Shown: piece by piece, positions 1 to 64,000 of the stretch | How the letters are laid out: every line of letters starts with the position of its first letter | Position numbering within the stretch: position 1 is the first letter of the stretch | Assembly: GCA_044224515.1 (NCBI GenBank) | Contig: JBGAKH010000002.1 | Coordinates: 355,817-419,816 of the forward strand | Source of the DNA: Chlorobiota bacterium | Lineage (GTDB): Bacteria > Bacteroidota > Ignavibacteria > Kapaibacteriales > NICIL-2 | Direction of reading: 5' to 3' | Length of the DNA: 64,000 nucleotides | The notes under the pieces: generated by a model | Databases searched by the model: none | What the model was told of the DNA's origin: nothing | What the model saw: the letters and a program-made list of their open reading frames with translations, nothing else | Program-made: the position numbers and the translations under genes

Positions 1-2
1 AG

Positions 3-500
3 TTGCGGGCTTTATCTGCACAACGCGTGATCGAAGTGGGTTCTCTCGCCGGCTACTCGGCTTTGAAAATGGCAGCTGCGCTGCCTGAGGGGGGTGTGAT
101 ACACTGCTTGGAACTCAATCTTGACTACTGCGACTTCATACGTCGCAAAGCTCATCAATGCGGACTGAGTCATAAAGTGCAGGTTCACCACGGTCCGGCA
201 TTGGAGAGTTTGGAAGCTCTGCAGGAATCAGCTCCATTCGATTTTGCTTTCATCGATGCCGACAAGCCAAATTATCTCAACTATTTCAATACACTTTTAC
301 CAATGATGCGAGTTGGTAGTGTTCTATGTGCAGACAACACCCTGGCCTGGGGCGAGATTGCAAATCCTGAGACGGAGTTTGAGCCGCATAATGTGCGCGC
401 GCTGCAGGAGTACAACCGTGTTGTGTCAAGCCATCCCCAAGTTCTTTCCACACTTGTTCCACTAGGGGACGGCATGACACTTTCGCTCAAACTGTCGTGA
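3..500 (+). CDS. Class I SAM-dependent O-methyltransferase (caffeoyl-CoA OMT-like family 3), 5'-truncated by the window edge
   Basis: Motifs VIEVGSLAGYSAL (SAM-binding glycine-rich loop), FDFAFIDADK and NYLNYF are typical of O-methyltransferase family 3. The ORF runs off the window start. Confidence 0.7.
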   Translation: MRALSAQRVIEVGSLAGYSALKMAAALPEGGVIHCLELNLDYCDFIRRKAHQCGLSHKVQVHHGPALESLEALQESAPFDFAFIDADKPNYLNYFNTLLPMMRVGSVLCADNTLAWGEIANPETEFEPHNVRALQEYNRVVSSHPQVLSTLVPLGDGMTLSLKLS

Positions 501-521
501 TACGAATTCTGAACGATCTTT

Positions 522-1544
522 CTAGAGGCGGATAAACTCGACTCTTCTATTCTGAGCTTTAGCCTCGACCGAGCTTTCTTTCACTAAAGCTTTGGTACTG
601 CCATATCCTTTCGAGATGAGCTGCTCGGCTGCAACTCCACGTTGAATCAAGGCGGCTTTCACAGCGTCGGCACGAGCTTGGGAGAGAATCATGTTTGCCT
701 GAGCGTTGCCGTCACTGTCTGTATGACCTTGGATTTCGTATCGAGATTCGGGCACTTCCTTGAGCTTGTCTGCGATGTCGTTCAAGAGTGTTTCAGACGA
801 CTTCAGCAGCGTTGATTGTCCCACCTCGAAATGCAAGGCATGACTAATGTAGCGTCCACCTTTCCATTGCGTTCCCAGTTCAGCCCTTCCACCTCCGTTG
901 GCAATACGGAAGTTCTTAAAGAGCATGCTCATGTTCGATGAAGCGTCGCCAACGAGCAGTAGTGAAGTGGGAGATTGATTCCATGCCGGCGAGGATAGCA
1001 CAAACTCATGGTTGCAAAACACCTTGAGAACATTGTCTTCGAACTGCAGTTCTATGTGATGCCATCGGTCATAATACAACTCGTGCACAACACTTGCTGG
1101 CGTTGGAGTACTCACACGGTTGGAGCCCAGAGTTAGACTAAACTCATCGCGGTTCGGCGTGAAATGCGCAATCTCTGCTTTACCCATGAAGATCAGCGAA
1201 ACTCCCGGATTTCCATCGTAACCGGCAGCCAACCAGGTGTCGAATTCAATGGTCCATCGCTTCCCAAGAACACTCTTTGATTTCATCTTGGGCGACATTT
1301 TCGTGTAATACTGATCGATTGACACACAACGCTCGTTGGCGTTGAGGATAACCGAAGCCTTACCTCCAAGAATCTTCCAGCCGGACGGAGCTGAGCTGAG
1401 CGCGTCCAAGGGACGATCGTCGAACAGTGTGGAGTCTCCGGGAACAAAATCATAGTGTGTCTCGCTTGATTGCGCTTGACCGATAACGCGTCCCATAAAA
1501 ATCAAGGGAAATAGAAGCATGATGGTTCGTAGTGCAATACGCAT
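522..1544 (-). CDS. OmpA-family protein: N-terminal signal peptide and a C-terminal OmpA/MotB peptidoglycan-binding domain
   Basis: Signal peptide MRIALRTIMLLFPLIFMGRVIGQAQS. The C-terminus RYEIQGHTDSDGNAQANMILSQARADAVKAALIQRGV...NRRVEFIRL is a canonical OmpA-like domain. Start set at ATG 1544; the ORF track extends it upstream to 1625. Confidence 0.7.
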   Translation of the reverse strand: MRIALRTIMLLFPLIFMGRVIGQAQSSETHYDFVPGDSTLFDDRPLDALSSAPSGWKILGGKASVILNANERCVSIDQYYTKMSPKMKSKSVLGKRWTIEFDTWLAAGYDGNPGVSLIFMGKAEIAHFTPNRDEFSLTLGSNRVSTPTPASVVHELYYDRWHHIELQFEDNVLKVFCNHEFVLSSPAWNQSPTSLLLVGDASSNMSMLFKNFRIANGGGRAELGTQWKGGRYISHALHFEVGQSTLLKSSETLLNDIADKLKEVPESRYEIQGHTDSDGNAQANMILSQARADAVKAALIQRGVAAEQLISKGYGSTKALVKESSVEAKAQNRRVEFIRL

Positions 1545-1655
1545 ACTGTATAGACTGATAATGAAAGATGCGATTCGAAATTGGTTATATTGAACGGCGA
1601 CGGAAAGGACAAAACATCCGCCCACTTTCCGTCTTCAACACTCCGAATTCACTAC

Positions 1656-3002
1656 ATGATTGCTGAGCTTATTGCCTCCCTTAGCGAAGCGGAGCGCCGC
1701 AGCCTCGAGCTAAAGATTGCTGCCAAGCCGACGCAGTTACATCTTTTTATAGGCGAGTTGCTTCGCAACCCGCAGGCCACACAGAAAGAACTTCAAGAGA
1801 AGCTCGGCTTGGCATCCAACACGGTCTTTAAAAACTTAAGTCTAGCCAAGGACGAGATCTACGAGGTCATCAAAGAACATTTGCGCAATCCTTACGATGA
1901 TCTGCTGCTGCCAAACCTCCTCTACAAACGAGGCTTGGGAACGCACGCGTCTAAACTGCGCATCAAGCTCGAGCAACAGTATGACCAACAAGGCTGGTGG
2001 AATGTCTTACAAGAATTCTACAGCATGGAGATGATTGTCGCTTATGCTGCCTGCGATATTCCGTGGCTCAGCGAGTTGCGAGACAAAGCAGCCAAAAACA
2101 TAGAGCGCATGCGTGAGTTGGTGCTCGTGGGAAATGACATCATTGTCCTCATGGCGACGGTTGAGAAAGGCCGTCTGCTGGAAAAAGAGGTACCTGCTCT
2201 CGTGAAGAAACTCCGGGCTGCTTTGAAGCGCGCACAAAGTTTGGATCACCCTGTGCCAATTTTCAACGCCCTGCATTCACTCTTTGTCATCCATACCCAA
2301 TACCTGATTGATGTCTCGAAGGCTAACGATATCATGAGCACGGTGCATGACTTAGTCAACAACTATGATGAGCGACTGATTCCCTATGCACGAAACGTTG
2401 CGTGGCTCAATACCATGGGCTTCTATGCAGAGTTTAATGTGGGCATATCTCCGGAGCAGTTTATCAAGAAAGCTGAGTCGGGAATTGCGAGCAGAAGTTT
2501 GCTCTTTGATGCTCAGGCTCTCTTGAGTATTTGCAGTTACCACTTTTTGGAGCGTGATGTAAAGCGCTTCGATGAAGCATTTAAGCGTTATACCGACCTC
2601 CCTTCTGAACAGAGCTTTGGTTACAAGAAGAACTATTTGAGCTGTCTTCATTCCTATCTTCACAATGACAGCGCTGAGTTTCAGCGACAACGCAATGAGT
2701 TCTATGCCCAAGAAGAGAATCGAGCCTACTCGGATTATGACCTTATGATCCGCTATCTGGAGATCTTGACCATCTTGAATCAGAAGCAATTTGAACTCGC
2801 AGAGGACAAACTGGAAGCAGCGAAAAAATTCGTCCGACGTCATTTCAGCGAGTCGCGCATCAAGCACGAGAAACACAATTGGGACCTGCTCACTTCGGCC
2901 ATGGGACTCAAAGCGAAGAGTTCTACCGCAGAACCGGTTTTCCGAGTGACGCGCTTTCTACAAGCCGAAATGCGCAGCAAGAAGACGGGTAAACCATCAT
3001 AG
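1656..3002 (+). CDS. Putative transcriptional regulator: N-terminal helix-turn-helix followed by a long all-helical (TPR-like) domain
   Basis: The segment ATQKELQEKLGLASNTVFKNL looks like a classic HTH. The remainder is predicted helical with no catalytic motifs. It is paralogous to the product of 32763..34181 (shared N-terminal pattern LSEAERRSLELKIAAKP versus LSPDVRRRLPESVKLSS). Start chosen at ATG 1656. Confidence 0.4.
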   Translation: MIAELIASLSEAERRSLELKIAAKPTQLHLFIGELLRNPQATQKELQEKLGLASNTVFKNLSLAKDEIYEVIKEHLRNPYDDLLLPNLLYKRGLGTHASKLRIKLEQQYDQQGWWNVLQEFYSMEMIVAYAACDIPWLSELRDKAAKNIERMRELVLVGNDIIVLMATVEKGRLLEKEVPALVKKLRAALKRAQSLDHPVPIFNALHSLFVIHTQYLIDVSKANDIMSTVHDLVNNYDERLIPYARNVAWLNTMGFYAEFNVGISPEQFIKKAESGIASRSLLFDAQALLSICSYHFLERDVKRFDEAFKRYTDLPSEQSFGYKKNYLSCLHSYLHNDSAEFQRQRNEFYAQEENRAYSDYDLMIRYLEILTILNQKQFELAEDKLEAAKKFVRRHFSESRIKHEKHNWDLLTSAMGLKAKSSTAEPVFRVTRFLQAEMRSKKTGKPS

Positions 3003-3390
3003 AAGAAGGGATGCGAGCGCCGCATGACCACCTTTGTTCCGGCCCCGTCGGCAGAGCCTTTTTGAGCATTTTGGCAGGATATCACAACGACAGCAGACAT
3101 TCTCCCGACCGGTGGTGTGGCCCGCTATGCATGGTGTACCGGAGTTTTGGACAGTGCCGGGTCTATGACGACATCGACTAGAGTCCGTATCGGTTTATAG
3201 TGTGCAACTTCAAACTCCGGTAGAGAGTCGGCCAACTTTGCAACACTAGCATTACGACAAACGACTCCTTTGCCCCACCTTGAAATAGACTCATGTCTGC
3301 ATCGCGACTGAAGACAAGGTGCTCAGACAGCGGAAAAATGTCTATTTTCGTTACGCAGCATCACTATCGCACCACGCGTATCATAGCGGC

Positions 3391-5577
3391 ATGGTTCGAC
3401 GTCTCAAACCCTTTCCTTTTATTAAACAACGTGACATGACAGAGTGTGGAACCACCTGTCTGGCCATGGTGTTTAAGTATTACGGACTTACCAATATTCA
3501 AGCGGCTCTGCGAGAGATCGCCGGTGTCAGCGCGCGCGGTTCTGATCTCTACACATTGTCACTGGTGGCCGAGCGCTTTGGCTTTCAAACGGAGGGGGCC
3601 CGGATCAAGTTTGATCATCTACAGAAGATCCCGCTGCCTTGTATCGCCCATTATGAGGGTAACCACTTTGTTGTTGTCTACAAAGCAACCGCGCACGATG
3701 TCTGGATTGCAGATCCGGCTTCAGACAAAGAACGACTGAGTAAAGAAGAGTTTCAAAGCAAGTGGAATGGAGTTGTCCTTGCATTGGATCCCGGAAAAGA
3801 AGTCTTTGCCTCGAAGGATGTTGTGGAAATCGCTGAACAGTATTCTCGGCGACAAAAGTTCGTCACTCGCGCCTTCTATTCCTCGCTGCTCTTTCCATTC
3901 CGAGCGGTTCTGCGCGACGTAGTCATCGCCTCTTTTGTCATGACCTTGTTGGCTTTGGCTCTGCCATTCTTGACACGCGTCGTTGTAGACAACGTACTGG
4001 TCTTCCAAAATCAAAACCTGCTTTACGCCATACTGCTGGCTATGCTGCTGGTTTTTGTGCTGCAGGTTGTGTTGACCTATGTGCGACATCTCCTATTCGC
4101 TCAAATGCGAATCGAGTTTGAGTTTGAGTTCTTCAGTCGCTTCTTTCGACACTTCACACAACTCACACAAGCCTACTTTGATTCTCACAAAAGGGAAGAC
4201 TTCGTTCAGCGCTTTCAAGAGAATCTCAAGATCCGCAACCTCTTCAGTGCCGGAACTCTGCAGTCTGCCCTTGATGTTGTTCTCCTTTTCATACTGATAC
4301 CGGTTCTTTTTAGCTTTCATACATCTCTAGCACTGTGTGCCACAGCTTTCCTCTTTGCGTTTATTGTGGCGACCGTGATTTTTACACCACGCATTCGTCG
4401 CCTGCAAGAAAAAGTCTTTCATGAAAACGCTAAGACAATGGGGTCGTTTCTCGACTCTTTGATTGGTATGCCGACTATTAAACTCCTCTCGGCAGAAACG
4501 CTGAAGTATTGGGAATGGCGGCACGTTTATAAACGCGCCCTCAACAAAGTCTTAAGCGCCTCTCAAAGCCAGATCATGCTCAATTCGGTTCTGCGCACGA
4601 TCATCTTTAGCGGACAAGTCAGCATGTACTGGTATGGAGCTTATCTGAGCTTTCATGGCGAGCTGAGTATCGGCCAATACATTGCGTTCATCAGCATATT
4701 CAGTATGATGATGAATGCGGCAAGCACAGTCAGCGACTTATGGTTTGTGATTACCGACCTTAGTGTGACCTTTGCCCGTTTGAACGACGTGTTTATGCAG
4801 GAGCCGGAGAACGCAGATCTGGCAACGCAGCTCACCGAACTCCATGGGTCGGATATTGAGATCTCCTCGCTCACATTCTCCTACGACGAGAGCGACCATG
4901 TGGCACTTCGTAACATTCAGCTACGTATCGCCGCAGGTGAGCATATCGGTGTGGTCGGACGCAACGGTAGCGGTAAAACGACTCTTGCGAAGTTACTGGT
5001 TCGACTCTATGATAACTATCAAGGTTCTATCAGCATTGGTGGAACAGAGTTGCATAATCTGCATCCGCAGTACCTGCGACAAAAAGTCGCAATGATTCCG
5101 CAAGACGTGCATCTCTTTAATGGAACCATTCGCGACAACATCGCAATGGCGCGTCCCGATGCTACTATGGATGAGATTATTGAGGCTGCACGAAAAGCAG
5201 AGCTGCATGATTTTGTCAGCAGCATGTACCTAGGCTATAATCAGAAGATCGGTGAAAGCGGATCGGGTCTCAGTGGTGGTCAACGTTTGCGCATCGCCTT
5301 TGCTCGATTGTTCTTGACGAATCCGGATATTATTATTCTCGACGAAGCAAGTTCGGCGCTGGATGTCATTGCCGAACAGAAGATCATGCAGCGGGTACAC
5401 GAACATTTTAAGAGCGCCACCATTATCTCAATCGCACATCGATTGAGCACCTTGCAAAAAGCTGATCGTATCGTTGTTCTCGACGCTGGTCAACTCGTTG
5501 AACTTGGTACACACGAAGAACTCGTGCAGAAACAAGGTACCTACTTCCGTTTTGTAAAAACCTATGTCGACTTCTAA
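3391..5577 (+). CDS. ABC transporter with N-terminal C39 (double-glycine) peptidase domain; bacteriocin/peptide-exporter type, ATP-binding plus permease
   Basis: C39 catalytic Cys context QRDMTECGTTCLAMVFKYYG with a downstream His (IAHYEGNHFVVV). Six-TM core. Walker A GRNGSGKTT, ABC signature LSGGQRLRIAFAR, Walker B IIILDEASSALD. Start at ATG 3391 (MVRRLKPFPF...) preferred over the GTG at 3319. Confidence 0.8.
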   Translation: MVRRLKPFPFIKQRDMTECGTTCLAMVFKYYGLTNIQAALREIAGVSARGSDLYTLSLVAERFGFQTEGARIKFDHLQKIPLPCIAHYEGNHFVVVYKATAHDVWIADPASDKERLSKEEFQSKWNGVVLALDPGKEVFASKDVVEIAEQYSRRQKFVTRAFYSSLLFPFRAVLRDVVIASFVMTLLALALPFLTRVVVDNVLVFQNQNLLYAILLAMLLVFVLQVVLTYVRHLLFAQMRIEFEFEFFSRFFRHFTQLTQAYFDSHKREDFVQRFQENLKIRNLFSAGTLQSALDVVLLFILIPVLFSFHTSLALCATAFLFAFIVATVIFTPRIRRLQEKVFHENAKTMGSFLDSLIGMPTIKLLSAETLKYWEWRHVYKRALNKVLSASQSQIMLNSVLRTIIFSGQVSMYWYGAYLSFHGELSIGQYIAFISIFSMMMNAASTVSDLWFVITDLSVTFARLNDVFMQEPENADLATQLTELHGSDIEISSLTFSYDESDHVALRNIQLRIAAGEHIGVVGRNGSGKTTLAKLLVRLYDNYQGSISIGGTELHNLHPQYLRQKVAMIPQDVHLFNGTIRDNIAMARPDATMDEIIEAARKAELHDFVSSMYLGYNQKIGESGSGLSGGQRLRIAFARLFLTNPDIIILDEASSALDVIAEQKIMQRVHEHFKSATIISIAHRLSTLQKADRIVVLDAGQLVELGTHEELVQKQGTYFRFVKTYVDF

Positions 5578-5823
5578 GCAGATACTCTGCTCAGAAGTAC
5601 AAAGTTGTCGGGCAGCGAAAAGTGCTCCGGGAGGCTCGGTTTTTTAGCTACTAAAGCTTGCTGCAAACCGTCAAGGCCTCCGCGACGTCCAAGACTTTGA
5701 TCATCATCGCATTGAACCATGAACCTCAGAACAACACAGACTTGCGAACAGAGCCCGGATGCAGGGGCTTTAGCGGGCATCGCGAATGTCCTAAAGTCTG
5801 TCTGTATATGCGACAAAGCAGCG

Positions 5824-6540
5824 ATGCGGTTATACCACTGTGTTAGAATCACGTTTCTCATGCTGATACTGCTTAGCTGCAGTATGAACGCGCAAAAAGC
5901 CGGAAAGCGTGATGCAGACCCGGATCCTGAGGATTTCTTGATGATGGATAAAGAAGCCGTTCTGGATCGTCCTTCTCTACAAAAAGCATTCGTATATCCT
6001 GATTCAGCTCGTAAAGCCGGTTTGCAAGGCAAGGTTGTCGTTAAAGTATTGATCGGCAAAAGCGGTAAAGCTGAGCGTTACCTCGTTGTTGAATCGGTAC
6101 ATCCCCTTCTCGACAGCGCCGCGGCACGCGCCGTCATGAGCGCAAACTTTAGTCCCGCCGGATATGCAGGCGAGAATATCAAGAGCTGGATGGAAGTTCC
6201 TATAACGTTTAAGATGAATGCCGGACGTTCTCAGCCCGTGAAGATTCAAGGTGATATTGAAGGTGATGGGTACCAGCGCAGCCAGTTCGACACCAAAGTC
6301 TTCTACGATGCGTTGGATAAGAATCTTCTTCAAGCACTGAAACAGCCGACAATCAATGTTTCGATTACTGTTGATGCGAAAGGACGTTGCACTGCGGTAC
6401 AGAGTCCCGGTGTGCTACCCGAAGCCGTACTGAACAATATTCGTCAAGCCTTGCAACAGCAGCAATTTGTACCGGCATTGAGAGATCGAGTAGTTGCGGA
6501 AGATCACTTGACCCTTATCATTGAGACGCAAGCACGATAG
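5824..6540 (+). CDS. TonB C-terminal domain protein (putative lipoprotein)
   Basis: Signal/lipobox-like N-terminus MRLYHCVRITFLMLILLSCSMNA. The segment AFVYPDSARKAGLQGKVVVKVLIGKSGKAERYLVVESVHPLLDSAAARAVMSANFSPAG...WMEVPITFKM matches the TonB_C fold signature. The ORF track extends the N-terminus to 5719. Confidence 0.55.
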   Translation: MRLYHCVRITFLMLILLSCSMNAQKAGKRDADPDPEDFLMMDKEAVLDRPSLQKAFVYPDSARKAGLQGKVVVKVLIGKSGKAERYLVVESVHPLLDSAAARAVMSANFSPAGYAGENIKSWMEVPITFKMNAGRSQPVKIQGDIEGDGYQRSQFDTKVFYDALDKNLLQALKQPTINVSITVDAKGRCTAVQSPGVLPEAVLNNIRQALQQQQFVPALRDRVVAEDHLTLIIETQAR

Positions 6541-6764
6541 AGTTAGAGTTAAGTATCACGTGGCCTAGTTTTAGCCTAACTCTAACACCTTGTCTGCAAT
6601 CCTGCTCAACGCCGTTTTGAGATCGCTAAAAATCACACCCCACAGTACCATACATGACATCAGATCAGCAAGCGGCTGCGCAGCAGCCGGATGAAGAACA
6701 TACATCTCGCTCACTTCAGCAATCCGGAAACATCGAGCAGAGTTCAGGGTTGCAGAAACGCAGC

Positions 6765-7772
6765 ATGCCGAGACGTCGCTTTTTGACCGGTCTTGGTTGG
6801 ACGTTGGGCGCAGGAGGCATTGGATTTCTCGGTCTCACAAGCATCGGTGGAGTGCAAGCACAAGGTCTGCTGAATATCGTGCGAAGCGCATTGACGCATA
6901 AACACAAGGTCGACAACCAGCCACCTGCACTTGCGGTACACACACGGAGTTTTGCTTCGGAGCAATGTGTAAAGTGTTTGGTTCTGGGTGATTGGGGTAC
7001 CGGTGATGCGTTTCAAAAGCGAGTGGCTCAAGCGATGGCAATAGTTGCCGAACGGGAGCATCCGCAGTTTGTCATTAGCACAGGAGACAACTTCTATCCT
7101 AGTGGAGTTGAGTCGGCCGAAGACAAACAATTTCAGACCAAATGGAAAAACGTATATAACGCCTCCTCGCTGAACATCCCATGGATTGTAAGTCTTGGAA
7201 ACCATGATTATCGCAAGAGTGCGGAAGCACAAATAGCCTATTCAAAGAAGGACTCCATGTGGCTTATGCCTGCTCGGTATTATACCATCCGGCGTCAGGA
7301 AGGAGAGATAAGCTGCGAGGTCTTTGTGTTGGATACCGAGGGATTGGTTCACGGTTCCAAAGCCGAAATCCGCACCCAACTCGAGTGGTTTGAACAGTCT
7401 TTGAAGTCTTCGAACGCGATGTGGAAAATTGCGGTAGGTCACCACATGATTCGCTCTCACGGTGCCTACGGTGACCAATCGTTTATGCTCAATTTGGTAA
7501 AACCCTTGCTTGACCGGTATGGAGTACAGGTCTACCTGAATGGTCATGACCACGATCTGCAATATTTGAAAGCGCCGGAAGACAGCTTCATATGCGTGAT
7601 ATCGGGTGCAGGAGGGGGGGCTAGAAATACTTCGTATGGAAAAAATACGCGTTTTGCTGCCACAAATGGCGGGTTTGTGTATCTGGCCGCAACCAAATCT
7701 GTGCTTCACCTCGAGTTCTACAACGCTGAGTCGGAAGCTTTGTTCGCAGAAGATGCGGTACGACGAGGCTAA
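6765..7772 (+). CDS. Tat-exported calcineurin-like metallophosphoesterase (purple acid phosphatase / ACP5-like)
   Basis: Twin-arginine motif MPRRRFLTGLGWTLGAGG. Metallophosphatase motifs GDWGTGD, GDNFY, GNHDY, GHHM, GHDHDLQY. An internal G7 run lies at 7614..7620. Confidence 0.75.
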   Translation: MPRRRFLTGLGWTLGAGGIGFLGLTSIGGVQAQGLLNIVRSALTHKHKVDNQPPALAVHTRSFASEQCVKCLVLGDWGTGDAFQKRVAQAMAIVAEREHPQFVISTGDNFYPSGVESAEDKQFQTKWKNVYNASSLNIPWIVSLGNHDYRKSAEAQIAYSKKDSMWLMPARYYTIRRQEGEISCEVFVLDTEGLVHGSKAEIRTQLEWFEQSLKSSNAMWKIAVGHHMIRSHGAYGDQSFMLNLVKPLLDRYGVQVYLNGHDHDLQYLKAPEDSFICVISGAGGGARNTSYGKNTRFAATNGGFVYLAATKSVLHLEFYNAESEALFAEDAVRRG

Positions 7773-7797
7773 AGTGCGATCAATCTATGAGGAAAGA

Positions 7798-7806
7798 GGG
7801 GGGGGG
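7798..7806. repeat. Homopolymeric G9 tract in the intergenic region upstream of the GT2 gene
   Basis: Direct read: ggaaagaggg|ggggggctat gives nine consecutive G at 7798..7806. A second G7 lies inside the phosphatase ORF at 7614..7620. Confidence 0.8.
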
Positions 7807-8073
7807 CTATATTGCTGGTGCATCGGCTGGGTCCTACTCGTACCTAGAACTCATCCTCGAGTATATGCAGAATGATTGCCCGCTTGTTCGATGAGCAGCA
7901 CAGGTGTAGCACCGTAGGGCTTATTGAATAGCTCATGAGCTCTTGGAAGCTTGCAAACTGGTCCATTTGTTGCATACTCTGCGTATGTACGCTATGTTAG
8001 TGTGCGTGCCGGCAAGTGCACTTCAACGGAATGAGCAGGCCGAACAACAAGTATCACCCAGGAAATCAGCCAC

Positions 8074-9345
8074 GTGGCACAAGAATCACACGAAGAATCA
8101 CCATCAGCGCGTCCGGACGCACAAGAGGCCGGTGCGCAGCCGAACCGAAACAAGCGAAACCGATATGGACGTCGTAACGATCGACGCCATGGCGGCTCAC
8201 GTAAGAATGAACAACGCGAAGGCTCCGAAACAGGTCGAAACGACGCTGATTTTCGCGAAAACACAGATTCCATGGTAGCCGAGTTGCGTGAAGGAGCTGA
8301 GGATACGGCGATCGAAAGCACAGAAACACCAAAGCGTCAGGACCGTTCAGAGCGACGTCCACGTCAAGACCGTGGAGAGCGATTCGATCGATCGCAGCGT
8401 GGACCTCGTTCAGCTAAGCCATCCATCAGCGTCGTCATTCCTTTGTTAAACGAAGAGGAATCGCTGAACGAACTTGCGGCCAGATTAGCTCCTGTGTTGG
8501 AAACGGAGAGCGCAGGTCGTTATGAGGTCATCTTTATCGACGACGGCTCAACGGACTCATCGTTTGAAGTATTGCGAGCATTGAATCGTCGCAACGGACG
8601 TTTTCATGCCCTTCGCTTTCGTCGCAACTACGGAAAGTCGGCAGCATTGGCAGTGGGCTTTGCAGCGGCAAAGAATGATGTCGTGATAACCATGGACGCC
8701 GATCTGCAAGATGATCCTTTGGAGATACCCAATCTTGTTGCAAAGATCAATGAAGGCTATGACTTAGTCAGTGGCTGGAAAAAACGTCGCAAAGATCCTC
8801 TTGAGAAACGTCTTCCTTCGAAGTTCTTCAACTTTGTGACCTCGACAGTCAGCGGTATCAAGCTTCACGATTTCAATTGCGGATTAAAAGCCTATCGCAA
8901 AGATGTCATCAAGACTGTGCAAGTCTATGGTGAAATGCACCGTTACATTCCTGCTCTTGCTCACTGGGAGGGCTTCCGCATTGCTGAGCTACCGGTAACG
9001 CACCACGCGCGAAAGTTTGGAAACTCTAAGTTTGGTTTTAGTCGATACTTCAAGGGCTTCTTGGACTTGTTGACCGTGGTGTTTACGACGCGCTTCATTA
9101 AGCGACCCTTACACTTGTTTGGAACACTGGGGGCACTCTTTACACTCGTTGGCTTTGGTATCGACCTGATGCTCAGTATCGAGTGGTTTTTGCATCAAAC
9201 CTCACTTACAAATCGTCCGCTGATGCTGATGGGCGTTGCCTTCATCATTGTGGGTGTGCAGTTGATTTCTATCGGTTTGATTGGGGAAATGATCGTAAAA
9301 AACAACCTCTCACATGCCGAGTACAGTATCAAAGAACGTCTATAA
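8074..9345 (+). CDS. Family 2 glycosyltransferase (polyprenyl-phosphate / DPM1-ArnC-like) with an Arg-rich low-complexity N-terminal extension and C-terminal TM helices
   Basis: GT2 core ISVVIPLLNEEESL...VIFIDDGSTDSS...NYGKSAALAVGF...TMDADLQDDP with two or more C-terminal TM segments. The N-terminal ~115 aa are rich in R/N/D/E (NRNKRNRYGRRNDRRHGGSRKNEQREG...). The start is uncertain: GTG at 8074 or ATG at 8272. Even from 8272, about 50 charged residues precede the domain. Confidence 0.7.
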   Translation: MAQESHEESPSARPDAQEAGAQPNRNKRNRYGRRNDRRHGGSRKNEQREGSETGRNDADFRENTDSMVAELREGAEDTAIESTETPKRQDRSERRPRQDRGERFDRSQRGPRSAKPSISVVIPLLNEEESLNELAARLAPVLETESAGRYEVIFIDDGSTDSSFEVLRALNRRNGRFHALRFRRNYGKSAALAVGFAAAKNDVVITMDADLQDDPLEIPNLVAKINEGYDLVSGWKKRRKDPLEKRLPSKFFNFVTSTVSGIKLHDFNCGLKAYRKDVIKTVQVYGEMHRYIPALAHWEGFRIAELPVTHHARKFGNSKFGFSRYFKGFLDLLTVVFTTRFIKRPLHLFGTLGALFTLVGFGIDLMLSIEWFLHQTSLTNRPLMLMGVAFIIVGVQLISIGLIGEMIVKNNLSHAEYSIKERL

Positions 9346-9493
9346 CGTAGTGGCAGGCACGGGCATATTTGGGAGTTCTATGCTACGGCCGACATGGTTT
9401 TTTGGCATTGCGCATCGGATTATGAATTCATGGAATCATGATATAGTATATTGCAAGCAGAGCCCATTTCCCACACTGAACGCCAACTCTTTC

Positions 9494-10342
9494 ATGATTT
9501 CTCGCATCCTACGTACCACCGTAACGCTTGTAGCGTTTCTGAGTTCAGTGCTGCTGACAGCGCAGGATCAAACGATACCTGCCATTGCCGTGCCTGCACA
9601 GATCACGACAACGGCAAAGAGTCAGACCATCGTGAAGGGCGCATCAAACAACGACTACTTCAAACTTGAGCTTGGATTCAGTGCCATGTTTTTGGGTGCT
9701 GATCAAGGTGCAACCAAGTCGATCTTCTTGCCCAAGAACGATACTGCTTATGTAACCGGATCCAGCTTTTTCGGCGCACAATCCGGCTTAAGTGTGCGCG
9801 CCAACTTTGAATTAGGCGCGAACAAACGTATCAACATCCCTGTCGGCATCGACTACACCTTCTTTAGCGGCTCACAGCGTTTGCCCTCAGCTACAATCAT
9901 TCAGCACGGCAATGTCAGCGTGAATGTGTTGACCTTGGTTGCGGGTGGACAGTACCGTCTTGTAGACTTGCCACTTGCCAACGCATTTCTCTACGCCGGA
10001 GCTGAGCTTCGCGAGTCCTATTGTCCCGGACCTCGTTTTATTTATGAAGAGTCAGACACACTCGACCCCAAAGTGAGTCATGTGGTGATGGACTCAACAC
10101 TTAAAAGTGATGTCTTCCGCTTTGGTGGAGCACTGCGCTTTGGCTGTCAAGGGGAACTCAGTGATGCTTTGTGGATCAACGTCAACGTTGCCTACGGAAT
10201 CAACAACCTTCTTGGACGTGATGATCGCAGTAGCGGCCCTGAGCGTCGCGGACAACTTCTTACCCCTTCTCGTGTAAACGAGACAAACGAAGCTTTCTCA
10301 AAGTTCCTGCAGTTTGGTATTTGGCTGCAGTATCGTCTCTAA
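9494..10342 (+). CDS. Secreted hypothetical protein, probably an outer-membrane beta-barrel
   Basis: Signal peptide MISRILRTTVTLVAFLSSVLLTAQDQT. Alternating beta-strand-like pattern, G/aromatic-rich, C-terminus ...FGIWLQYRL. No enzymatic motif. Confidence 0.4.
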   Translation: MISRILRTTVTLVAFLSSVLLTAQDQTIPAIAVPAQITTTAKSQTIVKGASNNDYFKLELGFSAMFLGADQGATKSIFLPKNDTAYVTGSSFFGAQSGLSVRANFELGANKRINIPVGIDYTFFSGSQRLPSATIIQHGNVSVNVLTLVAGGQYRLVDLPLANAFLYAGAELRESYCPGPRFIYEESDTLDPKVSHVVMDSTLKSDVFRFGGALRFGCQGELSDALWINVNVAYGINNLLGRDDRSSGPERRGQLLTPSRVNETNEAFSKFLQFGIWLQYRL

Positions 10343-10344
10343 CC

Positions 10345-11439
10345 ATGTCTGACTTGCTCCCGGTCTATAAACGCGACTGCATCCATTTCCGTGGCGATAT
10401 TCCTTGCGCTCCTCATAAAAGCACAGGTGTCCACTGTGAAGATTGCCTGCATTATCATTCTCAAGTTGGTTCGATCCTCATTATCAAACTTGGTGCAACC
10501 GGAGATGTCATTCGCACGACGCCTTTGCTGCACAAGCTGTTGAGCGAATATCCCAATCATGCCATCCACTGGCTAAGCTACTCTCCGGAAGTAGTTCCTT
10601 CGGTCGTGCACAAAGCGATGCGCTTCAATGCCGAGTCGTTGTTGACCATTGAGGAAACACCCTATGATCTGCTTATCAATCTGGATAAGGATCCGCAAGC
10701 CTGCGCATTGGCGAATCGAGTAAAGGCCGGACGAAAGTTGGGTTTTGTGCTTCGTGATGGCAAACCGGCTCCTGCAAATCCGGAAGCGGAACACAAGTTT
10801 TTGACAGGTTTGTTCGACGACGTCAACCAAGCCAATACAAAATCATATCCTGAAGAGATATTTGAAATCTGCGGGTGGACTTTCAACGGCGAGGAGTACA
10901 TCCTGGATCGTCCGAAGTCAAACCGCTTTATGGATATGCGCAATGGTCGACATGTAGTTGGCCTCAACACAGGCTGCGGTGAACGATGGACGTCACGTCG
11001 CTGGCCTGAAGAATACTGGATTGAGCTCGTGCGCACACTCACGCACAAGGGTTATACCCCCTTACTTCTGGGTGGAAAGCAAGAACATGAGTTCAATACA
11101 CACCTTGCTGCCTCAAGCGGCGCTATGTACTACGGACACTTTCCGATGGATGAGTTCATTGCCTTGATGGACTCATGCGATACGGTAGTTACGACCGTAA
11201 CCCTCGCTATGCACATCGCCATTGCTCTCAGCAAGAATGTGGTACTCATGAACAACATCTTTAACCCCAAAGAGTTTGAGCTGTATGGAAGAGGCCGCAT
11301 CGTGGCACCGGCCAAGGAATGTCACTGCTTCTTCCGAGGCACCTGTACAAACGCCGAGTACTTCTGTATGAACACTTTGAGTCCGTCCATGATTATGGAC
11401 GCCATCTCGACATCGCACGCTCATCATCAGAAAGTCTGA
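10345..11439 (+). CDS. GT9-family glycosyltransferase (LPS heptosyltransferase-like) with Cys-rich N- and C-terminal extensions
   Basis: GT9 hallmark ILIIKLGATGDVIRTTPLL...LLINLDKD...GCGERWTSRRWP. N-terminal CIHFRGDIPCAPHKSTGVHCEDCLHYH and C-terminal CHCFFRGTCTNAEYFC cysteine clusters. The start ATG 10345 overlaps the previous stop. Confidence 0.6.
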   Translation: MSDLLPVYKRDCIHFRGDIPCAPHKSTGVHCEDCLHYHSQVGSILIIKLGATGDVIRTTPLLHKLLSEYPNHAIHWLSYSPEVVPSVVHKAMRFNAESLLTIEETPYDLLINLDKDPQACALANRVKAGRKLGFVLRDGKPAPANPEAEHKFLTGLFDDVNQANTKSYPEEIFEICGWTFNGEEYILDRPKSNRFMDMRNGRHVVGLNTGCGERWTSRRWPEEYWIELVRTLTHKGYTPLLLGGKQEHEFNTHLAASSGAMYYGHFPMDEFIALMDSCDTVVTTVTLAMHIAIALSKNVVLMNNIFNPKEFELYGRGRIVAPAKECHCFFRGTCTNAEYFCMNTLSPSMIMDAISTSHAHHQKV

Positions 11440-11786
11440 AGAGTAAAACACGGAGCACACATCTATAGCTCAAGTGACGTCACGTTTTAAGTAGCTCCTC
11501 CGAAGGCGACGTCGCATGCGCTCATGTATCAAACGAGAGTGTTCTTTGTTATGCTCCGCTTCGCGGAGCCGGGTATTGCTTGCATTCTAAGCATCTAAGA
11601 ACATACTGAGACGAATGCAGCTTCAATCCTGTCGTTCGTACTGTCGGTTGTCAGTCTAGTAGTGCAGAGTCATCACCTGCGGATTTCGGTTCTTGAGCAC
11701 TTCTATTCAATAAACATTTGCTAGCTTGACTTGAAGGATTGTTCAGGGCGGAGAACCAATTGTAACACAACAACGAGGAGTCTACA

Positions 11787-12329
11787 ATGCTACTTGGTTT
11801 ATCATCGGGAGCGTTGGATCAGCGATTCGCAGCGCAGCGAGATTCTCTATGGTGTTGGGCTGCATCGTTACAGATGATTTTTCACCATTATGGTGTTCGA
11901 CTACCTCAAGAGCGTATTGTTAAAGAGGTGTTTGGTTCGACTCCCTGGGGTACGGCACCCAATAAACCGGCGGACTTCTTACACATAAGCAAGGTTTTGA
12001 ACAGGGGCGGAGTCGACAGTGTCGGACGACGTTTCCATGTAAAAAGTATGCTTATGCCGGGTGCTCCCAATACAGAAACGTTGGCTGAGGAGCTGTCTGC
12101 GCAGCGTCCTGTACTACTCAGTTACCAGAGTCGTCCGCGCATGAACCACGCCGTGGTCATCACGGCCATGGAACTAAGTGCACAACAGAATGGATTAGTC
12201 TTCAAGCGTATGGTTGTGAGAGATCCCAACCCCAAAGCGCAAAACCGGGCACTGAAAGGACGTCGAGAAGTGCGTCCGTCGACACTTCTGTCAAAAGCGG
12301 CTGCTCATTGGATCATCCGCGTTTGGTAA
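11787..12329 (+). CDS. Minimal papain-fold (clan CA, C1/C39-like) cysteine peptidase domain protein
   Basis: SLWCWAASLQM resembles the papain active-site CGSCWAFS. NHAVVITAM resembles the papain His motif HAVxxVGY. C-terminal HWIIRVW resembles YWIVKNSW. No signal peptide. Homology judged by eye only. Confidence 0.4.
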   Translation: MLLGLSSGALDQRFAAQRDSLWCWAASLQMIFHHYGVRLPQERIVKEVFGSTPWGTAPNKPADFLHISKVLNRGGVDSVGRRFHVKSMLMPGAPNTETLAEELSAQRPVLLSYQSRPRMNHAVVITAMELSAQQNGLVFKRMVVRDPNPKAQNRALKGRREVRPSTLLSKAAAHWIIRVW

Positions 12330-12592
12330 GTCAATCGAAACAAATGATTTAGAATTAGAAGAGAGAGGCTCTCGCGAGAGGATATTCTGCCGGGCAGATC
12401 ACAACATTCTCCGTGGAGCTACGTCATTCACTACATGAAGCTGTGGACAAAATTTAATCCACGCTCTTCTCGGAGATCATCTATCAGCGACGATCATTAA
12501 CTATTTTTGTCATCTCAACAGGGTCGAACGTGCAGGATAGTAATAGCTGTCTGAATTCGCACCCACGATATTCCAAAGCATTCGGAGAAACT

Positions 12593-12928
12593 ATGCAAGC
12601 TACTCAGCCTATTCACGTTACAGACGATTCATTCAAGACCGACGTCTTGGATTCCACCGAACCCGTACTCATCGATTTTTGGGCTGCATGGTGTGGTCCT
12701 TGTCGTATGATTGCACCGATCATGGACGAATTAGCCACTGAACTTGAGGGCAAGGTGAAAATCGCGAAGGTAGACGTGGACAACAATCCTCAAGTCTCAT
12801 TGGAATACGGCATTCGTTCGATTCCTGCCTTGTTGCTTTTTCACGGTGGCAAGGTTGTGGACAACATCGTAGGCTTGGTACCCAAGAACTACATTCTTGA
12901 GCGTTTGGAACCCTACATGAACAAGTAA
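12593..12928 (+). CDS. trxA: Thioredoxin
   Basis: WAAWCGPCRM active site, about 110 aa, thioredoxin fold pattern. ATG at 12593. Confidence 0.85.
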   Translation: MQATQPIHVTDDSFKTDVLDSTEPVLIDFWAAWCGPCRMIAPIMDELATELEGKVKIAKVDVDNNPQVSLEYGIRSIPALLLFHGGKVVDNIVGLVPKNYILERLEPYMNK

Positions 12929-12968
12929 AACGTGCCGGTGTCAATCATAAAGAGTACAGCACCAATGA

Positions 12969-13004
12969 AAAGGACCGCGAGCACTAGCTTCCGGTCCTTT
13001 TTTC
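12969..13004 (+). terminator. Rho-independent terminator after trxA
   Basis: Stem AAAGGACCG / CGGTCCTTT (9 bp) with a 14-nt loop, followed by TTTT. Confidence 0.6.
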
Positions 13005-13124
13005 GTTGTCTGTCTCCGTACTTTTGTAGCGCACGAATGCTTCATTCATAGAAGCAAGGCAGCCAAGAGGGCGCGCGCAGCGCGACCATAGTTCTTCATC
13101 TCTTTCATCTCTCGCAAGACTAAC

Positions 13125-13460
13125 GTGGCACGTCCTACACTTCTCACGACAGAACAGATTGAAGAACTACTGCGCGAGCATGCATTGTGGAGAAGCACGG
13201 ATGCGAGCATTCACCCTCAGTCGATCGTGCGTGAACTGCATGCGGTGGACTGGATGTCTGCTTTGGCATTGGTAAACGCCATAGCCATCGCGGCCGATAC
13301 CATGGATCATCATCCTGACATCTTCTTATACGGATGGAACAAGATTCGTGTCAGTATCAGCACACATGATCAAGGAGGATTGACACTCCTTGATTTTGCA
13401 TTGGCAACGAAAGTGGACGAATTGGCATTGCAGTCTGAGAACGCCCATAAGAACGACTAA
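13125..13460 (+). CDS. Pterin-4a-carbinolamine dehydratase (PCD/DCoH)
   Basis: EQIEELL...HALW...HHPDIFLYGWNKIRVSISTHD is the PCD signature. 111 aa. GTG start. Confidence 0.7.
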   Translation: MARPTLLTTEQIEELLREHALWRSTDASIHPQSIVRELHAVDWMSALALVNAIAIAADTMDHHPDIFLYGWNKIRVSISTHDQGGLTLLDFALATKVDELALQSENAHKND

Positions 13461-13524
13461 CAAGAACACGGGCTCGTGGTACAAGCACGAGCAGTATAAA
13501 ACAGCATCTTCTCACCAATCTTGA

Positions 13525-14808
<1,284 letters not shown>

Positions 14809-14840
14809 ACTTCCTACAAGCATTCAGTTTCCATAAGAAG

Positions 14841-14878
14841 AATCCCGTGTAGGCCCAAGCCCTGCTCGGGATTTTTTG
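14841..14878 (+). terminator. Putative terminator after eno
   Basis: AATCCCG...CGGGATT stem with a 19-nt loop, followed by TTTTTT. Confidence 0.4.
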
Positions 14879-15009
14879 TTGTTCGAGAATTCGGCTGAAG
14901 ATGTCTTCATTCTACAGTATCTTGAGTAGAACGTAGTGAGCTGCAAAGTGTACGGGCCAGGTACCTGCGGCTAATTCATGGTTTGTATCATTCTTAAAAG
15001 GGGTTTAGC

Positions 15010-15522
15010 ATGAAGCGATTTTTTATGCTTTCACTGGTCGTGTTGTTGACTCTTGCTTATACGAGTGCACGGGCAAGCGGACCAATCGATCAGGGTTCGT
15101 GGATCATCGATGGTAATGTCGGTTTGAACGCAAGTTTATCGGGTGGTGGCGGTACTACCATCTACCTCCAGCCATCTGCTATGATGTTTATCCAACAACG
15201 ATTGGCGTTGGGTGGGGACTTCATCCTGAATGCAGGGGGCGGTACTACAACATTTGGTCTGGTGCCTACGGTCGCCTACTTTTTTGGTGATACACGTGGC
15301 AAAGGATTCCCATTTATTCGAGGTGGACTCGGTTTCTCCAGTACAAGCAATGGCTCCGGTACAAGCTTTACTTCGGTTGACATCATGTTCGGAGGAGGTT
15401 ATGCACTGCTTATCAGCAAAGAAGTCTTCTTGAATTTCTCCGGTACCATGAATATCTACACGGCTGACGCCAGTGGTACGATTCTTAACCTCAATGGCGG
15501 CGTTGGTGTCTTCTTGTACTAA
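15010..15522 (+). CDS. Small outer-membrane beta-barrel (OmpW/porin-like) protein, Gly-rich
   Basis: Signal peptide MKRFFMLSLVVLLTLAYTSARA. Eight or so amphipathic strands, Gly/Thr-rich loops, C-terminal ...GVFLY aromatic end. Confidence 0.5.
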   Translation: MKRFFMLSLVVLLTLAYTSARASGPIDQGSWIIDGNVGLNASLSGGGGTTIYLQPSAMMFIQQRLALGGDFILNAGGGTTTFGLVPTVAYFFGDTRGKGFPFIRGGLGFSSTSNGSGTSFTSVDIMFGGGYALLISKEVFLNFSGTMNIYTADASGTILNLNGGVGVFLY

Positions 15523-15594
15523 ACATGTCGCAACAGGATAACCCTGTCCCTGTCGACACGCTCCACTGCACCGTCGTTCATCTATCCAGAAAAA

Positions 15595-15638
15595 CAAACC
15601 CTGCAACCAAATCAAGTTGGTTGCAGGGTTTCATTTTT
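15595..15638. terminator. Bidirectional Rho-independent terminator between convergent genes
   Basis: Perfect 15-bp stem AAACCCTGCAACCAA / TTGGTTGCAGGGTTT with a 6-nt loop. T-run on the plus side, A-run on the minus side. Confidence 0.8.
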
Positions 15639-15662
15639 TGTGATGATAGAGAAGCCAAGTGT

Positions 15663-16430
15663 TCAGTCGTCCGACACGTCTGACCGCAGTGCACTGTCCC
15701 TGAACGGGGAGTTGATTTCGTGAATCTTCATTGCTTTAAACGCCAGAGCCACTGCGATACTTAGCACCGCAATCGCGCCGAAGGCAATAAGGCCCGGTCG
15801 ATCCAAGAAGATGAAAAAGTCATACAGTCCGTGGGCTACTACGGCAGACATCAAAGCAGTAAACATCAGAGCGGTACGATCGCGGGCAAACTTTGCCAAT
15901 CCCATGAAGTAGCCCATGAACACGGCGTTGGCTGCGTGCGCGGGAACAGCGGTGAACATGCGACGAAGAGCGATGTTCACGGGATCACCGATACGATTAT
16001 CGAAGACGTAGAGTAAGTTTTCCAAGGTCGCAAAGCCCATTGCAATCATCACCGAGTAAGTGATACCGTCGAATGGTTCATTGAAGTCTCGTTTATTCCA
16101 CGCGAGATAGCGTAGCACCATATACTTCGAGAGTTCTTCGCTCAGAGCAACCACAAAGAAGGCATGAACAAAAATCGTAAAGACATTAAGGGACTTCTGA
16201 AATCCGAGACGTTCGATGCCTAATTGGATGGCAACAGGAGGCACAATTGAGACCATGCCAGCAATGAAGCAGGCTGCAAGTAAAGCGTGAGGCTCGCGCT
16301 CGTGACGGTCACGACGATACACAAGGTATGCAATGAGGATGCCCGGAAGAACACTCAAAGCAACTTGGGCGAAAATGTCCCAAAACGAGTTGTTCCAGAA
16401 TAGGTCTTCAATCATCACGGGCAATGCCAC
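15663..16430 (-). CDS. prsW: PrsW-family intramembrane metalloprotease
   Basis: Multi-TM protein with the EExxK (LSEELSKY), FATLENLLY and HGLYDF motifs of PrsW/M82. An alternative start is the ATG at 16415. Confidence 0.7.
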   Translation of the reverse strand: MALPVMIEDLFWNNSFWDIFAQVALSVLPGILIAYLVYRRDRHEREPHALLAACFIAGMVSIVPPVAIQLGIERLGFQKSLNVFTIFVHAFFVVALSEELSKYMVLRYLAWNKRDFNEPFDGITYSVMIAMGFATLENLLYVFDNRIGDPVNIALRRMFTAVPAHAANAVFMGYFMGLAKFARDRTALMFTALMSAVVAHGLYDFFIFLDRPGLIAFGAIAVLSIAVALAFKAMKIHEINSPFRDSALRSDVSDD

Positions 16431-16436
16431 AGCATG

Positions 16437-17543
16437 CTATGCTCTGGCCACTCCATCGGTTGGACGTACGACTTGACTGACTTCCTGCACAATGTCGTCT
16501 GCCGTGTTTTTGGCACTTTCAGCCAAAGCTTCGGCACGTGATGCAAGAACTTCCGCTGATTCCTCCAATTTGTGTTTAGCGTGTGCGGCTACTTCTTCTG
16601 CAGAGTGCAATGCTGCATTGGCGAGTTCACCTGCACTATGAGCAACGTCATGCACTGTTTCTTGCATGCTCTTTGATACAGCAACCATACCTTCTGCAAA
16701 ACGCTGCTGCATTTTCTCTTTGGGAATACGTACCACATTCGTGGCAAGGTGAAGCTTTTCTAAGATGCGGATCACGTAGGCGCTGACATCGATCTGCCAC
16801 CACTTCATACCATGAAAAGCGCTGGTAGGAAAAGCATGGTGATTGTTATGCCAACCCTCACCCATTGCCAAGATGCCAATGATCATACTGTTGCGACTTT
16901 GATCTGTGGTGTTGAACATGCGTCCACCAAAAACGTGACACCATGAGTTCACGCACCATGTCACATGCGAGGTCAAGAATATGCGCACGAGTCCGCCCCA
17001 GAGGAGTCCCTCCCAGCCACTCACAGCAAAGGGTATGGCTAAACCAAGTATTGTCCACAGATGAAATGTCTTATCAAAAAACAGTGCCATGCGATCGTTC
17101 TCAAAGCGCTTTCCGAAACGGGAACGAATGGCATTCACATCTTCAAAACTCATGTCCATCATCCACTCGAAATGCGCATGAATGAAACCCAGCACTGTCG
17201 GACTATGTGGATCGCCTTCTTCATCCGAGTAAGCATGGTGCTTGATGTGTACAGAGGCCCAGGAAATTGCGGGACCTTGTAGGGCCATGGATGCACCTGC
17301 CAAGAACAATGCACGAATAGCCGGATGTGGTACAAAACTGCGGTGTACCAACATGCGATGATAGCCAACCGTCACGCAGAGTTGGATAAGTGCCGCATAG
17401 ACAAGCGCGAAAAGCACAGGAAACTGTGCTGAATGTCCGTTTAGAAGCTCCCAGATTGCAAAGGCAGTACCCAGAGCCGGGACAATGACAAGGAAACCGA
17501 CGTATAAATAACTAATATGCAGTCTTTGGCGTGTGGAACCCAT
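16437..17543 (-). CDS. Membrane fatty-acid (acyl-lipid/acyl-CoA delta-9 type) desaturase with about 100-aa helical C-terminal extension
   Basis: Three His boxes HRMLVHRSF, HIKHHAYSDEEGDPHSP, HNNHHAFP. The C-terminal tail (AEEVAAHAKHKLEESAEVLASRAEALAESAKNTADDIVQEV) is amphipathic and apolipoprotein/LEA-like. Confidence 0.8.
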   Translation of the reverse strand: MGSTRQRLHISYLYVGFLVIVPALGTAFAIWELLNGHSAQFPVLFALVYAALIQLCVTVGYHRMLVHRSFVPHPAIRALFLAGASMALQGPAISWASVHIKHHAYSDEEGDPHSPTVLGFIHAHFEWMMDMSFEDVNAIRSRFGKRFENDRMALFFDKTFHLWTILGLAIPFAVSGWEGLLWGGLVRIFLTSHVTWCVNSWCHVFGGRMFNTTDQSRNSMIIGILAMGEGWHNNHHAFPTSAFHGMKWWQIDVSAYVIRILEKLHLATNVVRIPKEKMQQRFAEGMVAVSKSMQETVHDVAHSAGELANAALHSAEEVAAHAKHKLEESAEVLASRAEALAESAKNTADDIVQEVSQVVRPTDGVARA

Positions 17544-17668
17544 TCAGCGTAAATTGGTGCGATAGTGTATAATCCAAGCGATCAGCCACAAAGATACACA
17601 AAAGCCGCACGGTGTATGGGGCGGCAGATCTTCCTTAACAAGCCCCTGTTGAAGGGTGTACAGAGACC

Positions 17669-19330
17669 ATGAACAATAAAAACGAACTCGTTGAAATCCT
17701 CGAAGAAATGGCCGTATTGATGGAATTGGGCGACATGAACGCCTTTAAAACCAAAGCCATTCAAAACGGCGCTCGCGTGCTTGACAAAGCGTCCATCAGC
17801 TTGGAAGACGCTGCGGCAGATGCCACCCGGGCCACCCAGGCGGGACTCGGTAAAGGCATCCAGGAAATACTCCGCGAGTTTGTGAGTACAGGTGCTGTGG
17901 CGGAACACCAACGTTTGAAAACCCTCATTCCGGAAGGGGTGTTTTCATTGACCAAGCTCCGTGGTGTTGGAGCAAAGAAAGCAAAGGCTTTGCATGAGCA
18001 CTTAGGCATCAATAGTATTGGTGAACTTGAGCAAGCCTGTCGCGAAAACCGCTTACTTGAGCTCAAGAGCTTTGGCGCCAAAACGCAAGCCGCTGTCTTA
18101 GTCGCCATTGAAACGTGGAATTCAGCCCAAGGACGTCTACTCCTTCATCGCGCCACCGCGATGGCCGAGGAGCTGCGTCAAGAGTGTTTGCACCATGGCG
18201 CCGTTCGAGTTGAGCGGAGTGGAGAATTAGCTCGCTGGTGCGAAGTCATCAACGAAATCTGTTTGGTATGTCAGTCATCGGATTCGGCAACACTCTGTGC
18301 GCACTTTGGCGTAGCGGCAGATACACAAGAGATCAATGTCCTTCGCGACGGAATGCGTGTGCGAATCATCGTGTGTGGCGAGGATACCTTTGAGCGAGAG
18401 CTATTCAGATCGAGCTGTGCAGCAGACTTCCTGCGCGCATTCGAGCAAGAGTTCAGTGTTCCCGGCGGACTCGACCGTGCGGGCATATTTGCGCACAACA
18501 AATTGAGCGTCGTATCGCCTGAGTTATGCGAAGATCCTTCGATTCTGCAGCGTGCAGCCGAACACGATCTGCCGGAACTCGTCGAAAACCGTCACATGAA
18601 GGGAATGCTCCACATCCACACACACTGGAGCGATGGCGTCCATTCCTTACGAGAAATGGCACTGGAGGCTAAAGACTTGGGCTTCGAGTACATTGCGGTA
18701 TGCGACCATTCAAAGACAGCTTTTTATGCAAACGGACTCAGCGTTGACCGCGTCTTGATGCAGCATGAAGAGATTGACAAGCTTAATGCGGAGAACCTCG
18801 GTATTCGCATTCTCAAAGGTATCGAAAGTGATATCCTGAGCGATGGATCCTTGGATTATGAAGAAGACATCCTGCAGCGTTTTGATATGGTTGTGGCCTC
18901 AGTGCACTCAGCCTTCAGCCTGGCGAAAGAGGTTCAGACCCAGCGCATTATCAATGCCATTCGAAGTCCGTACACGACGATTGTTGGACATCCTACCGGT
19001 CGACTTCTGCTTTCACGTAAGGGTTATGAGTTGAACATCGAGGCGATACTCGAGGCTGCTGCCGATACCGGAACCGTAATCGAACTCAATGCCAACCCGC
19101 ATCGTTTGGACCTGGATTGGCGCTTTCATCAGCGAGCGGTGGACTTAGGAGTAAAGATTGCCATCAATCCGGACTCTCATCAATGTGCAGCACTGAAGGA
19201 AGTGTTTATCGGCGTTGGTGTCGCCCGCAAGGGCATGTTGCGTCCAAGCGACGTCCTCAATACGCTGTCCCTCAGTGAATTTCAGAACTTCTGCGCGGAT
19301 CTGCGCGTCCGCAAATCCTCTATGAACTAA
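17669..19330 (+). CDS. polX: Bacterial family X DNA polymerase (PolX) with C-terminal PHP phosphoesterase domain
   Basis: N-terminal HhH/Pol-beta-like region (GVGAKKAKALHEHLGINSIGEL). The C-terminal PHP domain has His/Asp clusters (HIHTHWSDG, CDHS, HSAFS, GHPTGR, NPDSHQ). Confidence 0.8.
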   Translation: MNNKNELVEILEEMAVLMELGDMNAFKTKAIQNGARVLDKASISLEDAAADATRATQAGLGKGIQEILREFVSTGAVAEHQRLKTLIPEGVFSLTKLRGVGAKKAKALHEHLGINSIGELEQACRENRLLELKSFGAKTQAAVLVAIETWNSAQGRLLLHRATAMAEELRQECLHHGAVRVERSGELARWCEVINEICLVCQSSDSATLCAHFGVAADTQEINVLRDGMRVRIIVCGEDTFERELFRSSCAADFLRAFEQEFSVPGGLDRAGIFAHNKLSVVSPELCEDPSILQRAAEHDLPELVENRHMKGMLHIHTHWSDGVHSLREMALEAKDLGFEYIAVCDHSKTAFYANGLSVDRVLMQHEEIDKLNAENLGIRILKGIESDILSDGSLDYEEDILQRFDMVVASVHSAFSLAKEVQTQRIINAIRSPYTTIVGHPTGRLLLSRKGYELNIEAILEAAADTGTVIELNANPHRLDLDWRFHQRAVDLGVKIAINPDSHQCAALKEVFIGVGVARKGMLRPSDVLNTLSLSEFQNFCADLRVRKSSMN

Positions 19331-19470
19331 TGGTGCCGGCTGAACGTCGCAGCTAGCGGACACCGCGTCGGTTGTATTTTTGCTGCTTGTCTTCGCTGCT
19401 AAGTCGCGAAGAGGGGAGCCGAACCACTCCTGCGCTAAACCGTTCGAACATCACCTGTAGGTCTCTATTT

Positions 19471-20682
19471 ATGACGCTGAAACACGTTCGCGAGCAGCGA
19501 CTCTTCGTTGTTGCTCTCTTATTGATTCTCATCGATCAAGTCACCAAAGTGTGGATCAAAGGATTTCACATTTTGGGTTTGGTGCATGAAGGCATGCCAC
19601 TGGAAAGCAGCAGACAGATCTTCGGCGAGTTGCTTCGCTTTAGCTACGTGGAAAACCCCGGGATGGCTTTCGGCGTGTCGTTCGGAAGCGCAAAAATCTT
19701 CCTTAGTCTCTTCTCAATCATAGCCGCCGGAGGTTTGGCGTGGTACCTCCACAAGCTGCGTCACTCGACGATATGGGTGCAACTGGGTGTGATGCTTCTG
19801 CTAGCCGGGGCGGTGGGAAATTTGATTGACCGCGTTTTCTATGGATTGATCTACAACGAAGCACCGTTGTTTTACGGCAAGGTTGTGGATTTTATCGATG
19901 TGGATTGTCCTGATTTTAGTCTCTTCGGACACAGCTATACCCGTTGGTGGGTCTTCAATGTTGCGGATGCCTGCGTGAGCTGTGGTATAACGCTCCTTGT
20001 CTTGTTCAATCACAAGATTCCAACGCTCAAGAGTCTTGACAGTCGCTTCCATGTGTCGAACGATGAAATACACATTGAGGAGTACAATCCCCAATGGGCA
20101 CATGAATTCGCAGAACTTAAGACGGTGCTGGAACGTAGCCTGGGCGGCAAAGCGCAAAGCATAGAGCATGTCGGTAGCACTTCGATTCCCGGTTTGGCTG
20201 CCAAGGCAGTAATGGATGTCGACATCGTCATCGCTGAACAGAGCTCGTTGGATGAGATTCGTACCACCCTTGAAGCATTGGGTTATGTGTATGAGGGCGA
20301 TAAAGGTATTCCCGGACGTGAAGCATTCCGTCAGAGCGACTCCATGGTTCCGCATGGTAGCGGTCACCGATGGATGCGTCAACATATGTACGTCTGTGCC
20401 TCCGACTCTCTAGCCCTGGCTGAACACCGACAGTTCCGTGAGGCGCTTCTGAACTCAAGCGAGCTTCAAGCACAATACGTGGCACTCAAACGTGAATTGG
20501 CAGAGAAGTTCCGATTGGATCGCGAAGCCTATACTAACGGAAAGGCCGACTGGATTCGCTCAGTTCTGTCCGCCGCCACTACCACAACTCCCAGTGTGGA
20601 AAACAGCCCGGAAGAAGCGTCCGACACGGCTGCAACCGACCAAAGTGACGAGTCGGAGAGCGAAGATTTTAAATCAGTGTAA
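19471..20682 (+). CDS. lspA: Fusion protein: lipoprotein signal peptidase II (LspA) fused to a GrpB-family (nucleotidyltransferase-fold) domain with acidic tail
   Basis: N-terminal half: LspA motifs ENPGMAFG, VVDFIDVD, FNVADACVS within four TM helices. C-terminal half: GrpB signature SIEHVGSTSIPGLAAKAVMDVDIV...RQFREAL...YTNGKADWI. The reading frame is continuous, 403 aa from ATG 19471. Confidence 0.7.
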   Translation: MTLKHVREQRLFVVALLLILIDQVTKVWIKGFHILGLVHEGMPLESSRQIFGELLRFSYVENPGMAFGVSFGSAKIFLSLFSIIAAGGLAWYLHKLRHSTIWVQLGVMLLLAGAVGNLIDRVFYGLIYNEAPLFYGKVVDFIDVDCPDFSLFGHSYTRWWVFNVADACVSCGITLLVLFNHKIPTLKSLDSRFHVSNDEIHIEEYNPQWAHEFAELKTVLERSLGGKAQSIEHVGSTSIPGLAAKAVMDVDIVIAEQSSLDEIRTTLEALGYVYEGDKGIPGREAFRQSDSMVPHGSGHRWMRQHMYVCASDSLALAEHRQFREALLNSSELQAQYVALKRELAEKFRLDREAYTNGKADWIRSVLSAATTTTPSVENSPEEASDTAATDQSDESESEDFKSV

Positions 20683-20836
20683 ACACTCTTAAATAGGCTT
20701 CTTAGGCTCCTTGAAAAAAAAATCTAAGAGCTTGAAAAAAATGTTTGTGTAGAAGTGAAGTCCTTTTAATTTCGCATCGAGGCTGTTCTTGAAACGCCTC
20801 CTTTCGTTGTGGTGGTGAAAGGTGAGAAGGGGAGTG

Positions 20837-20864
20837 CCCCTTGACGAGTGGTGACGTCAAGGGG
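20837..20864. promoter_or_regulatory. Perfect 10-bp stem-loop in a long convergent intergenic region (structured RNA element or terminator)
   Basis: CCCCTTGACG agtggtga CGTCAAGGGG. It is flanked by two copies of AATTTCGCATC, at about 20766 and about 20914. Confidence 0.3.
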
Positions 20865-21477
20865 TATCTCATTTCTAGCCGAACCGAAGCTTCCACACTC
20901 TCGCCTCCTTGAATTCCCCTCAATTTCGCATCCTCCACTGTCAGATTTTCTACGCTGTCCAGACTTGCTGACAAGCGCACAAACACTAGTGTTGAGGGCA
21001 ACGGCGCATCTTCAAATGTGAAATATTTGTGAAGTCACTGTGGAGAACTGTACCGTGTCGCAGGCACAACGCGAAGCGTTGTGGCTAACAAAAAATCACT
21101 CGCAGAGACGTCTTTTTATACCGGCTTGCAGCCCTTCGGGCAGCTGCGCCAAGGAGCGAAGCAGGACCTTAGCGCTTCGCTACACGGACGTTCCACATGG
21201 AAGTATCGCGTGCAGTAGCAGTGGTAGCTCTGATTGGAGGCTATTGTCCGGTATCCCGGGCTAATGTCTTCCATTCCGGGTTGTCTTCTCGATCTCCGTA
21301 GGCCTAGAGTGACAGGGACACGATTGTTTCAACGTCCGGCCCTATGCGTACAGAGGCAACGTTAACAGAGCAGTTCTCGAACGACGCATGAGCTGTGTTT
21401 TTCGACATCTGGAGCTGTGCTATGAAGAACCGAGAACAAGGTCTCAAAACCCGAGGTCAGGGCTGAATTGGTTGTCC

Positions 21478-22230
21478 CTAGTAGCCCAATGTTTTTATCA
21501 GGAAGGTCACAGCGAAAACGAGCATAAAGACGCCGTACATGCGTTCCAGGCTTTGGTTACGGAGACGCAAGGCTAAGCGAGCCCCGAGCATGGAGAATGG
21601 GATTGAACTCAGAGCGAGAAGGAGTGCAACGGACCAGTCGACATGTCCGAGTAGGGAATGCACGATCGTGCCGGGCAGTGCAAGTCCGGCTACACAAAAG
21701 AGAGAAGAAGCCAAGGCTTTCTTCAGAGGCATGCGAACGAAGCGTACAAAAGCGGGCACCATAACAATACCTCCACCAACGGCGAGCAGACCGGAGAAGA
21801 CGCCTGTGATACAGCCAATGGCGAGGAATCGTGCAGGCGAATAGAAGGACTCATGTTCGAGGTCTTCTCGTAAGAGCCACGAACGAACGAGGAAACTGAC
21901 TGCCACATAGAGCATGACTGCAGCAGTGGCGATCATAAGCGTATCAGACTGTACAAAGTGCGAAGCGTAGCTGCCAAGGATGTTCAGCGGAACGGCGCTG
22001 GCTAAGACCCAGCCTACGGCACGGAAGTCAACGAGCGAGCGCTTATAGTAGGAGTAAGAACCACTTAGGGCTGAGGGTATTGAAGCCGGTAGCGGTGAAG
22101 CCAGAGCAAGGATCGCACTCAAGCCTCCAAACATCTTGAGCAGTGGCGTGGCGATCAAAGCGCCACCGATACCGAAGAGTCCGGAAGACAGACCAATGAC
22201 TATTCCAATAGCCAAGTGAATGAAGATCAT
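21478..22230 (-). CDS. TauE/SafE (TSUP) family anion exporter
   Basis: Eight TM helices with duplicated Gly-rich motifs (GLSSGLFGIGGALIATPLL; GLLAVGGGIVMVPAF). Start ATG at 22230 (MIFIHLAIGIV...). The track extends to a GTG at 22278. Confidence 0.75.
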   Translation of the reverse strand: MIFIHLAIGIVIGLSSGLFGIGGALIATPLLKMFGGLSAILALASPLPASIPSALSGSYSYYKRSLVDFRAVGWVLASAVPLNILGSYASHFVQSDTLMIATAAVMLYVAVSFLVRSWLLREDLEHESFYSPARFLAIGCITGVFSGLLAVGGGIVMVPAFVRFVRMPLKKALASSLFCVAGLALPGTIVHSLLGHVDWSVALLLALSSIPFSMLGARLALRLRNQSLERMYGVFMLVFAVTFLIKTLGY

Positions 22231-22485
22231 GCAATCGATGTAATAAGTGAGAGCCGGAAGATGAGAAGAGTAGAGCACACAACTCGAGAATTGTCAGTGC
22301 GTCTGTAGTGAGACACACCCGGAGTGCATTCAAAAATACATCGTTGCACCGAGGAGAGAGTTAACAATGGAGAGACATTGGCGCAAGCATTAGTTCGCGG
22401 GCTGAGGAAGCCGTGGTGTAAGCTTGTAGGAGGTGGTATATTGCATGATCTAACGCGAGCATTGACCATGTGTAGAGCTTCAGGG

Positions 22486-24231
22486 ATGAAGAGAATGAGA
22501 CAGCTACTCTTGATAGGGGTGGCTTGTTGTGTTGCCTCGTGCGGAAGCGGACGCATGTGCAGAACGGAGGGTCCACCGGGAAGCATGGGCTCAGTGATCA
22601 ACTCAGCGGCCGATGATATGTCTCCGCACATCGTGCGTGGCGCACTCCTTTTCAGTTCCAATCGCAGCCTCACAGACCTGCAGCAAGAGATGTTGCATAC
22701 CGATCTACCCGAGGCGGTGTTTCGTTCCGAGCGACGAGCAGACGGAAGCTTTGCACCTGCTGACGTCGACGTAGAGTTGGCATTGAATGTCAACAAAGCA
22801 GGAACACCCGCGGTCTTGTTAACGGAAGACTCTCAAGGTCTCATTGTGTTTCCGCGTGCGATAGGCAGTGCAAAAGAAGCCCAGGTTGATTTGTTCGAGA
22901 CCGTGCTGCGAAACGGACAATGGACGCCGGCTGCAGTGATCTCGGAGTTGGAGAGCAAGTATTGGGATTCACAGCCGGCACTTTCGGCTGATGGACAAAT
23001 CCTAGTTTTTTCGTCTGACCGTCCCGGCGGTTTTGGCGGAACGGACTTGTGGTATAGTCTACGCACGGAGGGCGGATGGTCTGCCGCTCGAAATCTTGGC
23101 AAAGAGATCAACAGTGCTGCTGACGAGCAGAGTCCTTTTCTGGACCACAAGTCAGATCTGTACTTTGCATCAAACCGCACACAAGGACCTAATCAGCGGG
23201 GCTTTGAAATCATGCGTGCAACGCATGTTGATCAAACAAGTTGGGCCGGTGTGGAGTACTTACCGTCACCAATCAACTCTGAAGCGGATGATATAAGTCC
23301 GGCGGTGAGTGGCGACACCATCTACTTTGCATCGCGCCGTAGCGGCGGTTGTGGTGGCTACGATTTGTATGCGATGCAATTGTGCGGACCGGTATGGGTA
23401 CGTGGCGAAGTACAGAGTTCTTCAACACTCAGTCGGCGCAGCGGTATCATAACAGTACTCGATTCTGTGGACCGAATAGCTCCGATTCCCGTACCGGAAG
23501 ATGGTCACTTCGAGTTCAAAGTGTGGCCGAACCGTCGCTACATACTTCGTTACCTCAATGAATGTTCGGACTCAACCTTGGAACAAGAGTTTAGTACGCC
23601 GTGTAACGAGTCGAAAGTTGTTGTGCTTCAAACCAAGCTCAAACTACCCGAGCAAAAGCCTGTTTTCAATCTCCACGAATACGACGTCCCTTTCTTCAGC
23701 AAAGGATATTACTTACCGAGCACTACCCAGGAGCTCAACGATCTACGTCTCAAATTTGCTTACAACTTTCTTGGTGTGGAAGAGAGCACCAAATACATTG
23801 TGCAGCCCGGCAAAGAGTACAATGACTATGCACTGAAAGTAGACAGCGCTTTTGACCGCATGCGTGATTTTATTCTCGGTGTACTCGAATATCGGAAGAG
23901 GGGCTGTACCACTAGTCCGGAAGCCTTCAAACTAAAAGTTGAGGCCTTTGCCGATTCCAAAGGATATGCTAGTACGGCGGTGTACAACGGACCCGACATC
24001 TCCGACGACAAACTTGAGCTTCAGGTAAAAGCCGGGACGCCAATGACAAAGGGACTCATGGCAAGCCTCCGCGCTTACTATGTAATTAAAGTACTTGAGC
24101 TACGTTTGTCATCGAACCCCCTCTACCAAGAGTACAAGAACCGTCTCAAATGGCGCATAGCACCCCGCGAAGATGAAAAGTCCGCCGACCCCGAAAGTCT
24201 GATACGAATGGTAGATGTTGGAGTGGAGTAG
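22486..24231 (+). CDS. Lipoprotein with four TolB-like PD40 beta-propeller repeats and a degenerate OmpA-like C-terminal domain
   Basis: Lipobox LLLIGVACCVASCG. Repeats DDMSPHIV..LLFSSNR, DSQPALSADGQILVFSSDRPGGFGGTDLWYS, DEQSPFL..LYFASNR, DDISPAVSGDTIYFASRRSGGCGGYDLYAM. C-terminal ...EAFADSKGY...LRAYYVIKVL resembles OmpA but lacks the canonical D/R residues. Confidence 0.55.
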   Translation: MKRMRQLLLIGVACCVASCGSGRMCRTEGPPGSMGSVINSAADDMSPHIVRGALLFSSNRSLTDLQQEMLHTDLPEAVFRSERRADGSFAPADVDVELALNVNKAGTPAVLLTEDSQGLIVFPRAIGSAKEAQVDLFETVLRNGQWTPAAVISELESKYWDSQPALSADGQILVFSSDRPGGFGGTDLWYSLRTEGGWSAARNLGKEINSAADEQSPFLDHKSDLYFASNRTQGPNQRGFEIMRATHVDQTSWAGVEYLPSPINSEADDISPAVSGDTIYFASRRSGGCGGYDLYAMQLCGPVWVRGEVQSSSTLSRRSGIITVLDSVDRIAPIPVPEDGHFEFKVWPNRRYILRYLNECSDSTLEQEFSTPCNESKVVVLQTKLKLPEQKPVFNLHEYDVPFFSKGYYLPSTTQELNDLRLKFAYNFLGVEESTKYIVQPGKEYNDYALKVDSAFDRMRDFILGVLEYRKRGCTTSPEAFKLKVEAFADSKGYASTAVYNGPDISDDKLELQVKAGTPMTKGLMASLRAYYVIKVLELRLSSNPLYQEYKNRLKWRIAPREDEKSADPESLIRMVDVGVE

Positions 24232-24398
24232 GGGGAGTGGGAGTGGGTTGAGAGTGGGGTTAAACGCTCGAAAACTGGCCATCTTTGGACTTCCATACCT
24301 ATTTTTGAAACTCGCATTCTAAATGCTACGAACGATCGACTCGAAAATGAGCTCGTTTGGGAGTTTGCCTTCACACTTTCAATCGTATTTAGTACTTC

Positions 24399-25298
24399 AT
24401 GAAGTCTCAAAAGCAAGGTTCTGCACTAGTTAATCTCGTTGGCTGGTATCGCGATAACTCTCCACTGGGTTTTGGTAAAGCAAAGCTCAGCAAGTTTGCT
24501 TTAAAAAGCCTCGGCATAGCCGAAGTTGAGGCACAATCAAACGACGGCTGTACTTTTCTCCTGCGAATGCCGGATGATGCCTCGTGGTTCAGCATCTACT
24601 TTGATGGAAATTTCGAGACCGGCACTTTGGAGCTGATGAAGAAGGTTGTCAAGTCCGATGACGTGATTCTTGACATTGGCGCAAACCTCGGGTGGTATAC
24701 AGTGCATCTTGCCAAGTTGCTTCCTATCAGGCACTGTCACGCATTTGAGCCGGTACCGAATATCTATGACAAACTGAAAAAGCATTGTGAAATCAATGGA
24801 GTAAGTTCCAAGGTCACCTTGAATCAATGTGCGCTTGGAGATCAAAACGGAACGATTGAATTACATACCTTTCCGGATTTACCACATGGACACTCGTCAA
24901 TCTCTACTCTTGGTAAGACGAATTACGTGACGTCCCATGCCCCGATGTTCAAACTCGACGATTTCATTGCCTCAAACAATCTCGAAAAGATTGATTTTAT
25001 TAAAATGGATGTCGAGGGTGCCGAAGCGCTGGTACTAAGTGGAGCACTTGAGCTATTAAAACGTAAAGATCCTCCGGTGTGGGTCATTGAATTGAACATC
25101 GAGACAGCAGCAAGTTTTGGACATCGCCCTGCGGACCTATTGAATACACTGTTGTCTCATAATGATTATGACTTGTACAAAGTAGATCGTGGTTGGGGAT
25201 CTACGAGAAGAATGAAATCGGTGGACGATTATGAAAATGGTGACAATGCTGTCTGTGTCCCAAAAACAAAGAACGATCGCATGCAGTGGCTAAGGTAA
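24399..25298 (+). CDS. FkbM-family SAM-dependent methyltransferase
   Basis: ILDIGANLGWYT (SAM motif I), AFEPVPNIYDKL, IDFIKMDVEGAE are hallmarks of Methyltransf_21/FkbM. Confidence 0.75.
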   Translation: MKSQKQGSALVNLVGWYRDNSPLGFGKAKLSKFALKSLGIAEVEAQSNDGCTFLLRMPDDASWFSIYFDGNFETGTLELMKKVVKSDDVILDIGANLGWYTVHLAKLLPIRHCHAFEPVPNIYDKLKKHCEINGVSSKVTLNQCALGDQNGTIELHTFPDLPHGHSSISTLGKTNYVTSHAPMFKLDDFIASNNLEKIDFIKMDVEGAEALVLSGALELLKRKDPPVWVIELNIETAASFGHRPADLLNTLLSHNDYDLYKVDRGWGSTRRMKSVDDYENGDNAVCVPKTKNDRMQWLR

Positions 25299-25572
25299 AG
25301 CTGAAACTGACCAATCTTGAACCAACCATTCAGCACATTGTCATTTGCTGATGTCACTGTAACTTTTCTTGTCAATAGTTGCTCTGAAGAACGGCTTCAT
25401 CGAAGTATCGATGAGGCTGTTTCTATGTTGGCTAGTTATGCTGAGTGTATTTAATGGGATAATTCTTTTGAAAACGTCAAAATGTCCGTACCGTGGAGCA
25501 TGGTATTTGAAGCTTCCTTCTGTATCTTCGTCACAGGCGGACATTTTACTATTTACCACTATTGGAGTCACC

Positions 25573-26352
25573 ATGAAAACTCTTCTTGCCGCACTTTTTT
25601 GCTCACTGCTGCTTATTAGCAATTCTGGTTGCAGAAAGTTTGATAATGTCTCGGATCCTTCCGACACTACAAGCTGTAATACGAATTACTCAATGTTATT
25701 TAACGGACGTACTTCCTATATGGAGGTACCAAGCACCCCTGAATTGAATCTCTGTGAAGGAAGTTATACCATTGAAACTTGGGCTTTCTTCAATGAGTAT
25801 TACGGTGGATGGCAGGTACTACTTGCTAAGGATAACATGGACAGCAATACAGAGTGGCTTTTAACGGCAGATGGTCCGACACATCGCTTTCGTTTTCAAA
25901 CCAGGGATTTTTCAACCGTGCTTTACAGTACAACACCGGTGATGTCAGGAAGATGGTATCATTTGGCAGCCGTTCAAGACTTTGCCAACAATACTGTGAA
26001 ACTGTACGTCGATGGCGTTTTGGAATGCGAAAGGAACTTGGTCGGTAGAATAGTCACTACAAATTACCCGATTCGATTTGGCACTCGCATTAATGATATC
26101 ACTGCAGGCAGTCCGTGGTATGTTGTCGATGGGCAAATGGATGAAGTGCGAATTTGGAATGTTGCTCGCACTGCAGAGCAAATCAATTCCAACAAAAACA
26201 AGACATTAAAAGGAAACGAATCCGGTTTGGTAGCGTACTGGAGCTTCGACGAAGGTAAAGGTACAAAAGCTGTTGACCATACATCGCACGGACATGATGC
26301 GGCTATGTTTGCATCGCCATTCTTTATGATCACAAATTGTCCTGTGAAATAA
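25573..26352 (+). CDS. Lipoprotein with LamG-like (concanavalin A-like lectin/glucanase) jelly-roll domain
   Basis: Lipobox LLLISNSGC. The pattern WYHLAAVQDFANNTVKLYVDGVL...DEVRIWNVARTAEQI is the LamG_3 signature. Paralogous to the C-terminal domain of the next gene. Confidence 0.6.
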   Translation: MKTLLAALFCSLLLISNSGCRKFDNVSDPSDTTSCNTNYSMLFNGRTSYMEVPSTPELNLCEGSYTIETWAFFNEYYGGWQVLLAKDNMDSNTEWLLTADGPTHRFRFQTRDFSTVLYSTTPVMSGRWYHLAAVQDFANNTVKLYVDGVLECERNLVGRIVTTNYPIRFGTRINDITAGSPWYVVDGQMDEVRIWNVARTAEQINSNKNKTLKGNESGLVAYWSFDEGKGTKAVDHTSHGHDAAMFASPFFMITNCPVK

Positions 26353-26459
26353 CAATCAGATATTGTTGAGCTACGACCCATGCTGACCATGAGGTCAGCA
26401 TGGGTCATTCTCATCACTGCGGCACAATGTTAAAATACATTTCCAACATTCACACACCT

Positions 26460-27773
26460 ATGAACTTACGGTCATTTCTACGTACCTGGACATCAGTTCT
26501 AGCCATCACAATAATTGGACCGTTGTTCTGGTCATGTAGTGGTGACAGCGTTACTGCACCAACCACAGGAACTATTTCAGGTGTGGTGAACATTGACACT
26601 GGCGGAGTTGCCGCGGGAGCTCTTGTGTATACAGTACCCCCTTCTGCATCCGTGTTGTCAGACTCTCTTGGCAGATATACAATTGGTGACGTTTCAGTTG
26701 GAACGGTCACAGTCTATGCGTTGAAAATTGGTTGTGACACAGCGATGGTATCGGTTAACGTCCTATCGTCGAAAGTAACGACAACGGACATTTTACTTCA
26801 TGTGTCAAAGCAAAACAACGCGCCCAATCAAGCCAGATTGGTTGCCCCGGATTCAATTGCAACGCATGTATATAAAGACAAAATTTTGCTTAAGTGGTCG
26901 TGTTCAGATCCCGATAACGATGCGTTGAACTATGATGTTTACATGGGTACCGGCTCAAATCCCGGCGATTTGAAGTTAGTGGCTAAGGGCTTGACTACAT
27001 CGGAGTATAGCGCAACATTACAACAAGGATATGTTGAATACCAATGGCGCGTAGTTGCTCGAGATCAACTTGATAAGGCCAGTACAAGTCCAACGTGGAG
27101 GTTTGTGTCAAACTCTGAATGGGCACTTCACTTCGACGGCCTATCACAGTACGCGCAAGTCCCTTCCTCAACAGCACTGAATTTGTCGTCACAAGACTAC
27201 ACGATTGAGATGTGGGTCTACATCGACTCATTTGACCCCGAGTGGCAAGTTATTATGACGAAGGATGCGACGAATAGCAACACAGATTATCTCGTGCAAG
27301 CAAATCACGACGGAAGGATTTTGTTCCAGTCAAGAAACTTGCAGAACATGGTCTACTCTAAGAATTATTTTAAGGCTGCCACTTGGTATCACCTTGCATT
27401 TCAGCAAAGTCTTGATGAGAACAAGTTAAGAATATTTGTTAACGGTTCTTTAGTAACGGAAGCTGCGCTTGCGGGATCCGCGGTGACGACTAGTTCGCCT
27501 CTCTTGATCGGAGCTAGAATAAATTCTGCTTCAGGTGGATTACCAACCGCCTTATTCGCCGGTAAGATTGATGACCTGCGAATATTTAACACAGTGCGCA
27601 GCGAAGCGCAGATAAACGCCGATATGACGACTCCCTTAAGCGGTTCAGAAGTTGGTCTTATTGCAGGGTTTAACTTTAATGAAGGACAAGGCAACACATC
27701 ACAAGATGTTAGCGCTAACCTAAACGTCCTTACTTTGCGTAACAATCCCACTTGGGTGGTTGGTCATAAATAA
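26460..27773 (+). CDS. Secreted protein: CarboxypepD_reg-like domain, FN3-like domain, LamG-like domain
   Basis: Signal peptide. GTISGVVNIDTGGVAAGALVYTV (carboxypeptidase regulatory-like beta-sandwich). A PKD/FN3-like middle region. C-terminal WYHLAFQQSLDENKLRIFVNGSL...DDLRIFNTVRSEAQI LamG signature. Confidence 0.6.
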   Translation: MNLRSFLRTWTSVLAITIIGPLFWSCSGDSVTAPTTGTISGVVNIDTGGVAAGALVYTVPPSASVLSDSLGRYTIGDVSVGTVTVYALKIGCDTAMVSVNVLSSKVTTTDILLHVSKQNNAPNQARLVAPDSIATHVYKDKILLKWSCSDPDNDALNYDVYMGTGSNPGDLKLVAKGLTTSEYSATLQQGYVEYQWRVVARDQLDKASTSPTWRFVSNSEWALHFDGLSQYAQVPSSTALNLSSQDYTIEMWVYIDSFDPEWQVIMTKDATNSNTDYLVQANHDGRILFQSRNLQNMVYSKNYFKAATWYHLAFQQSLDENKLRIFVNGSLVTEAALAGSAVTTSSPLLIGARINSASGGLPTALFAGKIDDLRIFNTVRSEAQINADMTTPLSGSEVGLIAGFNFNEGQGNTSQDVSANLNVLTLRNNPTWVVGHK

Positions 27774-27867
27774 GGCCAGTCTTCATACGGAACAAATTGT
27801 AGGTTCTGCAAAGTCCGGCTGTTGACGGTTCCGCCTTAAGGCTTCTTCTATTAAGACAGGAGAGTGC

Positions 27868-30800
27868 ATGCGTCCCCTCTACGTATTGCTTCTTGTAAGC
27901 ACACTACTGAGTGCTGCTATCGAAGCTCAGAACTACAAGTGGAACTATTTCAACAAACTCAATTACCCGCGACGAAACTACCCTGCTCAAAATCATTGTG
28001 CCGTATTCGACGATTGCAAAGTACTTGTCGCGGGAGGCTATGTTGGAGGTAGTTCCTCAACATTCGGGCAGCCGACGAAAAAGTGTGAGATCATCAATGT
28101 TTGTTGCTCCAATGTGACTCTAACCGGGGATATGGTCATACCTCGGGCCGAGCACATCCTCTTGACAACACCGGATTCAAACGTAATTGCTATTTCCGGT
28201 ATCACGCAAGTGACTAACGAGAACAATTTCACTGGCACGCACACTACGACGGTGGAACTCTACACTCGGGCTACAGGTACTTGGTCAACCATAGGTAACA
28301 TAAACACAGCAAGAAGGCAGGGTCAAGGTGTTTTTATCAGTAGTCACGAAGTCTTCATTATCGGTGGACGCATTGAGGATCTCTCTACGCTCGGCTCTGC
28401 TGAGATCTTCGATCTAAACACAGGCACAAGCACCAATGTAGCCAATGCGCCTATGCCGATAAACATGCACGTTGTCGGTATTGCAAGTAATGGAGATGTT
28501 ATCATTGCTGCCGGACGAAATGGCGGCACCGATGCCACGCGAACACCTAACATTTATCGATACAACCGTTCAACCAACACCTACACTCAAGTTGGTACGT
28601 TGCCCTCAGCAGTTCGTTCTCTTGCCCTACGAAAAGTCTTCGACGGACGTCTGCTAATGAGCGGAGGATTGATTAACGAATCCAGTCCGCAGATTTCCAG
28701 TTATATCGAAATAGAAAACAGCGGTAGCTACTCTCAACTGGGAAGTTCGTTGCAACCACGATGGGGTCATGGAATTGGACAAATCAATAATGATTCCTGT
28801 ATAGTCTTTGGCGGTGGTGGAACGACACTTCTTAATACGCGAGCAGAGTGTGATTGGATCAATGTGTCTACAAATCAAGTCAGTGCGGGACCGTCGCTTC
28901 CCAAAGGTCTTGCAAGCTTCAACTATGCATCTGTACCACTGAGTAAGAACTCAAGCGGACAAGTCCTTGCATCCGCAGTGCTAGTGATAGGTGGTGTGAG
29001 TGGTGCCAGCGAAATGCAAAAGGAAACCCCACGCGACACAATCTTCATCCTCCGCCGCTGCAGCGTTCCCGACTCCATTAAAAGTCAGACTGTGACAAGC
29101 GAATGTGCAACTGTACGACTATATATCGACTCCTTGTATCGCTGTTTGACTCCTACCCTTATCCGTTGGTCGTTTGGTGATAGCACCTACACGCAGACAT
29201 CTCCATGGTCCACCACACATACCTATCCGCGCAAAGGGACGTATGTGGTGAAGGCTACGTTGGTGTATGCGAATTGCGCAGACTCAGTGGTTCTGCAACA
29301 GAATGTAACGATTACAACGGGTGCAAACATTGTGTCATCACCTCGCACGATTGTAAAATGTGCAAAGGACTCCGTTGTGCAGTTACACGCTAGTGGTGGA
29401 GTACGCTATCTCTGGTCGCCGGGCAGCGGTTTAAGTGATTCTACGAGTGCGAATCCTATTGCACGACCTACAAAGGACACGAAATACATAGTCTACGGCT
29501 GGTCTGCGGATAGCTGTCGAGGTGTTGACTCTGTGTTCGTTCGAGTAAGCTCCGGACGTGCCAATGCCGGACCGGACAAGTCGATGTGCGGTCAGGGCGA
29601 CTCCGTTGTCCTCGTAGCTTTGGCTGATACCAAGATTCGTTCCGTGAAATGGACACCGAAGACCGGATTGGATTGCGACACCTGCCTTGTTACAAACGCC
29701 AAACCAACGGTCACTACCAATTATGTCGTCACTCTCGTTGACACCAACGGATGTGTTCTCTACGATACTGTAAAGGTGAGCATTAGAGCCGGATCTGCAG
29801 CTCGCATTGCCGGTGGACCCATTATGAATATCTGCTCGAGCTCAGACTCTGCTTTGCTCTCGCTGACAACGAAGGGTGGAGTGCGAAGCGTACGCTGGAC
29901 TCCAAATGTTGGGTTGTCATGTGATAGCTGTTTTAGCACCAAAGCGCTACCGAAGACCGCGGTGACTTATAAAGTGTTGATCACAGACTCAAGTGGCTGT
30001 ATAACGGTCGACAGCATACAGGTTACTGTCAATAAAACATCAAATCAGATTCAATCAGGTGCGCCCCAGTACATATGCTTCAAAGGCGACTCAGCCGTAC
30101 TTTCTGTTTCCGGAAAAGTGAAAGGTATTCTTTGGTCTCCTTCCACCGAAGTCTCGTGTTCTACCTGCACATCTACTCGCGTCAAACCTCCGACCACTCG
30201 CTTCTTTAGGTACAATGCCGTTGACAGTGCGGGTTGTTACTTCAGCGATTCGATTAAAGTTACGGTGTTGCCAAAGTCAACAGTCGATATTGCTCCGGAT
30301 ACGAGCGTGTGTGGCTCAACAGCTATTCTGCTCAACGTGTATGGACAATATCAGAACATTAACTGGACGCCTACCGGCGGTTTAAGCTGCACGAACTGCC
30401 CAACCGTCCTGGTAAACCCAACACCGGGTAAAACCATTACCTATTATGTTACTTCGCACAACGGAAATAGTGCTGACTGTGATAATCGTGACTCTATTAC
30501 CGTTCGCTTTGCACGGGGTATCGATGGACAGCTTAAGGATCAAGTAATCTGTCCGGGTGATTCTCTTAGCGTCACGCTGCGTCCTTTTGGTGGACACATC
30601 CTCTGGAATAGCTCACCTGATATTTCATGTGATACCTGCAGAAGCATCACCATAAAACCGACTAAAAACGGAAAGTATATTGTCACGGGAGACTCACTGG
30701 GATGCATATCCCGTGATACCTTCCTTGTTACACTTGCTCCAACTACACTCTCGGTTCCTAAGACTCTCAGTGCATGCGCCGGACAACGAGTCATGATGGG

Positions 30801-32739
30801 GGCAACAACGAATTCGACGATTGTCACGTGGACTCCGCCCGATGATTTGTCTTGCACTGATTGTCCAAATCCTCAAATCACGGCATCCGTTTCACGCACC
30901 TACTACGTCACCGCCGGACGTGGAAGCTGTCAAGTACGCGACTCGGTAGTTCTCACCGTAAAGCCGGCACCAAGTTTTAGTGCTTTCCCTCTCGACACGA
31001 CCATTTGTGGTCACGATCCGGTTATTGTGCACCTTACTGTGCAACCAAGCGGAACTACAGTGAGCTGGGATCCCAACTCAGATTTACAGTGTTACAATTG
31101 TGCGGATAATGTCATACGACCCACCACAGACGATGCACAATACACGGTTCATCTACGTAGTCCATCGGGTTGTGACACAAGCTTGGTCGTGCGCATCCAT
31201 CGCGTCAGTCTTCCCAAGCCGAACATCGTGGCTTCACGTCGAAAAGTATGTCAGGGCGACACACTCAGTTTGCAGCTCAGTCCGGTTAGTGGAGCTACCT
31301 ATAGCTGGAGCTCAAACAAAGGATCCGCAGCCCACATCGGTTGCGACAGCTGCAGTACCACAGTAGTCCAACCTCAGGACTCCACTCGATATTATGTCCG
31401 CATCCGCTTGAATGGCTGCGAGACCCTTGACAGTATTGACATTGCGGTCGAAGCTCGCGCTCAAGTTCAATTAAGTGCCGATACGACGGTGTGTGCCGGA
31501 ACCCTTGTGCAAATGCATGTGACGGGCGGAGATGTCGTGGAATGGGGCACTCATCCGGATATCAGCTGTACAAGCTGTCGCGATCAAGTCGTCACGCCTC
31601 AACACAGTACAACCTACACCCTGAGGGTGGGAATGGGAGTGAGTCCGGATTGTTGGCGAGACACCTCAATTACCATAACAACCATCCCTTGTAACGTCAA
31701 AGTTGACATTCAATCTACCGGTGTTGCACCCTTCCTTGCATGCGACAGCGCTCGAAGTCTTGTGAGTATCTTGAATGATGGCGACTTGACTTTGCGCATC
31801 GACAGTGTGATTGTCGCGCCAAGCAGTAGTGCATCGGTATCAAAAGCTGATCTGCAAGCACTTCAGGCGCAGCTTCCCACCACACTAGCGGCACACGGAG
31901 GAACGATTGCGTTTACTCTGAACCTCATACCCCTTCAATCCGGTGCGGCATCAGCGGATATTCTGGTGTACTGCAGTGACTCTGTCAGAATAGTTCACCT
32001 AGCCTTCACGAGTTACAATCGAATCGTCGACTTGAGCCTGCCGCCTACGTACAGTCTGCGTTCGGATACCACGATTCATCTGCCGGTTACAGCACGAAGT
32101 GTTGCTTGGTCTGAACTGCGACTGCGAGACAGTATTGTGGTTACAGTGCATATCGACTCATCAGCCCTTCTCTATCAAGATGTAGCTAAAGGCGCTGCGC
32201 TAAACGCAGATTGGCGTGTATCCTTCGATACACTAGCCAGTAGCTCTGCTAATCAAGTCTTCACCCTTCGCGGAAGTTCCGTTCTAAGCAGTGACGGAGA
32301 GTGGTTTGTACCTGAATACAAGACGTTGCTTCCAGTGCATTCGCCGGTTAATGCACAACTAAGCGCGCGATTTCCTTCTCTGCGTATACCCTGTGCAGAC
32401 CAAAACAACAGTGGTAGTGTGATGACCTTCTCTGCATGCGCCTTTAGTTTGCGACATGTCACGACCACTGCCGCATCCTTTGGACTTATCAATGTACATC
32501 CTAACCCTGTACGGAGTGGAAGTGTGCACCTGCGTTATGGTATCGCCGTCGAAGCTGCGGCCAATCTCGTAGTGTATAACACTAGTGGTCAGCTTGTTGC
32601 TGTGGTGTCTTCGGGTCTTCACTCGCCCGGAGAGTATGACGTCGACCTTTCAACACGTGGTCTTTCCAATGGAGAGTACCTCATACGTCTTGAAGTGTTC
32701 GGTCAGGTGTACTCAACGCCGCTCGTCATAGCGAACTGA
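27868..32739 (+). CDS. Giant T9SS-secreted adhesin-like protein: N-terminal Kelch/galactose-oxidase-type beta-propeller, about 13 tandem Ig-like Cys-pair domains, C-terminal Por secretion sorting domain
   Basis: Signal peptide MRPLYVLLLVSTLLSAAIEAQ with an AGGAG-like RBS upstream. Kelch-like blades (AVFDDCKVLVAGGY, VFIIGGR, AAGRNGG, LMSGGL, IVFGGGG). About 85-aa repeats, each with W-[ST]-P-x(3)-[LV]-[SD]-C-x-[TS]-C and a second Cys (for example WTPKTGLDCDTCLVTNAKPTVTTNYVVTLVDTNGCVLYDTVKV). C-terminal ...INVHPNPVRSGSVHLRYG...YLIRLEVFGQVYSTPLVIAN is a T9SS CTD. Confidence 0.8.
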   Translation: MRPLYVLLLVSTLLSAAIEAQNYKWNYFNKLNYPRRNYPAQNHCAVFDDCKVLVAGGYVGGSSSTFGQPTKKCEIINVCCSNVTLTGDMVIPRAEHILLTTPDSNVIAISGITQVTNENNFTGTHTTTVELYTRATGTWSTIGNINTARRQGQGVFISSHEVFIIGGRIEDLSTLGSAEIFDLNTGTSTNVANAPMPINMHVVGIASNGDVIIAAGRNGGTDATRTPNIYRYNRSTNTYTQVGTLPSAVRSLALRKVFDGRLLMSGGLINESSPQISSYIEIENSGSYSQLGSSLQPRWGHGIGQINNDSCIVFGGGGTTLLNTRAECDWINVSTNQVSAGPSLPKGLASFNYASVPLSKNSSGQVLASAVLVIGGVSGASEMQKETPRDTIFILRRCSVPDSIKSQTVTSECATVRLYIDSLYRCLTPTLIRWSFGDSTYTQTSPWSTTHTYPRKGTYVVKATLVYANCADSVVLQQNVTITTGANIVSSPRTIVKCAKDSVVQLHASGGVRYLWSPGSGLSDSTSANPIARPTKDTKYIVYGWSADSCRGVDSVFVRVSSGRANAGPDKSMCGQGDSVVLVALADTKIRSVKWTPKTGLDCDTCLVTNAKPTVTTNYVVTLVDTNGCVLYDTVKVSIRAGSAARIAGGPIMNICSSSDSALLSLTTKGGVRSVRWTPNVGLSCDSCFSTKALPKTAVTYKVLITDSSGCITVDSIQVTVNKTSNQIQSGAPQYICFKGDSAVLSVSGKVKGILWSPSTEVSCSTCTSTRVKPPTTRFFRYNAVDSAGCYFSDSIKVTVLPKSTVDIAPDTSVCGSTAILLNVYGQYQNINWTPTGGLSCTNCPTVLVNPTPGKTITYYVTSHNGNSADCDNRDSITVRFARGIDGQLKDQVICPGDSLSVTLRPFGGHILWNSSPDISCDTCRSITIKPTKNGKYIVTGDSLGCISRDTFLVTLAPTTLSVPKTLSACAGQRVMMGATTNSTIVTWTPPDDLSCTDCPNPQITASVSRTYYVTAGRGSCQVRDSVVLTVKPAPSFSAFPLDTTICGHDPVIVHLTVQPSGTTVSWDPNSDLQCYNCADNVIRPTTDDAQYTVHLRSPSGCDTSLVVRIHRVSLPKPNIVASRRKVCQGDTLSLQLSPVSGATYSWSSNKGSAAHIGCDSCSTTVVQPQDSTRYYVRIRLNGCETLDSIDIAVEARAQVQLSADTTVCAGTLVQMHVTGGDVVEWGTHPDISCTSCRDQVVTPQHSTTYTLRVGMGVSPDCWRDTSITITTIPCNVKVDIQSTGVAPFLACDSARSLVSILNDGDLTLRIDSVIVAPSSSASVSKADLQALQAQLPTTLAAHGGTIAFTLNLIPLQSGAASADILVYCSDSVRIVHLAFTSYNRIVDLSLPPTYSLRSDTTIHLPVTARSVAWSELRLRDSIVVTVHIDSSALLYQDVAKGAALNADWRVSFDTLASSSANQVFTLRGSSVLSSDGEWFVPEYKTLLPVHSPVNAQLSARFPSLRIPCADQNNSGSVMTFSACAFSLRHVTTTAASFGLINVHPNPVRSGSVHLRYGIAVEAAANLVVYNTSGQLVAVVSSGLHSPGEYDVDLSTRGLSNGEYLIRLEVFGQVYSTPLVIAN

Positions 32740-32762
32740 CCTAGGGATCCGTCAGCTGAGTT

Positions 32763-34181
32763 TTACACTTTAGAAGTGTCGACGGTGCTCGTTTTCGGGA
32801 GACGGCTCTTGTACTTGTTCCAACACAACAATTGCATCATGTTGAAGATGTCGACAGAACAATGATGCAAGGAGTTATAGTAGTCGCGATCCGCGCTTCG
32901 AAGGGCAGTGTGTTGCTCTACGGCTTTGAGAAGAGTGCGGAGATGTCGAAACTCGGAACGCCACAGCTCTGCATCGCGAATATCTTTCTTGGTAGCAAAG
33001 TATCGTAGCGACCTGGCAATGAGCTCAAGGGCATAGAAACTGTCACCACTGAGAGCAAAGGATACACATTCTAAAAATCGGAGCTCGGCCTCAACGCCTC
33101 TGTACACTTTGACCGACATAGCAAGTCCGGCGCTGATGAACTTTAGGGCCATGTCCGTATTACCCGTGTAGAGATAATACATGGAAAAGTCGGTAGCATC
33201 CATAGGCCGCATCAAGTCTTTCCCGAGTATGGCCATAGTTCCGAAGCGCATCTTTAGAATCTGCTCGGCCTTGCGCAGCTTGCCGGACATCAAGAGAATG
33301 CGGAAGTAGTACAGATTCAACTGTCCATTGCGACGATAAATCTCAGGATTTTCCTCCCACACTGCCTCGCATTGTTGCAATGCTTTGTCCAATCCGTCCA
33401 AATGAAGATAGGTCTCCGCAAGTGATCCACGTACAACATAGCGCGCCTCAGGATAGATGGTAGGGTTTGCAATGAGGATATCCAAAGCGCGTTCCCACCA
33501 CAGCACGACGTTTTCAAGTCGGGAGGTGGCAGTGTAAAGCTGCGCCAAGGCTCGACACAGAACGATTTGAGACTCGGGCCACTTCTTGGATTTGATTGTT
33601 CTCCACGTCTCCAACAGCTCCTTTTCGTAGGGAGCCAAAATCTCATCGCGCTCGCCCTTGATGTAGTGAATCACGATCTCTCGGATCATGGTTCGAATGC
33701 GCACAAGGTAGGGTGCCTCAGGACTCTTAGCCACGCTGCGGTAACGCTTACATATTTGAGTCCATATTTTCTCCTGAAAGATTCGTGCTTCAAACAACAA
33801 ATAGCTGTTAACTGCCGTATGATACAACTGCTCCATATCGTCTGCTGCAGCATCGCGACGGTATTGTCGATCCCGCTTTGCCAGCTCGTGCACATAGTTC
33901 TCATGCAATCCACTCTTTGCCAAGATGTGAAAGATGCTCTCGCGTTGGAGCTCGGAGATGTACTCATACGACCGAGATAAGATCACACTCGCGCATTTGT
34001 CAAAGTGCGCAATGGTCATACTAAGCTCAGACGGTAGCTCGCGTGCATCACGTAAGCGGTCGGCAGCATCGATGTGTGACACTAACACCCTCTGCTCAGT
34101 ACTACTGAGCTTCACGGACTCAGGCAGACGTCGACGTACATCGGGTGAAAGGGAGGTCAGAAATTCGCTCAAATAACTCAT
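32763..34181 (-). CDS. Putative HTH-containing helical-repeat regulator; paralogue of 1656..3002
   Basis: Same size and N-terminal pattern as the 1656..3002 product (LSPDVRRRLPESVKLSSTEQRVLVSHI). All-helical. Start at ATG 34181; the track begins at a TTG at 34235. Confidence 0.4.
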   Translation of the reverse strand: MSYLSEFLTSLSPDVRRRLPESVKLSSTEQRVLVSHIDAADRLRDARELPSELSMTIAHFDKCASVILSRSYEYISELQRESIFHILAKSGLHENYVHELAKRDRQYRRDAAADDMEQLYHTAVNSYLLFEARIFQEKIWTQICKRYRSVAKSPEAPYLVRIRTMIREIVIHYIKGERDEILAPYEKELLETWRTIKSKKWPESQIVLCRALAQLYTATSRLENVVLWWERALDILIANPTIYPEARYVVRGSLAETYLHLDGLDKALQQCEAVWEENPEIYRRNGQLNLYYFRILLMSGKLRKAEQILKMRFGTMAILGKDLMRPMDATDFSMYYLYTGNTDMALKFISAGLAMSVKVYRGVEAELRFLECVSFALSGDSFYALELIARSLRYFATKKDIRDAELWRSEFRHLRTLLKAVEQHTALRSADRDYYNSLHHCSVDIFNMMQLLCWNKYKSRLPKTSTVDTSKV

Positions 34182-34449
34182 CGTGTGGGCAAACGGTTTG
34201 TCGACGGAAGTCTCAACTGCATACAGCGAGCCCAACGATGTTTCGCGGCATCGTCAACGGCCCGGTAAGAATAGAAGCAAAATCGGATTTTTTTCGCCTT
34301 GTCACTGCTCGAATTTCGCCCGCCGTCCGCAACGCTCTTCAAGGTCGGCAATAAATGAAGGTTTGAAAGAGCATCCGATGCATCTGCCTCGACACCCCGG
34401 GGCGCGCATCATTCGGACACCACACCATTCTTCAGAGGAGAGGACCCAC

Positions 34450-35439
34450 ATGTCGTATTTAGTTTCAGAGACCACCACTCTACGAAGGAGAAGCTTGTTG
34501 CTCTTCGTGAAACTGAGCAGTGTCGTGGTATTATGCGTGCTTTTCAATTCCGCCCTGCTCAGAGCGCAAGTGCACTATCGAATCATAGACAACGAACCAA
34601 ACGCGTGGAACTGGATGGCATCGGCCTCGATCCACACCCAAAACTTTAACTCTGCCAATCTTCGGCTAACTGCCGGCTTCAAACCGGTGGACTGGCTTGT
34701 TCTTAGCGCACGACACACCTTGCCTTTGTATGCGCACGCCTTTTCAGGCGATGCCAACGCGGCGTCTTGCTCGTTCAGTGATGCAAGCGCTGTGCTGCGA
34801 CTGGGTTCAGCGTGGACGGAGAAAGAGCGGGTGACGGTTAGCTCCTCAAGCTCAGAGTACGGTGGAGTTCGCACACACAGCTCTTCATATTTCGAGGCAG
34901 ACATGAAAGTGTACAGCTACGTTGGGTTACGTGGTGGTTTGTGTTTACAGAACATGGTACAACCCATCAACGCGGCGCGCTTCGACATCGCAAAAAGCGA
35001 TGAAACTGCTCGCATCGTGGACACAAACTGGACCGGAGAAACACGCGTGACCGCAACAGGGCTTCACGCCGGAATCGAGTGGGGAAGAGACTCGCATGCC
35101 AACGTCGAGTTTGAAGCTGATGGCGATCGAGGTCGTGCTCAGGTCTGCTACAACGCACGATACTATCTGGACTTTCTCTACATGCCGGATCTGAACTACC
35201 ATCATTTCAGCTCCGCAGGAAGTGACTATGCGGTGCAAACAAAGGCAGATCGATCATACACCCAGCTCGGTGGACGCTTTGGTTTCGAACAGAATTTCCG
35301 TTGGTGGACGTGGGGTGCTGAACTCGGCTTGCAACGTCGCTTCGGTGACGGAGAAAGCACGAAACTTTCCGAAAACGGCTACGGCTACCTGAACTTCTTC
35401 TTCGGCTTTTCCATAGCTAACTGGGCATCCGCTGAATAA
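34450..35439 (+). CDS. Secreted hypothetical protein (possible outer-membrane protein)
   Basis: Signal peptide MSYLVSETTTLRRRSLLLFVKLSSVVVLCVLFNSALLRAQ. Beta-rich with aromatic-rich C-terminal segment NFFFGFSIANW. The track extends the N-terminus to 34183. Confidence 0.4.
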   Translation: MSYLVSETTTLRRRSLLLFVKLSSVVVLCVLFNSALLRAQVHYRIIDNEPNAWNWMASASIHTQNFNSANLRLTAGFKPVDWLVLSARHTLPLYAHAFSGDANAASCSFSDASAVLRLGSAWTEKERVTVSSSSSEYGGVRTHSSSYFEADMKVYSYVGLRGGLCLQNMVQPINAARFDIAKSDETARIVDTNWTGETRVTATGLHAGIEWGRDSHANVEFEADGDRGRAQVCYNARYYLDFLYMPDLNYHHFSSAGSDYAVQTKADRSYTQLGGRFGFEQNFRWWTWGAELGLQRRFGDGESTKLSENGYGYLNFFFGFSIANWASAE

Positions 35440-35804
35440 ACACATAGCGAGAAGCGCAACTGGAAATGCAAGGATGACCGGTCAAGTAGAACAATGTGTA
35501 CCGTGTCTTTAGTCCAAACTACTGAGATGACGAAAAACGAAAGCGCTTCTGTTCGTGTAATACGCTTCCGAGCGCAGGAAGTATCTCATGATAGCTCGTG
35601 ACGGCTCGAGAAAACTCAAAAAAGCTTACAACATTCACAACAACTCACGCTCGCTCAAGCCAGCGTACAACATCTCGCATGGCACGTTCAGAACACTCAT
35701 TGAGCAGTACCATGCCTTCGTTGCGGGGACCAATACTTGCCGGTTCACGACAACGATCGACTTACAACACCTTTACACACTACCACAACCAAAAAAGAAT
35801 CACC

Positions 35805-36398
35805 ATGACGACAACAACAAAGCAAGCAAGCAAGACACATGGAAGAGGTGTAAGCAGAGTCTTTCACCTGGCCAAGGTCGGACTGAGTATGAGCAGCCTT
35901 TGCGTTGCTTTGTTCTTAGCCGGCTGTAGTCTTCCGGAAATCGAGAACGCAGTGGCTGCCTCACAGTTGAGCACTGTCGACTCAACAATCAGTGGTGCTG
36001 CAGGCAGCTGCGAATGGAATGTGGACGGAAAGAGTTTTACATCCAAAGGACTCTACCGTAGCTCCACCAAAACCTTGATCATGCATGCCGATGCTGACAA
36101 CATTCTTGAATTCACCTTCTCTACAGCGACGCCAAGCTTGAAGCAAATGAGTATACCATTGGTTCCGGTGGCAATCTATCCCTATAATGCGAGCGTGTTG
36201 TTGAAGAGGCGCAATACGGATGGAAGCGGTTACCTCAGTACAGGAGTCAACGTCATTGGCTCTTTGGACATCATGGCGCTTACCGCGAATCAGCTCAGTG
36301 CGCGTATCAGTTTTGATGCCAGTGCCGCAGCATACGGCACCGGTGCACTATCAACGATACACGTTAGCGGAAGCGTGACAGATGTTCCGATTCGCTAG
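35805..36398 (+). CDS. Hypothetical lipoprotein
   Basis: Lipobox LFLAGCSLPE after an H-region. No recognisable domain. Confidence 0.45.
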   Translation: MTTTTKQASKTHGRGVSRVFHLAKVGLSMSSLCVALFLAGCSLPEIENAVAASQLSTVDSTISGAAGSCEWNVDGKSFTSKGLYRSSTKTLIMHADADNILEFTFSTATPSLKQMSIPLVPVAIYPYNASVLLKRRNTDGSGYLSTGVNVIGSLDIMALTANQLSARISFDASAAAYGTGALSTIHVSGSVTDVPIR

Positions 36399-36766
36399 TC
36401 CCTATGCAATGACGTGACCTTAGGCGGTCTTCCACATCGTGGCACGGCGAGTCAACACAGTCTTTCATCAGCATACGCAGAGCACCGGCCCTCGTGCAGC
36501 GGGCGTCGCCCGATGCATAGACAAATAACTTCTTGAGATCCTAGAAGACAAAACGCTCCCTCACGCGCGGCAAAATATTTTTTAGCTCGGGCGCTCTGCA
36601 GCACTGATAGTTCCTCGTGACGGCTTATTTTCGCATCGGCTACTTTATGGGATTGCCGCAGCATGAGATCAGCCCTTGATCTGTGGGCTGCGGCAGTAGT
36701 CAACGAGAGCAGCATCTCGTATCCTGTTCCACCGCCGTCTCAACACAACAAACTCCCGGGAGCACT

Positions 36767-37897
36767 ATGCTCTACTATTTAGCGTTGTGGCTCGAAAAGA
36801 ACTTTCAGCCACCGGGCATGGGCGTATTTCGTTATGTCACCTTTCGCTCTGCCGGCGCAGCGATTACTGCATTGCTTATCAGCTTTGTTGTGGGTCCGCG
36901 CATCATTCGTGCATTGAAGCGACACCAAATGGGTGAGCAAGAGAAGCGCGAATTGGCAGGTGTGGGCACGCACAATCTCAAAGCCGGAACACCGACAATG
37001 GGAGGTCTCATTGTGCTAACCGCTCTCCTGGTGCCGACACTCCTGTGGGCTAATATTACCAATGCCTATGTGATTTTGATCGTCCTAGTGACGGCCTGGC
37101 TAGGAATGGTTGGTTTCTTGGACGACTATTTAAAAGTAGTGCGCAAGTTTCCTAAAGGATTGATCGGACGCTATAAGATAGTAGGACAAGTCGGTATTGG
37201 ATTGATTCTTGGCGGCACGATCTACTTCTATCCTGAGCTCTTCGATGATAGCATGCGTGCCGTGCACACCTTCACCACAGTTCCTTTTTCCAAGCACATC
37301 AATTTCGATTGGGGTTGGACCTACATTCCCGTGGTCATATTCGTCTTGACCGCCACCTCGAATGCCGTAAACCTCACGGATGGTTTGGACGGGCTGGCAA
37401 TGGGTACTGTCGGAATTGCAGCGCTCACCTTGGCTCTTATTGCGTACTTCAGCGGCAATGCGGTCTTTGCCAACTACCTGAACATCATGCACCTGAGAGG
37501 GGCAGATGAGCTCACAGTGTTTTGTGCCGCCCTTACCGGTGCAGCTATGGGATTCTTGTGGTTTAACAGCTTTCCCGCGCAAGTATTCATGGGCGACACC
37601 GGCTCGCTCGCCTTGGGTGGTGCAATTGGAGCATTGGGAATTTTGATAAAGAAAGAGTTTCTACTTCCCATTGTTGGAGGGATCTTCTTTGCTGAGACCA
37701 TTTCGGTTATCATCCAGGTAAGCTACTTTCGGTACACCAAGAAGAAGTACGGTGAAGGACGTCGCATTTTCAAGATAGCGCCCCTACACCACCATTTTGA
37801 GAAATCGGGTTGGCATGAATCGAAGATTGTTACGCGGTTTTATATCATAGGAATCATGCTTGCCATTATTACCATGGCAACCTTTAAGGTTCGGTAG
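36767..37897 (+). CDS. mraY: Phospho-N-acetylmuramoyl-pentapeptide transferase
   Basis: MraY-specific motifs KAGTPTMGG, FLDDYLKVVRKFPKGL, NAVNLTDGLDGLA, FMGDTGSLALGG. Ten or so TM segments. Confidence 0.9.
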   Translation: MLYYLALWLEKNFQPPGMGVFRYVTFRSAGAAITALLISFVVGPRIIRALKRHQMGEQEKRELAGVGTHNLKAGTPTMGGLIVLTALLVPTLLWANITNAYVILIVLVTAWLGMVGFLDDYLKVVRKFPKGLIGRYKIVGQVGIGLILGGTIYFYPELFDDSMRAVHTFTTVPFSKHINFDWGWTYIPVVIFVLTATSNAVNLTDGLDGLAMGTVGIAALTLALIAYFSGNAVFANYLNIMHLRGADELTVFCAALTGAAMGFLWFNSFPAQVFMGDTGSLALGGAIGALGILIKKEFLLPIVGGIFFAETISVIIQVSYFRYTKKKYGEGRRIFKIAPLHHHFEKSGWHESKIVTRFYIIGIMLAIITMATFKVR

Positions 37898-37960
37898 TGT
37901 TATTGTCAAAGAGCGGGGTCAGCTAGGCGGTTCCGTCTCCAAGGCCAAATCATCATTTTT

Positions 37961-38332
37961 ATGAAGCTCTATTCCGGCATACTTGTTCGCAGTTGCGCAG
38001 TGCTCCTACTCCTATTGAGTGCCTGCGTAACACCTGTAAAGAAAGACTTTCCACCCAACTCATTCGTGGTGAGTGGACGAATCAATCCGGTTGGAGGCTC
38101 CAAGAGTTTGAAAGGAACAGAGTGCTGGGTACTGGAGTGCGGGTCATCCGATTTGCGACAACTCAAATATTACCAGCTCAGCGGAGAGAAAGAGATCATG
38201 GACCGACTGCATGAAGAAGACATGAAGGTCACTGTTCGCATTGTTGAGCGACCGGATTTGAGCACCTCTTGTAACGTTGGGACCATGGTTGAAGTCTTAG
38301 AAATAGTGGAAGCCCGTTCCAAGACAAACTGA
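37961..38332 (+). CDS. Small hypothetical lipoprotein
   Basis: Lipobox LLLLLSACVTP. 123 aa. No domain recognised. Confidence 0.4.
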   Translation: MKLYSGILVRSCAVLLLLLSACVTPVKKDFPPNSFVVSGRINPVGGSKSLKGTECWVLECGSSDLRQLKYYQLSGEKEIMDRLHEEDMKVTVRIVERPDLSTSCNVGTMVEVLEIVEARSKTN

Positions 38333-38702
38333 TGAGAAGTCACGGACCATTCTTGGAGATGTTTTTATCATGCGTCTGCTTCGCAGCCGCCGGAAAAAAG
38401 GCAGTGGTCTAGACAAAAAAGCTTGATTTTGAGAAGAAAAAGGACATCGACAAGACTTTGAGAGCATGAGCTCGGTCGGGGTCGGCGTCATCAGATAAAA
38501 AAACGCCATTTTATACACCGGACTCTTTACCTCCTCTACAGTGTGGTCGATAATCCGGGAAATGGTGAGAAGTGTCGAAGACGTGTGCTTCGTCTGCAAT
38601 AAGGCAGGCGCGCTCTGCGTCGCTAGGTCGGTACGCCGATGATAGTTCATTGGCACGCTGCCCTGCCACAGCAGCATTGAACATTGTAATGAAGGTGAAA
38701 AC

Positions 38703-41222
38703 ATGGAAGGAAATTTTTCCAATAGAGTGCAAGATGTCATCCGACTCAGTCGCGAGGAAGCGCTGCGTTTAGGACATGACTACATCGGCACGGAACATTT
38801 GCTGCTGGGTATCATTCGTGAAGGTGAAGGCATCGCTGTCAAAATCCTTCGCAATCTCGGCGTGGATCTGTTTAAACTGAAGAAGTCGATTGAGGATACC
38901 GTGCGTTCCAGCAGTGGAACCTTGACCATCGGAAACATTCCCTTGACCAAGCAGGCGGAGAAGGTCTTGAAGATAACCTATCTCGAGGCCAAACTTTATA
39001 AGTCTGACGTTATCGGAACAGAGCACTTGTTGTTGTCCTTGCTTCGCGATGAAGACAATATTGCGGCGCAGATTCTCTCGCAGTTCAGTGTGAGTTATGA
39101 TGCCGTACGCAAGGAGCTCGACAATATCATTAGTGGTAAGCCTAGTTCTCCCTCGCAGCGCGAACGCAGCACCACAGGAAGCGGTCGTGGCAAAAAAGAA
39201 TCGAGTGAACGTATCAAGACCCCTGTTCTCGACAATTTCGGTCGCGATCTGACCAAGCTTGCCGTTGAAGGCAAGTTGGATCCCGTGATCGGTCGCGAGA
39301 AAGAAATCGAGCGCGTGGCTCAAGTGTTGTCGCGCCGTAAGAAAAACAACCCTGTACTCATCGGCGAACCCGGTGTAGGTAAAACAGCAGTTGTTGAAGG
39401 ATTGGCTCTTCGCATTATCGAAAAGAAAGTATCGCGCGTACTCTTTGACAAGCGTATTGTAACATTGGATTTGGCTGCTTTGGTAGCCGGAACCAAGTAT
39501 CGAGGACAATTCGAAGAACGCATGAAGGCCGTGATGAATGAGCTCGAGAAGGCCAAGGATGTGATTTTGTTTATCGACGAAATTCATACCATCGTTGGTG
39601 CGGGTGGAGCTTCCGGTTCTTTAGATGCCTCGAACATGTTTAAACCGGCGTTGTCGCGCGGCGACATCCAATGTATCGGTGCCACAACACTCGACGAGTA
39701 TCGTCAGTACATTGAGAAAGACGGCGCCTTGGATCGTCGTTTTCAGAAGATCATGGTTGAGCCACCGAGTGTTGACGAGGCAGTGCAAATCCTCAGCAAC
39801 ATTAAGGAGCGTTACGAAGAGCATCACAACGTTCGCTATACCGATGGTGCAGTGAACCAGTGCGTCAAGTTAGCGGATCGTTATATCACGGACCGCTTCC
39901 TTCCCGACAAAGCAATTGATGTTTTGGATGAGGCCGGTGCACGCGTGCACTTGTCGAACATCTCTGTGCCAAAAGAAGTTTTGGAGCTCGAAGCCAAAAT
40001 TGAAGATGTGCGTAAACAAAAGAACGATGTCGTAAAATCTCAGAACTTTGAAGAAGCAGCTCGCTTACGCGACCTTGAAAAGCGCTTGCAAGCAGAGCTC
40101 GAAACAGCCAAAGAAGAGTGGGAAACCAAGTCAGCCGAAATGGTCTTCACCGTGGATGAAGAAAACGTAGCCGATGTGGTTGCATCGATGACCGGAATTC
40201 CGGTGAATCGCATTGCCGAAAGTGAATCAGCCAAGCTTCTGAAGATGGGCGATGAACTAAAAGGTGTGGTGATCGGACAAGACGAAGCGGTGCAGCAACT
40301 CAGCAAAGCTATTCGCAGATCACGTGCAGGTTTGAAGGATCCATCACGTCCGATTGCGTCCTTTATGTTCCTCGGACCAACCGGCGTAGGTAAGACAGAA
40401 TTGGTTAAAGCGTTGTCGCGCTATATGTTCAACTCTGAAGAAGCCCTTATTCGCATCGACATGAGCGAGTATATGGAAAAATTCAGCGTGTCACGTCTTG
40501 TCGGTGCACCTCCGGGCTATGTAGGCTATGAAGAAGGCGGTCAATTGACCGAGAAGGTTCGTCGTAAACCCTACAGCATTGTCCTCCTCGACGAAATCGA
40601 AAAAGCGCATCCGGATGTATTCAACATCCTCCTGCAGGTATTCGATGATGGTATTTTAACGGATGGCCTTGGTCGCCGCGTTGACTTTAAGAACACCATC
40701 ATCATCATGACATCGAACGTAGGCGTTCGCGACGTCAAGGCCGGAGGCCGAATCGGCTTCTCATCGAACGACACCGGCAACGATAAGTACGAAGCAATGA
40801 AGAGCACGGTTGAAGAGTCGATGAAGCGTCTCTTTAATCCCGAGTTTCTCAATCGTATCGACGACTACATCATCTTCCGTCACCTGAGCAAAGACGACAT
40901 CTACAAGATCATCGATCTTCAAATGGCACGTCTACTCAAACGCATGGAGTCCAACGGCATGAGCATTGAACTTGCAAAGTCAGCCAAAGACTTCTTGGTA
41001 GAAAAGGGATATGACGAGAAGTACGGCGCACGTCCGCTTCGCCGAGCTCTGCAACGTCACATCGAAGATGAGCTTGCAGAAGAAGTGCTTAAAGGCACTC
41101 TCAAAGAAGGCATGAAGATTAAAGTGAAATTCGACAAGAAAGCCAACAAATTGGTCTTCAGCGAAGTCAAACAAAAAGAAGCCGAGGAAATCACCGAAAG
41201 CGATGAAAACTCAGCTGAATAG
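38703..41222 (+). CDS. clpC: ATP-dependent Clp protease ATP-binding subunit ClpC (class III Hsp100, two AAA+ modules, UVR-like linker)
   Basis: Clp N-domain repeats. NBD1 Walker [13 protein letters not shown]-like [18 protein letters not shown]2 Walker [11 protein letters not shown]-terminal ClpB_D2-small. No long M-domain coiled coil, so ClpC rather than ClpB. Confidence 0.9.
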
Positions 41223-41230
41223 TACAAGAA

Positions 41231-41258
41231 AAACCCGGCCAATGAACCGGGTTTTTTG
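41231..41258. terminator. Rho-independent terminator after clpC (shared with the convergent gene)
   Basis: AAACCCGG ccaatgaa CCGGGTTT (8-bp perfect stem), followed by TTTT. Confidence 0.75.
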
Positions 41259-41342
41259 TTTGTGCTATGGTGTGGGCGAATCATGAAGCGTCAGTAGCCT
41301 GCACATAGGAGCGCACTATCTCGCATCGGCCTCTACGCCTCA

Positions 41343-42155
41343 CTACAATCTGATTTCTAATCCTAGGTGTATGCGAAGGAAGTCGATGGTGCGAGCTGCG
41401 TCACTTGGATCATCCGGATTTTTCGCGTCATTGAGTTCGCGTTCGTACAAGTCGTCTTTGGGTGCTTGCTGAGTGAAAGGAACATAGCTTTTACCGAGTA
41501 GGTTGATGAGCATGTATTCAGCACCACCGGCAATCACAATAGCCGTTCCCGGCAAGGTATAGCATAAACCTAGGTCGGCGCTTGCACCTATACGTCCCAC
41601 ATAGGGAACCTTTGTGGTTGTTGTGAACGCAAAGTCGTTCGGGAAAACCGTTGTTACCCGCGTATGTCCTCCTACCATCGATGCAAGGATAGCGCCTTTT
41701 ACGTAGACGTTAAAGGCCTGATCGCGACTCCGGAGATCATACTCTGCTCCGAGTTGAAGGCTCCAGATATTCATTTCCGCTTCGTCGCGAGGCCAGCTGT
41801 CTGAATTCCTAACAGGCGCCAGAGTATCGCTAAAAAACCTGCTGTAGTAAAAGCCAAAGAACAGAGCGCTCCGATTGTTTTCGAGCACATAGCTCAGTTG
41901 AGAGCTTAGGCTACGAGCTGACGCGACTTCGGAGGGACGGAATGGATATCCTTTACTATTGTAACTCAAATAGAGATCTCTGCGAAACTCCGCTATACTC
42001 TCACGCATCGACTGCGATACTGCGATGTTCTCGCTATACGACAAGTTGAAGGCGAAGCGATGCAGCGTCGAATCTCCTGCATAGAGAGAGGTGCATGCGA
42101 GTAAGCACAGGTTCAGAACGATATAGACGGCATGAGTTGTGCTCAGTGTTTTCAT
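41343..42155 (-). CDS. Secreted hypothetical protein (beta-rich, probably outer-membrane) downstream of the ECF sigma/anti-sigma pair
   Basis: Signal peptide MKTLSTTHAVYIVLNLCLLACTSLYA. No domain recognised. Confidence 0.4.
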   Translation of the reverse strand: MKTLSTTHAVYIVLNLCLLACTSLYAGDSTLHRFAFNLSYSENIAVSQSMRESIAEFRRDLYLSYNSKGYPFRPSEVASARSLSSQLSYVLENNRSALFFGFYYSRFFSDTLAPVRNSDSWPRDEAEMNIWSLQLGAEYDLRSRDQAFNVYVKGAILASMVGGHTRVTTVFPNDFAFTTTTKVPYVGRIGASADLGLCYTLPGTAIVIAGGAEYMLINLLGKSYVPFTQQAPKDDLYERELNDAKNPDDPSDAARTIDFLRIHLGLEIRL

Positions 42156-42225
42156 TGGACACCGTGTTAGTGGTTATAGCGAGTTGACGTTGAAGTGTGT
42201 TGATCGATGCCTTGGAATCGTTGGA

Positions 42226-43530
42226 TTACAAACTGAAACGTAATCCAACACTGAGTCCGGTTTTTGAACTACAGTGTACTTTAGAACGTAAAAGGTACTG
42301 AGCAAGGGTTGACTCCACTGCAGCCTGAACAGAAACTCCTTGGATTGGCGAATAGTCTATGCCTGTGCTGAGCTTGAGCAATGCTCCAAGCTGTGAGGCA
42401 CCAAGGCCCACCTGCACATAGGGATGTGTTGATGAGGTATAGAACGTTGGATCAAGTTCGTAACGAAACAGAGCCGTTGCGTAGGTAATGCTCGCAAATC
42501 TCAATTTTCCTTCCGCACGGGCTTCATGGGCGTCCATAAGCTCTTCTTGTCCGAGTTCAATACCAAACTCTTGACCAAGTCCCACGGGACGACTTAACGC
42601 GAGCGCACAATTCGAAGAGGAGCTGAGATCATCAGCGAGTGGACTCGGACCACCGATGTATCCAAGACCAACGAAGCGTCGAAGGTTGAGCGAAAAGCCT
42701 GTGGCGGGGCATTCCTGATAAACCAAGCGCGGTACGCTCACAAAAGCCAGGCTGTTCGAAGAGGCTTGTGGCGACTCATCCATGAGACCTTCGCGTCGGG
42801 AAATGGGTTGCGATTCGTAAACACTAATACGATCTTCATCAGCCGTCGAAGTAGTTTCATTAGGCGAGTCCTTCAGCGCCAAAGCAACGGTGGGAGTGGA
42901 CTCATAAGTCATGGTCTCTCGAACACTACTTCGCTTGCCTCCCTCTCGCGAAAGGTGTACTGCATAGCGTTGACCGAAGCTCGCGCCTCTCTCGCTACCG
43001 GCATCGTTCGGATTACTCGACATGGCTTGGCTGCGTAAAGAGCTTGATGTGGTAGAGAATTCAGATTTTGATGTGGTAGAGAATTCTGTCTTGGATGAAG
43101 CAGACAAGTCCCTGTCAGTCGAAGCAGAGAAATTGGAGCCGGATGATGTGTAGAGCGATGAAGCGACCATCAGACTGCAAACAGAACTAAGCAGCGCTGT
43201 TGCCACATATGGATAGATGGTGCTCCACAATGTAGAGAGCGCAGCACTCGAGCTTGAAAGAGCAGGCGCAATACTCGCTACACTAAAGGACTTAGCGTTT
43301 AGACGAAGACCTGCTTTTTCAAATATGCTTTCAACATTCGGCTCGGGAAGAGTTGAATTCGAGCGCGACAAGAGTGCGTGGCGGGTAAGCCGTAGAACTT
43401 CATTGAATTCAAGGCGCAGGCTTTCGTTTTGAGCGAGTGCCGCAAAGACCGATGAACTTTGTGATGCCGACAGTTCGCCATCCAGAAGTTCATAGATCTT
43501 GGTGTGTGAATCGTCGTAGAAGTCTTCCAT
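42226..43530 (-). CDS. Putative anti-sigma factor: N-terminal anti-sigma domain, one TM helix, Ser/Thr-rich linker, C-terminal beta-rich domain
   Basis: Lies 3 bp downstream of the ECF sigma gene. N-terminal YELLDGELSASQ...LRLEFNEVLRLTRHAL is the typical RskA/ChrR-like sigma-binding region. TM segment IYPYVATALLSSVCSLMVASSL. A long S/T-rich tract follows. Confidence 0.55.
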   Translation of the reverse strand: MEDFYDDSHTKIYELLDGELSASQSSSVFAALAQNESLRLEFNEVLRLTRHALLSRSNSTLPEPNVESIFEKAGLRLNAKSFSVASIAPALSSSSAALSTLWSTIYPYVATALLSSVCSLMVASSLYTSSGSNFSASTDRDLSASSKTEFSTTSKSEFSTTSSSLRSQAMSSNPNDAGSERGASFGQRYAVHLSREGGKRSSVRETMTYESTPTVALALKDSPNETTSTADEDRISVYESQPISRREGLMDESPQASSNSLAFVSVPRLVYQECPATGFSLNLRRFVGLGYIGGPSPLADDLSSSSNCALALSRPVGLGQEFGIELGQEELMDAHEARAEGKLRFASITYATALFRYELDPTFYTSSTHPYVQVGLGASQLGALLKLSTGIDYSPIQGVSVQAAVESTLAQYLLRSKVHCSSKTGLSVGLRFSL

Positions 43531-43533
43531 AAG

Positions 43534-44112
43534 CTAGTGATTGAAATGTCTGTGGGATTCTAAAAGTTCACGTAGACGTGTCTTTGCACGTACAATACGG
43601 TTGCGTACGGTACTGAGAGGAACTTCGCAGACCTCTGCGATTTCTTGGTACGACAAGCCGTTGAACATCTGGAGAATTACCGCCTCGCGTTGTTCTTCAC
43701 TGAGCAATCGGAGTGCAGCATGTAGATGCGTGCTCATTTCTTCTGATTGTAGGGAAGAGGCGGCGCTTTCTTCAGGAAATTGAACGAGTTCCGAGATGTC
43801 GTCAGGAGTGATATACTCTGTTCGAGTGCGTCTGTTAATGTTGAGACATCGATTGCGAGCCATTCGAAACAGCAGAGCCGGAAGGTTCCCGATGTTGTCG
43901 ACTTCTTGGACATATCGCAAGAGGTCGACAAAGGTCTCCTGCAATACATCCTCTGCTTGATGCGAACCGTTTAGGATACGCTGGGCATAGGTAAAGACTG
44001 AACGTGCATGACGTCGGTAGATCTCGCGAAAGACCTCTTCACGATGCTGTGATCGGCTCCGTAGATATCCGATAAGCTCCGAGTCTGTATGGGTAGAGAA
44101 TCTTCGTGTCAT
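43534..44112 (-). CDS. ECF (group IV) RNA polymerase sigma-70 factor
   Basis: Region 2 (FREIYRRHARSVFTYAQRIL...EDVLQETFVDLLRY) and region 4 (LSEEQREAVILQMFNGLSYQEIAEVCEVPLSTVRNRIVRAKTRLRELL). Confidence 0.85.
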   Translation of the reverse strand: MTRRFSTHTDSELIGYLRSRSQHREEVFREIYRRHARSVFTYAQRILNGSHQAEDVLQETFVDLLRYVQEVDNIGNLPALLFRMARNRCLNINRRTRTEYITPDDISELVQFPEESAASSLQSEEMSTHLHAALRLLSEEQREAVILQMFNGLSYQEIAEVCEVPLSTVRNRIVRAKTRLRELLESHRHFNH

Positions 44113-44303
44113 TAGGCACTGAATAGGAACACAAGCTCTCGTTTTGTTTCAGGATAACCCGTGCAGAGGCGTAAAATAGTAGTCCTTTCCATGCACGCGC
44201 ATGCAGGAGCGCACACTCAAGCGCATTCATGCGCGCACGATTTCACCCGCATGCACACACTCGATGATCTTAGGAAAAAAAACTGTAACTCAGTATCGGC
44301 TTC

Positions 44304-45974
44304 TTATTCAATCACCACGACGCGGGAAATGAGGCGTCCGTCTATCAAGCCGTGAAGGAGTGCCAGGTGCTCCCCTTGCGCGTCTTCGCGCCGGAGTAGT
44401 AGTGTGCTCTCGACAGAACCGTGTTCGATGCGAGATGCCAGATCGCAGAGTACCACGCCATGCAGTGAATACAAATGCAGGTGTTGGACAGTTGTGATTG
44501 GAGTTCCAAAGTGTACTGTTGTTGAGTGTTGGAGAGGATGCGGATTGAGATGCAAGGTTGCGGCGCTTTGTTGTTGTTCGATGCCGACGGTGGCGCAGTT
44601 GCTAATGAAGGCTGTGCTTTCATCCTGGTTGTCCATGCTAACACGCAGCACGAAAGTTGAGGGAGGCGTCGAGCTACGCGTATAGCGGAAACGCAGAGTG
44701 CGCAGACTGTGAGGAGCCAGTGCTTCCACGGTATCATCCGCCACGAGTTGGAGTTGAGGTTGATCGATACTAAGAGTACTGATGCGTCGTGTTTGCGACG
44801 ATTGATTGACCAGCGAAGCTGTCCACTCTGCGGTATCGAGACTGAAGTCACATACCATACTCGAGCTCAAGAAGTGCGTGGTGTTTTTCTGTGCATCACC
44901 GATGAAATCCAGACGTTCTACAAATTCCGGGTGATCTACAAGAGGGTTACGTTTAGCCTGGTAGCGTGCAATCGTATCGCAGCGAGCATGCTCACGCTCG
45001 TCCGGAGGATCCATTTGATTCCAGATGCGTAGATCGTGATCCATGGAATAGGGTGAGGTGTAGTATCCGGTGAGATTTCCGTATCGGAGCAGATAATAAA
45101 AGATGCTTCGTGCGATGTTGCCTTTGCTGACGGTGCGAGGTTCAAAGACGGTGTCTCCTTTGGCGGTAAAACCTAAGCGAGACCCACCGCCGGCGTCTTT
45201 CCATACTTTGACAATTGTTCCAAAAGGAAAATTCGCGCGCATGGAGTTTGCGTTTGGATTCGTCGGGTACAGGTGATTCACATCACTTTGCATGGGGTCG
45301 ACGGACGAACCACGACTCTGCACCCAGGTATGTTCGGTATTGAATTCACCGTTGGGAGGAATGCCAACCGTGTAGATCTTCTTTCCGGTGTAGATGCACT
45401 CCACGGAGTCATTGACGTTGTCTGCTTTTCCAAACATCATTTGACGGGCGGGCTTATAACCGAGCGAGGTATGATTTACCACCATTGCGTGCAGACTGTC
45501 GTAGAGAGCAGAGTATTCGAGGTTGTATGTTGTTAGGTAGTCCGTGCTCGTACCGGAACCATACAGCAGGATGTCTTTGGAAAGCTCTGTGCAGCCCACA
45601 AGCATGCGCATGCGCAGCCAGCCTCGCAAGTCCACGTTGTGACGTGCTTTTATTGTTATCTCAATCTGCACGCTGTGTCCGGCCTCGATGATCGTTTGCG
45701 AAGTGATATTCGTCGAAACTTCCATGGCGAAGTACGAGGTAGAACCGATGTACTGTGGAGGATACAACAATGCGGCACTCGAACTGTTGTTGGAGACCGG
45801 GAAGGATCGAAGCACACTTGTTCCGAGATCGACACGCCCAACTTCAATGCTGTCCGGAAGCTCAATCCATGGTCCCTTAAACACTGACGCAGCAGAAAGC
45901 GACACATCCAAAACGCAACCCAGCGTAAGGGTCAGACAAAGAAGCTGTAATCGAAGTACCTGAGTGGTTTTCAT
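44304..45974 (-). CDS. T9SS-secreted extracellular endonuclease I family nuclease (signal peptide, Endonuclease_1 domain, C-terminal sorting domain)
   Basis: Signal peptide MKTTQVLRLQLLCLTLTLGCVL. The NTEHTWVQSRG (EHxxP-type), NPNANSMRANFPFG, IFYYLLRYGN, DTIARYQAKRNPLVDHPEF motifs fit EndA/Endonuclease I. The C-terminal ~90 aa are beta-rich and T9SS CTD-like. Confidence 0.7.
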   Translation of the reverse strand: MKTTQVLRLQLLCLTLTLGCVLDVSLSAASVFKGPWIELPDSIEVGRVDLGTSVLRSFPVSNNSSSAALLYPPQYIGSTSYFAMEVSTNITSQTIIEAGHSVQIEITIKARHNVDLRGWLRMRMLVGCTELSKDILLYGSGTSTDYLTTYNLEYSALYDSLHAMVVNHTSLGYKPARQMMFGKADNVNDSVECIYTGKKIYTVGIPPNGEFNTEHTWVQSRGSSVDPMQSDVNHLYPTNPNANSMRANFPFGTIVKVWKDAGGGSRLGFTAKGDTVFEPRTVSKGNIARSIFYYLLRYGNLTGYYTSPYSMDHDLRIWNQMDPPDEREHARCDTIARYQAKRNPLVDHPEFVERLDFIGDAQKNTTHFLSSSMVCDFSLDTAEWTASLVNQSSQTRRISTLSIDQPQLQLVADDTVEALAPHSLRTLRFRYTRSSTPPSTFVLRVSMDNQDESTAFISNCATVGIEQQQSAATLHLNPHPLQHSTTVHFGTPITTVQHLHLYSLHGVVLCDLASRIEHGSVESTLLLRREDAQGEHLALLHGLIDGRLISRVVVIE

Positions 45975-46309
45975 AAGATTCCTTGAGTTAGCGTGAGTTA
46001 GCGAGACATCACGGGCGTCAGCGTGATTTGCCGGAGTTTGTTTCATATTCTTCATGAGCATTCGCCGAGCGACGGTAGTCGTTCGTCACGGATCCGATAT
46101 AGGCTTCCCGAGATTCAGGATGCCCGAACACGATTTCTTCCGATTCGTTGGTGCCCGCGAGGAGAAGACGCAAAATACGTCGAAAACACAGTGTTTTTTG
46201 GGTAGAATCGTCGACCCACGGGTCAGAAATGCTCGCTGCCATCACGCGGAAAACCTTGCCAAAGACCTCCTTCTCCTTATTTTGCGGGTTCATTATGCAG
46301 GAATATTCC

Positions 46310-47557
46310 ATGAAGCGAGTAGTCATTACCGGTCTTGGGGCACTGACGCCCATTGGAAACACGGTGACTGAGTATTGGGAGGGATTGCGTAGCGGTCGCA
46401 GCGGTGCTGCACCTATTACGCACTTTGATGCCACTAAATTCCGCACACGCTTTGCGTGTGAAGTCAAGGGATTCGAAGCATCCAACTTCATGGATCGTCG
46501 CGAAATCGGACGCACCGACCTCTTCTGTCAATACGCTCTTGCCTGCGCGCAAGAGGCTGTGGCAGATTCGGGAATGAATTTGGATACCGTTGACAAAAAC
46601 CGCATCGGTGTTATTTGGTCCTCCGGTATTGGTGGTCTCATCACACTGGAAGAACAAATCTCGAACTTCCTCAAGGGTGATGGAACTCCGCGCTATAGTC
46701 CATTTTTTATTCCCAAGATGATTAGTGATATGGGTGCGGGACTCATCAGCATTCGCTATGGTTTCCGCGGACCGAACTTCTGTACGGTTTCGGCCTGTTC
46801 AAGTTCATCACACGGCATATTGGATGCCTACAACTACATTCGTCTCGGAAAAGCAAATGCTATTCTCGCAGGTGGAAGTGAAGGCGTCGTTACACCTTCG
46901 GCAATCGGTGGCTTCAATGCGATGAAAGCACTGAGCGAGCGTAATGATTCACCGGAAAGCGCTTCACGTCCTTTCGATAAAAACCGTGACGGATTTGTAC
47001 TTGGTGAAGGCGCGGGTGCAATCATGCTTGAGGAACTCGAACATGCTTTGAATCGTGGCGCGCGTATCTATGCTGAAATTGTTGGCGGTGGTGCTACCGG
47101 TGATGCCTATCACATTACTGCCGGCCATCCCGAAGGATTAGGTGTTATCCTGGCAATCGAAGAAACCTTGCGTGAAGCACAATTGGCGCCGTCCGACGTA
47201 GACTATATCAACCTGCACGCAACCTCTACACCTGTTGGCGATCCCGCTGAAGCAGCTGCCATCATCAATGTCTTTGGCGAACATCTCGACCGCTTGCACG
47301 TCAGTGGCACCAAATCGATGACGGGTCACCTCCTGGGTGCTGCGGGCGCAATTGAAGCAGTTGCAGGCGTTCTTGCCATGCACCACAACACTGTTCCTCC
47401 CACGATTAATATTGAGGAGCGCGATGAAGCGGTGGATGCTCGATTGAACGTAACGGCGAATACCGCGGTACAAAAAGAGATAAACGTTGTGATGAGTAAC
47501 ACCTTCGGTTTTGGTGGACACAACGCAGTGATCGCTTTCAAACGTTTTGCTAACTAA
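46310..47557 (+). CDS. fabF: 3-oxoacyl-[acyl-carrier-protein] synthase II
   Basis: KAS II pattern: MKRVVITGLG, active-site Cys in VSACSSSSHGI, His-His motifs HATSTPVGD and GHLLGAAGA, FGFGGHNA. ATG at 46310; the track extends to 46148. Confidence 0.9.
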   Translation: MKRVVITGLGALTPIGNTVTEYWEGLRSGRSGAAPITHFDATKFRTRFACEVKGFEASNFMDRREIGRTDLFCQYALACAQEAVADSGMNLDTVDKNRIGVIWSSGIGGLITLEEQISNFLKGDGTPRYSPFFIPKMISDMGAGLISIRYGFRGPNFCTVSACSSSSHGILDAYNYIRLGKANAILAGGSEGVVTPSAIGGFNAMKALSERNDSPESASRPFDKNRDGFVLGEGAGAIMLEELEHALNRGARIYAEIVGGGATGDAYHITAGHPEGLGVILAIEETLREAQLAPSDVDYINLHATSTPVGDPAEAAAIINVFGEHLDRLHVSGTKSMTGHLLGAAGAIEAVAGVLAMHHNTVPPTINIEERDEAVDARLNVTANTAVQKEINVVMSNTFGFGGHNAVIAFKRFAN

Positions 47558-47835
47558 GTGTTGGCGAGATAGCGAGAAGTGTAGTCAACAGTAGCGGACG
47601 TTGGATACACTTGCTTATCGGTACGTACATAGGAGTGCGGTCCGCCGGTTGAAGCCCAATCGTTTTTCTCTTCATAAGCAAGGCGCAGCGAAGCTGCGCC
47701 CTGATAAAAAGTCCCCTGAACGTGCCCGCTGCCCATACCTTAGGTGTGGTGAGAAGTACATCCCTTGGCATACCAAGTTCTCCTTATAGTCCGGGTGAGA
47801 GAGTCACTAAGTTCTTCATTCATTAGCCAATTTCT

Positions 47836-49647
47836 ATGAGTTCAGTATCTGTTGAACAGCTTAGTGGTGCGGAAGATGTTCGTTGGAACCTAAGCGACCT
47901 CTACCCTGATATTTATGGCAGCGCATTTGAAGAAGACATGCGCAGCGTTGAAACCCACGCCAAAAAGTTTGAGCACGATTGGCGCGGTCGCATTCAGGAC
48001 TGTACGAGCACTGAGCTTGTTCAACTCCTGAATGAGAGTCAGGAGATGATAGAGAGAATTTCGCGACTGGTTATTCGTGTAAGTCTTGAGTTTTGCACGG
48101 ATCACCACAATCCGAAATTGGCTGCTACGTACCAATCTATCAACGAGTTTGCCAGCTCGCTGAGTCGCTATATGATCTTTATCGATATCGAGCTTCAGGA
48201 GTTGAGCGACGAGCGTTTTAGTGTGCTTTGTGATGCTGAGGAGCTGAAGAACTTCCGTCATTTTCTGCGCATCAAGCGTGTATTCAAAGCGCACATTCTG
48301 AGCGAGAAAGAGGAGATACTTGGTAGTGAAAAGGAGATAATCTGTGGCGCTGCATGGCAGCGATTTTTTGAGCAGATGCACGCAACAAAAACCTACGAGT
48401 ATGATGGTCGGCAGGTATCGCAACAAGAAGTCATGATGCATCTCTCCGATCCCGATCGCACACATCGCAAAGCCGCAGCCGAAGCACTGTCTGCGGGCTT
48501 GGCGGAATCGGTGAAGATGAACGCCTTTGTGTTTAACACGATATTGTCGGATCGCCTGATTGAAGATCGCATACGCAAGTACTCCGGATGGCTCAGCTAT
48601 CGTAACATGAGTAACGAGAGCAGTGATGCTGCCGTACAGACTCTGATTGATTCCGTCGTGAAACGTTACGACATCAGTCATCGTTACTATGCTCTGAAGA
48701 AACATGTTCTCGGTCTCGATGAGTTTGCAGACTATGACCGCGGTGCACCGATATCGATCGACACGCATAAAGTACACTGGTCGGAAGCCAGAGCTATAGT
48801 ATCCAAAGCCTACCATGAGTTCGATGAGCGTATTGGCGACATAGTCGACGAATTCTTCGACAAGCAGTGGATCGACGCTGCCCTGCGACCCGGCAAGCAG
48901 AGTGGCGCTTTTGCTGCCGCTACGGTTCCGGGAGCACACCCGTACATTCTGATGAACTACACCGGTCGCATGCGCGACGTAAGCACCTTGGCGCATGAGC
49001 TAGGGCACGGCATCCATGCATACTTGGCGCAACCCAGAGGACTCTACAATCAAAGCACGCCACTGACCGTGGCTGAAACCGCGTCGGTCTTTGGAGAGAT
49101 GCTGATCTTTGACTCGATGATGAACAATGCGACAGACGATAATGAGAAGCTTGCGCTCATTATGGACAAGCTTCACGACATCTGTAGTACAGTGTTTCGT
49201 CAAGTCTCATTCCACTGCTTTGAGGATGCTATCCATACGGCACGACGAAGCCAGGGCGAACTCAGCGTCGCTCGTTTTAATGAGCTGTGGTTGAAGAGTC
49301 AGAAGGAGTGCTATGGTGAGTCTGTGCGCTTTCCGGAGGGACATGAAGTGTGGTGGTCCATGGTCTCTCACTTTATCCATTCACCGGGCTATGTCTATGC
49401 CTATGCTTTTGGTGAATTGCTCGTACTTGCACTCTATGAACTCTATAAAGAAGGTGCTCCCAACTTCAAGCAGAATTACATCAACCTGCTCTCCGCGGGT
49501 GGTAGTGACTCTCCTCAAAATCTGTTGAAACCCTTCGGCATCAACCTCGATGATCCCGGCTTTTGGTCGCTGGGTTTACAATTCATCGACTCCATGCTGC
49601 ATCAAGCTGAAGAACTCGTTCAACGCCGTGATGCGCGCGCCTCGTAA
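47836..49647 (+). CDS. pepF: Oligoendopeptidase F (M3B family metallopeptidase)
   Basis: HEXXH zinc site TLAHELGHGIH. About 600 aa with M3 family overall pattern. Confidence 0.85.
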   Translation: MSSVSVEQLSGAEDVRWNLSDLYPDIYGSAFEEDMRSVETHAKKFEHDWRGRIQDCTSTELVQLLNESQEMIERISRLVIRVSLEFCTDHHNPKLAATYQSINEFASSLSRYMIFIDIELQELSDERFSVLCDAEELKNFRHFLRIKRVFKAHILSEKEEILGSEKEIICGAAWQRFFEQMHATKTYEYDGRQVSQQEVMMHLSDPDRTHRKAAAEALSAGLAESVKMNAFVFNTILSDRLIEDRIRKYSGWLSYRNMSNESSDAAVQTLIDSVVKRYDISHRYYALKKHVLGLDEFADYDRGAPISIDTHKVHWSEARAIVSKAYHEFDERIGDIVDEFFDKQWIDAALRPGKQSGAFAAATVPGAHPYILMNYTGRMRDVSTLAHELGHGIHAYLAQPRGLYNQSTPLTVAETASVFGEMLIFDSMMNNATDDNEKLALIMDKLHDICSTVFRQVSFHCFEDAIHTARRSQGELSVARFNELWLKSQKECYGESVRFPEGHEVWWSMVSHFIHSPGYVYAYAFGELLVLALYELYKEGAPNFKQNYINLLSAGGSDSPQNLLKPFGINLDDPGFWSLGLQFIDSMLHQAEELVQRRDARAS

Positions 49648-49841
49648 GAGACACAGATTCAACCAACCATTAGCCCAGCGGAGACGGCAATCCGACTTGC
49701 GTGTAGTACAATTGCGCTGAGCCCGTGCGAATGAGTTTGTAGAAATTCAGCATACTGGCGTAGCGCCTACCTGTCTCAACACGGCCGCTCAAAATGTAGT
49801 GATTCTGATCTGTTTTAGCCTCCTGAGAAACGATGATGATT

Positions 49842-49873
49842 TTTTAACAAGCCCGGGTCTAAAAAGCGGGCTC
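49842..49873 (+). terminator. Hairpin plus T-run between pepF and the arginine cluster (terminator or leader attenuator)
   Basis: AGCCCG ggtctaaaaag CGGGCT, followed by ctaCTTTTT. Confidence 0.35.
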
Positions 49874-49934
49874 TACTTTTTCTCCATAGTGTATTTTCGC
49901 CTCCCCATTTTTATTCATTTTTTCATGTACTTCA

Positions 49935-50636
49935 TTGAACAATACAGAAGGTAGCGGTGACGCGTCACGGCTCAGTTTCAACATCCATAGAGCAACTGAA
50001 GCCCATTGTGAGTATGCAGAGACCATCTGCCACATTATTGAAGAATCGGCAAAGCAACGGGGAACCGGTATTGCCAAACGACAACCGGAGTATATCCGAA
50101 CGAAGATGCGAGAAGGCAAGGCTGTTATCGCGTTGACGGGTGACGGACGTTTCGCCGGCTTTTGTTACATCGAAACCTGGGAAGACCGTAAGTACGTGGC
50201 GAACTCAGGGTTGATTGTGGCACCCGAGTTCCGCAAGCTGCATCTTGCAAAGCGCATTAAACAAGCTGTCTTCGATCTTTCTCGAGAGAAGTTTCCCGAG
50301 GCGAAGATCTTTGGTATTACGACATCAGCAGCCGTGCTGAAAATCAACAGTGAGCTGGGCTACCGAGCCGCGCACTTCAATGAACTCACAACCGACGATG
50401 CCTTTTGGAAAGGTTGTGAGAGCTGCAACAACTTCGACATTCTCCAACGCACCAAGCGCACGATGTGTTTGTGTACCGGCATGCTCTTCGATGCCTCTGA
50501 AGAGAAGCGCGCTGACAGTGCATCGACACTCGTTCAGATCAATATGCCGGATTCACTGGTGTCTGAACTGCGAGCCGCATCACACGACATCGAAGCAGCC
50601 TCTGCGCCACTTGTTGCAGAGGAGGCAAAGGCATGA
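49935..50636 (+). CDS. GNAT-family N-acetyltransferase leading the arginine operon (candidate N-acyl-glutamate synthase)
   Basis: GNAT fold motifs (VANSGLIVAPEFRKLHLAKRIKQAV; GYRAAHF). Its stop overlaps the argG start (ATGA at 50633..50636). The TTG start at 49935 is uncertain. Confidence 0.6.
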   Translation: MNNTEGSGDASRLSFNIHRATEAHCEYAETICHIIEESAKQRGTGIAKRQPEYIRTKMREGKAVIALTGDGRFAGFCYIETWEDRKYVANSGLIVAPEFRKLHLAKRIKQAVFDLSREKFPEAKIFGITTSAAVLKINSELGYRAAHFNELTTDDAFWKGCESCNNFDILQRTKRTMCLCTGMLFDASEEKRADSASTLVQINMPDSLVSELRAASHDIEAASAPLVAEEAKA

Positions 50637-51826
50637 AGAAAGTTCTGTTGGCCTTTAGCGGCGGCTTGGACACCTCCTATTGTGTAAAGTATTTGCACCA
50701 CGAGTGTGGCATGGAAGTGCATACAGCTATCGTCAACACCGGAGGATTTACCTCTGCGGAGTTGCAGAGCATCGAGTCTCGCGCGAAAAACCTGGGTGCT
50801 GTAACGCATACAACTATCGACGAATCGCAAGCTCTTTACTCTGAGTGCTTGCGCTATCTCGTTTTCGGAAATATTCTAAAGAATAACACCTATCCCTTAT
50901 CGGTGAGCGCCGAACGTGTCTTTCAAGCCCGTGCTATTGCCAAACTCGCACAAGAGATGAAAGTAGATGCCGTGGCTCACGGATCCACCGGCGCAGGTAA
51001 CGATCAAGTGCGTTTCGATCTGGTGTTTCGGGTGATGTGTCCGGAGTTGCAAATCCTTAGCCCCATCCGCGACAACAAACTCTCACGCGAGGCGGAGATT
51101 GCATACTTGCAGAGCAAAGGTGTAGAAGGAGATTGGACCAAGGCACAGTACTCGATCAACCAAGGAATTTGGGGTACAACTATAGGTGGACGAGAAACCT
51201 TAACTTCTTCTCAAGCTCTTCCGAGTGAAGCATATCCAACGCAGTGTAGTGCTGCCAACGAAGCACGAATTCACTTGCAGTTTAAACGCGGTGAGTTTGT
51301 AGCTTTTAACGATCGCTCCTTTGCACACCCTGTGCACGCTATTCAAGCATTGGCGCAGGAGCTTGCACCCTATGCCATTGGACGCGATATTCATATCGGC
51401 GACACGATAATTGGGATGAAAGGACGCGTAGCCTTCGAAGCAGCCGCACCACTGCTCATCATCAAGGCACATCACACTCTTGAGAAACACACCCTCACCC
51501 GCTGGCAGTTGAATTTAAAAGACCAGCTAGCGTTGTGGTATGGTCAGTTGTTGCATGAGGGACAATTCATGGAGCCTGCATTGCGTGCGGTGGAAGCTTT
51601 CTTTGAAACGACGCAAAGCAGCGTAGATGGTGTTGTGCACGTGCACCTGGCTCCCTACCGCTTTGCTGTTGAGGGAATAGAATCGGCGCACGACATGATG
51701 AACACGAGCTTTGGAGCGTACGGAGAAATGAATACGATGTTCAGCGGCGATGATGTGCGAGGATTCTCACGTATTCTAGCTAATCAGTCGTTGATACATC
51801 GGGCAGTCAACGGTGGTGCGCAATGA
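50633..51826 (+). CDS. argG: Argininosuccinate synthase
   Basis: AFSGGLDTSY (PP-loop SGGxDTS). ArgG overall pattern. 397 aa. Confidence 0.9.
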   Translation: MKKVLLAFSGGLDTSYCVKYLHHECGMEVHTAIVNTGGFTSAELQSIESRAKNLGAVTHTTIDESQALYSECLRYLVFGNILKNNTYPLSVSAERVFQARAIAKLAQEMKVDAVAHGSTGAGNDQVRFDLVFRVMCPELQILSPIRDNKLSREAEIAYLQSKGVEGDWTKAQYSINQGIWGTTIGGRETLTSSQALPSEAYPTQCSAANEARIHLQFKRGEFVAFNDRSFAHPVHAIQALAQELAPYAIGRDIHIGDTIIGMKGRVAFEAAAPLLIIKAHHTLEKHTLTRWQLNLKDQLALWYGQLLHEGQFMEPALRAVEAFFETTQSSVDGVVHVHLAPYRFAVEGIESAHDMMNTSFGAYGEMNTMFSGDDVRGFSRILANQSLIHRAVNGGAQ

Positions 51827-52788
51827 CACGAGTCGGAATTGTTGGAAGTGCCGGTTTCACGGCGGGTGAGCTTCTGCGTATTCTCATTCGACATCCCTAC
51901 GTGGATGTGGGAATGGCGTATAGTACAAGTAGTGCGGGGCGCTTGGTGTCGGACGTCCATCAAGACTTAGTTGGAGAGACATCACTACGCTTTAGCGACG
52001 TGGTCGACGATGATGTGGATGTGTTGTTTCTCTGTGTTGATCATGGACAGAGCTCTCAGTTTCTACGTGAACACCCGTGGCTGCTCGAGAAGAAAATCAT
52101 CGACCTGAGCAATGAGTTCCGTCTTCCTGCTTCGACGCATGATTTCGTATATGGTCTACCGGAACTCAATCGCGATCGTCTACGTAACGCCCGGCATGTC
52201 GCGAATCCCGGATGCTTTGCAACGGCAATTCAACTCTCGCTCCTTCCATTGGCGGCCCGAGCCCTTGTAAAAAGCGAAGTCCATGTGCAAGCAATCACAG
52301 GATCCACCGGTGGAGGTCGTAAGCATGAAGCTTCGCTGCACTATTCGTGGCGTGCCAACAATGTGCAAGTGTATAAGGCATTTCAGCACCAGCATTTGCC
52401 GGAAGTCAGACACTCTTTGTCGCAAGCGCAAGGCGCTGAGATACCGACTTTGAATTTTGTTCCCATGCGAGGCAGTTTCACGCGTGGCATTTTGGCTTCA
52501 GCTTACACGCAGTGTGGTATGTCGCAAGCGGAGCTGATTGAGTGTTATCGGAGTTACTACGCTTCGCATCCCTTTGTGCACTTGGTTGATGACTCTCCGG
52601 ACATCAAGCGTGTTGTGAACACAAACAAAGCACTCTTGCATGTAAGTGCAGTAGACGACAAAGCCTTTGTTGTGTGTGTCATCGACAATCTGCTCAAAGG
52701 TGCTAGCGGACAAGCGGTTCAGAACATGAACCTTATGGAAGACTACGACGAGTCCACGGCGCTTTCGCTCAAAAGTGTCGCATTCTAA
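51823..52788 (+). CDS. argC: N-acetyl-gamma-glutamyl-phosphate reductase
   Basis: VGIVGSAGFTAGELLRIL NAD-binding N-terminus and the catalytic Cys context NPGCFATA. The start overlaps the argG stop (ATGA). Confidence 0.9.
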   Translation: MTRVGIVGSAGFTAGELLRILIRHPYVDVGMAYSTSSAGRLVSDVHQDLVGETSLRFSDVVDDDVDVLFLCVDHGQSSQFLREHPWLLEKKIIDLSNEFRLPASTHDFVYGLPELNRDRLRNARHVANPGCFATAIQLSLLPLAARALVKSEVHVQAITGSTGGGRKHEASLHYSWRANNVQVYKAFQHQHLPEVRHSLSQAQGAEIPTLNFVPMRGSFTRGILASAYTQCGMSQAELIECYRSYYASHPFVHLVDDSPDIKRVVNTNKALLHVSAVDDKAFVVCVIDNLLKGASGQAVQNMNLMEDYDESTALSLKSVAF

Positions 52789-52844
52789 CATCCAAACACA
52801 AGGCAGCAGACGAGCTGCGCCCTCACGTACTCACAAGACGATCA

Positions 52845-53801
52845 ATGAAACGATTCTTTTCAGTGCAAGACTGCACGTCGTTGCCCGAACTCATGGAGCT
52901 CGCGATGCACCATAAATCAACGCCACTATTAAACTATGGTCTCGGCAAACACAAGTGTCTTGGATTATTGTTTTTCAACCCAAGCCTGCGCACGCGCATG
53001 AGCTCACAGCGCGCGGCGTACAATCTGGGCATGGATGTGATAGTGATGAATGTAGGAGCTGATTCATGGACCTTAGAGACGCGCGACGGCGTTATCATGG
53101 ATGGCAGTGCAAGTGAGCATGTTAAAGAGGCTGCTGCCGTGATGAGTCAGTACTGCGAGATTCTGGGAGTACGCAGTTTTGCCTCACTGAAGGATCGTGA
53201 AAGCGACTATGCTGAGGAAGTGCTGGAGTCTTTCGCAGCATCCGCCACAAGTCCGATGATAAGTTTGGAATCAGCAACCCGACATCCTCTGCAGTCCTTC
53301 GCGGACATGATCACTATCGAAACGCACAAGAACCGAGAGCGTCCACGGGTGCTCCTCACTTGGGCTCCACACCCAAAGGCTCTCCCGCAAGCAGTTCCTA
53401 ACTCCTTCGCAGAGTGGAGTCTCGCAATGAACTACGATCTGGTCATTGCTCACCCACCCGGTTACGAGTTGCATTCTGCTTTCACTGCCGGTGCAGAAAT
53501 CACCTACGATCAAGACGCAGCGTTGAGGGATGTCGATTTTGTCTATGCAAAAAATTGGTCGAGCTTTAGCCAATATGGGTCAATTTTGAGTCAAGATCCG
53601 AAGTGGCAAATCACTGAGCAGAAGATGTCGCTCACGAATAACGCGCGCTTCATGCACTGTCTACCGGTGCGACGTAACATGATAGTGAGCGATGCCGTGT
53701 TGGATGGTCCTGCATCCATTGTCGTTGAACAAGCAGCAAATCGCGTTGTGAGTATGCAAACGGTTTTGGACCGCATGGTGCACGGTCTAATGCAGTCATG
53801 A
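52845..53801 (+). CDS. argF': N-acetyl/N-succinyl-ornithine carbamoyltransferase (argF', Bacteroidetes type)
   Basis: Transcarbamylase motifs SLRTR (STRTR-type carbamoyl-phosphate site) and HCLP (MHCLPVRR). Its position inside an acyl-ornithine-type cluster fits argF'. Confidence 0.8.
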   Translation: MKRFFSVQDCTSLPELMELAMHHKSTPLLNYGLGKHKCLGLLFFNPSLRTRMSSQRAAYNLGMDVIVMNVGADSWTLETRDGVIMDGSASEHVKEAAAVMSQYCEILGVRSFASLKDRESDYAEEVLESFAASATSPMISLESATRHPLQSFADMITIETHKNRERPRVLLTWAPHPKALPQAVPNSFAEWSLAMNYDLVIAHPPGYELHSAFTAGAEITYDQDAALRDVDFVYAKNWSSFSQYGSILSQDPKWQITEQKMSLTNNARFMHCLPVRRNMIVSDAVLDGPASIVVEQAANRVVSMQTVLDRMVHGLMQS

Positions 53802-53908
53802 GTTTGACTGAATACCATGAATATGTCTGCATGCCGCAAGAAGGAGTGTAGAGGGCTCGTAGGATAGTGCCGGAGATTTTTTGCTAAGGCGTCGCTACGC
53901 GCCGCCTC

Positions 53909-54694
53909 ATGGAACATCAAAAGGAGACCACTGTGAACACATCGCTTCTCGTTCTCAAATTGGGCGGCGACATTGTAGATGATGTTGATCGACGACGGAG
54001 TGTACTCTCAACGCTTGCTCAGTCCAAGCAGAGATGTATTCTCGTACATGGTGGAGGCAAGGTCGCATCGGAGCTAAGCACGCAGCTTGGCGTGTTGACA
54101 GAGATGGTTGATGGACGTCGCATCACTGACGTCGAGACACTAAAGATCGTTACTATGGTGTATGCCGGTCTCATCAACAAGACTCTCGTAGCCGATGCTC
54201 AACTCTGTGGTCTTAGTGCAGTTGGGCTGAGTGGTGTCGATGCCAATCTCTTGCTGGCACATAAACGTCACGTTCAGACAGTTGACTACGGTTATGTCGG
54301 CGATATCGATGCAGTCAACGTCTCCTTTCTGCAGCATCTCTTGGAGCAGCATCACATGCCGGTAATAGCGCCGATTAGTCATGATGGGCAAGGCCAGCTT
54401 CTGAACACCAATGCCGATACAGTTTGTACTGAGATCGCCAGGGCAATGTCTGTTACGCAAAACGTTGAAGTGCTCATGTTGCTAAACAAAGAGGGAGTGC
54501 TGCGGAACGCAGATGATGACGCTTCCTGTATCACTGAGCTCAGCGAAGAAGAATTTGTGCACTTGCGCGAAGAGGGCTCTGTGCATAGCGGTATGCTAGC
54601 GAAACTCGAGAATGCCTTTGCACTACATCGAGCAGGAATTCATGTACGCTTATGTTCATGGCGGAGTCTTAGCGGAGGCACCGTGTTGATCTAA
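53909..54694 (+). CDS. argB: Acetylglutamate kinase
   Basis: Amino-acid kinase family: LVLKLGGDIVDD, ILVHGGG, NTNADT. Confidence 0.85.
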   Translation: MEHQKETTVNTSLLVLKLGGDIVDDVDRRRSVLSTLAQSKQRCILVHGGGKVASELSTQLGVLTEMVDGRRITDVETLKIVTMVYAGLINKTLVADAQLCGLSAVGLSGVDANLLLAHKRHVQTVDYGYVGDIDAVNVSFLQHLLEQHHMPVIAPISHDGQGQLLNTNADTVCTEIARAMSVTQNVEVLMLLNKEGVLRNADDDASCITELSEEEFVHLREEGSVHSGMLAKLENAFALHRAGIHVRLCSWRSLSGGTVLI

Positions 54695-54790
54695 GAGTTG
54701 GACCTATCACGAGTCGATGCGTATGGAAGCAAGCATACAGTTTTTTACCCTATGTCAGAATGCAACCGGTTTGAGTCGAGCCCATAGTCA

Positions 54791-55915
54791 ATGAACGAGA
54801 GCATAGAAACTATACTACGTCGACAGAGCGAGAGTGCAATTGAACTTCTTCAGAAGTTGATTGCGACGCCCTCAATCAGTCGAGAAGAAGTGGCAGCAGC
54901 GGATGTACTAGCTGCGCACATAGGCGCGCAGGGCGTCGCGCTGCAGCGCATACAGAATAACATCTGGTGTGTCAATACCGCGTTTGAAGCATCGAAGTTT
55001 ACGCTTCTGTTGAATTCGCACCTCGACACTGTCAAAGCCAATAGCGATTGGAAGAGAGATCCACTGGTACCGCAGATAGAGGATGCTCGTTTGTATGGAC
55101 TCGGCTCAAACGATGCAGGCGGACCACTAGTGAGTTATGCTGCCGTATTCCTTGCGCTGGCTCATCGAGAGGATCTACCGATTAACCTTGTGTTTGCGGC
55201 AACGGCAGAGGAGGAGATCAGTGGTGTCAATGGCATACAGTTGGCGATGCAGCACATGCCTCGCATTGATGCGGCCTTGGTTGGGGAACCGACACAGATG
55301 CAGATGGCGACGGCAGAAAAAGGGCTGATGGTTTTGCGTTGCTGCGCGCACGGACGCAGCGGACACGCCGCACGTAATGAAGGTGAGAACGCCATTGACA
55401 TCGCGCTTTCAGATATAACATGGGTACATGCCTATCGTTTTGAGCGAGAGTCGACAAATCTGGGTCCGGTGAAAATGACCACGACAATGATCCATGCCGG
55501 CACACAACACAATGTCATACCGGATCGTTGTGAATTCACAGTCGACGTACGGAGTACCGACGCCTACACCAACGACGAGATTGAGAGTGTCGTACGAGCG
55601 CATCTGCGCTCTGAAGTCGCGGAGGTGTCCAAACGATTGCAACCCTCTTGTATAGACGAAGGTCATCTCATCGTAAGAGCCGCGCGTGCGTTATCGATCC
55701 CGACATACGGATCGCCGACACTATCGGACCAGGCATTGTTGCGTGTACCCTCGGTAAAGATAGGTCCGGGCGACAGTGCTCGCTCGCACACTGCCGACGA
55801 GTACATCGGGGTACAGGAGATACACGATGGCGTTGTAGAATTGTATCGACTGATTGAGATGATTTGTACACTGTATCGCACAGACGAGTCCGGAAGGAAA
55901 GGAGAAGCACAATGA
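54791..55915 (+). CDS. argE: M20-family deacylase (acetylornithine deacetylase / N-succinylcitrulline desuccinylase, ArgE-like)
   Basis: M20 peptidase metal-binding pattern: HLDTV, GSNDAGG, EEEISG, GEPT, HAG. Its stop overlaps the argH start. Confidence 0.75.
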   Translation: MNESIETILRRQSESAIELLQKLIATPSISREEVAAADVLAAHIGAQGVALQRIQNNIWCVNTAFEASKFTLLLNSHLDTVKANSDWKRDPLVPQIEDARLYGLGSNDAGGPLVSYAAVFLALAHREDLPINLVFAATAEEEISGVNGIQLAMQHMPRIDAALVGEPTQMQMATAEKGLMVLRCCAHGRSGHAARNEGENAIDIALSDITWVHAYRFERESTNLGPVKMTTTMIHAGTQHNVIPDRCEFTVDVRSTDAYTNDEIESVVRAHLRSEVAEVSKRLQPSCIDEGHLIVRAARALSIPTYGSPTLSDQALLRVPSVKIGPGDSARSHTADEYIGVQEIHDGVVELYRLIEMICTLYRTDESGRKGEAQ

Positions 55916-57273
55916 AATTATGGGATAAAGGACTACACACGGCAGCGAGTGTTGAGACGTTCACGGTAGGGCGCGACCGAGAGTACGACATGTATCTCGC
56001 ATGGTTTGACGTAGTTGCGTCCATGGCCCACAGCACGATGTTGTCTGAGGTTGGCTTGTTGAGCAAAGAGGATTGTCAAAGCGTGCTCGCGGGACTCCGC
56101 GTCATCCTTGGCGACATTGAAAACGGCAGCTTTGCAATTGCGGAGTCGAGTGAAGATGTGCATTCTCAGGTAGAAGAACTGTTAACTGAACGTATCGGTG
56201 AAGCTGCCAAGCGTATCCATACCGGGCGGAGCAGGAATGACCAGGTGTTGGTGGATATGAAGCTGTATCTGCGGGAGCAACTTTGTTGTGTGAGGGAAGA
56301 AGTAGAAGAGCTTTTTTGGATTCTGATGCAGTTAGCGGAAAAATACAGTGCAGTCATTGTGCCGGGATACACGCACTTTCAAGTGGCGATGCCATCTTCT
56401 TTTGGACTCTGGTTCAGTGCCTACGCTGAGTCGTTGATTGATGATGTGGAACAGCTCACAGCGGCTTATCGCGTAGTCAACAAGAATCCTTTAGGTTCAG
56501 CTGCAGGCTATGGCAGCAGCTTTCCTTTGAATCGAGTACGGACGACAGAGCTTCTGGGATTTGAGTTCATGAATGTCAGCAGCGTCTATGCCCAAATGAC
56601 ACGCGGCAAGAGCGAGAAAATGTGCGCACAGGCTTTAGGAAACATTGCTGCCACGCTATCGAAGATGGCATACGATCTATGTCTGTACAACTCACAGAAC
56701 TTCAACTTTGTAACCTTGCCGACAGACTACACTACCGGCTCCAGTTTAATGCCGCACAAGAAAAACCCGGATGTGTTCGAGCTCATACGAGCGCACTGCA
56801 ACAGAGTACAAGGTGTAGCGGGAGAGATCATCCTCCTCATCAACAACCTACCATCAGGCTATCACCGAGATGTACAGCTCTTGAAGGAGCTCATCATTCC
56901 TGCGTTCGAAGAGCTTCGAGCATGTTTGCAAATGTCTATCGAAGCCATGCCCTTGCTGGAAGTCAAGCACGACATTGAAGCGAACGAAATCTATCAGTAC
57001 ATGTACAGTGTGGATGCGGTTCACGCACTTGTTCAACAAGGCAAAAGTTTTCGAGATGCCTACCGCGAGGTAGGAGAAGGCATTCAAAGCGGAAATTTCA
57101 ACATCTCAGAACATGTATTGGCGAAGAAGGGCGATAACATAGCTCATGAAGGGAGCATAGATAACCCGGCTTTGGATCTTATACGAACTCAAATGGATGC
57201 CGCCATTACACGCGTGGACTGGCAGGCAGGACGTCGAGCATTGCACCACTTAAGTGCTCAAGCGCGTGACTAG
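55912..57273 (+). CDS. argH: Argininosuccinate lyase
   Basis: Fumarase/aspartase family signature GSSLMPHKKNPD. ArgH N-terminus MKLWDKG. ATG at 55912 overlaps the argE stop (ATGA). Confidence 0.9.
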   Translation: MKLWDKGLHTAASVETFTVGRDREYDMYLAWFDVVASMAHSTMLSEVGLLSKEDCQSVLAGLRVILGDIENGSFAIAESSEDVHSQVEELLTERIGEAAKRIHTGRSRNDQVLVDMKLYLREQLCCVREEVEELFWILMQLAEKYSAVIVPGYTHFQVAMPSSFGLWFSAYAESLIDDVEQLTAAYRVVNKNPLGSAAGYGSSFPLNRVRTTELLGFEFMNVSSVYAQMTRGKSEKMCAQALGNIAATLSKMAYDLCLYNSQNFNFVTLPTDYTTGSSLMPHKKNPDVFELIRAHCNRVQGVAGEIILLINNLPSGYHRDVQLLKELIIPAFEELRACLQMSIEAMPLLEVKHDIEANEIYQYMYSVDAVHALVQQGKSFRDAYREVGEGIQSGNFNISEHVLAKKGDNIAHEGSIDNPALDLIRTQMDAAITRVDWQAGRRALHHLSAQARD

Positions 57274-57442
57274 GCAGAACGCATAGAATGTCGGCCGATA
57301 CGGGATAAAGTCCAAAGTGTGGATTTTTGGCAAATTCTGCATGTTCTGTACGAATCTGCATCACTTTTCCACAAAAATTGTCGCTTTGGTTTGCTCACAA
57401 TCCCCAAAAATGCTATTTTCGAAGCCTTGCAAAATTAAGGAT

Positions 57443-57517
57443 GGGCGCTTAGCTCAGCTGGTTCAGAGCATCTGCCTTACAAGCAGAGGGTCGGGAGTTC
57501 AAATCTCTCAGCGCCCA
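57443..57517 (+). tRNA. tRNA-Val (anticodon TAC)
   Basis: Manual cloverleaf fold. Acceptor GGGCGCT/AGCGCCC, D-arm GCTC-AGCTGGTTCA-GAGC, anticodon stem TCTGC/GCAGA with loop CTTACAA, variable loop GGGTC, T-arm GGGAG-TTCAAAT-CTCTC, discriminator A. No encoded CCA. Confidence 0.9.
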
Positions 57518-57525
57518 CATCCAAA

Positions 57526-57557
57526 AAGCCGTTTTTCGAAAGAAGAGCGGCTTTTTT
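57526..57557 (+). terminator. Rho-independent terminator after the tRNA
   Basis: AAGCCG ... CGGCTT stem, followed by TTTTTT. Confidence 0.6.
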
Positions 57558-57888
57558 CGTATGTGGTTGATAGAATATGGCTTCCAAAAAAGCAGCAGCT
57601 AAGTGGCGCGGACGAAAGGCTAAAATTTAAAGACGAAGCCGGGAGACGCGATGCCATGGAACAGACAGGCGCTGAAGCAATATTGATGTATCCAACGAAA
57701 CCACGTAGAAGAGCTCTTTAGTCATGGCAAGAGTGATTCAGACTGATTACTCGACATCACACAATAATTAAGCATCTTTGAACTCCGGCGCATGACGAAC
57801 TGCCTCAACGATCCTCTACGAGTCGAAGAGAATCGTAGTGCGGCGCAACTCTGCAGGATTATTCTTCCCACTATCCGGGGACACATCG

Positions 57889-58572
57889 ATGCAAACATTG
57901 CCCTCCTACATTACATTTGTTTTTTCGCTCACAACTGTAGCTACTCTTTGGTTTTTTAGCGCGGCTACGGCATACAAGAAATGGACATTTATCGTCGTTG
58001 CAGTGTGGTTAGTTTTTCAGGCCATAGTTGGGATGTCGGGATTCTACACAATTACGCATACTTTCCCTCCACGCTTTTTAGCTCTTGTACTGCCACCGGC
58101 GCTCTGCATCATAGCACTCTTCAGCACGAGCAAAGGCAGAGCGTACCTCGACAGCATGGACCTCAAAGCACTGAGTCTCGTTCACACAGTGCGCATACCG
58201 GTCGAAATCGTCCTCTACTGGCTCTACCAACAAAAAATGGTACCACAGCTCATGACCTTTGAAGGAAGCAACTACGACATTCTTTCGGGTATGACAGCGC
58301 TCGCTGTGTATTTCATGTTGTTCAATGGTTCACCACTAAAAATCAGACTCCTTGTGGTGTGGAACGTTATCTGTCTCGGACTACTCTTGAACATTGTCGG
58401 CAAAGCGGTGTTGTCCGCTCCCTTTCCCTTCCAACAGCTTGCCTTTGAGCAACCTAACATCGCCGTTCTGTACTTCCCTTTTAACTGGCTCCCATCGTGC
58501 GTAGTACCCCTTGTACTACTCTCACACCTTGCGTCACTACGCCAACTTTTCAGAAAGCTACGAGAGAAGTGA
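57889..58572 (+). CDS. Hypothetical polytopic membrane protein (about 7 TM)
   Basis: Hydrophobic segments throughout (FVFSLTTVATLWFFSAA, FIVVAVWLVFQAIVGMSGF, LALVLPPALCIIALF, and others). No recognisable motif. Confidence 0.45.
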   Translation: MQTLPSYITFVFSLTTVATLWFFSAATAYKKWTFIVVAVWLVFQAIVGMSGFYTITHTFPPRFLALVLPPALCIIALFSTSKGRAYLDSMDLKALSLVHTVRIPVEIVLYWLYQQKMVPQLMTFEGSNYDILSGMTALAVYFMLFNGSPLKIRLLVVWNVICLGLLLNIVGKAVLSAPFPFQQLAFEQPNIAVLYFPFNWLPSCVVPLVLLSHLASLRQLFRKLREK

Positions 58573-58574
58573 GA

Positions 58575-59140
58575 CGAACGCCGGCTTCGCTGGCTTCGAC
58601 TTCGCTGGCTTCGGCTTCGCTCAGCCAGCGAGGAGTTAGAGTGGGATCTGCTTTACCGGCTGGCTTCGGCAAAGCAGATCACTGCCTGAGCGAAGCCGAA
58701 GCCAGTGTTGGCAAAGCAGATCACTGCCTGAGCGAAGCCGAAGCCAGCCGGCAAAGCAGATCGCTGGCTGAGCGAAGCCGAAGCCAGCCGGCAAAGCAGA
58801 TCGCTGGCTGAGCGCAGCCGAAGCCAGTCGGCAAAGCAGATCACTGCCTGAGCGCAGCCGAAGCCAGTCGGCAAAGCAGATCACTGCCTGAGCGCAGCCG
58901 AAGCCAGTGTTGGCAAAGCAGATCGCTGGCTGAGCGAAGCCGAAGCCAGTGTTGGCAAAGCAGATCGCTGGCTGAGCGCAGCCGAATCCAGCGTTGGCAA
59001 AGCAAATCACTGCCTGAGCGCAGCCGAATCCAGTGTTGGCAAAGCAGATCACTGCCTGAGCGAAGCCGAAGCCAGTGTTGGCAAAGCAGATCGCTGGCTG
59101 AGCGCAGCCGAAGCCAGCGTCGGCAAAGCAGATCGTTCAG
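58575..59140. repeat. Tandem array of 11 full units plus one partial 40-42 bp direct repeat, preceded by an inverted partial copy. Each unit can fold into a hairpin.
   Basis: Units start at 58668, 58710, 58750, 58790, 58830, 58870, 58912, 58954, 58996, 59038, 59080 and 59122 (partial). Consensus: GGCAAAGCAGATC[ACTGCC/GCTGGC]TGAGCG[A/C]AGCCGAA[G/T]CCAG[TGTT/CC/TC/CGTT]. 58580..58667 carries reverse-complement copies (CTTCGCTGGCTTCG x2; GCTCAGCCAGCGA). There are no unique spacers, and the 40-nt units break every reading frame. Confidence 0.85.
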
Positions 59141-59142
59141 CT

Positions 59143-60672
59143 TTACGGTCTCACATGCACTAGTGGAATGTCACTCGAAAACGTAGGAGACTGAATTGAC
59201 ACGACATACACACCGAACGGAAGTCCTGACAAGTCCACCATGAGATCATACCAATTCAGACCAAGAGAGCTTTGCCTGAACTGCACCTGATCTGAACCGA
59301 TTACCAGAGCCCTAGTTCCCACGATGTCATAGACTTCAACTCTTATGGAACTCAAATCAATTGTGTTTGCGATGAACGTTGTCACAGACACAGTAGTTGA
59401 TGACGGATTAGGAACCACCTTGCGCGGTTCGATAAGAGCGCTCTCCAGGCGATTGTGAACCGGAAGATCATCGCCGACCGGAACCATAGAGTCTGGCTTC
59501 ATTGTTAGGATTGCCGGCGTCGATCTGTAGGACCATGCACAAATCATTCCTTCACGAGAGTTCTTTATCAGTGACGTTGTAACATAGACGTAGGTAGAAT
59601 CGCGGTTGCCATCCTTGAAAAACGCTGGTTTTGAAACAATATAATTCCACGTCTTGCCTGAGTCAGCGGTTATTATGACTTGTCCTCGATAGAACTGAGC
59701 TATCAATTGGCCATCTTCAGTCAGGCTATTCTGGTAGATTTCTCCGTAGTCATCACCATAGGGTAAGACTGCAGCAGTTATCCACGAACGTCCACCGTCA
59801 GTTGTTCGATATATGACATTGTGAGAAGGATCGCTTGTATCGTTGTTCTTGCGAAAACCATGGGCAACTCCAATCGATGAATTGAAGAAGTAAGCGCCAT
59901 TGAACCGATCGTTGTGACTTGTATCAGAGTACACCCCGTCGATCGTAAAGCCTATTCGTGTCCAACTCTTTCCTTTGTCGGTTGTCAAGTAATTAGACGT
60001 TCCCCAGTCCAATGAAAATGGATAGTACTTTTGAACGAGGAAAGAGTTCGAATCAACAACCCACGCACGATATATGAAGTCTAGATCTTTAGGCGAGTTA
60101 GGAATCGTATCATGAACGTGTACCTGACGGAATGTCCTCCCGCCATCGAAAGTAGCCCACGTGATAAAAAGGTGATCTATGCTTGTTATACCTACTAAAG
60201 GTGCCACAGCCGAACTGAACAACACTCTATTGGCAGAGGGTAGCAGAGCTGTATCAAGTTTGTGCCACGTTACAGAGCCATCGTCAGAATAATAAAACCG
60301 CGTACGAACACCTCCCCAGAAATAGTGCAACGAGTCAAGCCTGCATGCACCATTGGTTACGACAGGATCAAATACCGGAACCAGCATCCTCCAATGCCTT
60401 CCGGTATCGTGACTACTAAAAATTTTTGGCTCAGATATTCCAGGTGGAAACGGTCCGTCGGATTTGCGTGTGTATTCAACTATCCCAAAGCCAATTATGG
60501 AGTCTGCGCTATAAACCATTTTCTGAAAGTTCACACCCGAGACCTTCCAATCCTTTGGAACCTGCTCCAGTTGAACAGGAAGCACCTGAGACCATACTGA
60601 TTCTTCGGCCAATGCTATGGAATTTGAGGCAAAAAGGCTAAGACAAGCCAGAGTGATCAACAAGTGCTTCAT
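59143..60672 (-). CDS. BNR/Asp-box repeat (sialidase/Ycf48-like beta-propeller) protein with T9SS C-terminal sorting domain
   Basis: Signal peptide MKHLLITLACLSLFASNSIALA. Asp-box repeats SxDxGxTW: SHDTGRHW, SDDGSVTW, TTDKGKSW, TTDGGRSW, SADSGKTW. The C-terminal ~90 aa are beta-rich and CTD-like (...FGVYVVSIQSPTF...). Confidence 0.65.
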   Translation of the reverse strand: MKHLLITLACLSLFASNSIALAEESVWSQVLPVQLEQVPKDWKVSGVNFQKMVYSADSIIGFGIVEYTRKSDGPFPPGISEPKIFSSHDTGRHWRMLVPVFDPVVTNGACRLDSLHYFWGGVRTRFYYSDDGSVTWHKLDTALLPSANRVLFSSAVAPLVGITSIDHLFITWATFDGGRTFRQVHVHDTIPNSPKDLDFIYRAWVVDSNSFLVQKYYPFSLDWGTSNYLTTDKGKSWTRIGFTIDGVYSDTSHNDRFNGAYFFNSSIGVAHGFRKNNDTSDPSHNVIYRTTDGGRSWITAAVLPYGDDYGEIYQNSLTEDGQLIAQFYRGQVIITADSGKTWNYIVSKPAFFKDGNRDSTYVYVTTSLIKNSREGMICAWSYRSTPAILTMKPDSMVPVGDDLPVHNRLESALIEPRKVVPNPSSTTVSVTTFIANTIDLSSIRVEVYDIVGTRALVIGSDQVQFRQSSLGLNWYDLMVDLSGLPFGVYVVSIQSPTFSSDIPLVHVRP

Positions 60673-60711
60673 GTTTTTGTGGTTTTGAGTGAATAGTTTA
60701 TAGTAAGCAGC

Positions 60712-61377
60712 TTACGGGCATTCTACAGGTCCGCATGGTATAGGAACATAAGTAAAGCCATTCCACCATTGGTAATTCCCCGTGCAAGAAACAGGACCAT
60801 TCGTTGCATAAGACGAATACTCATATCGGGGAGGATCCGGAACTGGACAGGTAGTCGATGGACAACACCACTTATAGTATCGTATGCAATTCACATCAGG
60901 ACCACATGAATAACTAGCGTAGACCTCCTCTTGACTTCCATTTGGAAGCGTTTGAAGTTGCTGTGTGTCGAAAAGTGCAGTAGCACACGCTACACTCGAC
61001 ATACTTGGGAGCAGATATCCAGTATAGGGATCCGGAATCGGACAGTTTGGTACAGACCAATTGAGTCCTCCAGACGCGAGATTGATTCGATCAATGCAAA
61101 TATTGAAAAACGTGCCTTCCATCAAGTCAAGAATAGCGCTCCGAGTGAGTCCTGGGCAGTTTGTCCAATAGTTTACTAGCGTTACAGATGGAGCATAGGA
61201 TCCACCTCCGGAGACCGTGCCGAGGCACAGTTCACAAATCACATAGCAACCTGGGTTCAGAGGTACAGGTAACCAGCCTGTTGTATAGGTAATTGATCCA
61301 GGTGGGCAAGCAGAGCGAACGCTGGTCGGCACCAACATCGCAAAAAACAGAAGGAAAACGAGCAGTGTAGCTCTCAT
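60712..61377 (-). CDS. Secreted cysteine-rich (about 20 Cys) Pro/Gly-rich hypothetical protein
   Basis: Signal peptide MRATLLVFLLFFAMLVPTSVRSA. Repeated CP.. motifs (CPPGS, NCPGL, NCPIPDP, CCPSTTCPVPDP, CGPVECP). Confidence 0.45.
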   Translation of the reverse strand: MRATLLVFLLFFAMLVPTSVRSACPPGSITYTTGWLPVPLNPGCYVICELCLGTVSGGGSYAPSVTLVNYWTNCPGLTRSAILDLMEGTFFNICIDRINLASGGLNWSVPNCPIPDPYTGYLLPSMSSVACATALFDTQQLQTLPNGSQEEVYASYSCGPDVNCIRYYKWCCPSTTCPVPDPPRYEYSSYATNGPVSCTGNYQWWNGFTYVPIPCGPVECP

Positions 61378-61468
61378 ACGTACTCCAATACTATGATGAA
61401 AAAATAGTATCGGGGGCTAGTTTGAATGATCCAACGTTTATACATTAACTATGAAGGTCTGGCATTCA

Positions 61469-61780
61469 TTACCACTGACAACAACTCATCTCACTGAAAT
61501 TCCGGTAGTACTGCATTATCACATCGACGCGACAGCGGGCTATCTTGCTTGCCACGTCGAGCGGAACCCGCGCCTCACAAAGCCTTGAAATGAAGGTCTT
61601 CCTGAACTCATGAAACGCTCTGTTCTTCTTTGGTATGCCTAAAACGAACATTGCTGCATCCAGCCGCTTGCGAAGCATTCTATAGGTCTCTCGCCGGCCG
61701 TCATAACTGAACATCTTACCGCTTTTCAATGCCGGCATGATGATCGCATCAGGATTCATACGCCTCTCATAGAAACTCAC
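61469..61780 (-). pseudogene. Truncated tyrosine recombinase (phage-type integrase): catalytic C-terminal fragment only
   Basis: Contains the HxxR (HEFRKTF) box, a second-Arg region (ARCRVDV) and the catalytic Tyr context IMQYY. It lacks the N-terminal core-binding domain and box I Arg. The upstream side is AT-rich with no ORF. Confidence 0.6.
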
Positions 61781-62870
61781 CTCGCCCTAACTTTTGTCAG
61801 CAAGAATCTGTTAAGTGCGAGTGTGCACGATGCGTTTTTGGACAAAATTAATTGCAGCAAATCGTCTCGCTATCTCCAAGTGCAAAGTTGTCGCCTTGCG
61901 TTTCGCAAGAAGGATATCTATACTGTAGCTACAACAGAACTCGAAATACACTCATACGTAGTTGGTATGGCTTATTCAACGAAAACATAATATTACTATG
62001 TCTGAATAGATTAAATGAGTGCGGTGTGGAGCGCACGCCTTCGTGTGTGGATGGAAGGCTTCGAGAATTTAAAACATGTAAATAGAAGGAAGAAGTAAAA
62101 TAATTATCGATTGCAAAATATATTTACCCTAGGATAGTAACGATTTGTTCATTATTAATTTGAGTCGAGATCACAAAGCTCCAGTGAACACGGTTTAAGG
62201 AGATCTAAGCAATAGCTACCACTTTCACTTTTATGTAAATAGTGAACGTACGCATCCTTGGGAGAGGTTTATGTAGCGTTGAATCAACAGAGAGTGCATA
62301 GTATTTCTATTGGCAAAGTGTCTCACAATAACCTCCATTGTGAGATAGCTTTAAATAGTAGGCAGGTTGAAATTGGGTAGTTTGAAAGTTCGAGCGTCTT
62401 TACGCGCCTCAATCAGTGGATTGCTCCCATATGGTTTGACAAAGACCGTGCTTGGTTATTAAAGGACTTAGCATAATTTTCAGCATGTACTTTGTGCACT
62501 AAACCAACCCTTAGCTCGAATTTAGTTCGCCGGAAAGCACAAAAGGTGTGTATATAATCTTGTAAAAATCCTGACCGTATCCATGGAAAAATATAGGTTA
62601 CATGCTCCCAATCCGGCTCCTTCGAGCTGAAGGCATTGTGCTAGCTGGTCTCAACTATTTGGGTATTATGATCCGGTAGTTTCATTCGCGCTCCCTTTTA
62701 CACTGCTCCACATGCTTCCGACACCATGTCTCGCTTATTCTGCCGTTAGGCCTCTGGTTATGCTAAGCTTGTTGTCATATAGTCATGCAACTGCATGTTA
62801 CCGATCCTTTACACTGACTACAGCCGCACTCTCATAGTTTTGCCTACATTCTGCACTATCAAACTCAATC
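61781..62870. other. About 1.1 kb AT-rich non-coding stretch (probable remnant or boundary of a horizontally acquired element)
   Basis: No ORF above 80 aa on either strand. GC is visibly lower than flanking DNA, with runs such as taaatagaaggaagaagtaaaataattatcgattgcaaaatatattta. Confidence 0.5.
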
Positions 62871-63287
62871 ATGAGAGTACTTTTCATTTGCATTCATAAC
62901 TCTGCTCGCAGTCAGATGGCTGAGGCGTTTGTTCGGGCTGAATCGGATGGTGCTATTGAGGTGGAGTCGGCGGGCTTGGAGGCCGGACGTTTGAATCCTT
63001 TGGTAGTGAAGGCAATGGCCGAGCTGGGTATCGATATCTCGCACCATCAGTGTACCACAGTTGATGAGATCTTGAAAAAGGGGGTTGTGTATACTCATGT
63101 GATTACGGTTTGCGATGAAAGCAGCGCTGAGCGCTGTCCGATGTTCCCCGGTACGAGTACACGTTTGCACTGGAGTTTCGCCGACCCATCGACGCTTGAG
63201 GGAAGTGATGAGGAAAAACTGGCGGCTATTCGTCCAATTCGTGACGATATTCGCCAACAAGTACGTGCATTTCTAGCCACATTGTGA
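62871..63287 (+). CDS. arsC: Arsenate reductase, LMW-PTPase family (thioredoxin-coupled)
   Basis: CX5R P-loop in VLFICIHNSARSQMAEAF, plus the downstream Cys pair (CDESSAERCP) used by the thioredoxin-coupled ArsC mechanism. Confidence 0.8.
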   Translation: MRVLFICIHNSARSQMAEAFVRAESDGAIEVESAGLEAGRLNPLVVKAMAELGIDISHHQCTTVDEILKKGVVYTHVITVCDESSAERCPMFPGTSTRLHWSFADPSTLEGSDEEKLAAIRPIRDDIRQQVRAFLATL

Positions 63288-63290
63288 TCC

Positions 63291-63950
63291 ATGAGTGAAC
63301 AGGGCAAAAAATTGATCGCCGAGTGCGTGGCAACCTTCTTTTTGGTCTTCTTTGGAACGGCTGCTATTGTTGTGGATCAGACCTATCATGGCGTCGTTGG
63401 ACACATAGGTGTATCCATCGTTTTCGGGTTGATCGTCACCATTATGATCTACAGCTTCGGAAGTGTTTCCGGAGCTCATATGAACCCTGCTGTCTCCATA
63501 GCCCTTTTTGTTATCAAACGCATTGAGCTCAAAACATGCCTCTCCTACATAGCCATGCAGGTTCTAGGTGCATTGATAGCTTCGCTTGCTATTAAGTCCA
63601 TGTTTCCCGCCAATGCCACTCTTGGTGCAACGCTTCCTTTAGGGGGCTATTGGCAAAGTGCTGTGCTGGAGTTTGTGATGAGCTTCCTGCTCATGCTCGT
63701 TATTCTGCGCGTTGCTGTGCGCACCCACACTTCAGTGCAGTTAGTCGGTGCGATAGTTGGCTCGGTTGTCTTGCTTGAAGCGCTGATGGGTGGACCTATC
63801 TCCGGAGCCTCTATGAATCCTGCACGAAGTTTGGGACCTGCTGTGCTTGCAGCAAATATTCAAGGACTCGAAATCTATCTGCTCGCTCCTACCCTCGGAA
63901 TGATTTTCGCAGCGAAGCTAGAGGAACTTCTGTTCGGACACCACGCTTGA
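63291..63950 (+). CDS. MIP-family channel (aquaglyceroporin, AqpS/GlpF-like) immediately downstream of arsC
   Basis: Two NPA boxes (HMNPAVSIALF and SMNPARSLGPA). Six TM. 4 bp from the arsC stop. Confidence 0.85.
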   Translation: MSEQGKKLIAECVATFFLVFFGTAAIVVDQTYHGVVGHIGVSIVFGLIVTIMIYSFGSVSGAHMNPAVSIALFVIKRIELKTCLSYIAMQVLGALIASLAIKSMFPANATLGATLPLGGYWQSAVLEFVMSFLLMLVILRVAVRTHTSVQLVGAIVGSVVLLEALMGGPISGASMNPARSLGPAVLAANIQGLEIYLLAPTLGMIFAAKLEELLFGHHA

Positions 63951-64000
63951 TACAAACCTCTGTTGCGATTCCGATGAGTCGGTGTTCCTATACCTGCCGT

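Follow-up and report, generated by a model that had tools for sequence, protein, structure and literature searches.

A divergent family of helix-turn-helix and TPR-like proteins, encoded mostly beside exported-protein genes, in FCB-group bacteria

Proteins that combine a helix-turn-helix (HTH) domain with a TPR domain are a familiar design, represented by the RRNPP receptors, the MalT/LAL regulators and the ECF42 sigma factors. The RRNPP receptors (Rap, NprR, PlcR and AimR and, more loosely, Rgg and PrgX) use XRE-type HTHs, with a three-helix bundle in Rap. In Bacteroidota and their relatives, the regulation of surface and secreted proteins is known mainly through ECF sigma/anti-sigma systems, hybrid two-component systems and PorXY. 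The MalT/LAL proteins are large ATP-binding members of the LuxR family, and the ECF42 sigma factors join a sigma-region-4-type DNA-reading domain to TPR in one protein, an extension that is discussed in PMC8999054. Papers on RRNPP systems assign these to the Firmicutes and to the mobile elements of that phylum (PMC10075063).

Here we describe two genes from a Chlorobiota bacterium, found in a stretch of 64,000 nucleotides (referred to below as the window), that encode proteins of a related design. Searches of the curated libraries and of the searchable literature gave no description of this family, and as far as these sources show, the order of its domains and their link with divergent genes for exported proteins likewise are undescribed. 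Because one-component regulators with HTH and TPR domains are already well known, the finding is a modest one.

Two genes of one large unannotated family

Gene A (1656..3002, + strand) encodes a protein of 448 amino acids, and gene B (32763..34181, - strand) encodes a protein of 472 amino acids. The open reading frame that contains gene A is 1581..3002 (+). Of 30 A homologues, 28 have their first residues where translation from ATG 1656 would place them (MI-x-EL-I...), and the B start, MSYLSEFL, is the first position in nearly all relatives. The starts at ATG 1656 (A) and ATG 34181 (B) therefore are supported, since homologues begin at the same residue. The N-terminal sequences are SLSEAERRSLEL for A and SLSPDVRRRLPE for B, and at residues 8 to 20 they have the pattern L-[ST]-x-x-E/D-x-R-R-x-L in common. 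It matches a motif that is conserved in the family, L-[ST]-x-x-E-x-x-x-L, in which E13 is at least 90% conserved across 60 N-terminal domains. A preliminary description of this DNA had pointed to a common N-terminal pattern and a common length of about 470 residues; the pattern is borne out, and the length holds for B but not for A.

No family model in Pfam-A, NCBIfam, PADLOC or PHROGs covers A and B over their full length (NCBIfam gave no match, and PADLOC and PHROGs no meaningful one), and in the source records the members of the family are named either hypothetical protein or TPR repeat protein. The two genes had also been put forward as a paralogous pair. Direct comparison provided no significant support for this: BLASTP of A against B gave an E value of 0.20 over a 126-residue N-terminal alignment with 22% identity, and when the A family (30 sequences) was compared by hhalign with B and two close homologues (3 sequences), the E value was 0.25. 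Word-indexed database searches from A and from B did not retrieve the other protein in either case. The BLASTP and direct profile-profile values are what would be expected if A and B were unrelated helical proteins that look alike through similar length and an alpha-helical, TPR-like composition.

Searches through intermediate sequences gave a different result. The three-sequence B profile was used for an HMM search of 1.84 billion cluster representatives (E values up to 1e-3), and this recovered 142 representatives, nearly all of 430 to 490 amino acids and matched end to end. A superfamily profile was built as a MAFFT alignment of 117 full-length proteins from this search. When the A-family alignment was compared with the superfamily profile by hhalign, the two matched over 417 collinear columns with a probability of 98.8% and an E value of 6.9e-17, against a probability of 6 to 10% and E values of about 0.003 to 0.006 for reversed-sequence controls of either alignment. 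Dropping three superfamily sequences that the A profile itself detects left the match unchanged. The two halves of the proteins matched independently (probability 96% and E = 4.5e-9 for the N-terminal domain profiles; 96.8% and E = 2.9e-10 for the C-terminal domain profiles), while cross-domain comparisons, N against C and C against N, gave no match, contrary to what a likeness of helical composition would produce. The superfamily HMM matched 28/30 A-family proteins, with the A protein of the window at 36.5 bits. Among 127 window open reading frames of at least 100 amino acids it selected A and B alone, and in the flanks of the collected loci it found no further members and passed over genuine TPR neighbors. 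A word-indexed search with the 117-sequence alignment returned four proteins, without names.

These observations effectively refute the view that A and B are unrelated, to which we give almost no weight. We consider the homology of A and B, and their two-domain architecture of HTH and TPR-like domains, to be very probable. Their identity is only about 12%, which places them in different subfamilies rather than in a recent paralogous pair; the earlier pairing thus was overstated and would not have survived the pairwise alignment proposed as its own test, although homology through intermediates stands.

A and B are very divergent members of one large unannotated family in FCB-group bacteria. The A subfamily comprises 30 cluster representatives at 41 to 62% identity (one at 31%), carried by Kapaibacteria-like Chlorobiota and by metagenome-assembled genomes of Chitinophagaceae/Bacteroidota; the genomes with A loci are labeled Chlorobiota bacterium, Candidatus Kapaibacterium, Chitinophagaceae or Chitinophagales, and Bacteroidota. 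The B subfamily has 4 close orthologues and is nested in a superfamily of about 460-residue proteins with at least 142 cluster representatives, a count made at 50% identity and to which the 30 of the A subfamily are additional. The closest relatives with sequenced genomes, GCA_044228685.1 and GCA_039810585.1, each carry both subfamilies. For annotators, this is a new family to define.

Architecture of the N- and C-terminal domains

An AlphaFold2 model of full-length A, built on the A-family alignment, is all-alpha with 22 helices (mean pLDDT, 89.3; pTM, 0.80). The N-terminal domain (residues 1 to 112; 1656..1991, + strand) is modeled with a pLDDT of 93.7 as a four-helix domain, with an HTH within residues 1 to 75 and two linker helices thereafter. 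The HTH consists of a helix at residues 43 to 50, the turn L-G-L-A and a recognition helix at residues 54 to 74. In B, the corresponding region (residues 1 to 78; 33948..34181, - strand) was identified by its profile-profile match to the N-terminal domain of A, and its turn and recognition helix, L-S-M-T-I-A-H-F-D-K-C-A-S, are known from sequence comparison, the structure model being of A only. The consensus for this segment is L-G-[ILM]-S-x-x-H-F-D-K-x-x-S in the superfamily and L-G-[ILM]-[ST]-x-x-[HT]-[FY]-x-K-x-x-S in the whole alignment, with K59 and S62 conserved in 53 of the 60 N-terminal domains.

The structural matches listed for the modeled N-terminal domain were mostly sigma-70 region 4 and LuxR-type domains, including those of SigW, SigR, BldN, SigH and SigF. 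None of the matches listed was described as an XRE-type domain, and neither an N-terminal XRE-type HTH nor the three-helix bundle of Rap was found among them. In sequence searches, Pfam Sigma70_r4_2, HTH_24 and GerE gave weak matches, each to a few of the 60 domains. Nearly all matches to HTH families were below threshold, the exception being HTH_24 on the isolated N-terminal domain of A (23.0 versus 21.9 bits). GerE (PF00196) matched 2/60 domains with a best E value of 0.013, and in no case above its curated threshold. Among solved structures, the sub-threshold sequence matches were Fis, gamma-delta resolvase and FliA. The best-supported reading, guided by the modeled fold, is that the N-terminal domain is probably an HTH of the sigma-70-region-4/LuxR class. 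The earlier statement that there is no LuxR box thus is right at the level of sequence but not of fold, as the predicted domain is sigma-70-region-4/LuxR-like.

Pfam searches of A and B found neither an ATPase nor a receiver nor a sigma region 2 domain, and Sigma70_r2 was absent at E values up to 10; the absence of an ATPase and a receiver had been noted correctly before. Without a sigma region 2 domain, A and B cannot be complete sigma factors, and no sigma factor appeared among the full-length fold matches of A. They differ from ECF42 proteins also in carrying the sigma-region-4-like domain at the N terminus and in having a TPR domain of much greater size. The effector domains of response regulators of the LuxR/GerE type (DesR, DevR, EvgA and EsrB) are similar in fold only, and A and B have no receiver domain.

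The predicted HTH is followed by a C-terminal helical-repeat domain (residues 113 to 448 of A; 1992..2999, + strand), which presumably is a sensor or partner-binding module. The full-length fold matches of A ranked bacterial sensors together with eukaryotic scaffolds: the fold-match figures were 18.8 for Rap of phage phi105 with its peptide, 18.7 for MalT domain III, 18.6 for the scaffold APPBP2, 18.3 for NprR with NprX, 17.9 for RapI, 17.8 for the scaffold TONSOKU and 17.4 for AimR. The domain therefore resembles sensor TPRs no better than generic eukaryotic TPR scaffolds, and Foldseek likewise returned only generic TPR matches with low TM scores. B matches Pfam TPR_19 just above the gathering score (26.1 versus 25 bits), and some superfamily members match TPR_14 above its cutoff. 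No TPR sequence match was found for A, which is TPR-like by the structure model only. Because the fold matches are generic, the C-terminal 340 or so residues can be described as a TPR-like solenoid of bacterial-sensor size and nothing more specific. Structure prediction thus agrees with the HTH-like segment described earlier, at least for A, and assigns the body of the protein only to the general TPR class. The resemblance to MalT is confined to domain III and the sensor-like TPR domain of A: unlike MalT and the LAL proteins, A and B have no STAND/NTPase domain, are about half the size and have the reverse domain order, with the HTH at the N terminus.

The size of the proteins (450 to 470 amino acids) and the order of an N-terminal HTH followed by TPR match those of NprR and AimR, and it might be proposed that A and B are RRNPP-like cytoplasmic receptors in which a secreted peptide, once reimported, binds in the TPR groove and toggles the HTH; this would be peptide quorum sensing in a Gram-negative lineage, and on structure the idea is attractive. 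The predicted HTH, with its sigma region 4/LuxR fold rather than an XRE-like one, speaks against this, as does the fact that generic TPR proteins score as well as the RRNPP receptors. Sequence similarity to the RRNPP proteins was not detectable.

The charge of the N-terminal domain bears on a further alternative. Sigma region 4 and LuxR domains usually are basic, and the mean net charge of the domain is about zero over 60 members (-1 in A and -2 in B). TPR domains typically are protein-protein modules. Together with HTH-family scores that are almost all below the curated cutoffs, this would suit proteins that do not bind DNA at all and are instead TPR scaffolds or adaptors with a sigma-region-4-like head that makes contact with RNA polymerase or with some other protein, for example as a sigma or anti-sigma mimic or as an assembly factor for envelope proteins. 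Against this, the classical signature of turn and recognition helix is conserved, with L-G-I-S and the near-invariant K and S, and neither a sigma region 2 domain nor an anti-sigma partner is consistently nearby. Because the charge of the head domain is neutral, a scaffold or RNA polymerase-contacting role stays alive, and we regard it as unlikely though worth keeping in view.

Genomic contexts of the A and B genes

Both genes are divergent from a gene for an exported protein. The neighbor of A (522..1544, - strand) encodes a signal-peptide protein of 340 amino acids that matches Pfam OmpA with an E value of 2e-21; the peptidoglycan-binding OmpA domain is C-terminal and is preceded by a domain of about 200 amino acids that belongs to no known family. 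This N-terminal domain has its orthologue in the divergent neighbor of L001/L009 (53% identity), and a similar gene is present in L010. The neighbor of B (34450..35439, + strand) encodes an exported protein of 329 amino acids with a signal peptide that was read by eye and without a Pfam match. Its orthologues are found at the equivalent place in L006 (68% identity), L022 (48%) and L023 (42%). It is followed by a second gene of the divergent pair (35805..36398, + strand; start codon uncertain), which encodes a putative lipoprotein of about 197 amino acids with the lipobox LAGC and is kept after the 315-amino-acid gene in the same three loci (30 to 37% identity). The preliminary description had noted a divergent signal-peptide neighbor for each gene, and this is upheld by the OmpA domain in one case and by the signal peptide and conservation in the other.

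The loci of both subfamilies and of six more distant superfamily members were grouped into 10 independent contexts. The window's A locus, L009 and L010 form one, in which the divergent gene encodes a signal-peptide protein with the 200-residue domain, the OmpA domain being an addition in the window. The window's B locus forms another with L006, L022 and L023, where the same divergent two-gene target (the exported protein of about 315 amino acids and the lipoprotein of about 185) is kept in all four loci of the B orthogroup. In the Chitinophagaceae A loci (L004, L012, L013 and L018, with gene loss in L015 and L016), the divergent gene encodes a signal-peptide protein with a T9SS tail. Exported products are encoded divergently also at L017 (a lipoprotein), L019 (two PKD lipoproteins, with an M16 peptidase), L021 (a PQQ beta-propeller with a signal peptide) and L024 (a DUF6252 lipoprotein). 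The products of the divergent genes at L011 (a DUF1835 protein) and L025 (an Asp_protease_2 protein) are not exported. At L026, the neighbor is co-directional and encodes a PAS histidine kinase, which also is not exported.

The family gene is divergent from its upstream neighbor in 9/10 contexts, with spacers of 110 to 270 bp (binomial P of about 0.01 against a generous 50% expectation). An exported neighbor, either a signal-peptide protein or a lipoprotein, is present in 7/10 (P of about 0.01 at an assumed base rate of about 30%, which is an estimate and not a measured value), and L011, L025 and L026 are exceptions to the rule.

The stop codon of B lies 23 bp from that of a convergent gene for a 1,623-amino-acid Kelch/PKD adhesin. 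The abutment of B and this T9SS-like adhesin, which had been remarked on before, is real in the window and absent from the orthologous loci. Since the adjacency is not conserved, the link is incidental, and the adhesin was rejected as a target of B. Downstream of A, on the same strand, is a gene for an ABC peptide exporter with a C39 peptidase (3319..5577). It is not beside any other A-family gene and was rejected as a functional partner of A.

The exporter would fit an RRNPP-like peptide system, and its absence beside all other A-family genes counts against this. No convincing small propeptide-like open reading frame adjoins A or B. The downstream gap to the convergent gene is less than 20 bp in L002/L011, in L004 and in the other Chitinophagaceae loci, and B ends 23 bp from the convergent adhesin gene. 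The family also belongs to the FCB group rather than to the Firmicutes or their phages. The RRNPP-like reading thus fails in three defining features (the class of HTH, the adjacent propeptide gene and the lineage), and we consider it very unlikely. If the TPR domain nevertheless sensed a peptide, this would be the first RRNPP-like communication system outside the Firmicutes.

Conserved intergenic boxes and a proposed regulatory role

The spacer from which A and the OmpA-family gene diverge (1545..1655) contains a bipartite box, AAGGACA-N13-CTTTC, at 1605..1631. It occurs once in the window and is conserved at the corresponding loci L009 and L010. In the Chitinophagaceae loci, the box AAGGACA-N13-CTTAC is present upstream of the A-family genes, despite an identity of only about 45% between these proteins and their Kapaibacteria-like homologues. 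The Chitinophagaceae spacer also carries an inverted copy of the first half of the A box, TTGTCCTTT, about 60 nt further toward the divergent gene. The region between B and its target pair (34182..34449) was analyzed by aligning the four spacers of the B orthogroup. A block of about 54 nt is conserved and nearly all else has diverged. The 28-nt core of the block, AAAAATCCGATTTTGCTTCTATTCTTAC (34265..34292, on the strand of B), does not vary among the window, L006 and L022 and is nearly identical in L023, and the block occurs once in the window. Within the core is a perfect 13-bp palindrome, AAAATCCGATTTT (34279..34291), which emerged from the spacer alignment and not from a generic inverted-repeat search; that search found nothing in the two spacers of the window and overlapping repeats only in L006 and L022. 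A second conserved box of the B spacer, GAAATTCG, lies near 34311..34318. An Rfam scan of the window found one tRNA only, which means that neither conserved spacer block is a known RNA. To our knowledge, FCB promoters do not follow the sigma-70 consensus, and a scan for sigma-70-type promoters and terminators was, as expected, uninformative. The boxes differ between subfamilies and are not common to all. Outside the two subfamilies, ATTCTTAC is found a short way upstream of the regulator genes of L021 and L024 and is absent upstream of those of L019, L025 and L026, so the CTTAC motif is not universal.

From their positions and conservation, the boxes would appear to be operators, promoters or both for locally acting, autoregulating factors. 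This is consistent with the notion that A and B regulate transcription locally, as one-component systems acting on neighboring genes, usually those for envelope or secreted proteins, a reading to which we assign a probability of roughly 60%. We infer DNA binding, regulatory targets and a signal for A and B as follows. The protein would be cytoplasmic and would carry, behind the four-helix HTH head, about 340 residues of TPR-like superhelix. The HTH (L-G-I-S-x-x-[HT]-[FY]-x-K) would bind the subfamily-specific box in the short spacer common to the regulator and a divergent gene or operon, the products of which usually would have a signal peptide or be lipoproteins. Binding of a ligand, peptide or partner protein to the TPR domain would switch the regulator, which would then control its divergent neighbor and probably its own promoter too. 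Counted against this are the nonbasic N-terminal domain and the mostly sub-threshold HTH-family scores, described above. It also may be that the boxes are not operators but parts of promoters read by a different factor. Divergent arrangement and subfamily-specific boxes are typical of regulators that bind DNA locally, and they weigh against the scaffold role discussed earlier. The preliminary proposal of a dedicated regulatory role for A and B toward envelope or secreted proteins thus gains comparative support from the frequency of divergent and exported neighbors and from the boxes, and it does not extend to the three exceptions. The family now delimited is sizeable and unnamed, with a clear two-domain architecture, a predictable putative target (the divergent neighbor) and candidate operator sequences, and its proposed regulator/operator/target triplets are offered for direct testing in Chitinophagaceae and Kapaibacteria-like genomes.

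A more specific and quite improbable version is that the family is an FCB-specific class in which a sigma region 4 module stands alone, joined to a TPR sensor, and reads a -35-like, subfamily-specific box. For A this would be AAGGACA, 13 nt upstream of CTT[AT]C, and for B its counterpart would be the ...TCCGA... block, which is spaced equally from CTTAC. The proteins then would act as signal-gated -35 readers in trans, or as class II activators, at promoters of secreted and outer membrane protein genes, and, if true, promoters would be recognized here in a way that has not been described for Bacteroidota.

Conserved DNA upstream of the two putative regulator genes

A bipartite box, AAGGACA-N13-CTT[AT]C, lies upstream of gene A (1656..3002, + strand; 448 amino acids) at 1605..1631 of the window and is retained 5' of A-family genes across Kapaibacteria-like and Chitinophagaceae genomes. 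At the Chitinophagaceae loci L013, L018, L004, and L012, the box was located approximately 15 to 45 nt 5' of the regulator ATG, and an inverted half-box, TTGTCCTTT, was additionally present in the Chitinophagaceae spacers. Another A-family locus, L017, contained two tandem copies of the box. The spacing of AAGGACA and CTT[AT]C resembles that of a two-element promoter. Neither element fitted the sigma-70 consensus, nor is either known to fit the Bacteroidetes promoter consensus.

Upstream of gene B (32763..34181, - strand; 472 amino acids), a distant homologue of gene A, is a conserved intergenic block of ca. 54 nt (34265..34318), comprised of a core, AAAAATCCGATTTTGCTTCTATTCTTAC, and an upstream box, GAAATTCG. 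The block is common to four loci whose regulators share only 33 to 54% identity, and it contains a perfect 13-bp palindrome. It matched no Rfam family.

Neighbors of gene A

The presumed target of gene A is the divergently oriented gene at 522..1544 (- strand), which encodes an exported protein whose C-terminal portion is an OmpA peptidoglycan-binding domain. In the closest relative, the orthologue of this protein (L001, 7225..7851) is 53% identical over the N-terminal domain of approximately 200 amino acids and stops short of any OmpA domain. Comparison of the two sequences indicates that the presumed target has gained or lost this domain.

On the other side, 316 bp downstream of gene A and on the same strand, is a gene for an ABC exporter with a C39 peptidase domain (3319..5577, +), of the bacteriocin or peptide exporter type. 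No small ORF resembling a GG leader was found in the 316-bp gap, and the exporter is absent from every homologous A locus.

Gene B orthologues in related genomes

In GCA_039810585.1 (L008, 6879..7700), the gene B orthologue lacks both the conserved divergent pair (exported protein and lipoprotein) and the conserved spacer block. Two copies of a repeat of approximately 430 bp replace them, between the regulator and an MraY-like gene. In GCA_044228685.1, the DNA directly 3' of the orthologue (L006; region 9851..17000) carries an integrase of the phage type along with several IS elements (IS21 helper, rve, and ISL3), indicating that this B locus borders a mobile region.

Other features of the window

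The gene at 27868..32739 (+) encodes a 1,623-amino-acid protein with Kelch repeats, PKD, and a CHU_C-associated Ig_7 domain. By eye, its C-terminal tail looks like a T9SS sorting domain; the Pfam match to Por_Secre_tail fell short of an E value of 1e-3. The sole Rfam match in the window was a tRNA gene (57443..57517, +).

Follow-up and report, generated by a model that had tools for sequence, protein, structure and literature searches.

What does a peptidase-containing ABC transporter (PCAT) export when neither a double-glycine (GG) leader peptide nor a membrane-fusion (HlyD) partner is encoded beside it? The question is raised by a gene at positions 3391..5577 (+ strand) of the DNA analysed here, a stretch of 64 kb (hereafter the window), for which the first-pass annotation weighed an orphan exporter, with its substrate gene at another site, against a very small or unusual leader peptide gene that had been missed. 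Orphan PCATs of double-membrane bacteria are poorly understood; in the studied case, HetC of Nostoc PCC 7120, a PCAT with an active site and unknown substrate lies away from any membrane-fusion or GG-peptide gene and is proposed to release its cargo into the periplasm (PMC10986499).

Domains, catalytic residues and selection

Pfam searches and alignment with PCAT1 divided the 728-aa product into a C39 peptidase domain (residues 8–136, 3412..3798; Peptidase_C39 PF03412, E 2.7e-36), a six-helix exporter membrane domain (residues 178–443, 3922..4719; ABC_membrane PF00664, E 5.7e-33) and a nucleotide-binding domain (residues 506–723, 4906..5559, with the ABC_tran PF00005 match at residues 506–654), all on the + strand. 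The protein aligned over its full length to PCAT1 (4RY2, E 6e-116), placing Gln13 (3427..3429) opposite the oxyanion Gln and Cys19 (3445..3447), His92 (3664..3666) and Asp108 (3712..3714) opposite the Cys/His/Asp triad; the intact, non-degenerate catalytic domain claimed from the raw sequence was therefore borne out. The ATPase motifs were likewise all intact (Walker A GRNGSGKT, LSGGQ, Walker B ILDEAS and H-loop AHR), with Lys529, Ser628, Asp651 and Glu652 invariant in 78 of 78 homologues and His683 present in 77. Cys19 and His92 were found in all full-length homologues, and the four peptidase residues were also kept in the orthologues at the two syntenic loci L001 and L002. Two features place the protein in the PCAT/AMS family of bacteriocin-type exporters: the N-terminal C39 domain, which has the catalytic Cys, His and Asp and the oxyanion Gln, and the fusion of a six-helix membrane domain to an ABC ATPase that carries the Walker A/B, signature and H-loop motifs. 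From these features we predict a functional transporter that both cleaves and transports its cargo.

Comparison with the L001 orthologue (86% identical) gave a dN/dS of 0.027, and the reading frame was free of defects. Among three close orthologues, the C39 domain showed the least protein-level change (pN 0.067–0.086 vs 0.15–0.19 in the ATPase domain). The PCAT is under strong purifying selection. Its chromosomal position, between an O-methyltransferase gene and a TonB_C–Metallophos gene pair, was the same in the window, L001 and L002, with different immediate flanks.

An HlyB-type transporter with a degenerate C39-like domain was considered and rejected: Cys19 is present, and TIGR01846 scored 454 bits against a cutoff of 726. 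HlyB-type proteins have another residue in place of the catalytic Cys, which leaves the domain inactive, and they export RTX proteins that bear their signal at the C-terminus. The best NCBIfam model was TIGR03796 (NHLM_micro_ABC1), of the NHLP/Nif11 export systems, at 494.8 bits, far below its cutoff of 853.3; searches for NHLP/Nif11 precursors and for the partner genes TIGR03794 and TIGR03797 found none.

Genes and noncoding DNA around the transporter

Every ORF of the 64 kb was scanned by regular expression, with a classic leader pattern that has a hydrophobic residue at position -12 and with a looser filter; no GG-leader peptide emerged, and the same filters recovered the 20- to 49-aa precursors beside the sister-group PCATs of L005, L008, L088 and L090. 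Searches against NCBIfam and Pfam assigned none of the 82 intergenic small ORFs to a bacteriocin or leader family, and the intergenic DNA flanking the PCAT contained no ORF conserved in relatives; tblastx detected no conservation of the flanks with L001 or L002, and against L093 it matched only one stretch of 17 residues (E 9e-4). Pfam found no HlyD or OEP family member among the 60 gene-like ORFs of the window, and an HMM built from 44 sequences of the HlyD family cognate to related PCATs had no match at E<=10. The earlier statements that the flanks lack both a small GG-leader peptide and an HlyD partner thus withstood pattern, profile and conservation searches. Upstream of the PCAT the window covers only 3.4 kb; in L001 and L002, which extend 4 kb and 10 kb upstream respectively, HlyD and GG-peptide genes were likewise not found. 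The cognate GG cargo gene that PCAT/AMS loci characteristically carry was thus found neither in the 64 kb nor beside the eight orthologous solo loci described below, and the window lacks the HlyD-family adaptor that CvaAB-TolC type I secretion systems (T1SS) encode with the transporter. Genes for TolC-like outer-membrane factors are commonly unlinked. Database-wide, a profile search of 5.8 billion proteins, whose word prefilter can let divergent members escape, collected 40 members of the cognate HlyD family, none of them on a contig of 508,393 bp, the length of the window's contig, or from named NICIL-2/Kapabacteria genomes.

Alignment of the upstream regions of the window, L001 and L002 revealed one short conserved motif, TATTTTCG..ACGCAGCA (3343..3360, + strand), 31–48 nt before the ATG, which by its resemblance to TAnnTTTG may be a Bacteroidota-type -7 promoter box. 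The remainder of the 388-bp spacer (3003..3390) was unconserved, and the corresponding spacer of L002 is only 111 bp long. A scan for sigma-70 promoters gave chance-level results. In the downstream spacer (5578..5823, 246 bp), a terminator-like hairpin followed by a T-run (5627..5649, + strand) lies 50 nt past the PCAT stop codon and suggests that the PCAT is transcribed apart from the next gene, although such sites occurred at chance frequency in the scanned region and had no counterpart after the PCAT in L001 or L002. Folding of this spacer gave z = -1.15, and Rfam detected no RNA element at gathering or E-value thresholds.

The two genes adjoining the PCAT, a helical HTH-like protein upstream and a TonB-C lipoprotein downstream, were as the first-pass annotation described them. 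The downstream gene (5824..6540, + strand; alternative start 5719) encodes 238 aa, counted from the Met preceding a signal peptide, and matched TonB_C (PF03544, E 2.9e-20) and TIGR01352. The signal peptide ends in Cys19, invariant in the L001 and L002 orthologues, and the protein is probably a lipoprotein. It has the TonB_C domain but neither the N-terminal membrane anchor that couples TonB to ExbB/ExbD nor a Pro-rich spacer, and carries an extra domain of ~100 aa after TonB_C; no ExbB or ExbD gene was found in a Pfam scan of the window's ORFs. We class it as a TonB_C-domain protein and not as a canonical TonB. Its gene always adjoins a Metallophos (phosphoesterase) gene. In L002 it lies 3.7 kb and four genes away from the PCAT, and among the solo loci only the window, L001 and L002 have it. 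Upstream, the gene at 1656..3002 (+ strand; alternative start 1581) encodes an all-helical protein of 448 aa from a conserved hypothetical family, with a weak HTH_24 match and an AF2 model that combines an HTH-like bundle and a TPR-like superhelix. It is not beside the PCAT in L001 or L002, and a family search together with a metagenome scan yielded five other loci of this family with no PCAT nearby. Adjacency to the PCAT was not conserved beyond the closest relatives, and the relevance that the earlier reading had hinted at for these genes finds no support; both are probably unrelated, chance neighbours. We also rejected the HTH–TPR gene as an RRNPP regulator, a class of peptide-sensing HTH–TPR receptors whose propeptide gene adjoins them: its Foldseek matches to AimR and NprR were weak (E 0.025–0.075, TM at most 0.56) and lay among generic TPR matches, and neither the window nor the family loci had a conserved small ORF downstream.

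Solo and operonic PCATs in related genomes

The comparative data supply the main new point, a contrast between solo PCATs in the window's own group and adaptor-bearing PCATs in the neighbouring groups. The PCAT was solo at nine of nine loci examined in this group (the window, L001, L002, L093, L003, L004, L007, L091 and L092), where the HMM of the cognate HlyD family found no match at E<=10 within 4–10 kb on either side of the gene (0.2–1 kb downstream for L093). Each of these PCATs sits amid different housekeeping genes, in one clade directly behind purA. The group is Chlorobi/Kapabacteria-like and formed one clade with only 62–66% neighbour-joining bootstrap support. A 493-aa gene convergent with the NICIL-2 PCAT (L003) was tried as a divergent HlyD and proved to encode a repeat/tail-fibre-like protein unrelated to the HlyD family.

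In the neighbouring groups, a specific HlyD-family gene directly followed the PCAT in six of six distinct loci examined. The cognate-HlyD HMM scored the gene immediately 3' of the PCAT at 1e-141 to 1e-179 in L005, L006, L008, L088/L089 and L090, and at only 6e-15 in the outgroup locus L027 (L008 and L027 came from a scan of genome contigs with the PCAT alignment). Outside the solo group, the closest homologues are the PCATs of L005, L006, L008, L088 and L090, which are 46–56% identical to the window PCAT and share its domain set and catalytic residues; HlyD lies directly downstream in each, and four of the five operons also contain GG precursors. These precursors are tiny (20–49 aa, with cores of 4–22 residues). 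Written with a slash before the core, they read ..KLSKSDLRFIAGG/NGTANTNDDPNDEASKKKVKVK in L090, ..LDASELKKVKGG/QTPLHRNTQIKGKGQIS in L008 and MQKLTKNEMKKVAGG/KVVRRN in L005, and L088 encodes seven tandem copies of MKKLNVNQTNxIVGG/GPVLQ.

One possible history, which we put forward tentatively, is a single ancient loss of the adaptor and linked peptide genes in a Chlorobi/Kapabacteria-like FCB lineage comprising the window clade, the NICIL-2/Kapabacteria clade and the homologue P0049, members of which are only ~53% identical to each other. The exporter would then have become a housekeeping transporter directed to the periplasm, its cargo being GG peptides or proteins that are encoded at other loci and probably very short. 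If this history holds, the PCAT would be a housekeeping processing exporter and not an accessory of a bacteriocin cluster. The contrast itself, between solo PCATs under strong selection in one lineage and close relatives in operons with adaptors and GG precursors, restricts the hunt for cargo to GG precursors of very small size, a class that gene callers routinely overlook.

Proposed mode of action, alternatives and known systems

We consider it reasonably probable that the PCAT is vertically inherited and functional, that it processes GG peptides encoded elsewhere in the genome with no dedicated HlyD-type adaptor alongside, and that its neighbours are incidental; placing the cargo elsewhere reasons from its absence in the 64 kb, out of a contig that measures 508 kb or more. 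By analogy with the family, the protein would act as a homodimer whose cytoplasmic C39 domain (Gln13, Cys19, His92 and Asp108) binds a double-glycine leader and cleaves after Gly-Gly, and ATP binding and hydrolysis would drive the freed peptide through the membrane domain. The cargo would be one or more small GG-leader peptides from other genome sites. With no dedicated adaptor alongside, the exporter may follow the mode proposed for HetC and release cargo into the periplasm, or it may borrow an unlinked adaptor and outer-membrane channel. The locus offers a testable case of adaptor-free export into the periplasm.

Another arrangement that would leave the PCAT alone in the window is a type I secretion system split between loci, in which the GG genes, a TolC-like channel and a dedicated HlyD-type adaptor would have moved to a second site in the genome; the cargo would then be carried across both membranes, in the manner of CvaAB-TolC. 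Genes for outer-membrane factors, TolC among them, often lie apart from the transporter and our view of the genome is limited to 64 kb, both of which leave room for such a system. Gram-negative PCATs also normally pair with adaptors and outer-membrane factors (PMC8277102). Nevertheless, the adaptor gene stands immediately after the PCAT in every sister locus, it is absent from all nine solo loci within the scope examined, and none of its 40 database relatives comes from the window's contig or from named NICIL-2/Kapabacteria genomes, so that we regard a split system as unlikely. Still less probable is a very small or atypical cargo gene overlooked in the flanks (3003..3390 or 5578..5823). The spacers are long, and sister cargo ORFs go down to 20 aa with non-canonical leaders; however, filters able to recover 20-aa ORFs returned nothing from the window's intergenic DNA, HMM and Rfam scans were negative, the 17-residue L093 match and the promoter-like motif were the only similarities in the flanks, and the upstream spacer of L002 offers merely 111 bp. 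The missed-gene alternative of the earlier reading is accordingly disfavoured for the flanks, where control-validated filters and protein-level conservation both came back negative.

Two further readings appear very improbable, each to a similar degree. The PCAT might form one module with the TonB-C lipoprotein, the HTH–TPR protein or both, for example a peptide-signalling circuit with an RRNPP-like receptor: the genes adjoin in the window, the upstream model has weak similarity to AimR and NprR, both of them peptide receptors, alongside many TPR proteins of a generic kind, and the sister-group cargo includes cores of 4–6 aa that resemble signalling peptides. Set against this, the HTH–TPR gene is missing beside the PCAT in L001 and L002 and its five further family loci are without a PCAT; one of them, L095, has 15 bp to a convergent gene and no space for a downstream peptide gene. 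The TonB_C gene is separated from the PCAT by a terminator-like site in the window and by four genes in L002, and does not occur at the remaining solo loci. Alternatively, the PCAT might be a decaying relic, or a repurposed exporter of non-peptide cargo whose peptidase is no longer relevant, with which the lack of partner genes nearby is consistent; in addition, Met replaces Gln13 in the homologues P0008, P0049 and L093 (extended reading frame), and P0008 and P0049 also have Asn for Asp108. Decay or repurposing fits poorly with a dN/dS of ~0.03, an intact frame, a C39 domain that is the most conserved part of the protein, and the retention of Cys19 and His92 in every full-length homologue. The intact, selected catalytic residues, together with the lack of an adaptor or GG gene in the 64 kb or beside orthologues, support the orphan exporter with a substrate elsewhere.

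In our view the PCAT is a genuine orphan exporter, of a fairly ordinary sort within a familiar transporter family and akin to known orphans such as HetC. It shares three domains, catalytic residues and ATPase motifs with the structural archetype PCAT1 of Clostridium thermocellum (PDB 4RY2, 6V9Z), which is encoded beside its cargo CtA in a single-membrane host, whereas the window PCAT has no cargo gene nearby and belongs to a host marked as double-membraned by its OmpA, TonB_C, LspA, heptosyltransferase and T9SS-tail genes within the 64 kb. CvaB of the CvaB/CvaA/TolC system for colicin V (a class II microcin) is a C39 transporter with an active peptidase that exports GG-leader peptides from a Gram-negative cell (PMC8277102), but its gene lies together with those for the adaptor CvaA, the microcin and immunity; the 64 kb has no counterpart of any of these. 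HetC resembles the window PCAT in bearing an active site, in its double-membrane host and in standing solo, a likeness of function and context and not one of compared sequence; it differs in an extra N-terminal cNMP-binding domain (PMC10986499), whereas Pfam detected none in the window PCAT, whose C39 domain begins at residue 8.

A linked cargo gene is typical of PCATs and is not required for membership of the protein family. As a point of annotation, the database copy of the protein starts at Met16 and has 713 aa, a start codon that drops the oxyanion-hole Gln13; the L001 and L002 orthologues are, like the window PCAT, 728 aa long, and the three share the N-terminus M(V/F)(R/Q)RLKPFPFIKQRDM.

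The exporter gene and its active site

The 728-aa peptidase-containing ABC transporter (PCAT) encoded at 3391..5577 (+) has the three-domain Pfam architecture, with Peptidase_C39 at residues 8-136 (E 2.7e-36), ABC_membrane at 178-443 and ABC_tran at 506-654, and it matched the structurally solved PCAT1 (4RY2) end to end (E 6e-116). The alignment placed Gln13 opposite the oxyanion Gln of PCAT1 and Cys19, His92 and Asp108 opposite its catalytic Cys/His/Asp, bearing out the intact catalytic Cys/His C39 domain described in the first-pass annotation; Walker A, the LSGGQ signature, Walker B and the H-loop were also intact. Because the catalytic residues and ATPase motifs are retained, the protein is predicted to be an active-type PCAT, and identification as an HlyB-type transporter, in which the C39-like domain is degenerate, was rejected. 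The nearest NCBIfam model, TIGR03796, scored 495 bits against a cutoff of 853, and the protein, reaching no curated equivalog, is best described as a generic PCAT.

The public record (P0001) has 713 aa and begins at Met16, which drops the conserved FPFIKQRD segment (3391..3438) including the oxyanion-hole Gln13; several relatives called at 713-715 aa likewise begin at the equivalent position. Since the orthologues at two syntenic, closely related loci, L001 and L002, are 728 aa long and share the N-terminus ..RLKPFPFIKQRDM, 3391 appears to be the better start codon. The sole conserved stretch of the upstream spacer, TATTTTCG..ACGCAGCA, lies 31-48 nt 5' of the ATG and is possibly a Bacteroidota-type promoter box. 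A terminator-like hairpin with a T-run (5627..5649) lies 3' of the stop codon, with no conserved counterpart in L001 or L002.

Comparison with the 86%- and 81%-identical orthologues, with synonymous sites near saturation and pN of 0.10-0.14, gave a dN/dS of 0.027 for the window against L001. C39 was the least-changed domain between the window and both close orthologues, and the catalytic residues (4/4) were identical in L001 and L002, showing no degeneration. The low dN/dS and the conserved C39 therefore ruled out that the gene is a relic.

Partners, neighbours and cargo within the 64 kb

A Pfam scan of 60 gene-like ORFs revealed housekeeping content (enolase, LspA, Clp ATPase, arginine operon, KAS, ECF sigma factor, glycosyltransferases, aquaporin), but neither an HlyD-family adaptor nor an outer-membrane factor. 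Scans of the 64 kb for double-glycine (GG) leaders by regular expression, covering all six frames and every ORF from 18 aa upwards (from 12 aa for ATG starts in one scan), gave matches only inside larger genes or antisense to them, and searches of NCBIfam and Pfam assigned none of the 82 intergenic small ORFs to a bacteriocin or leader family even when the threshold was relaxed to E<=1. By tblastx, the spacers flanking the PCAT gene were not conserved in L001 or L002, the sole match being 17 residues to L093 (E 9e-4), and they contained no Rfam family. The claims that no GG-leader peptide lies in the flanks and that no HlyD protein is present thus stood; as for the proposal that a very small or unusual leader gene had been missed, this is unlikely for the flanks, where filters that recover the precursors of sister loci, used as positive controls, found none.

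Both neighbours had been described correctly, as an HTH/helical protein upstream and a TonB-C lipoprotein downstream. The downstream protein (5719/5824..6540, +; TonB_C E 2.9e-20) carries a signal peptide whose final Cys is invariant in both orthologues, plus an additional C-terminal domain, and is not a canonical TonB. The upstream protein (1581/1656..3002, +) matched HTH_24 weakly, and its AF2 model (24 homologues, pLDDT 89) predicts with confidence a TPR-like superhelix behind an HTH-like bundle; Foldseek matched it weakly to AimR and NprR, both peptide receptors, amid generic TPR proteins. Its conserved family comprises hypothetical proteins of about 440 aa without a Pfam domain (30 database matches at 31-62% identity, the named ones from Bacteroidota and Chitinophagales MAGs) in varying genomic contexts.

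Co-occurrence did not tie either neighbour to the transporter. The TonB_C gene always adjoins a Metallophos gene, is separated from the PCAT gene by four genes in L002, and is absent from all solo loci other than the window, L001 and L002. In L001 and L002 the PCAT has no HTH-TPR gene beside it, and no PCAT lay near family members at five loci; at one of these, L095, only 15 bp separate the family gene from a convergent gene, too little for a peptide gene downstream. A functional module of the PCAT with either neighbour was therefore rejected.

Solo and operonic transporter loci

The main new result came from comparing loci encoding PCAT homologues, obtained by look-up together with L008 and L027 from a scan of genome contigs. 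These split into solo loci, lacking adjoining HlyD and cargo genes, and operonic loci. The solo class comprised the window clade (window, L001, L002 and L093; 70-100% identity), a NICIL-2/Kapabacteria clade (L003, L004, L007 and L091) with the PCAT 33-84 bp behind purA, and L092 (P0049), and flanking genes differed from lineage to lineage. Operonic loci (L005, L006, L008, L088/L089, L090 and the outgroup L027), in contrast, carried a member of one specific HlyD family directly 3' of the PCAT gene, with an IS605 OrfB insertion between the two in L006. The HlyD genes of L005, L006, L008 and L088/L089 were mutually related (phmmer 1e-43 to 1e-121), and a 44-sequence HMM of the family scored 1e-141 to 1e-179 in operonic loci, only 6e-15 in L027, and gave no hit at E<=10 in the window or in any of the other solo loci. 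A profile search of 5.8 billion proteins, limited by its word prefilter, revealed 40 members, several sharing contigs with operonic PCATs, but none on a contig of 508,393 bp, the length of the window's contig, and none named NICIL-2 or Kapabacteria.

Solo PCATs formed a single group in a neighbour-joining tree of 78 homologues, in which the window clade had 98% and the Kapabacteria clade 100% bootstrap support, but their union only 62-66%; a single ancestral uncoupling from the adaptor is plausible, not firmly shown. Solo status marks an entire lineage that is deeply diverged and strongly constrained by purifying selection, which hints at a stable role as an adaptor-less exporter with trans-encoded cargo.

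Very small, unmistakable GG precursors adjoin operonic PCATs (L005, L008, L088 and L090). Three of them, beside PCAT-HlyD operons of Sulfidibacter corallicola, a Flavobacteriales MAG and a metagenome contig, have hydrophilic, basic cores of 6-22 aa: ..KLSKSDLRFIAGG with core NGTANTNDDPNDEASKKKVKVK (L090, 13952..14101, +), ..LDASELKKVKGG with core QTPLHRNTQIKGKGQIS (L008, 9335..9475, +) and MQKLTKNEMKKVAGG with core KVVRRN (L005, 13781..13846, -). L088 contains seven tandem 20-aa ORFs (32..1172, +), MKKLNVNQTNxIVGG followed by GPVLQ, with core variants PVIQ, PILQ, PVLN and PLLQ; none of the seven was called as a gene. They resemble a peptide cluster whose cores are 4-5 residues long, and genes for an Asn-synthase-like protein, the PCAT, the HlyD-family protein and a LuxR-type response regulator follow (1359..7805). 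As the precursors of these loci show, this PCAT family can have tiny cargo that is easily left unannotated. In L090, the gene after the precursor encodes a Cys-rich 363-aa protein without a Pfam match.

Export route and other features of the region

The window gene has intact motifs, is strongly selected and stands alone, which supports its interpretation, put forward in the first-pass annotation, as an orphan exporter whose substrate is encoded elsewhere. By analogy with the family (PMC8277102, PCAT1 structures), a PCAT dimer would bind the GG leader in its cytoplasmic C39 domain, cut after Gly-Gly and export the core peptide. The host has two membranes, as indicated by OmpA-C, TonB_C, LspA, GT9 heptosyltransferase and T9SS C-terminal sorting domains in the window; because there is no dedicated adaptor, the cargo would be either released into the periplasm or passed to an unlinked adaptor and channel. 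Release into the periplasm was proposed for HetC, which likewise has neither a membrane-fusion gene nor a GG peptide nearby (PMC10986499).

Several other features were observed. A stand-alone 180-aa papain-like peptidase (11787..12329, +; Peptidase_C70/AvrRpt2 E 4.6e-9, Peptidase_C39_2 E 1.2e-4) lies 6 kb 3' of the PCAT between GT9 heptosyltransferase and thioredoxin genes, as in L001 (14374..14925), with no established link to the PCAT. L001 also carries, relative to the window, an insertion between the Metallophos and GT2 genes (9041..9985) consisting of an 87-aa ORF of RELMC/REMMY repeats, from a DNA tandem repeat, beside an IS200-type Y1 transposase. A single 436-aa ORF (19372..20682, +) combines signal peptidase II (Peptidase_A8, residues 47-211) with GrpB (233-399), representing either an unusual gene fusion or read-through of two genes in a single frame. 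The spacer 5' of a Sortilin/T9SS-tail gene is filled by a 42-bp tandem repeat (58668..59134; 11.3 copies, 92% matches, consensus GGCAAAGCAGATCACTGCCTGAGCGCAGCCGAAGCCAGTGTT), and a separate 15-bp repeat lies at 58585..58621. The only RNA gene, tRNA-Val(TAC) (57443..57518), is followed about 4 kb on (within 61469..62870) by a 103-aa minus-strand ORF, its end recombinase-fragment-like by eye, and then by 1.09 kb without a convincing ORF; this region may be the remnant of an integrated element. Finally, the GT2 glycosyltransferase ORF opens with a highly charged extension of low complexity, about 115 aa long and rich in Arg/Asn/Glu (8074..8420, +), coinciding with strong AT skew (0.30 in 8001..8500), and translation may in fact begin at a later codon.

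Follow-up and report, generated by a model that had tools for sequence, protein, structure and literature searches.

The window, by which we mean the whole 64-kb stretch of DNA analyzed, carries on its forward strand a gene in which signal peptidase II (LspA) and a GrpB (UPF0157) domain share one reading frame (Table 1). The lspA-grpB ORF opens at an ATG at position 19471, closes at a TAA at 20680-20682, and encodes 403 amino acids with zero internal stops; the protein consists of a complete LspA, a complete GrpB, and a disordered acidic tail, in that order. The original prediction that LspA runs without a stop into GrpB is therefore borne out, with one uninterrupted frame and both domains complete. 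The Pfam search proposed with that prediction recovers Peptidase_A8 (PF01252, MEROPS A8) at residues 14-178 (E = 1.5e-35, 122.9 bits against a gathering cut-off of 25) and GrpB (PF04229) at residues 200-366 (E = 1.1e-41, 143.2 bits against 25.5), the latter covering profile positions 2-157 of 159. An NCBIfam scan splits the protein into the same two halves. The narrow LspA equivalogs of NCBIfam all score under their cut-offs (the best, PRK14788, at 112.8 against 200; TIGR00077 at 63.2 against 73.95), as expected because the phylum is divergent. The automatic ORF call opens at a TTG at 19372. All orthologs, however, align their start at the ATG at 19471 and share the N terminus M-[LT]-[LK]-x-[VL]-R-E-Q-[KR]-L-F (alignment A1), and we assign the start codon to this ATG because the alignment begins there.

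Table 1. Features of the lspA-grpB locus in window coordinates.
Feature	Position	Strand	Description
lspA-grpB fusion gene	19471..20682	+	403 codons + TAA; continuous ORF, two Pfam domains, ortholog-aligned start
LspA module, aa 1-183	19471..20019	+	TM helices at approximately aa 9-32, 73-98, 101-127, 159-180
Asp140 codon (VVDF)	19888..19890	+	First catalytic Asp, equivalent to S. aureus Asp118; 6ryo alignment; PMC6952399; invariant in A1
Asp166 codon (FNVAD)	19966..19968	+	Second catalytic Asp, equivalent to S. aureus Asp136; 6ryo alignment; PMC6952399; A1
Cytoplasmic juxtamembrane helix and linker, aa 181-199	20011..20067	+	HKIPTLKSLDSRFHVSNDE; AF2 helix 186-194, lower pLDDT 69-84
GrpB (UPF0157) nucleotidyltransferase-fold domain, aa 200-368	20068..20574	+	
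Putative nucleotidyltransferase active-site motif, Gly235-Ser236 ... Lys245 ... Asp249-Val-Asp251	20173..20223	+	Conservation in aligned GrpBs
Disordered acidic Ser/Thr-rich C-terminal tail, aa 369-403	20575..20679	+	pLDDT <50; 10 D/E versus 1 K/R
Structured RNA-like element, approximately 100 nt	20775..20876	+	93 nt past the stop; blastn, consensus fold, covariation, covariance model

The two modules and their topology

The LspA half displays the features claimed for it at the outset: hydropathy gives four hydrophobic segments, and the motifs NPGMAFG and FNVADACVS occupy residues 62-68 and 162-170. The S. aureus study that identified the catalytic dyad also lists 14 highly conserved residues (PMC6952399). 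All 14 are kept here (D22, K26, N62, G64, G113, N117, D120, R121, V138, D140, F162, N163, A165, and D166), and all are invariant across the nine sequences of alignment A1. Alignment to S. aureus LspA identifies D140 and D166 as the dyad and places D120 within the conserved GNxxDR motif. The half also conforms to the four-helix membrane fold with both termini cytoplasmic. As judged from these sequence features, it is an aspartyl signal peptidase II, complete with its four helices, whose active site is predicted to lie on the outer side of the inner membrane. One early claim was mistaken for this lineage, namely that LspA has a length of about 160 residues; the unfused relatives measure 220-260 residues because they carry an acidic C-terminal tail of 21-81 residues.

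In the structure of S. aureus LspA, the C-terminal residues reach into the cytoplasm, and the catalytic dyad lies at the outer surface of the membrane (PMC6952399). In the fusion protein, the segments rich in Lys and Arg are the N terminus, the loop between TM2 and TM3, and the stretch following TM4, a distribution that places them inside. Given the orientation of the S. aureus C terminus and this charge distribution, GrpB is predicted to be cytoplasmic, as originally proposed, and the LspA and GrpB active sites would consequently lie on opposite sides of the membrane. The AF2 model of the fusion has a pTM of 0.70. The juxtamembrane segment bears a PT[LFI]K motif that is common to fused and unfused LspAs, and the linker beyond it varies in length among the fused orthologs by in-frame indels (A1). 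The acidic tail of the earlier description is also present, with the composition given in Table 1; it resembles the tails of unfused LspAs of the lineage, whereas stand-alone GrpBs have no such tail.

The GrpB half is predicted with a pLDDT of at least 95 and adopts the three-dimensional GrpB fold. Conservation was counted on a combined alignment (A3) of fused, GrpB-only, and a reduced set of LspA-only sequences. Every residue that is at least 94% conserved among 64-68 aligned GrpB sequences is kept in the fusion, as are those at least 85% conserved (about 65 aligned GrpBs) except for three conservative substitutions, A246, M306, and E324. Beyond the putative active-site motif, the retained residues include E232, H233, R283, E284, H305, Y307, H319, R323, K340, and K358. 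All seven fused proteins have the Asp-x-Asp pair. There the CoaE-fused GrpB in 6n39 reads D-I-Q and the Enterococcus faecalis GrpB 2nrk reads D-F-L, and the latter indicates that not every family member has the pair. The nearest stand-alone GrpBs, about 51% identical, come from mixed phyla; they were taken from a GrpB-only search list that does not contain P0001-P0007 and was used for stand-alone relatives alone. Within the fused clade, GrpB evolves faster than LspA (43-60% versus 64-80% identity). No activity has been established for any GrpB family member in the literature searched. The retained Gly-Ser and Asp-x-Asp motifs of a Pol-beta-type nucleotidyltransferase nevertheless lead us to expect activity, and the GrpB domain of the fusion is probably an active nucleotidyltransferase.

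Distribution, neighborhood, and origin of the fusion

A search of 5.8 billion clusters at 90% identity retrieved the window protein itself (P0001) together with six other clusters (P0002-P0007), each with both Pfam domains and, in that order, 72, 67, 64, 56, 51, and 59% identical to the window protein. The fused clusters lie on separate contigs from separate projects (the NCBI MAGs GCA_044228285.1, GCA_044228685.1, and JBDHXF01, and further assemblies from Logan and ENA). When 1.84 billion representatives at 50% identity were scanned exhaustively with HMMER, a search that very divergent independent fusions below about 120 bits would escape, only two proteins (P0002 and P0007) gave a single match spanning both halves. 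Twelve others matched in two stretches; the ten that were scanned comprised nine proteins with GrpB in tandem, of which one also has a nitronate monooxygenase (NMO) domain, and one unfused LspA (P0081). The fusion is thus rare, as the original description implied, at seven clusters among 5.8 billion and two of 1.84 billion representatives. Among the best 80 LspA loci, taken with one genome per GTDB species, two are fused (L011 and L012), and both are labeled "Chlorobiota bacterium"; at the remaining loci, the match ends at about query residue 180-240. The nearest relatives without the fusion are labeled Candidatus Kapaibacterium, Kapabacteria, Ignavibacteria, or Melioribacteraceae, and NCBI taxonomy places Kapaibacterium within Bacteroidota. 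The carriers form a small, uncultured group of Kapaibacteria-like organisms.

A sequencing or assembly error that hides a stop codon or frameshift between two separate genes would offer a trivial explanation, since all sources are metagenome-assembled and P0007 has an aberrant C terminus, probably truncated or frameshifted. Such an error is hardly credible, however, for seven divergent clusters that share the same continuous architecture across different studies and assemblers, one of which is matched by an identical protein that Logan assembled independently from run SRR28480385. The gene also has neither a separate grpB start nor an intergenic spacer, and its linker indels are in frame, which indicates that the reading frame is maintained by selection. 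The fused LspA-GrpB protein is genuine and conserved, but rare.

In the window and at the loci that encode P0002 (L001) and P0005 (L003), the gene order is PrsW (−), fatty-acid desaturase (−), PolX-PHP (+), lspA-grpB (+), TauE (−), and PD40 (+). The closest unfused loci (L008 and L009 with P0011 and, in part, L007 with P0009) read PrsW, PolX, lspA, PD40, and ClpB. The matching order of PolX, lspA, and PD40 indicates that the fused gene fills the ordinary lspA slot, and tblastn found no second lspA within the 64-kb window; the fusion is probably the housekeeping lspA of the lineage. No other lipoprotein-pathway gene lies near it, and its neighborhood holds no biosynthetic or resistance genes. 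A reading of the region as a defense system was discarded, PADLOC having returned only a 14-bit chance match.

How GrpB came to reside in LspA can be approached through the flanks of the domain. With the GrpB and LspA halves as queries, tblastn across 90 loci and the window located neither a grpB nor a remnant of one beside an unfused lspA, and the nearest stand-alone GrpBs occupy unrelated neighborhoods. A fusion of adjacent genes is unlikely for these two reasons. All 30 unfused LspAs examined carry, after a P-[ST]-x-K juxtamembrane segment, an acidic tail rich in Ser, Thr, Pro, and Asn (21-81 residues, median about 40), and stand-alone GrpBs stop a median of six residues past the domain. 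The fused proteins have the juxtamembrane segment before GrpB and an acidic tail of 12-35 residues after it, and their 3' flank, including an RNA-like element, is common to fused and unfused loci. The simplest model has a grpB segment entering, in frame, the part of lspA that encodes the tail. Among stand-alone GrpBs, the fused domains group as a single clade (58/100 bootstrap replicates), with a branching order that resembles that of the LspA halves. In the LspA tree, an unfused clade (100/100) groups with fused P0001-P0005 and P0007 (58/100), P0006 falls outside among other unfused sequences, monophyly of all fused proteins is recovered in 0/100 replicates, and the placement of the unfused clade receives 15-58%. 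The trees are best read, with weak support, as a single gain and at least one later loss.

The RNA-like element lies outside the protein-coding part of the locus, 3' of lspA-grpB. By blastn, its DNA is 83-90% identical across loci whose LspA proteins are just 64-80% identical. It is predicted to fold into three hairpins, with U-rich sequence after the third; compensatory changes are seen at five pairs, and several invariant G-U pairs favor the + strand. A covariance model finds the element in 10 of 87 sources, always 87-116 nt 3' of lspA and on the same strand. It occurs at fused and unfused loci, including one whose other neighbors differ (L005), and this shared occurrence makes it a landmark for the 3' flank common to fused and unfused lspA. 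Upstream of it stand a TTTG at 20744-20747 and, after a 19-nt gap, TAATTTCG at 20767-20774, a promoter-like pair that we take to match the Bacteroidota promoter consensus. Rfam has no match to the element at E values up to 1, and Rfam and tRNA/tmRNA scans around the lspA-grpB gene found nothing. The element would seem to be a lineage-specific small RNA, or a 3' element, that accompanies lspA and is not yet described.

Function of the GrpB module

The reading that we favor, at a probability of roughly 0.55, is that the gene encodes a housekeeping LspA with a tethered, cytoplasmic, and probably active GrpB, and that fusion provides localization and co-expression, not direct coupling of the two activities. 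In one Kapaibacteria-like Bacteroidota sub-lineage, a grpB segment of the stand-alone type would have entered lspA in frame, between the part encoding the juxtamembrane helix on the cytoplasmic side and the part encoding the acidic tail typical of the lineage; the insertion most likely occurred once, with the domain later lost in, or never present in, sister lineages. The product would be bifunctional. Its LspA part would cut prolipoprotein signal peptides as usual, and GrpB would hang from a tether of about 20 residues at the cytoplasmic face of the membrane, where, judging from its retained motifs, it probably works as an enzyme on a cytoplasmic or membrane-proximal substrate. The gain from fusion would be membrane localization and 1:1 co-expression. 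Direct chemical coupling to signal-peptide cleavage is not expected because the active sites are predicted to lie on opposite sides of the membrane.

The literature catalogs GrpB as an uncharacterized family with the nucleotidyltransferase fold, and the GrpB papers among the literature searched deal with CoaE only. In Mycobacterium tuberculosis CoaE, soluble folding of the kinase domain, but not catalysis, requires the UPF0157 domain, which can be replaced by a C-terminal GST and showed no methyltransferase, phosphopantetheinyl transferase, or regulatory activity (PMC2765170); a 2026 study found catalysis of CoaE without the domain to be only moderately impaired (PMC13629385). Close relatives of the window GrpB are joined to GNAT, APH, AAA_18, and AAA_33 domains, chloramphenicol-phosphotransferase-like kinases, a methyltransferase, and a VanX-like peptidase; further partners are a HAD hydrolase, a low-molecular-weight (LMW) phosphatase, a uridine-kinase-like domain, RibD_C, nitronate monooxygenase, CsaA, CoaE, and GrpB itself. 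GrpB homologs are also found on 1195 plasmids and in resistance islands. The range of partners hints at a role in modifying small molecules; it shows just as much that fusions of GrpB are common and not tied to particular partners.

On the analogy of mycobacterial CoaE, GrpB could instead be a non-catalytic helper, either a folding, solubility, or stability module or a bulky cytoplasmic cap. The dispensability of the CoaE domain for catalysis and its replacement by GST (PMC2765170, PMC13629385) point that way, the very wide partner range fits a generic C- or N-terminal domain, and GrpB diverges faster than LspA. We nevertheless consider a mere helper rather unlikely: the subfamily-conserved Gly-Ser, K245, D249-x-D251, H305, and R323 have been kept through divergence to 43-60% identity, the CoaE-type domain, unlike that of the fusion, has lost the second Asp, and close relatives have unfused LspAs that evidently need no GrpB to fold. 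Another reading is a coupling to lipoprotein maturation, whereby GrpB would regulate LspA or nucleotidylylate the prolipoprotein n-region, cleaved signal peptides, or a partner enzyme. The fusion has stayed in frame over substantial divergence, which implies some advantage to physical linkage, and the predicted topology puts the positively charged n-region of the signal peptide on the same side of the membrane as GrpB. The active and cleavage sites of LspA, however, lie at the outer membrane surface (PMC6952399), the surroundings offer no other gene of the pathway, GrpB joins many unrelated enzymes, sister lineages manage without the domain, and no paper in the literature searched mentions LspA and GrpB together. 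The regulatory or modifying role in lipoprotein maturation that was first proposed finds no support here, the CoaE analogy likewise pointing to folding, and we regard such coupling as doubtful.

Still further from the favored reading stands the idea that GrpB is an antibiotic nucleotidyltransferase, serving self-protection at LspA, the target of globomycin and myxovirescin, or placed at the membrane to meet a lipophilic compound. The evidence for it is purely associative. ANT and Lnu enzymes are structurally no closer to GrpB than are TUTases, Rel/SpoT, or CD-NTases, and globomycin and myxovirescin bind LspA from the outer leaflet (PMC6952399), away from a cytoplasmic ATP-dependent enzyme. With a neighborhood free of biosynthetic and resistance genes, a drug-related role is very unlikely. 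The broader proposition that an active GrpB is functionally tied to LspA, whether through a cytoplasmic role in lipoprotein maturation or through self-protection against LspA-targeting natural products, strikes us as improbable; if true, either form would be the first functional assignment for GrpB/UPF0157.

The favored reading, a tethered and probably active GrpB on a housekeeping LspA, gives the family a concrete context in which it can be probed, with intact motifs at the cytoplasmic membrane face. GrpB/UPF0157 is widespread and its structure has been solved; LspA, which nearly always occurs as a bare membrane enzyme, is essential and a target of antibiotics. The value of this context is limited because the fusion occurs in few uncultured genomes, GrpB has many unrelated partners, and relatives lack the domain. 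A functional link drawn from the fusion itself ("Rosetta-stone" reasoning) is weak because close relatives do without GrpB. What is new is the domain architecture; the enzyme, LspA, was already known.

Comparison with known LspA and GrpB proteins

Relative to stand-alone LspA (PDB 5DIR from Pseudomonas aeruginosa; 6RYO and 6RYP from S. aureus), the fusion adds a 220-residue cytoplasmic extension made up of the linker, GrpB, and the acidic tail. Its periplasmic loops are also longer than those of the S. aureus enzyme, with insertions at residues 124-135 and 144-158. The unfused LspAs of Kapaibacteria and Ignavibacteria (for example, P0009, P0011, and L013) are far closer, with a core that is 64-74% identical and the same slot after PolX. 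They likewise have the PT[LFI]K helix, the acidic disordered tail, and the 3' RNA-like element, but they lack GrpB.

On the GrpB side, stand-alone proteins (2NRK from E. faecalis; about 170-185 residues, such as P0121-P0240) are soluble and untethered and have no acidic tail. The mycobacterial CoaE-GrpB proteins (PRK03333; 6N39) differ from the fusion in their partner, a soluble P-loop kinase in place of a membrane peptidase. The PRK03333 model aligns to residues 185-372 only and scores 67.5 bits (cut-off 215); the other half, at the N terminus, is LspA. The two also differ within GrpB, where CoaE reads D-I-Q and the LspA fusion D-V-D, and the role described for the CoaE-linked domain is one in folding and solubility. 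Other multi-domain GrpBs (GrpB-GrpB and the GNAT-, APH-, kinase-, methyltransferase-, VanX-, HAD-, LMW-phosphatase-, and NMO-GrpB proteins) likewise combine GrpB with an unrelated enzyme in one polypeptide. Unlike LspA, however, all of the partners found there are soluble, and among 52 long GrpB proteins compared, a clear multi-helix membrane domain occurs only in the LspA fusions.

A candidate RNA downstream of lspA

An RNA-like element of ≈100 nt lies directly 3′ of lspA or of the lspA–grpB fusion in the window and in nine loci from other genomes or assemblies. Its DNA is 83 to 90% identical across loci, compared with 64 to 80% identity for the flanking proteins. The element folds into three hairpins, the third of which is terminator-like, and compensatory changes are found at five base pairs. 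Invariant G–U pairs favor the plus strand. Within the element is CCUCCUUUC, which is identical in sequence to the anti-Shine–Dalgarno tail of 16S rRNA, and promoter-like motifs precede the element in the window. A search of Rfam (E up to 1) returned no match to the element, which we consider a candidate for an undescribed small RNA limited to this Kapaibacteria subgroup.

A second conserved block, ≈70 to 100 nt past the element, aligns in three loci with the fusion (L001, L003, and L012) and three with unfused lspA (L007, L008, and L013), at columns of about 272 to 320 of A4, our alignment of the DNA 3′ of lspA. The block overlaps a sigma-70-like promoter match on the minus strand (TTGTCA, 18 nt, GAAAAT).

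Coordinates of features in the window and in loci from other genomes or assemblies (L-numbers)
Feature	Sequence	Positions	Strand
Peptidase_C70 ORF, 180 aa (profile match E 4.6e-9)	Window	11787-12329	+
PolX-like gene (Pfam HHH_8, HHH_5, PHP)	Window	17669-19330	+
Promoter-like motifs	Window	20744-20747, 20767-20774	
RNA-like element	Window	20775-20876	+
Second block, CTGTCAGATTTTCTACGCTGTC ... TTGACA	Window	about 20940-20980	
RNA-like element	L001	7269-7370	
RNA-like element	L003	7323-7424	
RNA-like element	L005	7270-7371	
RNA-like element	L007	1075-1176	
RNA-like element	L008	6832-6933	
RNA-like element	L012	5275-5376	
RNA-like element	L013	4793-4894	
RNA-like element	L030	3199-3298	
RNA-like element	L038	4741-4840	
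Tandem lspA	L039	4001-5203	
Tandem lspA	L048	4001-5220	

Neighboring genes and related lspA loci

The PolX-like gene upstream of lspA–grpB lacks a match to the Pol-beta palm or thumb models (Pfam, E up to 1e-4). Peptidase_C70, the family of AvrRpt2-like papain-fold cysteine proteases, is unusual in the genome of an environmental member of the Bacteroidota.

In two Ignavibacteria genomes, lspA is present as a tandem pair whose members are 40 to 43% and 53 to 55% identical to the LspA half of the window's fusion. Two distinct fused lineages occur together in Logan run SRR28480385 (L004 and L010), namely P0001, identical to the window's fusion protein, and P0005, from a further fused cluster; the two are 56% identical.

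GrpB domains on plasmids and in tandem

Our search of a plasmid collection found 1195 records encoding GrpB-domain homologs, in genera including Escherichia (528), Salmonella (210), and Klebsiella (184); 646 of the 1195 are conjugative, and at least 80% of the domain is covered in only 251. A GrpB family ORF is named inside plasmid resistance islands in a preprint.

Tandem GrpB–GrpB proteins of about 345 to 370 aa are common, with examples in P0031, P0034, P0052, and P0056 and in about nine representatives from a scan of 50%-identity representatives. In the four named sequences, the DxD position reads D-L-D in the N-terminal copy and D-L-L in the C-terminal copy, a split that suggests one active and one inactive copy.

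Follow-up and report, generated by a model that had tools for sequence, protein, structure and literature searches.

Gene content of the locus

Within the 64,000-nt window, by which we mean the whole stretch of DNA analyzed, from an uncultured Kapaibacteria-type bacterium, four genes lie in a row on the plus strand, with open reading frames at positions 24399–25298, 25369–26352, 26400–27773, and 27868–32739. They encode an FkbM-family methyltransferase, two putative LamG lipoproteins (LamG1 and LamG2), and a giant protein of 1623 residues, the domains of which are listed separately below.

24399..25298, + strand: FkbM-family SAM methyltransferase, 299 aa (TIGR01444, Methyltransf_21)
25573..26352, + strand: LamG1, putative lipoprotein, 259 aa, one Laminin_G_3 domain (E = 1e-24)
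26460..27773, + strand: LamG2, putative lipoprotein, 437 aa, CarboxypepD_reg-like domain, ~105-aa middle domain, and Laminin_G_3 domain
27868..27927, + strand: Sec signal peptide of the giant protein, aa 1–20 (MRPLYVLLLVSTLLSAAIEA then Q, from the translation)
27928..29067, + strand: Kelch β-propeller head, aa 21–400, seven Kelch-like units, type I (Kelch Pfam models)
29068..29337, + strand: PKD-like domain, aa 401–490 (PKD, 26.5 bits; cutoff 23.5)
29338..31689, + strand: ten tandem Ig_7-like repeats, aa 491–1274 (repeat profile, AF2 model of one repeat)
31690..32493, + strand: two β-sandwich modules, aa 1275–1542, the second cohesin-like (AF2, Foldseek)
32494..32739, + strand: T9SS type A C-terminal sorting domain, aa 1543–1623, plus stop codon (TIGR04183)

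The FkbM-type methyltransferase named in a preliminary description of this DNA is borne out by matches to TIGR01444 (106.7 bits; cutoff 37.7) and Pfam Methyltransf_21 (E = 2e-19). The protein also gives a weak match to V_cholerae_RfbT (3e-4; 20.5 bits versus a cutoff of 27.9), and no signal peptide was found in its 299 residues. The LamG1 reading frame opens at 25369, and its likely true start is the ATG at 25573 (MKTLL, with a Cys after the hydrophobic stretch; N-terminal sequence MKTLLAALFCSLLLISNSGC). That of LamG2 is open from 26400, with a likely true start at 26460 (MNLRS). With these starts, the gaps between the four genes are 274, 107, and 94 nt.

LamG2 had been described as a CarboxypepD_reg–FN3–LamG protein. 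The LamG domain stands (Laminin_G_3, E = 6.5e-27, also given as 6e-27) and the CarboxypepD_reg match falls just below its cutoff (31.7 versus 32.3 bits), but the FN3 assignment does not hold, since the middle domain of ~105 residues matches nothing in Pfam even at E ≤ 1. The two adjacent LamG domains, both Laminin_G_3, are paralogous as proposed, with 37% identity over 203 residues (E = 4e-47). Among related loci, LamG1 shares 45–48% identity with the LamG genes of L014 and 30–34% with the ones in L001, L002, and L006, and LamG2 aligns end to end with LamG433 of L002 (33% identity).

The four genes are indeed co-directional here, but as a transcription unit this block is confined to the present genome and L014. 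Three relatives carry the LamG genes and a methyltransferase on the opposite strand, four others lack LamG genes, and in one a LamG gene is split by an IS element. Often found beside the giant gene, the two LamG lipoprotein genes are not an obligatory part of the unit; their products are possibly accessory surface lectins, and putative glycan binding by these proteins or by the Kelch head is plausible. We found no T9SS machinery genes in the 64,000-nt window. A PD40 protein with partial similarity to PorE is encoded upstream.

Domain architecture and repeats of the giant protein

The ATG of the giant gene is preceded by an AGGAG ribosome-binding site. Matches to Kelch_4, Kelch_1, Kelch_6, and Kelch_3, all above cutoff, cover approximately residues 21–400, in agreement with the Kelch propeller recognized earlier. 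The T9SS sorting domain proposed at the C terminus was likewise recovered, as type A, by a marginal TIGR04183 match (24.4 bits; cutoff 23); Pfam Por_Secre_tail stays below its cutoff (21.2 versus 27 bits), and PF18962 is present in orthologues. The two C-terminal β-sandwich modules (residues 1275–1542) match no Pfam family. Their AF2 model (pLDDT 72) retrieved cohesins (TM-score normalized to the target 0.55–0.64) and SPD-2/ASH-type Ig domains in Foldseek, and one orthologue has a Pfam Cohesin match (1e-4). Ten full-length orthologues are 42–54% identical to the giant protein, span 1538–1632 residues, and contain 9–10 repeats each.

What had been read as about 13 repeats of ~85 residues proved to be 10 repeats of 73–82 residues (≈78) at residues 491–1274; a count of 13 is reached only if the PKD domain and the two C-terminal β-sandwiches are included. 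One repeat, modeled with AF2 (pLDDT 86), adopts an Ig-like sandwich fold. A W-x-P...CxxC motif is present in nine of the ten, and two further Cys, C1 near the start and C4 before the last strand, are invariant in all ten, the first repeat having these two only. Of the Cys pair and third Cys noted previously, the pair is therefore retained, and the number of conserved Cys rises from three to four. The CxxC motif occupies a loop of the modeled repeat, at residues 37–40, between strands 24–30 and 42–45.

The repeats fall within Pfam Ig_7 (PF19081, "Ig-like domain CHU_C associated"), of which they represent a subtype with CxxC; this family forms the repeats of "gliding motility-associated C-terminal domain" proteins, and only one of the ten reaches the Pfam cutoff. 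They share its fold, its consensus (C-x-G-D-S...W-x-P...T-T-Y-x-V...G-C...D-S-V-x-V), and the conserved C1 and C4. Typical Ig_7 domains read LSxxT where the subtype reads LSCxTC, and the giant protein ends in a type A rather than a type B (CHU_C) sorting domain. The subtype itself is seen with both kinds of sorting domain. When 149 top-ranked representative proteins from the profile search were checked, 27 contained it, and in one protein it accounts for up to 32 of the 35 repeats, so the Cys-pair repeats are not unusual.

Nor did we find a sign of recent expansion at the DNA level. The giant gene contains no long direct DNA repeats, Tandem Repeats Finder also returned none, and identity between repeat pairs reaches a maximum of 47% in nucleotides. 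With a mean identity of just 26% in amino acids and 39% in nucleotides, the repeats are old. The building blocks of the giant protein are ordinary.

Relation to known T9SS proteins

Among the closest known systems is GhpA (grappling-hook protein A) of Aureispira sp. CCB-QB1 (PDB 9flp, 9fls, 9flv, 9flx, and 9fly), a heptameric T9SS adhesin that carries 52 Ig-like repeats and has both interdomain disulfides and O-glycans (10.1101/2024.01.29.577165). Our repeat profile matches 9flp at E = 1.6e-112, with individual domains 22–28% identical. C1 and C4 are conserved in both proteins, and the GhpA disulfides link neighboring domains. The two differ in that GhpA combines its 52 repeats with a ~1400-residue loop-like hook module, whereas the giant protein combines 10 repeats with a Kelch propeller, and in that PorP/PorE-like anchor genes lie downstream of ghpA, whereas the window has only the upstream PD40 protein.

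RemA of Flavobacterium johnsoniae offers a functional precedent for a head that recognizes a self-made glycan. This T9SS mobile surface lectin carries a carbohydrate-binding module on Ig-like repeats and binds a galactose-containing polysaccharide, made by the same species, on neighboring cells, causing cell–cell aggregation (PMC8481357, citing Shrivastava et al. 2012). Its lectin module is not a Kelch propeller, its Ig domains are only marginally similar to the repeats (8gl6_D, E = 4.8), and a swappable head-plus-enzyme cassette is not described for it in the papers examined.

Domain architecture, homologies, and the Cys conservation pattern are observed directly in the giant protein. Because this architecture joins a Sec signal peptide, a Kelch propeller, a GhpA-homologous Ig-like stalk, and a T9SS sorting domain, we infer that the protein is most likely a T9SS-exported fibrillar adhesin located at the cell surface, in line with the adhesion role suspected earlier. 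Following Sec export and T9SS transport, the type A sorting domain would anchor the chain to the outer membrane, and a stalk of ~13 modules (two β-sandwiches, ten Ig_7-like domains, and the PKD domain) would present the N-terminal Kelch propeller, as the ligand-binding tip, away from the cell.

It is very improbable that the protein is instead a secreted galactose-oxidase-like or mutarotase-like Kelch enzyme mounted on a spacer. The best solved matches of the head are KLHL/KEAP1-type and designed Kelch propellers, and galactose oxidase is absent from the 60 best, although several of the matching Pfam models bear the name "galactose oxidase, central domain"; the earlier label of a galactose-oxidase-like head reflects that name only. 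Similarly, JGI calls distant Kelch relatives N-acetylneuraminate mutarotase, but the NANM model reaches just 20.4 bits (cutoff 45), and the residues invariant among orthologues occupy standard structural Kelch positions.

Predicted disulfides of the stalk

In a fibrillar adhesin of this kind, C1 of each Ig domain would form a disulfide with C4 of the next, stapling neighbors together. This C1(i)–C4(i+1) staple is expected from homology to the solved GhpA stalk and from one published GhpA bond, Cys2988–Cys3140, which in an approximate register maps from profile position 8 (C1) to approximately position 60 (C4) of the following domain. The two Cys of CxxC, in turn, are gained or lost only as a pair and are coupled only to nearby alignment columns. 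Most likely they form a disulfide that closes a small, local loop between strands C and D, which would add stiffness. Among 104 orthologous repeats, 91 are CCCC, 13 are C--C, and none retains a single Cys of the pair; among 3789 repeats of other proteins, both pair Cys occur in 401 and one only in 8. The presence or absence of CxxC shares information with neighboring alignment columns only.

Joint presence or absence would also suit a functional site, either a metal site (e.g., one shared with C1 and C4 at a domain junction) or a redox-active motif allowing disulfide exchange along the stalk, as would the four invariant Cys per repeat, the position of the motif in a loop, and weak, chance-level matches of the motif region to S27e, a zinc-ribbon protein. 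We consider such a role quite unlikely. Conservation of C1 and C4 extends to thousands of repeats without CxxC, so these two Cys do not need it, distant columns are uncoupled, and T9SS cargo folds in the oxidizing periplasm. The motif is not a haem c site, because no His follows it.

Exchange of heads and upstream genes among related loci

We compared about 15 related loci. Their Kelch heads cluster into three types, which the stalks do not follow, and the pairing of each head type with its own upstream gene is perfect in this sample, with no exceptions found in the ~15 loci:

Head type I with FkbM methyltransferase: window, L013/L007, L014, L016, L018–L020
Head type II with a Methyltransf_23/11-type (class I) methyltransferase, unrelated to FkbM: L001, L002/L003, L006, L004
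Head type III with a 513-aa glycosyltransferase-resembling membrane protein: L015, L011, P0007 JGI contig, probably P0011 contig

Loci L013 and L004 share 97.5% DNA identity on both flanks, and similarity is nil across the methyltransferase gene and the giant gene up to codon ~470. L015 shows the same exchange pattern with the third cassette. Where strains share 97% identity on either side, the enzyme-plus-head cassette is their sole difference. On the right-hand side, recombination in the relatives has its boundaries near codons 470 and 498, and the PKD-like domain lies mostly inside the exchanged segment. P0006, P0008, and P0009 have stalks that are 93–98% identical and heads that are 45–55% identical. 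The head and its upstream gene are thus a cassette that is exchanged as a unit by homologous recombination between near-identical genomes.

Wherever an FkbM orthologue was examined in related loci (62–71% identity in L013, L014, L016, and L018–L020), it lies upstream of a giant gene that also has a type I head, and the linkage of FkbM and giant genes does appear genuine. Enzymes and heads diverge in parallel: type I pairs show 62–71% identity for FkbM and 60–70% for the head, and type II pairs 62–72% for the class I methyltransferase and 57–61% for the head. This exchange, with its polymorphic tip, is the new, comparative result.

Variation of either component within one species has precedents. 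The TraA surface receptor of myxobacteria is a polymorphic recognition locus with an allelic, surface-exposed recognition domain, and in Vibrio cholerae the Ogawa/Inaba switch in O-antigen methylation depends on variation of RfbT, a glycan-methylating enzyme to which the similarity of the FkbM protein is weak, as given above. In the relatives of the window, by contrast, recognition domain and modifying enzyme vary together as one cassette.

Possible coupling of enzyme and head

We lean toward the reading that the giant protein is a T9SS-exported surface fibrillar adhesin with an exchangeable head–enzyme cassette, in which the linked methyltransferase or glycosyltransferase-like protein tailors a glycan relevant to head binding. 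Enzyme and head would then be functionally coupled. The FkbM protein and the class I methyltransferase cannot act directly on the secreted head, because neither has a signal peptide (none was found in the class I methyltransferase of type II loci). The Bacteroidota O-glycosylation sequon is not enriched in the Kelch head, with one observed versus 0.9 expected.

The linked enzyme might instead tailor an O-glycan of the adhesin's own stalk, methylated or extended on a lipid carrier before transfer, in which case the cassette would alter the adhesin's coat and not a separate ligand. Putative O-glycans are found on all GhpA Ig-like domains (10.1101/2024.01.29.577165). The giant protein contains 30 D-[ST]-[AILVMT] sequons (8.1 expected), 19 of them in the repeats (5.3 expected; 0 of 2000 shuffles reach 19), and the FkbM protein weakly resembles RfbT, an O-antigen methylase. 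We nevertheless regard this possibility as unlikely: the enriched sequons sit in conserved motifs found throughout Ig_7 (GDS, DSV) and so may be structural, and it is the head, with its single sequon, that co-varies with the enzyme, not the glycan-rich stalk.

The pairing could also be pure linkage. The head may be hypervariable under diversifying selection (e.g., by phages, predators, or changing substrates), with the enzyme, encoded between two conserved recombination stretches, swapped as a passenger and working elsewhere, for instance in the general methylation of LPS, O-glycans, or small molecules. Divergence among the heads is too great for recombination inside them, which means that any exchange between the conserved flanks has to take the upstream gene with it, and the boundaries lie exactly at the end of a conserved Lactamase_B gene and within the conserved start of the stalk. 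In addition, a more distant FkbM relative (48% identity) lies in unrelated surroundings that lack a giant gene, and the three partners differ in orientation and come from families unrelated to one another. This alternative is a serious one that we nonetheless judge less probable than functional coupling. The pairing survives deep divergence (type I heads are 54–71% identical among themselves) and local rearrangement (in the window the LamG pair separates FkbM from the head, whereas in L014 it precedes FkbM), and it is kept in at least three different flanking contexts. Moreover, the three partners are each of a kind that modifies glycans or small molecules, and not random neighbors.

Results

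A giant protein with a Kelch head and an Ig_7-like stalk

All four ORFs of the block at 24399-32739 lie on the + strand, as the preliminary description had it, and encode an FkbM methyltransferase, two LamG proteins (LamG1 and LamG2) and a giant protein of 1623 aa.

Layout of the giant protein
aa 1-20: signal peptide, MRPLYVLLLVSTLLSAAIEA then Q, read straight from the translation
aa 21-400: seven Kelch-like units
aa 401-490: PKD domain
aa 491-1274: ten repeats of 73-82 aa each
aa 1275-1542: region without an assigned family
aa 1543-1623: T9SS type A sorting domain (TIGR04183, 24.4 bits against a cutoff of 23)

The N-terminal Sec signal peptide was recognized by eye, and the sorting domain proposed earlier is present by a marginal TIGR04183 score; PF18962 reaches 21.2 bits, below 27, and is recorded for the orthologues P0002-P0005. 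No T9SS component was found among ten other ORFs of the window. The Kelch propeller that had been read from the sequence was borne out by Kelch_4, Kelch_1, Kelch_6 and Kelch_3 (64.4, 57.6, 48.2 and 43.3 bits on aa 1-402, all above their Pfam cutoffs), with seven GG-bearing units legible at a spacing of 50-60 aa. By sequence matches in the PDB, the head resembles KLHL/KEAP1-type and designed Kelch propellers, and a galactose oxidase chain was absent from the best 60 of 77 such matches. In the predicted structure, aa 1275-1542 form two β-sandwiches (pLDDT 72), the second of which is cohesin-like.

The stalk does consist of repeats, as first noticed, with corrected numbers: we count ten rather than about 13, shorter than the ≈85 aa described, and beside the Cys pair there are two further conserved cysteines rather than one. 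In N- to C-terminal order these are C1 past the first strand, the CxxC pair in mid-repeat and C4 ahead of the last strand; the first of the ten repeats is without the pair. The repeats are old, with a mean identity of 26% in amino acids and 39% in codon-aligned nucleotides. Tandem Repeats Finder and a direct-repeat search of the DNA returned no tandem or long direct repeats, and a recent expansion, for which near-identity between repeats at the DNA level had been proposed as the sign, was rejected on these grounds.

The whole giant protein matches Pfam Ig_7 (PF19081) with 30.7 bits against a gathering score of 27.3. When the repeats are scanned singly, repeat 9 passes (32.8 bits), repeats 5 and 3 fall below the cutoff (21.0 and 13.6 bits), and the other seven give no Ig_7 match. 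A profile built from the repeats recovers the abundant Ig_7 repeats of CHU_C "gliding motility-associated" proteins, which shows all ten to be homologous to Ig_7, as a divergent subtype of that family. C1 and C4 are common to both groups, but the CHU_C proteins have "LSxxT" where this subtype has "LSCxTC". C1 and C4 are both kept in 104 of 104 orthologous repeats and, among 164 generic repeats, in 160 and 164, respectively. The SprB-repeat family, raised as an alternative identity, was absent from the Pfam matches of the whole protein (E ≤ 0.01) and of single repeats (E ≤ 10), and the repeats fit Ig_7 instead. AlphaFold2 models a repeat as a confident Ig-like sandwich (pLDDT 86), with the CxxC in the loop that connects strands 24-30 and 42-45; a Foldseek search with this model returned generic Ig and PKD folds, fragments of GhpA, the T9SS grappling-hook adhesin of Aureispira sp. 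CCB-QB1, being highest in identity (22-28%).

A profile search placed 76,904 representative proteins in the repeat family at E ≤ 1e-3. At least three four-Cys repeats occur in 27 of the best 149 representatives checked, in one protein in as many as 32 of 35 repeats, so a series of Cys-pair repeats of this size is not unusual, contrary to the preliminary description. Proteins with the subtype bear type A or type B sorting domains. The subtype is thus common and poorly detected by the Pfam Ig_7 model, which passes one of ten repeats here; a dedicated CxxC-subtype model would better annotate many large Bacteroidota surface proteins.

The stalk cysteines and the comparison with GhpA

The two cysteines of the pair come and go together. 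Among the orthologous repeats, 91 have all four cysteines and 13 only C1 and C4, none retaining half the pair, and in repeats of other proteins both are present in 401 and a single one in 8. Mutual information was computed between the presence of the CxxC and every alignment column, both in the repeat itself and in those before and after it; only local columns stood out, and no spatial partner of the pair was found within that range. We read the pair as a putative local loop closed by a disulfide; a metal or redox role is conceivable as the lesser alternative. A haem c site (CxxCH) was considered and rejected, there being no His after any of the nine motifs.

For C1 and C4, GhpA offers a structural guide. 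The repeat profile matches GhpA (PDB 9flp_A) with E = 1.6e-112, 27 stretches passing, and phmmer with a single repeat against the PDB did not find it. Like the giant protein, GhpA has a stalk of homologous Ig-like repeats, but it carries an N-terminal hook module on a stem of ≈52 repeats, whereas the giant protein has a Kelch propeller and only ten. GhpA assembles as a heptamer. Disulfides join neighboring Ig-like domains in GhpA, Cys2988-Cys3140 being named (10.1101/2024.01.29.577165). In our profile alignment, residue 2988 falls on position 8 (C1) of one domain and residue 3140, in approximate register, near position 60 (C4) of the following domain. By homology with this bond, and within that approximate register, C1 of one repeat should staple to C4 of the next. 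A co-loss test of pairing within the domain versus with the neighbor, run on the 164 generic repeats, was uninformative since both cysteines are almost never lost.

The two systems also differ in their neighbors, PorE/PorP-like anchor genes adjoining GhpA and a PD40 protein standing upstream of the giant gene:

22486-24231 (+): PD40-repeat protein, directly upstream of the block

Its similarity to PorE (112 bits, with the cutoff at 600) and to CHU_0125 OmpA-like proteins is confined to their β-propeller part, and the protein is kept at 51 to 60% identity in two related loci (L001 and L002). By analogy with the GhpA neighbors, it might have a role in anchoring.

The FkbM and LamG genes and their relatives

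The FkbM assignment held (TIGR01444, 106.7 bits against a cutoff of 37.7; PF05050, 70.5 against 22.7). The protein also has a weak RfbT match, and no solved relative was found by sequence at E ≤ 1e-3. Both LamG proteins contain Laminin_G_3 (PF13385; 87.6 and 95.0 bits, gathering score 27.6; 1e-24 and 6.5e-27), and they are paralogues, as suspected, with 37% identity (E = 4e-47). For LamG2, described as CarboxypepD_reg-FN3-LamG, the LamG domain stands, the CarboxypepD_reg-like domain lies just below the Pfam cutoff, and the FN3 call is unsupported since the middle domain has no Pfam match. The probable starts of LamG1 and LamG2 are at 25573 and 26460; from these starts, each has a hydrophobic stretch ending in Cys, as do the copies in relatives, and both are therefore probably lipoproteins.

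The block is flanked by housekeeping genes, with PolX, an LspA-GrpB fusion, TauE and the PD40 protein upstream and TPR, MraY-like GT4 and ClpB downstream. GC3 is 0.41 to 0.46 in FkbM, LamG1 and LamG2 versus 0.53 to 0.58 in the housekeeping neighbors on both sides, a difference that does not prove import. The giant gene is intermediate (0.47), and its GC3 profile displays no head/stalk boundary in this genome. A terminator scan of the block gave nothing above shuffled expectation; the promoter scan models promoters other than those of the Bacteroidota type.

We found ten full-length orthologues of the giant protein, with 42 to 54% identity and 9 to 10 repeats each. A scan of one genome per species yielded only five related loci, all in MAGs labeled Chlorobiota, Bacteroidota or Candidatus Kapaibacterium, which suggests that the family is lineage-restricted. 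The PolX-LspA/GrpB-TauE-PD40 backbone is common to the window and three of the related loci (L001, L002 and L006). On the minus strand, and oriented divergently from the giant gene, these three carry one to three LamG genes together with a methyltransferase of class I (Methyltransf_23/11 type). That methyltransferase has no BLAST similarity to the FkbM of the window and was not found in the 64-kb window.

The LamG genes are recurrent but dispensable neighbors of the giant gene. None is present at L004, L013, L015 or L011, and at L006 (6120-8812) a CarboxypepD_reg-LamG gene seems to be interrupted by an IS element (DDE_Tnp_1 transposase, 6835-8013) that leaves parts of 264 and 202 aa, which likewise suggests that the LamG genes can be lost. 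The single co-directional unit described earlier holds for the window and for L014, where two LamG genes lie upstream of FkbM and all three run in the direction of the giant gene, and fails in several relatives, in which LamG cannot be co-transcribed with it.

Heads are exchanged together with the upstream gene

Loci L013 and L004 have nothing in common from the end of the Lactamase_B gene to about codon 470 of the giant gene, and their DNA is 97.5% identical to either side of this segment. In L013 the segment holds FkbM, on the + strand; in L004 it holds the class I methyltransferase, on the - strand. L015 has the same flanks (90-97% identity) around a third, unrelated segment, which encodes a 513-aa polytopic membrane protein and a third head. 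The same contrast is seen in the orthologues P0006, P0008 and P0009, whose stalks are 93 to 98% identical and whose heads are 45 to 55% identical. Across all orthologues the heads sort into three types, and these do not follow the grouping of the stalks.

Head types, upstream genes and loci
Type I: FkbM upstream; window, L013/L007, L014, L016, L018-L020
Type II: class I methyltransferase upstream; L001, L002/L003, L006, L004
Type III: 513-aa membrane protein upstream; L015, L011, the JGI contig of P0007, probably the contig of P0011

The pairing of head type and upstream gene is kept in at least three flanking contexts, no exception was found among the typed loci, and enzyme and head diverge in parallel. 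A relative of FkbM at 48% identity no longer adjoins a giant gene. In the 513-aa protein a soluble domain comes after several hydrophobic segments; this profile and one weak match to a family of putative glycosyltransferases from Leptospira (NCBIfam, 28 bits against a cutoff of 200) are the basis for reading it as a glycosyltransferase, and a homologue search returned five clusters with no informative name. One sequencing run, SRR28480385 (L003 and L005), contains both a contig with the exact protein of the window (type I head) and the contig of P0004 (type II head, class I methyltransferase), so organisms with different cassette types co-occur in one sample. Within the population the head-plus-enzyme cassette is polymorphic, and recombination in the conserved flanks exchanges it.

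The building blocks of the giant protein and its locus are known, and the protein is most likely a T9SS-anchored fibrillar adhesin with the distal Kelch head as its binding tip, in line with the adhesion proposed at the outset. Because the pairing persists, and in view of what all three partner genes encode, we infer a functional tie between enzyme and head: the enzyme could, for instance, tailor a glycan that the Kelch head recognizes. A precedent for a T9SS adhesin head that recognizes a self-made glycan is RemA, a lectin adhesin described in PMC8481357 as binding its own species' polysaccharide. The main rival is hitchhiking, in which the upstream enzyme is merely carried along with the head, since any exchange from flank to flank must take the upstream gene with it; we consider this somewhat unlikely. 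The stalk, but not the Kelch head, has more Bacteroidota O-glycosylation sequons than expected (19 versus 5.3), and this enrichment is only suggestive because the sequons sit in motifs conserved throughout Ig_7.

Functional coupling of enzyme and head would allow a more specific and decidedly speculative reading, which we regard as improbable: a polymorphic self-recognition ("greenbeard"-like) system of a Kelch lectin head and an enzyme that gives the surface glycan of the same cell the epitope to match. This enzyme would be the FkbM methylase, the class I methylase or a GT-C-like glycosyltransferase, adhesion would be only to kin with the same cassette, and frequency-dependent selection would maintain the three alleles in one near-clonal population. 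The LamG lipoproteins could carry or co-recognize the epitope. The enzyme might also do the opposite and, by masking the glycan of its own cell, prevent self-binding.

The preliminary description was largely right once its numbers are corrected, and the interest rests on the enzyme-plus-head cassette, not on the Cys-pair repeats. Alone, the giant protein is one more T9SS fibrillar adhesin made of known parts. The three-allele cassette could matter more, as an adhesin tip and an enzyme of glycan-modifying type are swapped between ≈97% identical strains. If the coupling is functional, this would be a compact, sequence-readable example of a receptor and a ligand modifier that evolve as one in an uncultured Kapaibacteria lineage, and a direct handle on the targets of bacterial surface Kelch propellers; if it is linkage only, the locus still shows cleanly how heads are swapped as modules on a conserved stalk.

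Additional observations

Some further features of the window and of the related loci are listed here.

3319-5577 (+): bacteriocin-type ABC exporter with an N-terminal peptidase domain
19372-20682 (+): one ORF joining signal peptidase II (LspA, Peptidase_A8) to a GrpB domain
32763-41222 (+): ClpB and MraY-like GT4
34183-35439 and 35598-36398: ORFs with no family match, which may not be genes
L018, 3317-7935: giant gene after FkbM, split by the ORF call into two (995 and 530 aa)
L004, 12286-13374, and L015, 8729-9817: Bac_export_2 (FlhB-like) gene between the giant and Complex1_30kDa genes

The Bac_export_2 gene is absent at L013 (8984-9119), which is otherwise 97% identical, and is a second presence/absence difference adjoining the giant-gene locus. 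The two ORFs of L018 jointly align with a full-length orthologue, so a frameshift, a stop codon or a misassembly separates them, and the gene may be a pseudogene. ClpB and GT4 are on the - strand in L001, L002 and L006, opposite to the window, which indicates an inversion downstream of the giant gene. The LspA-GrpB fusion is likewise called in L001, L002 and L006. The best NCBIfam match of the ABC exporter is the NHLP-family bacteriocin export transporter, whose 494 bits fall short of the equivalog cutoff (853).
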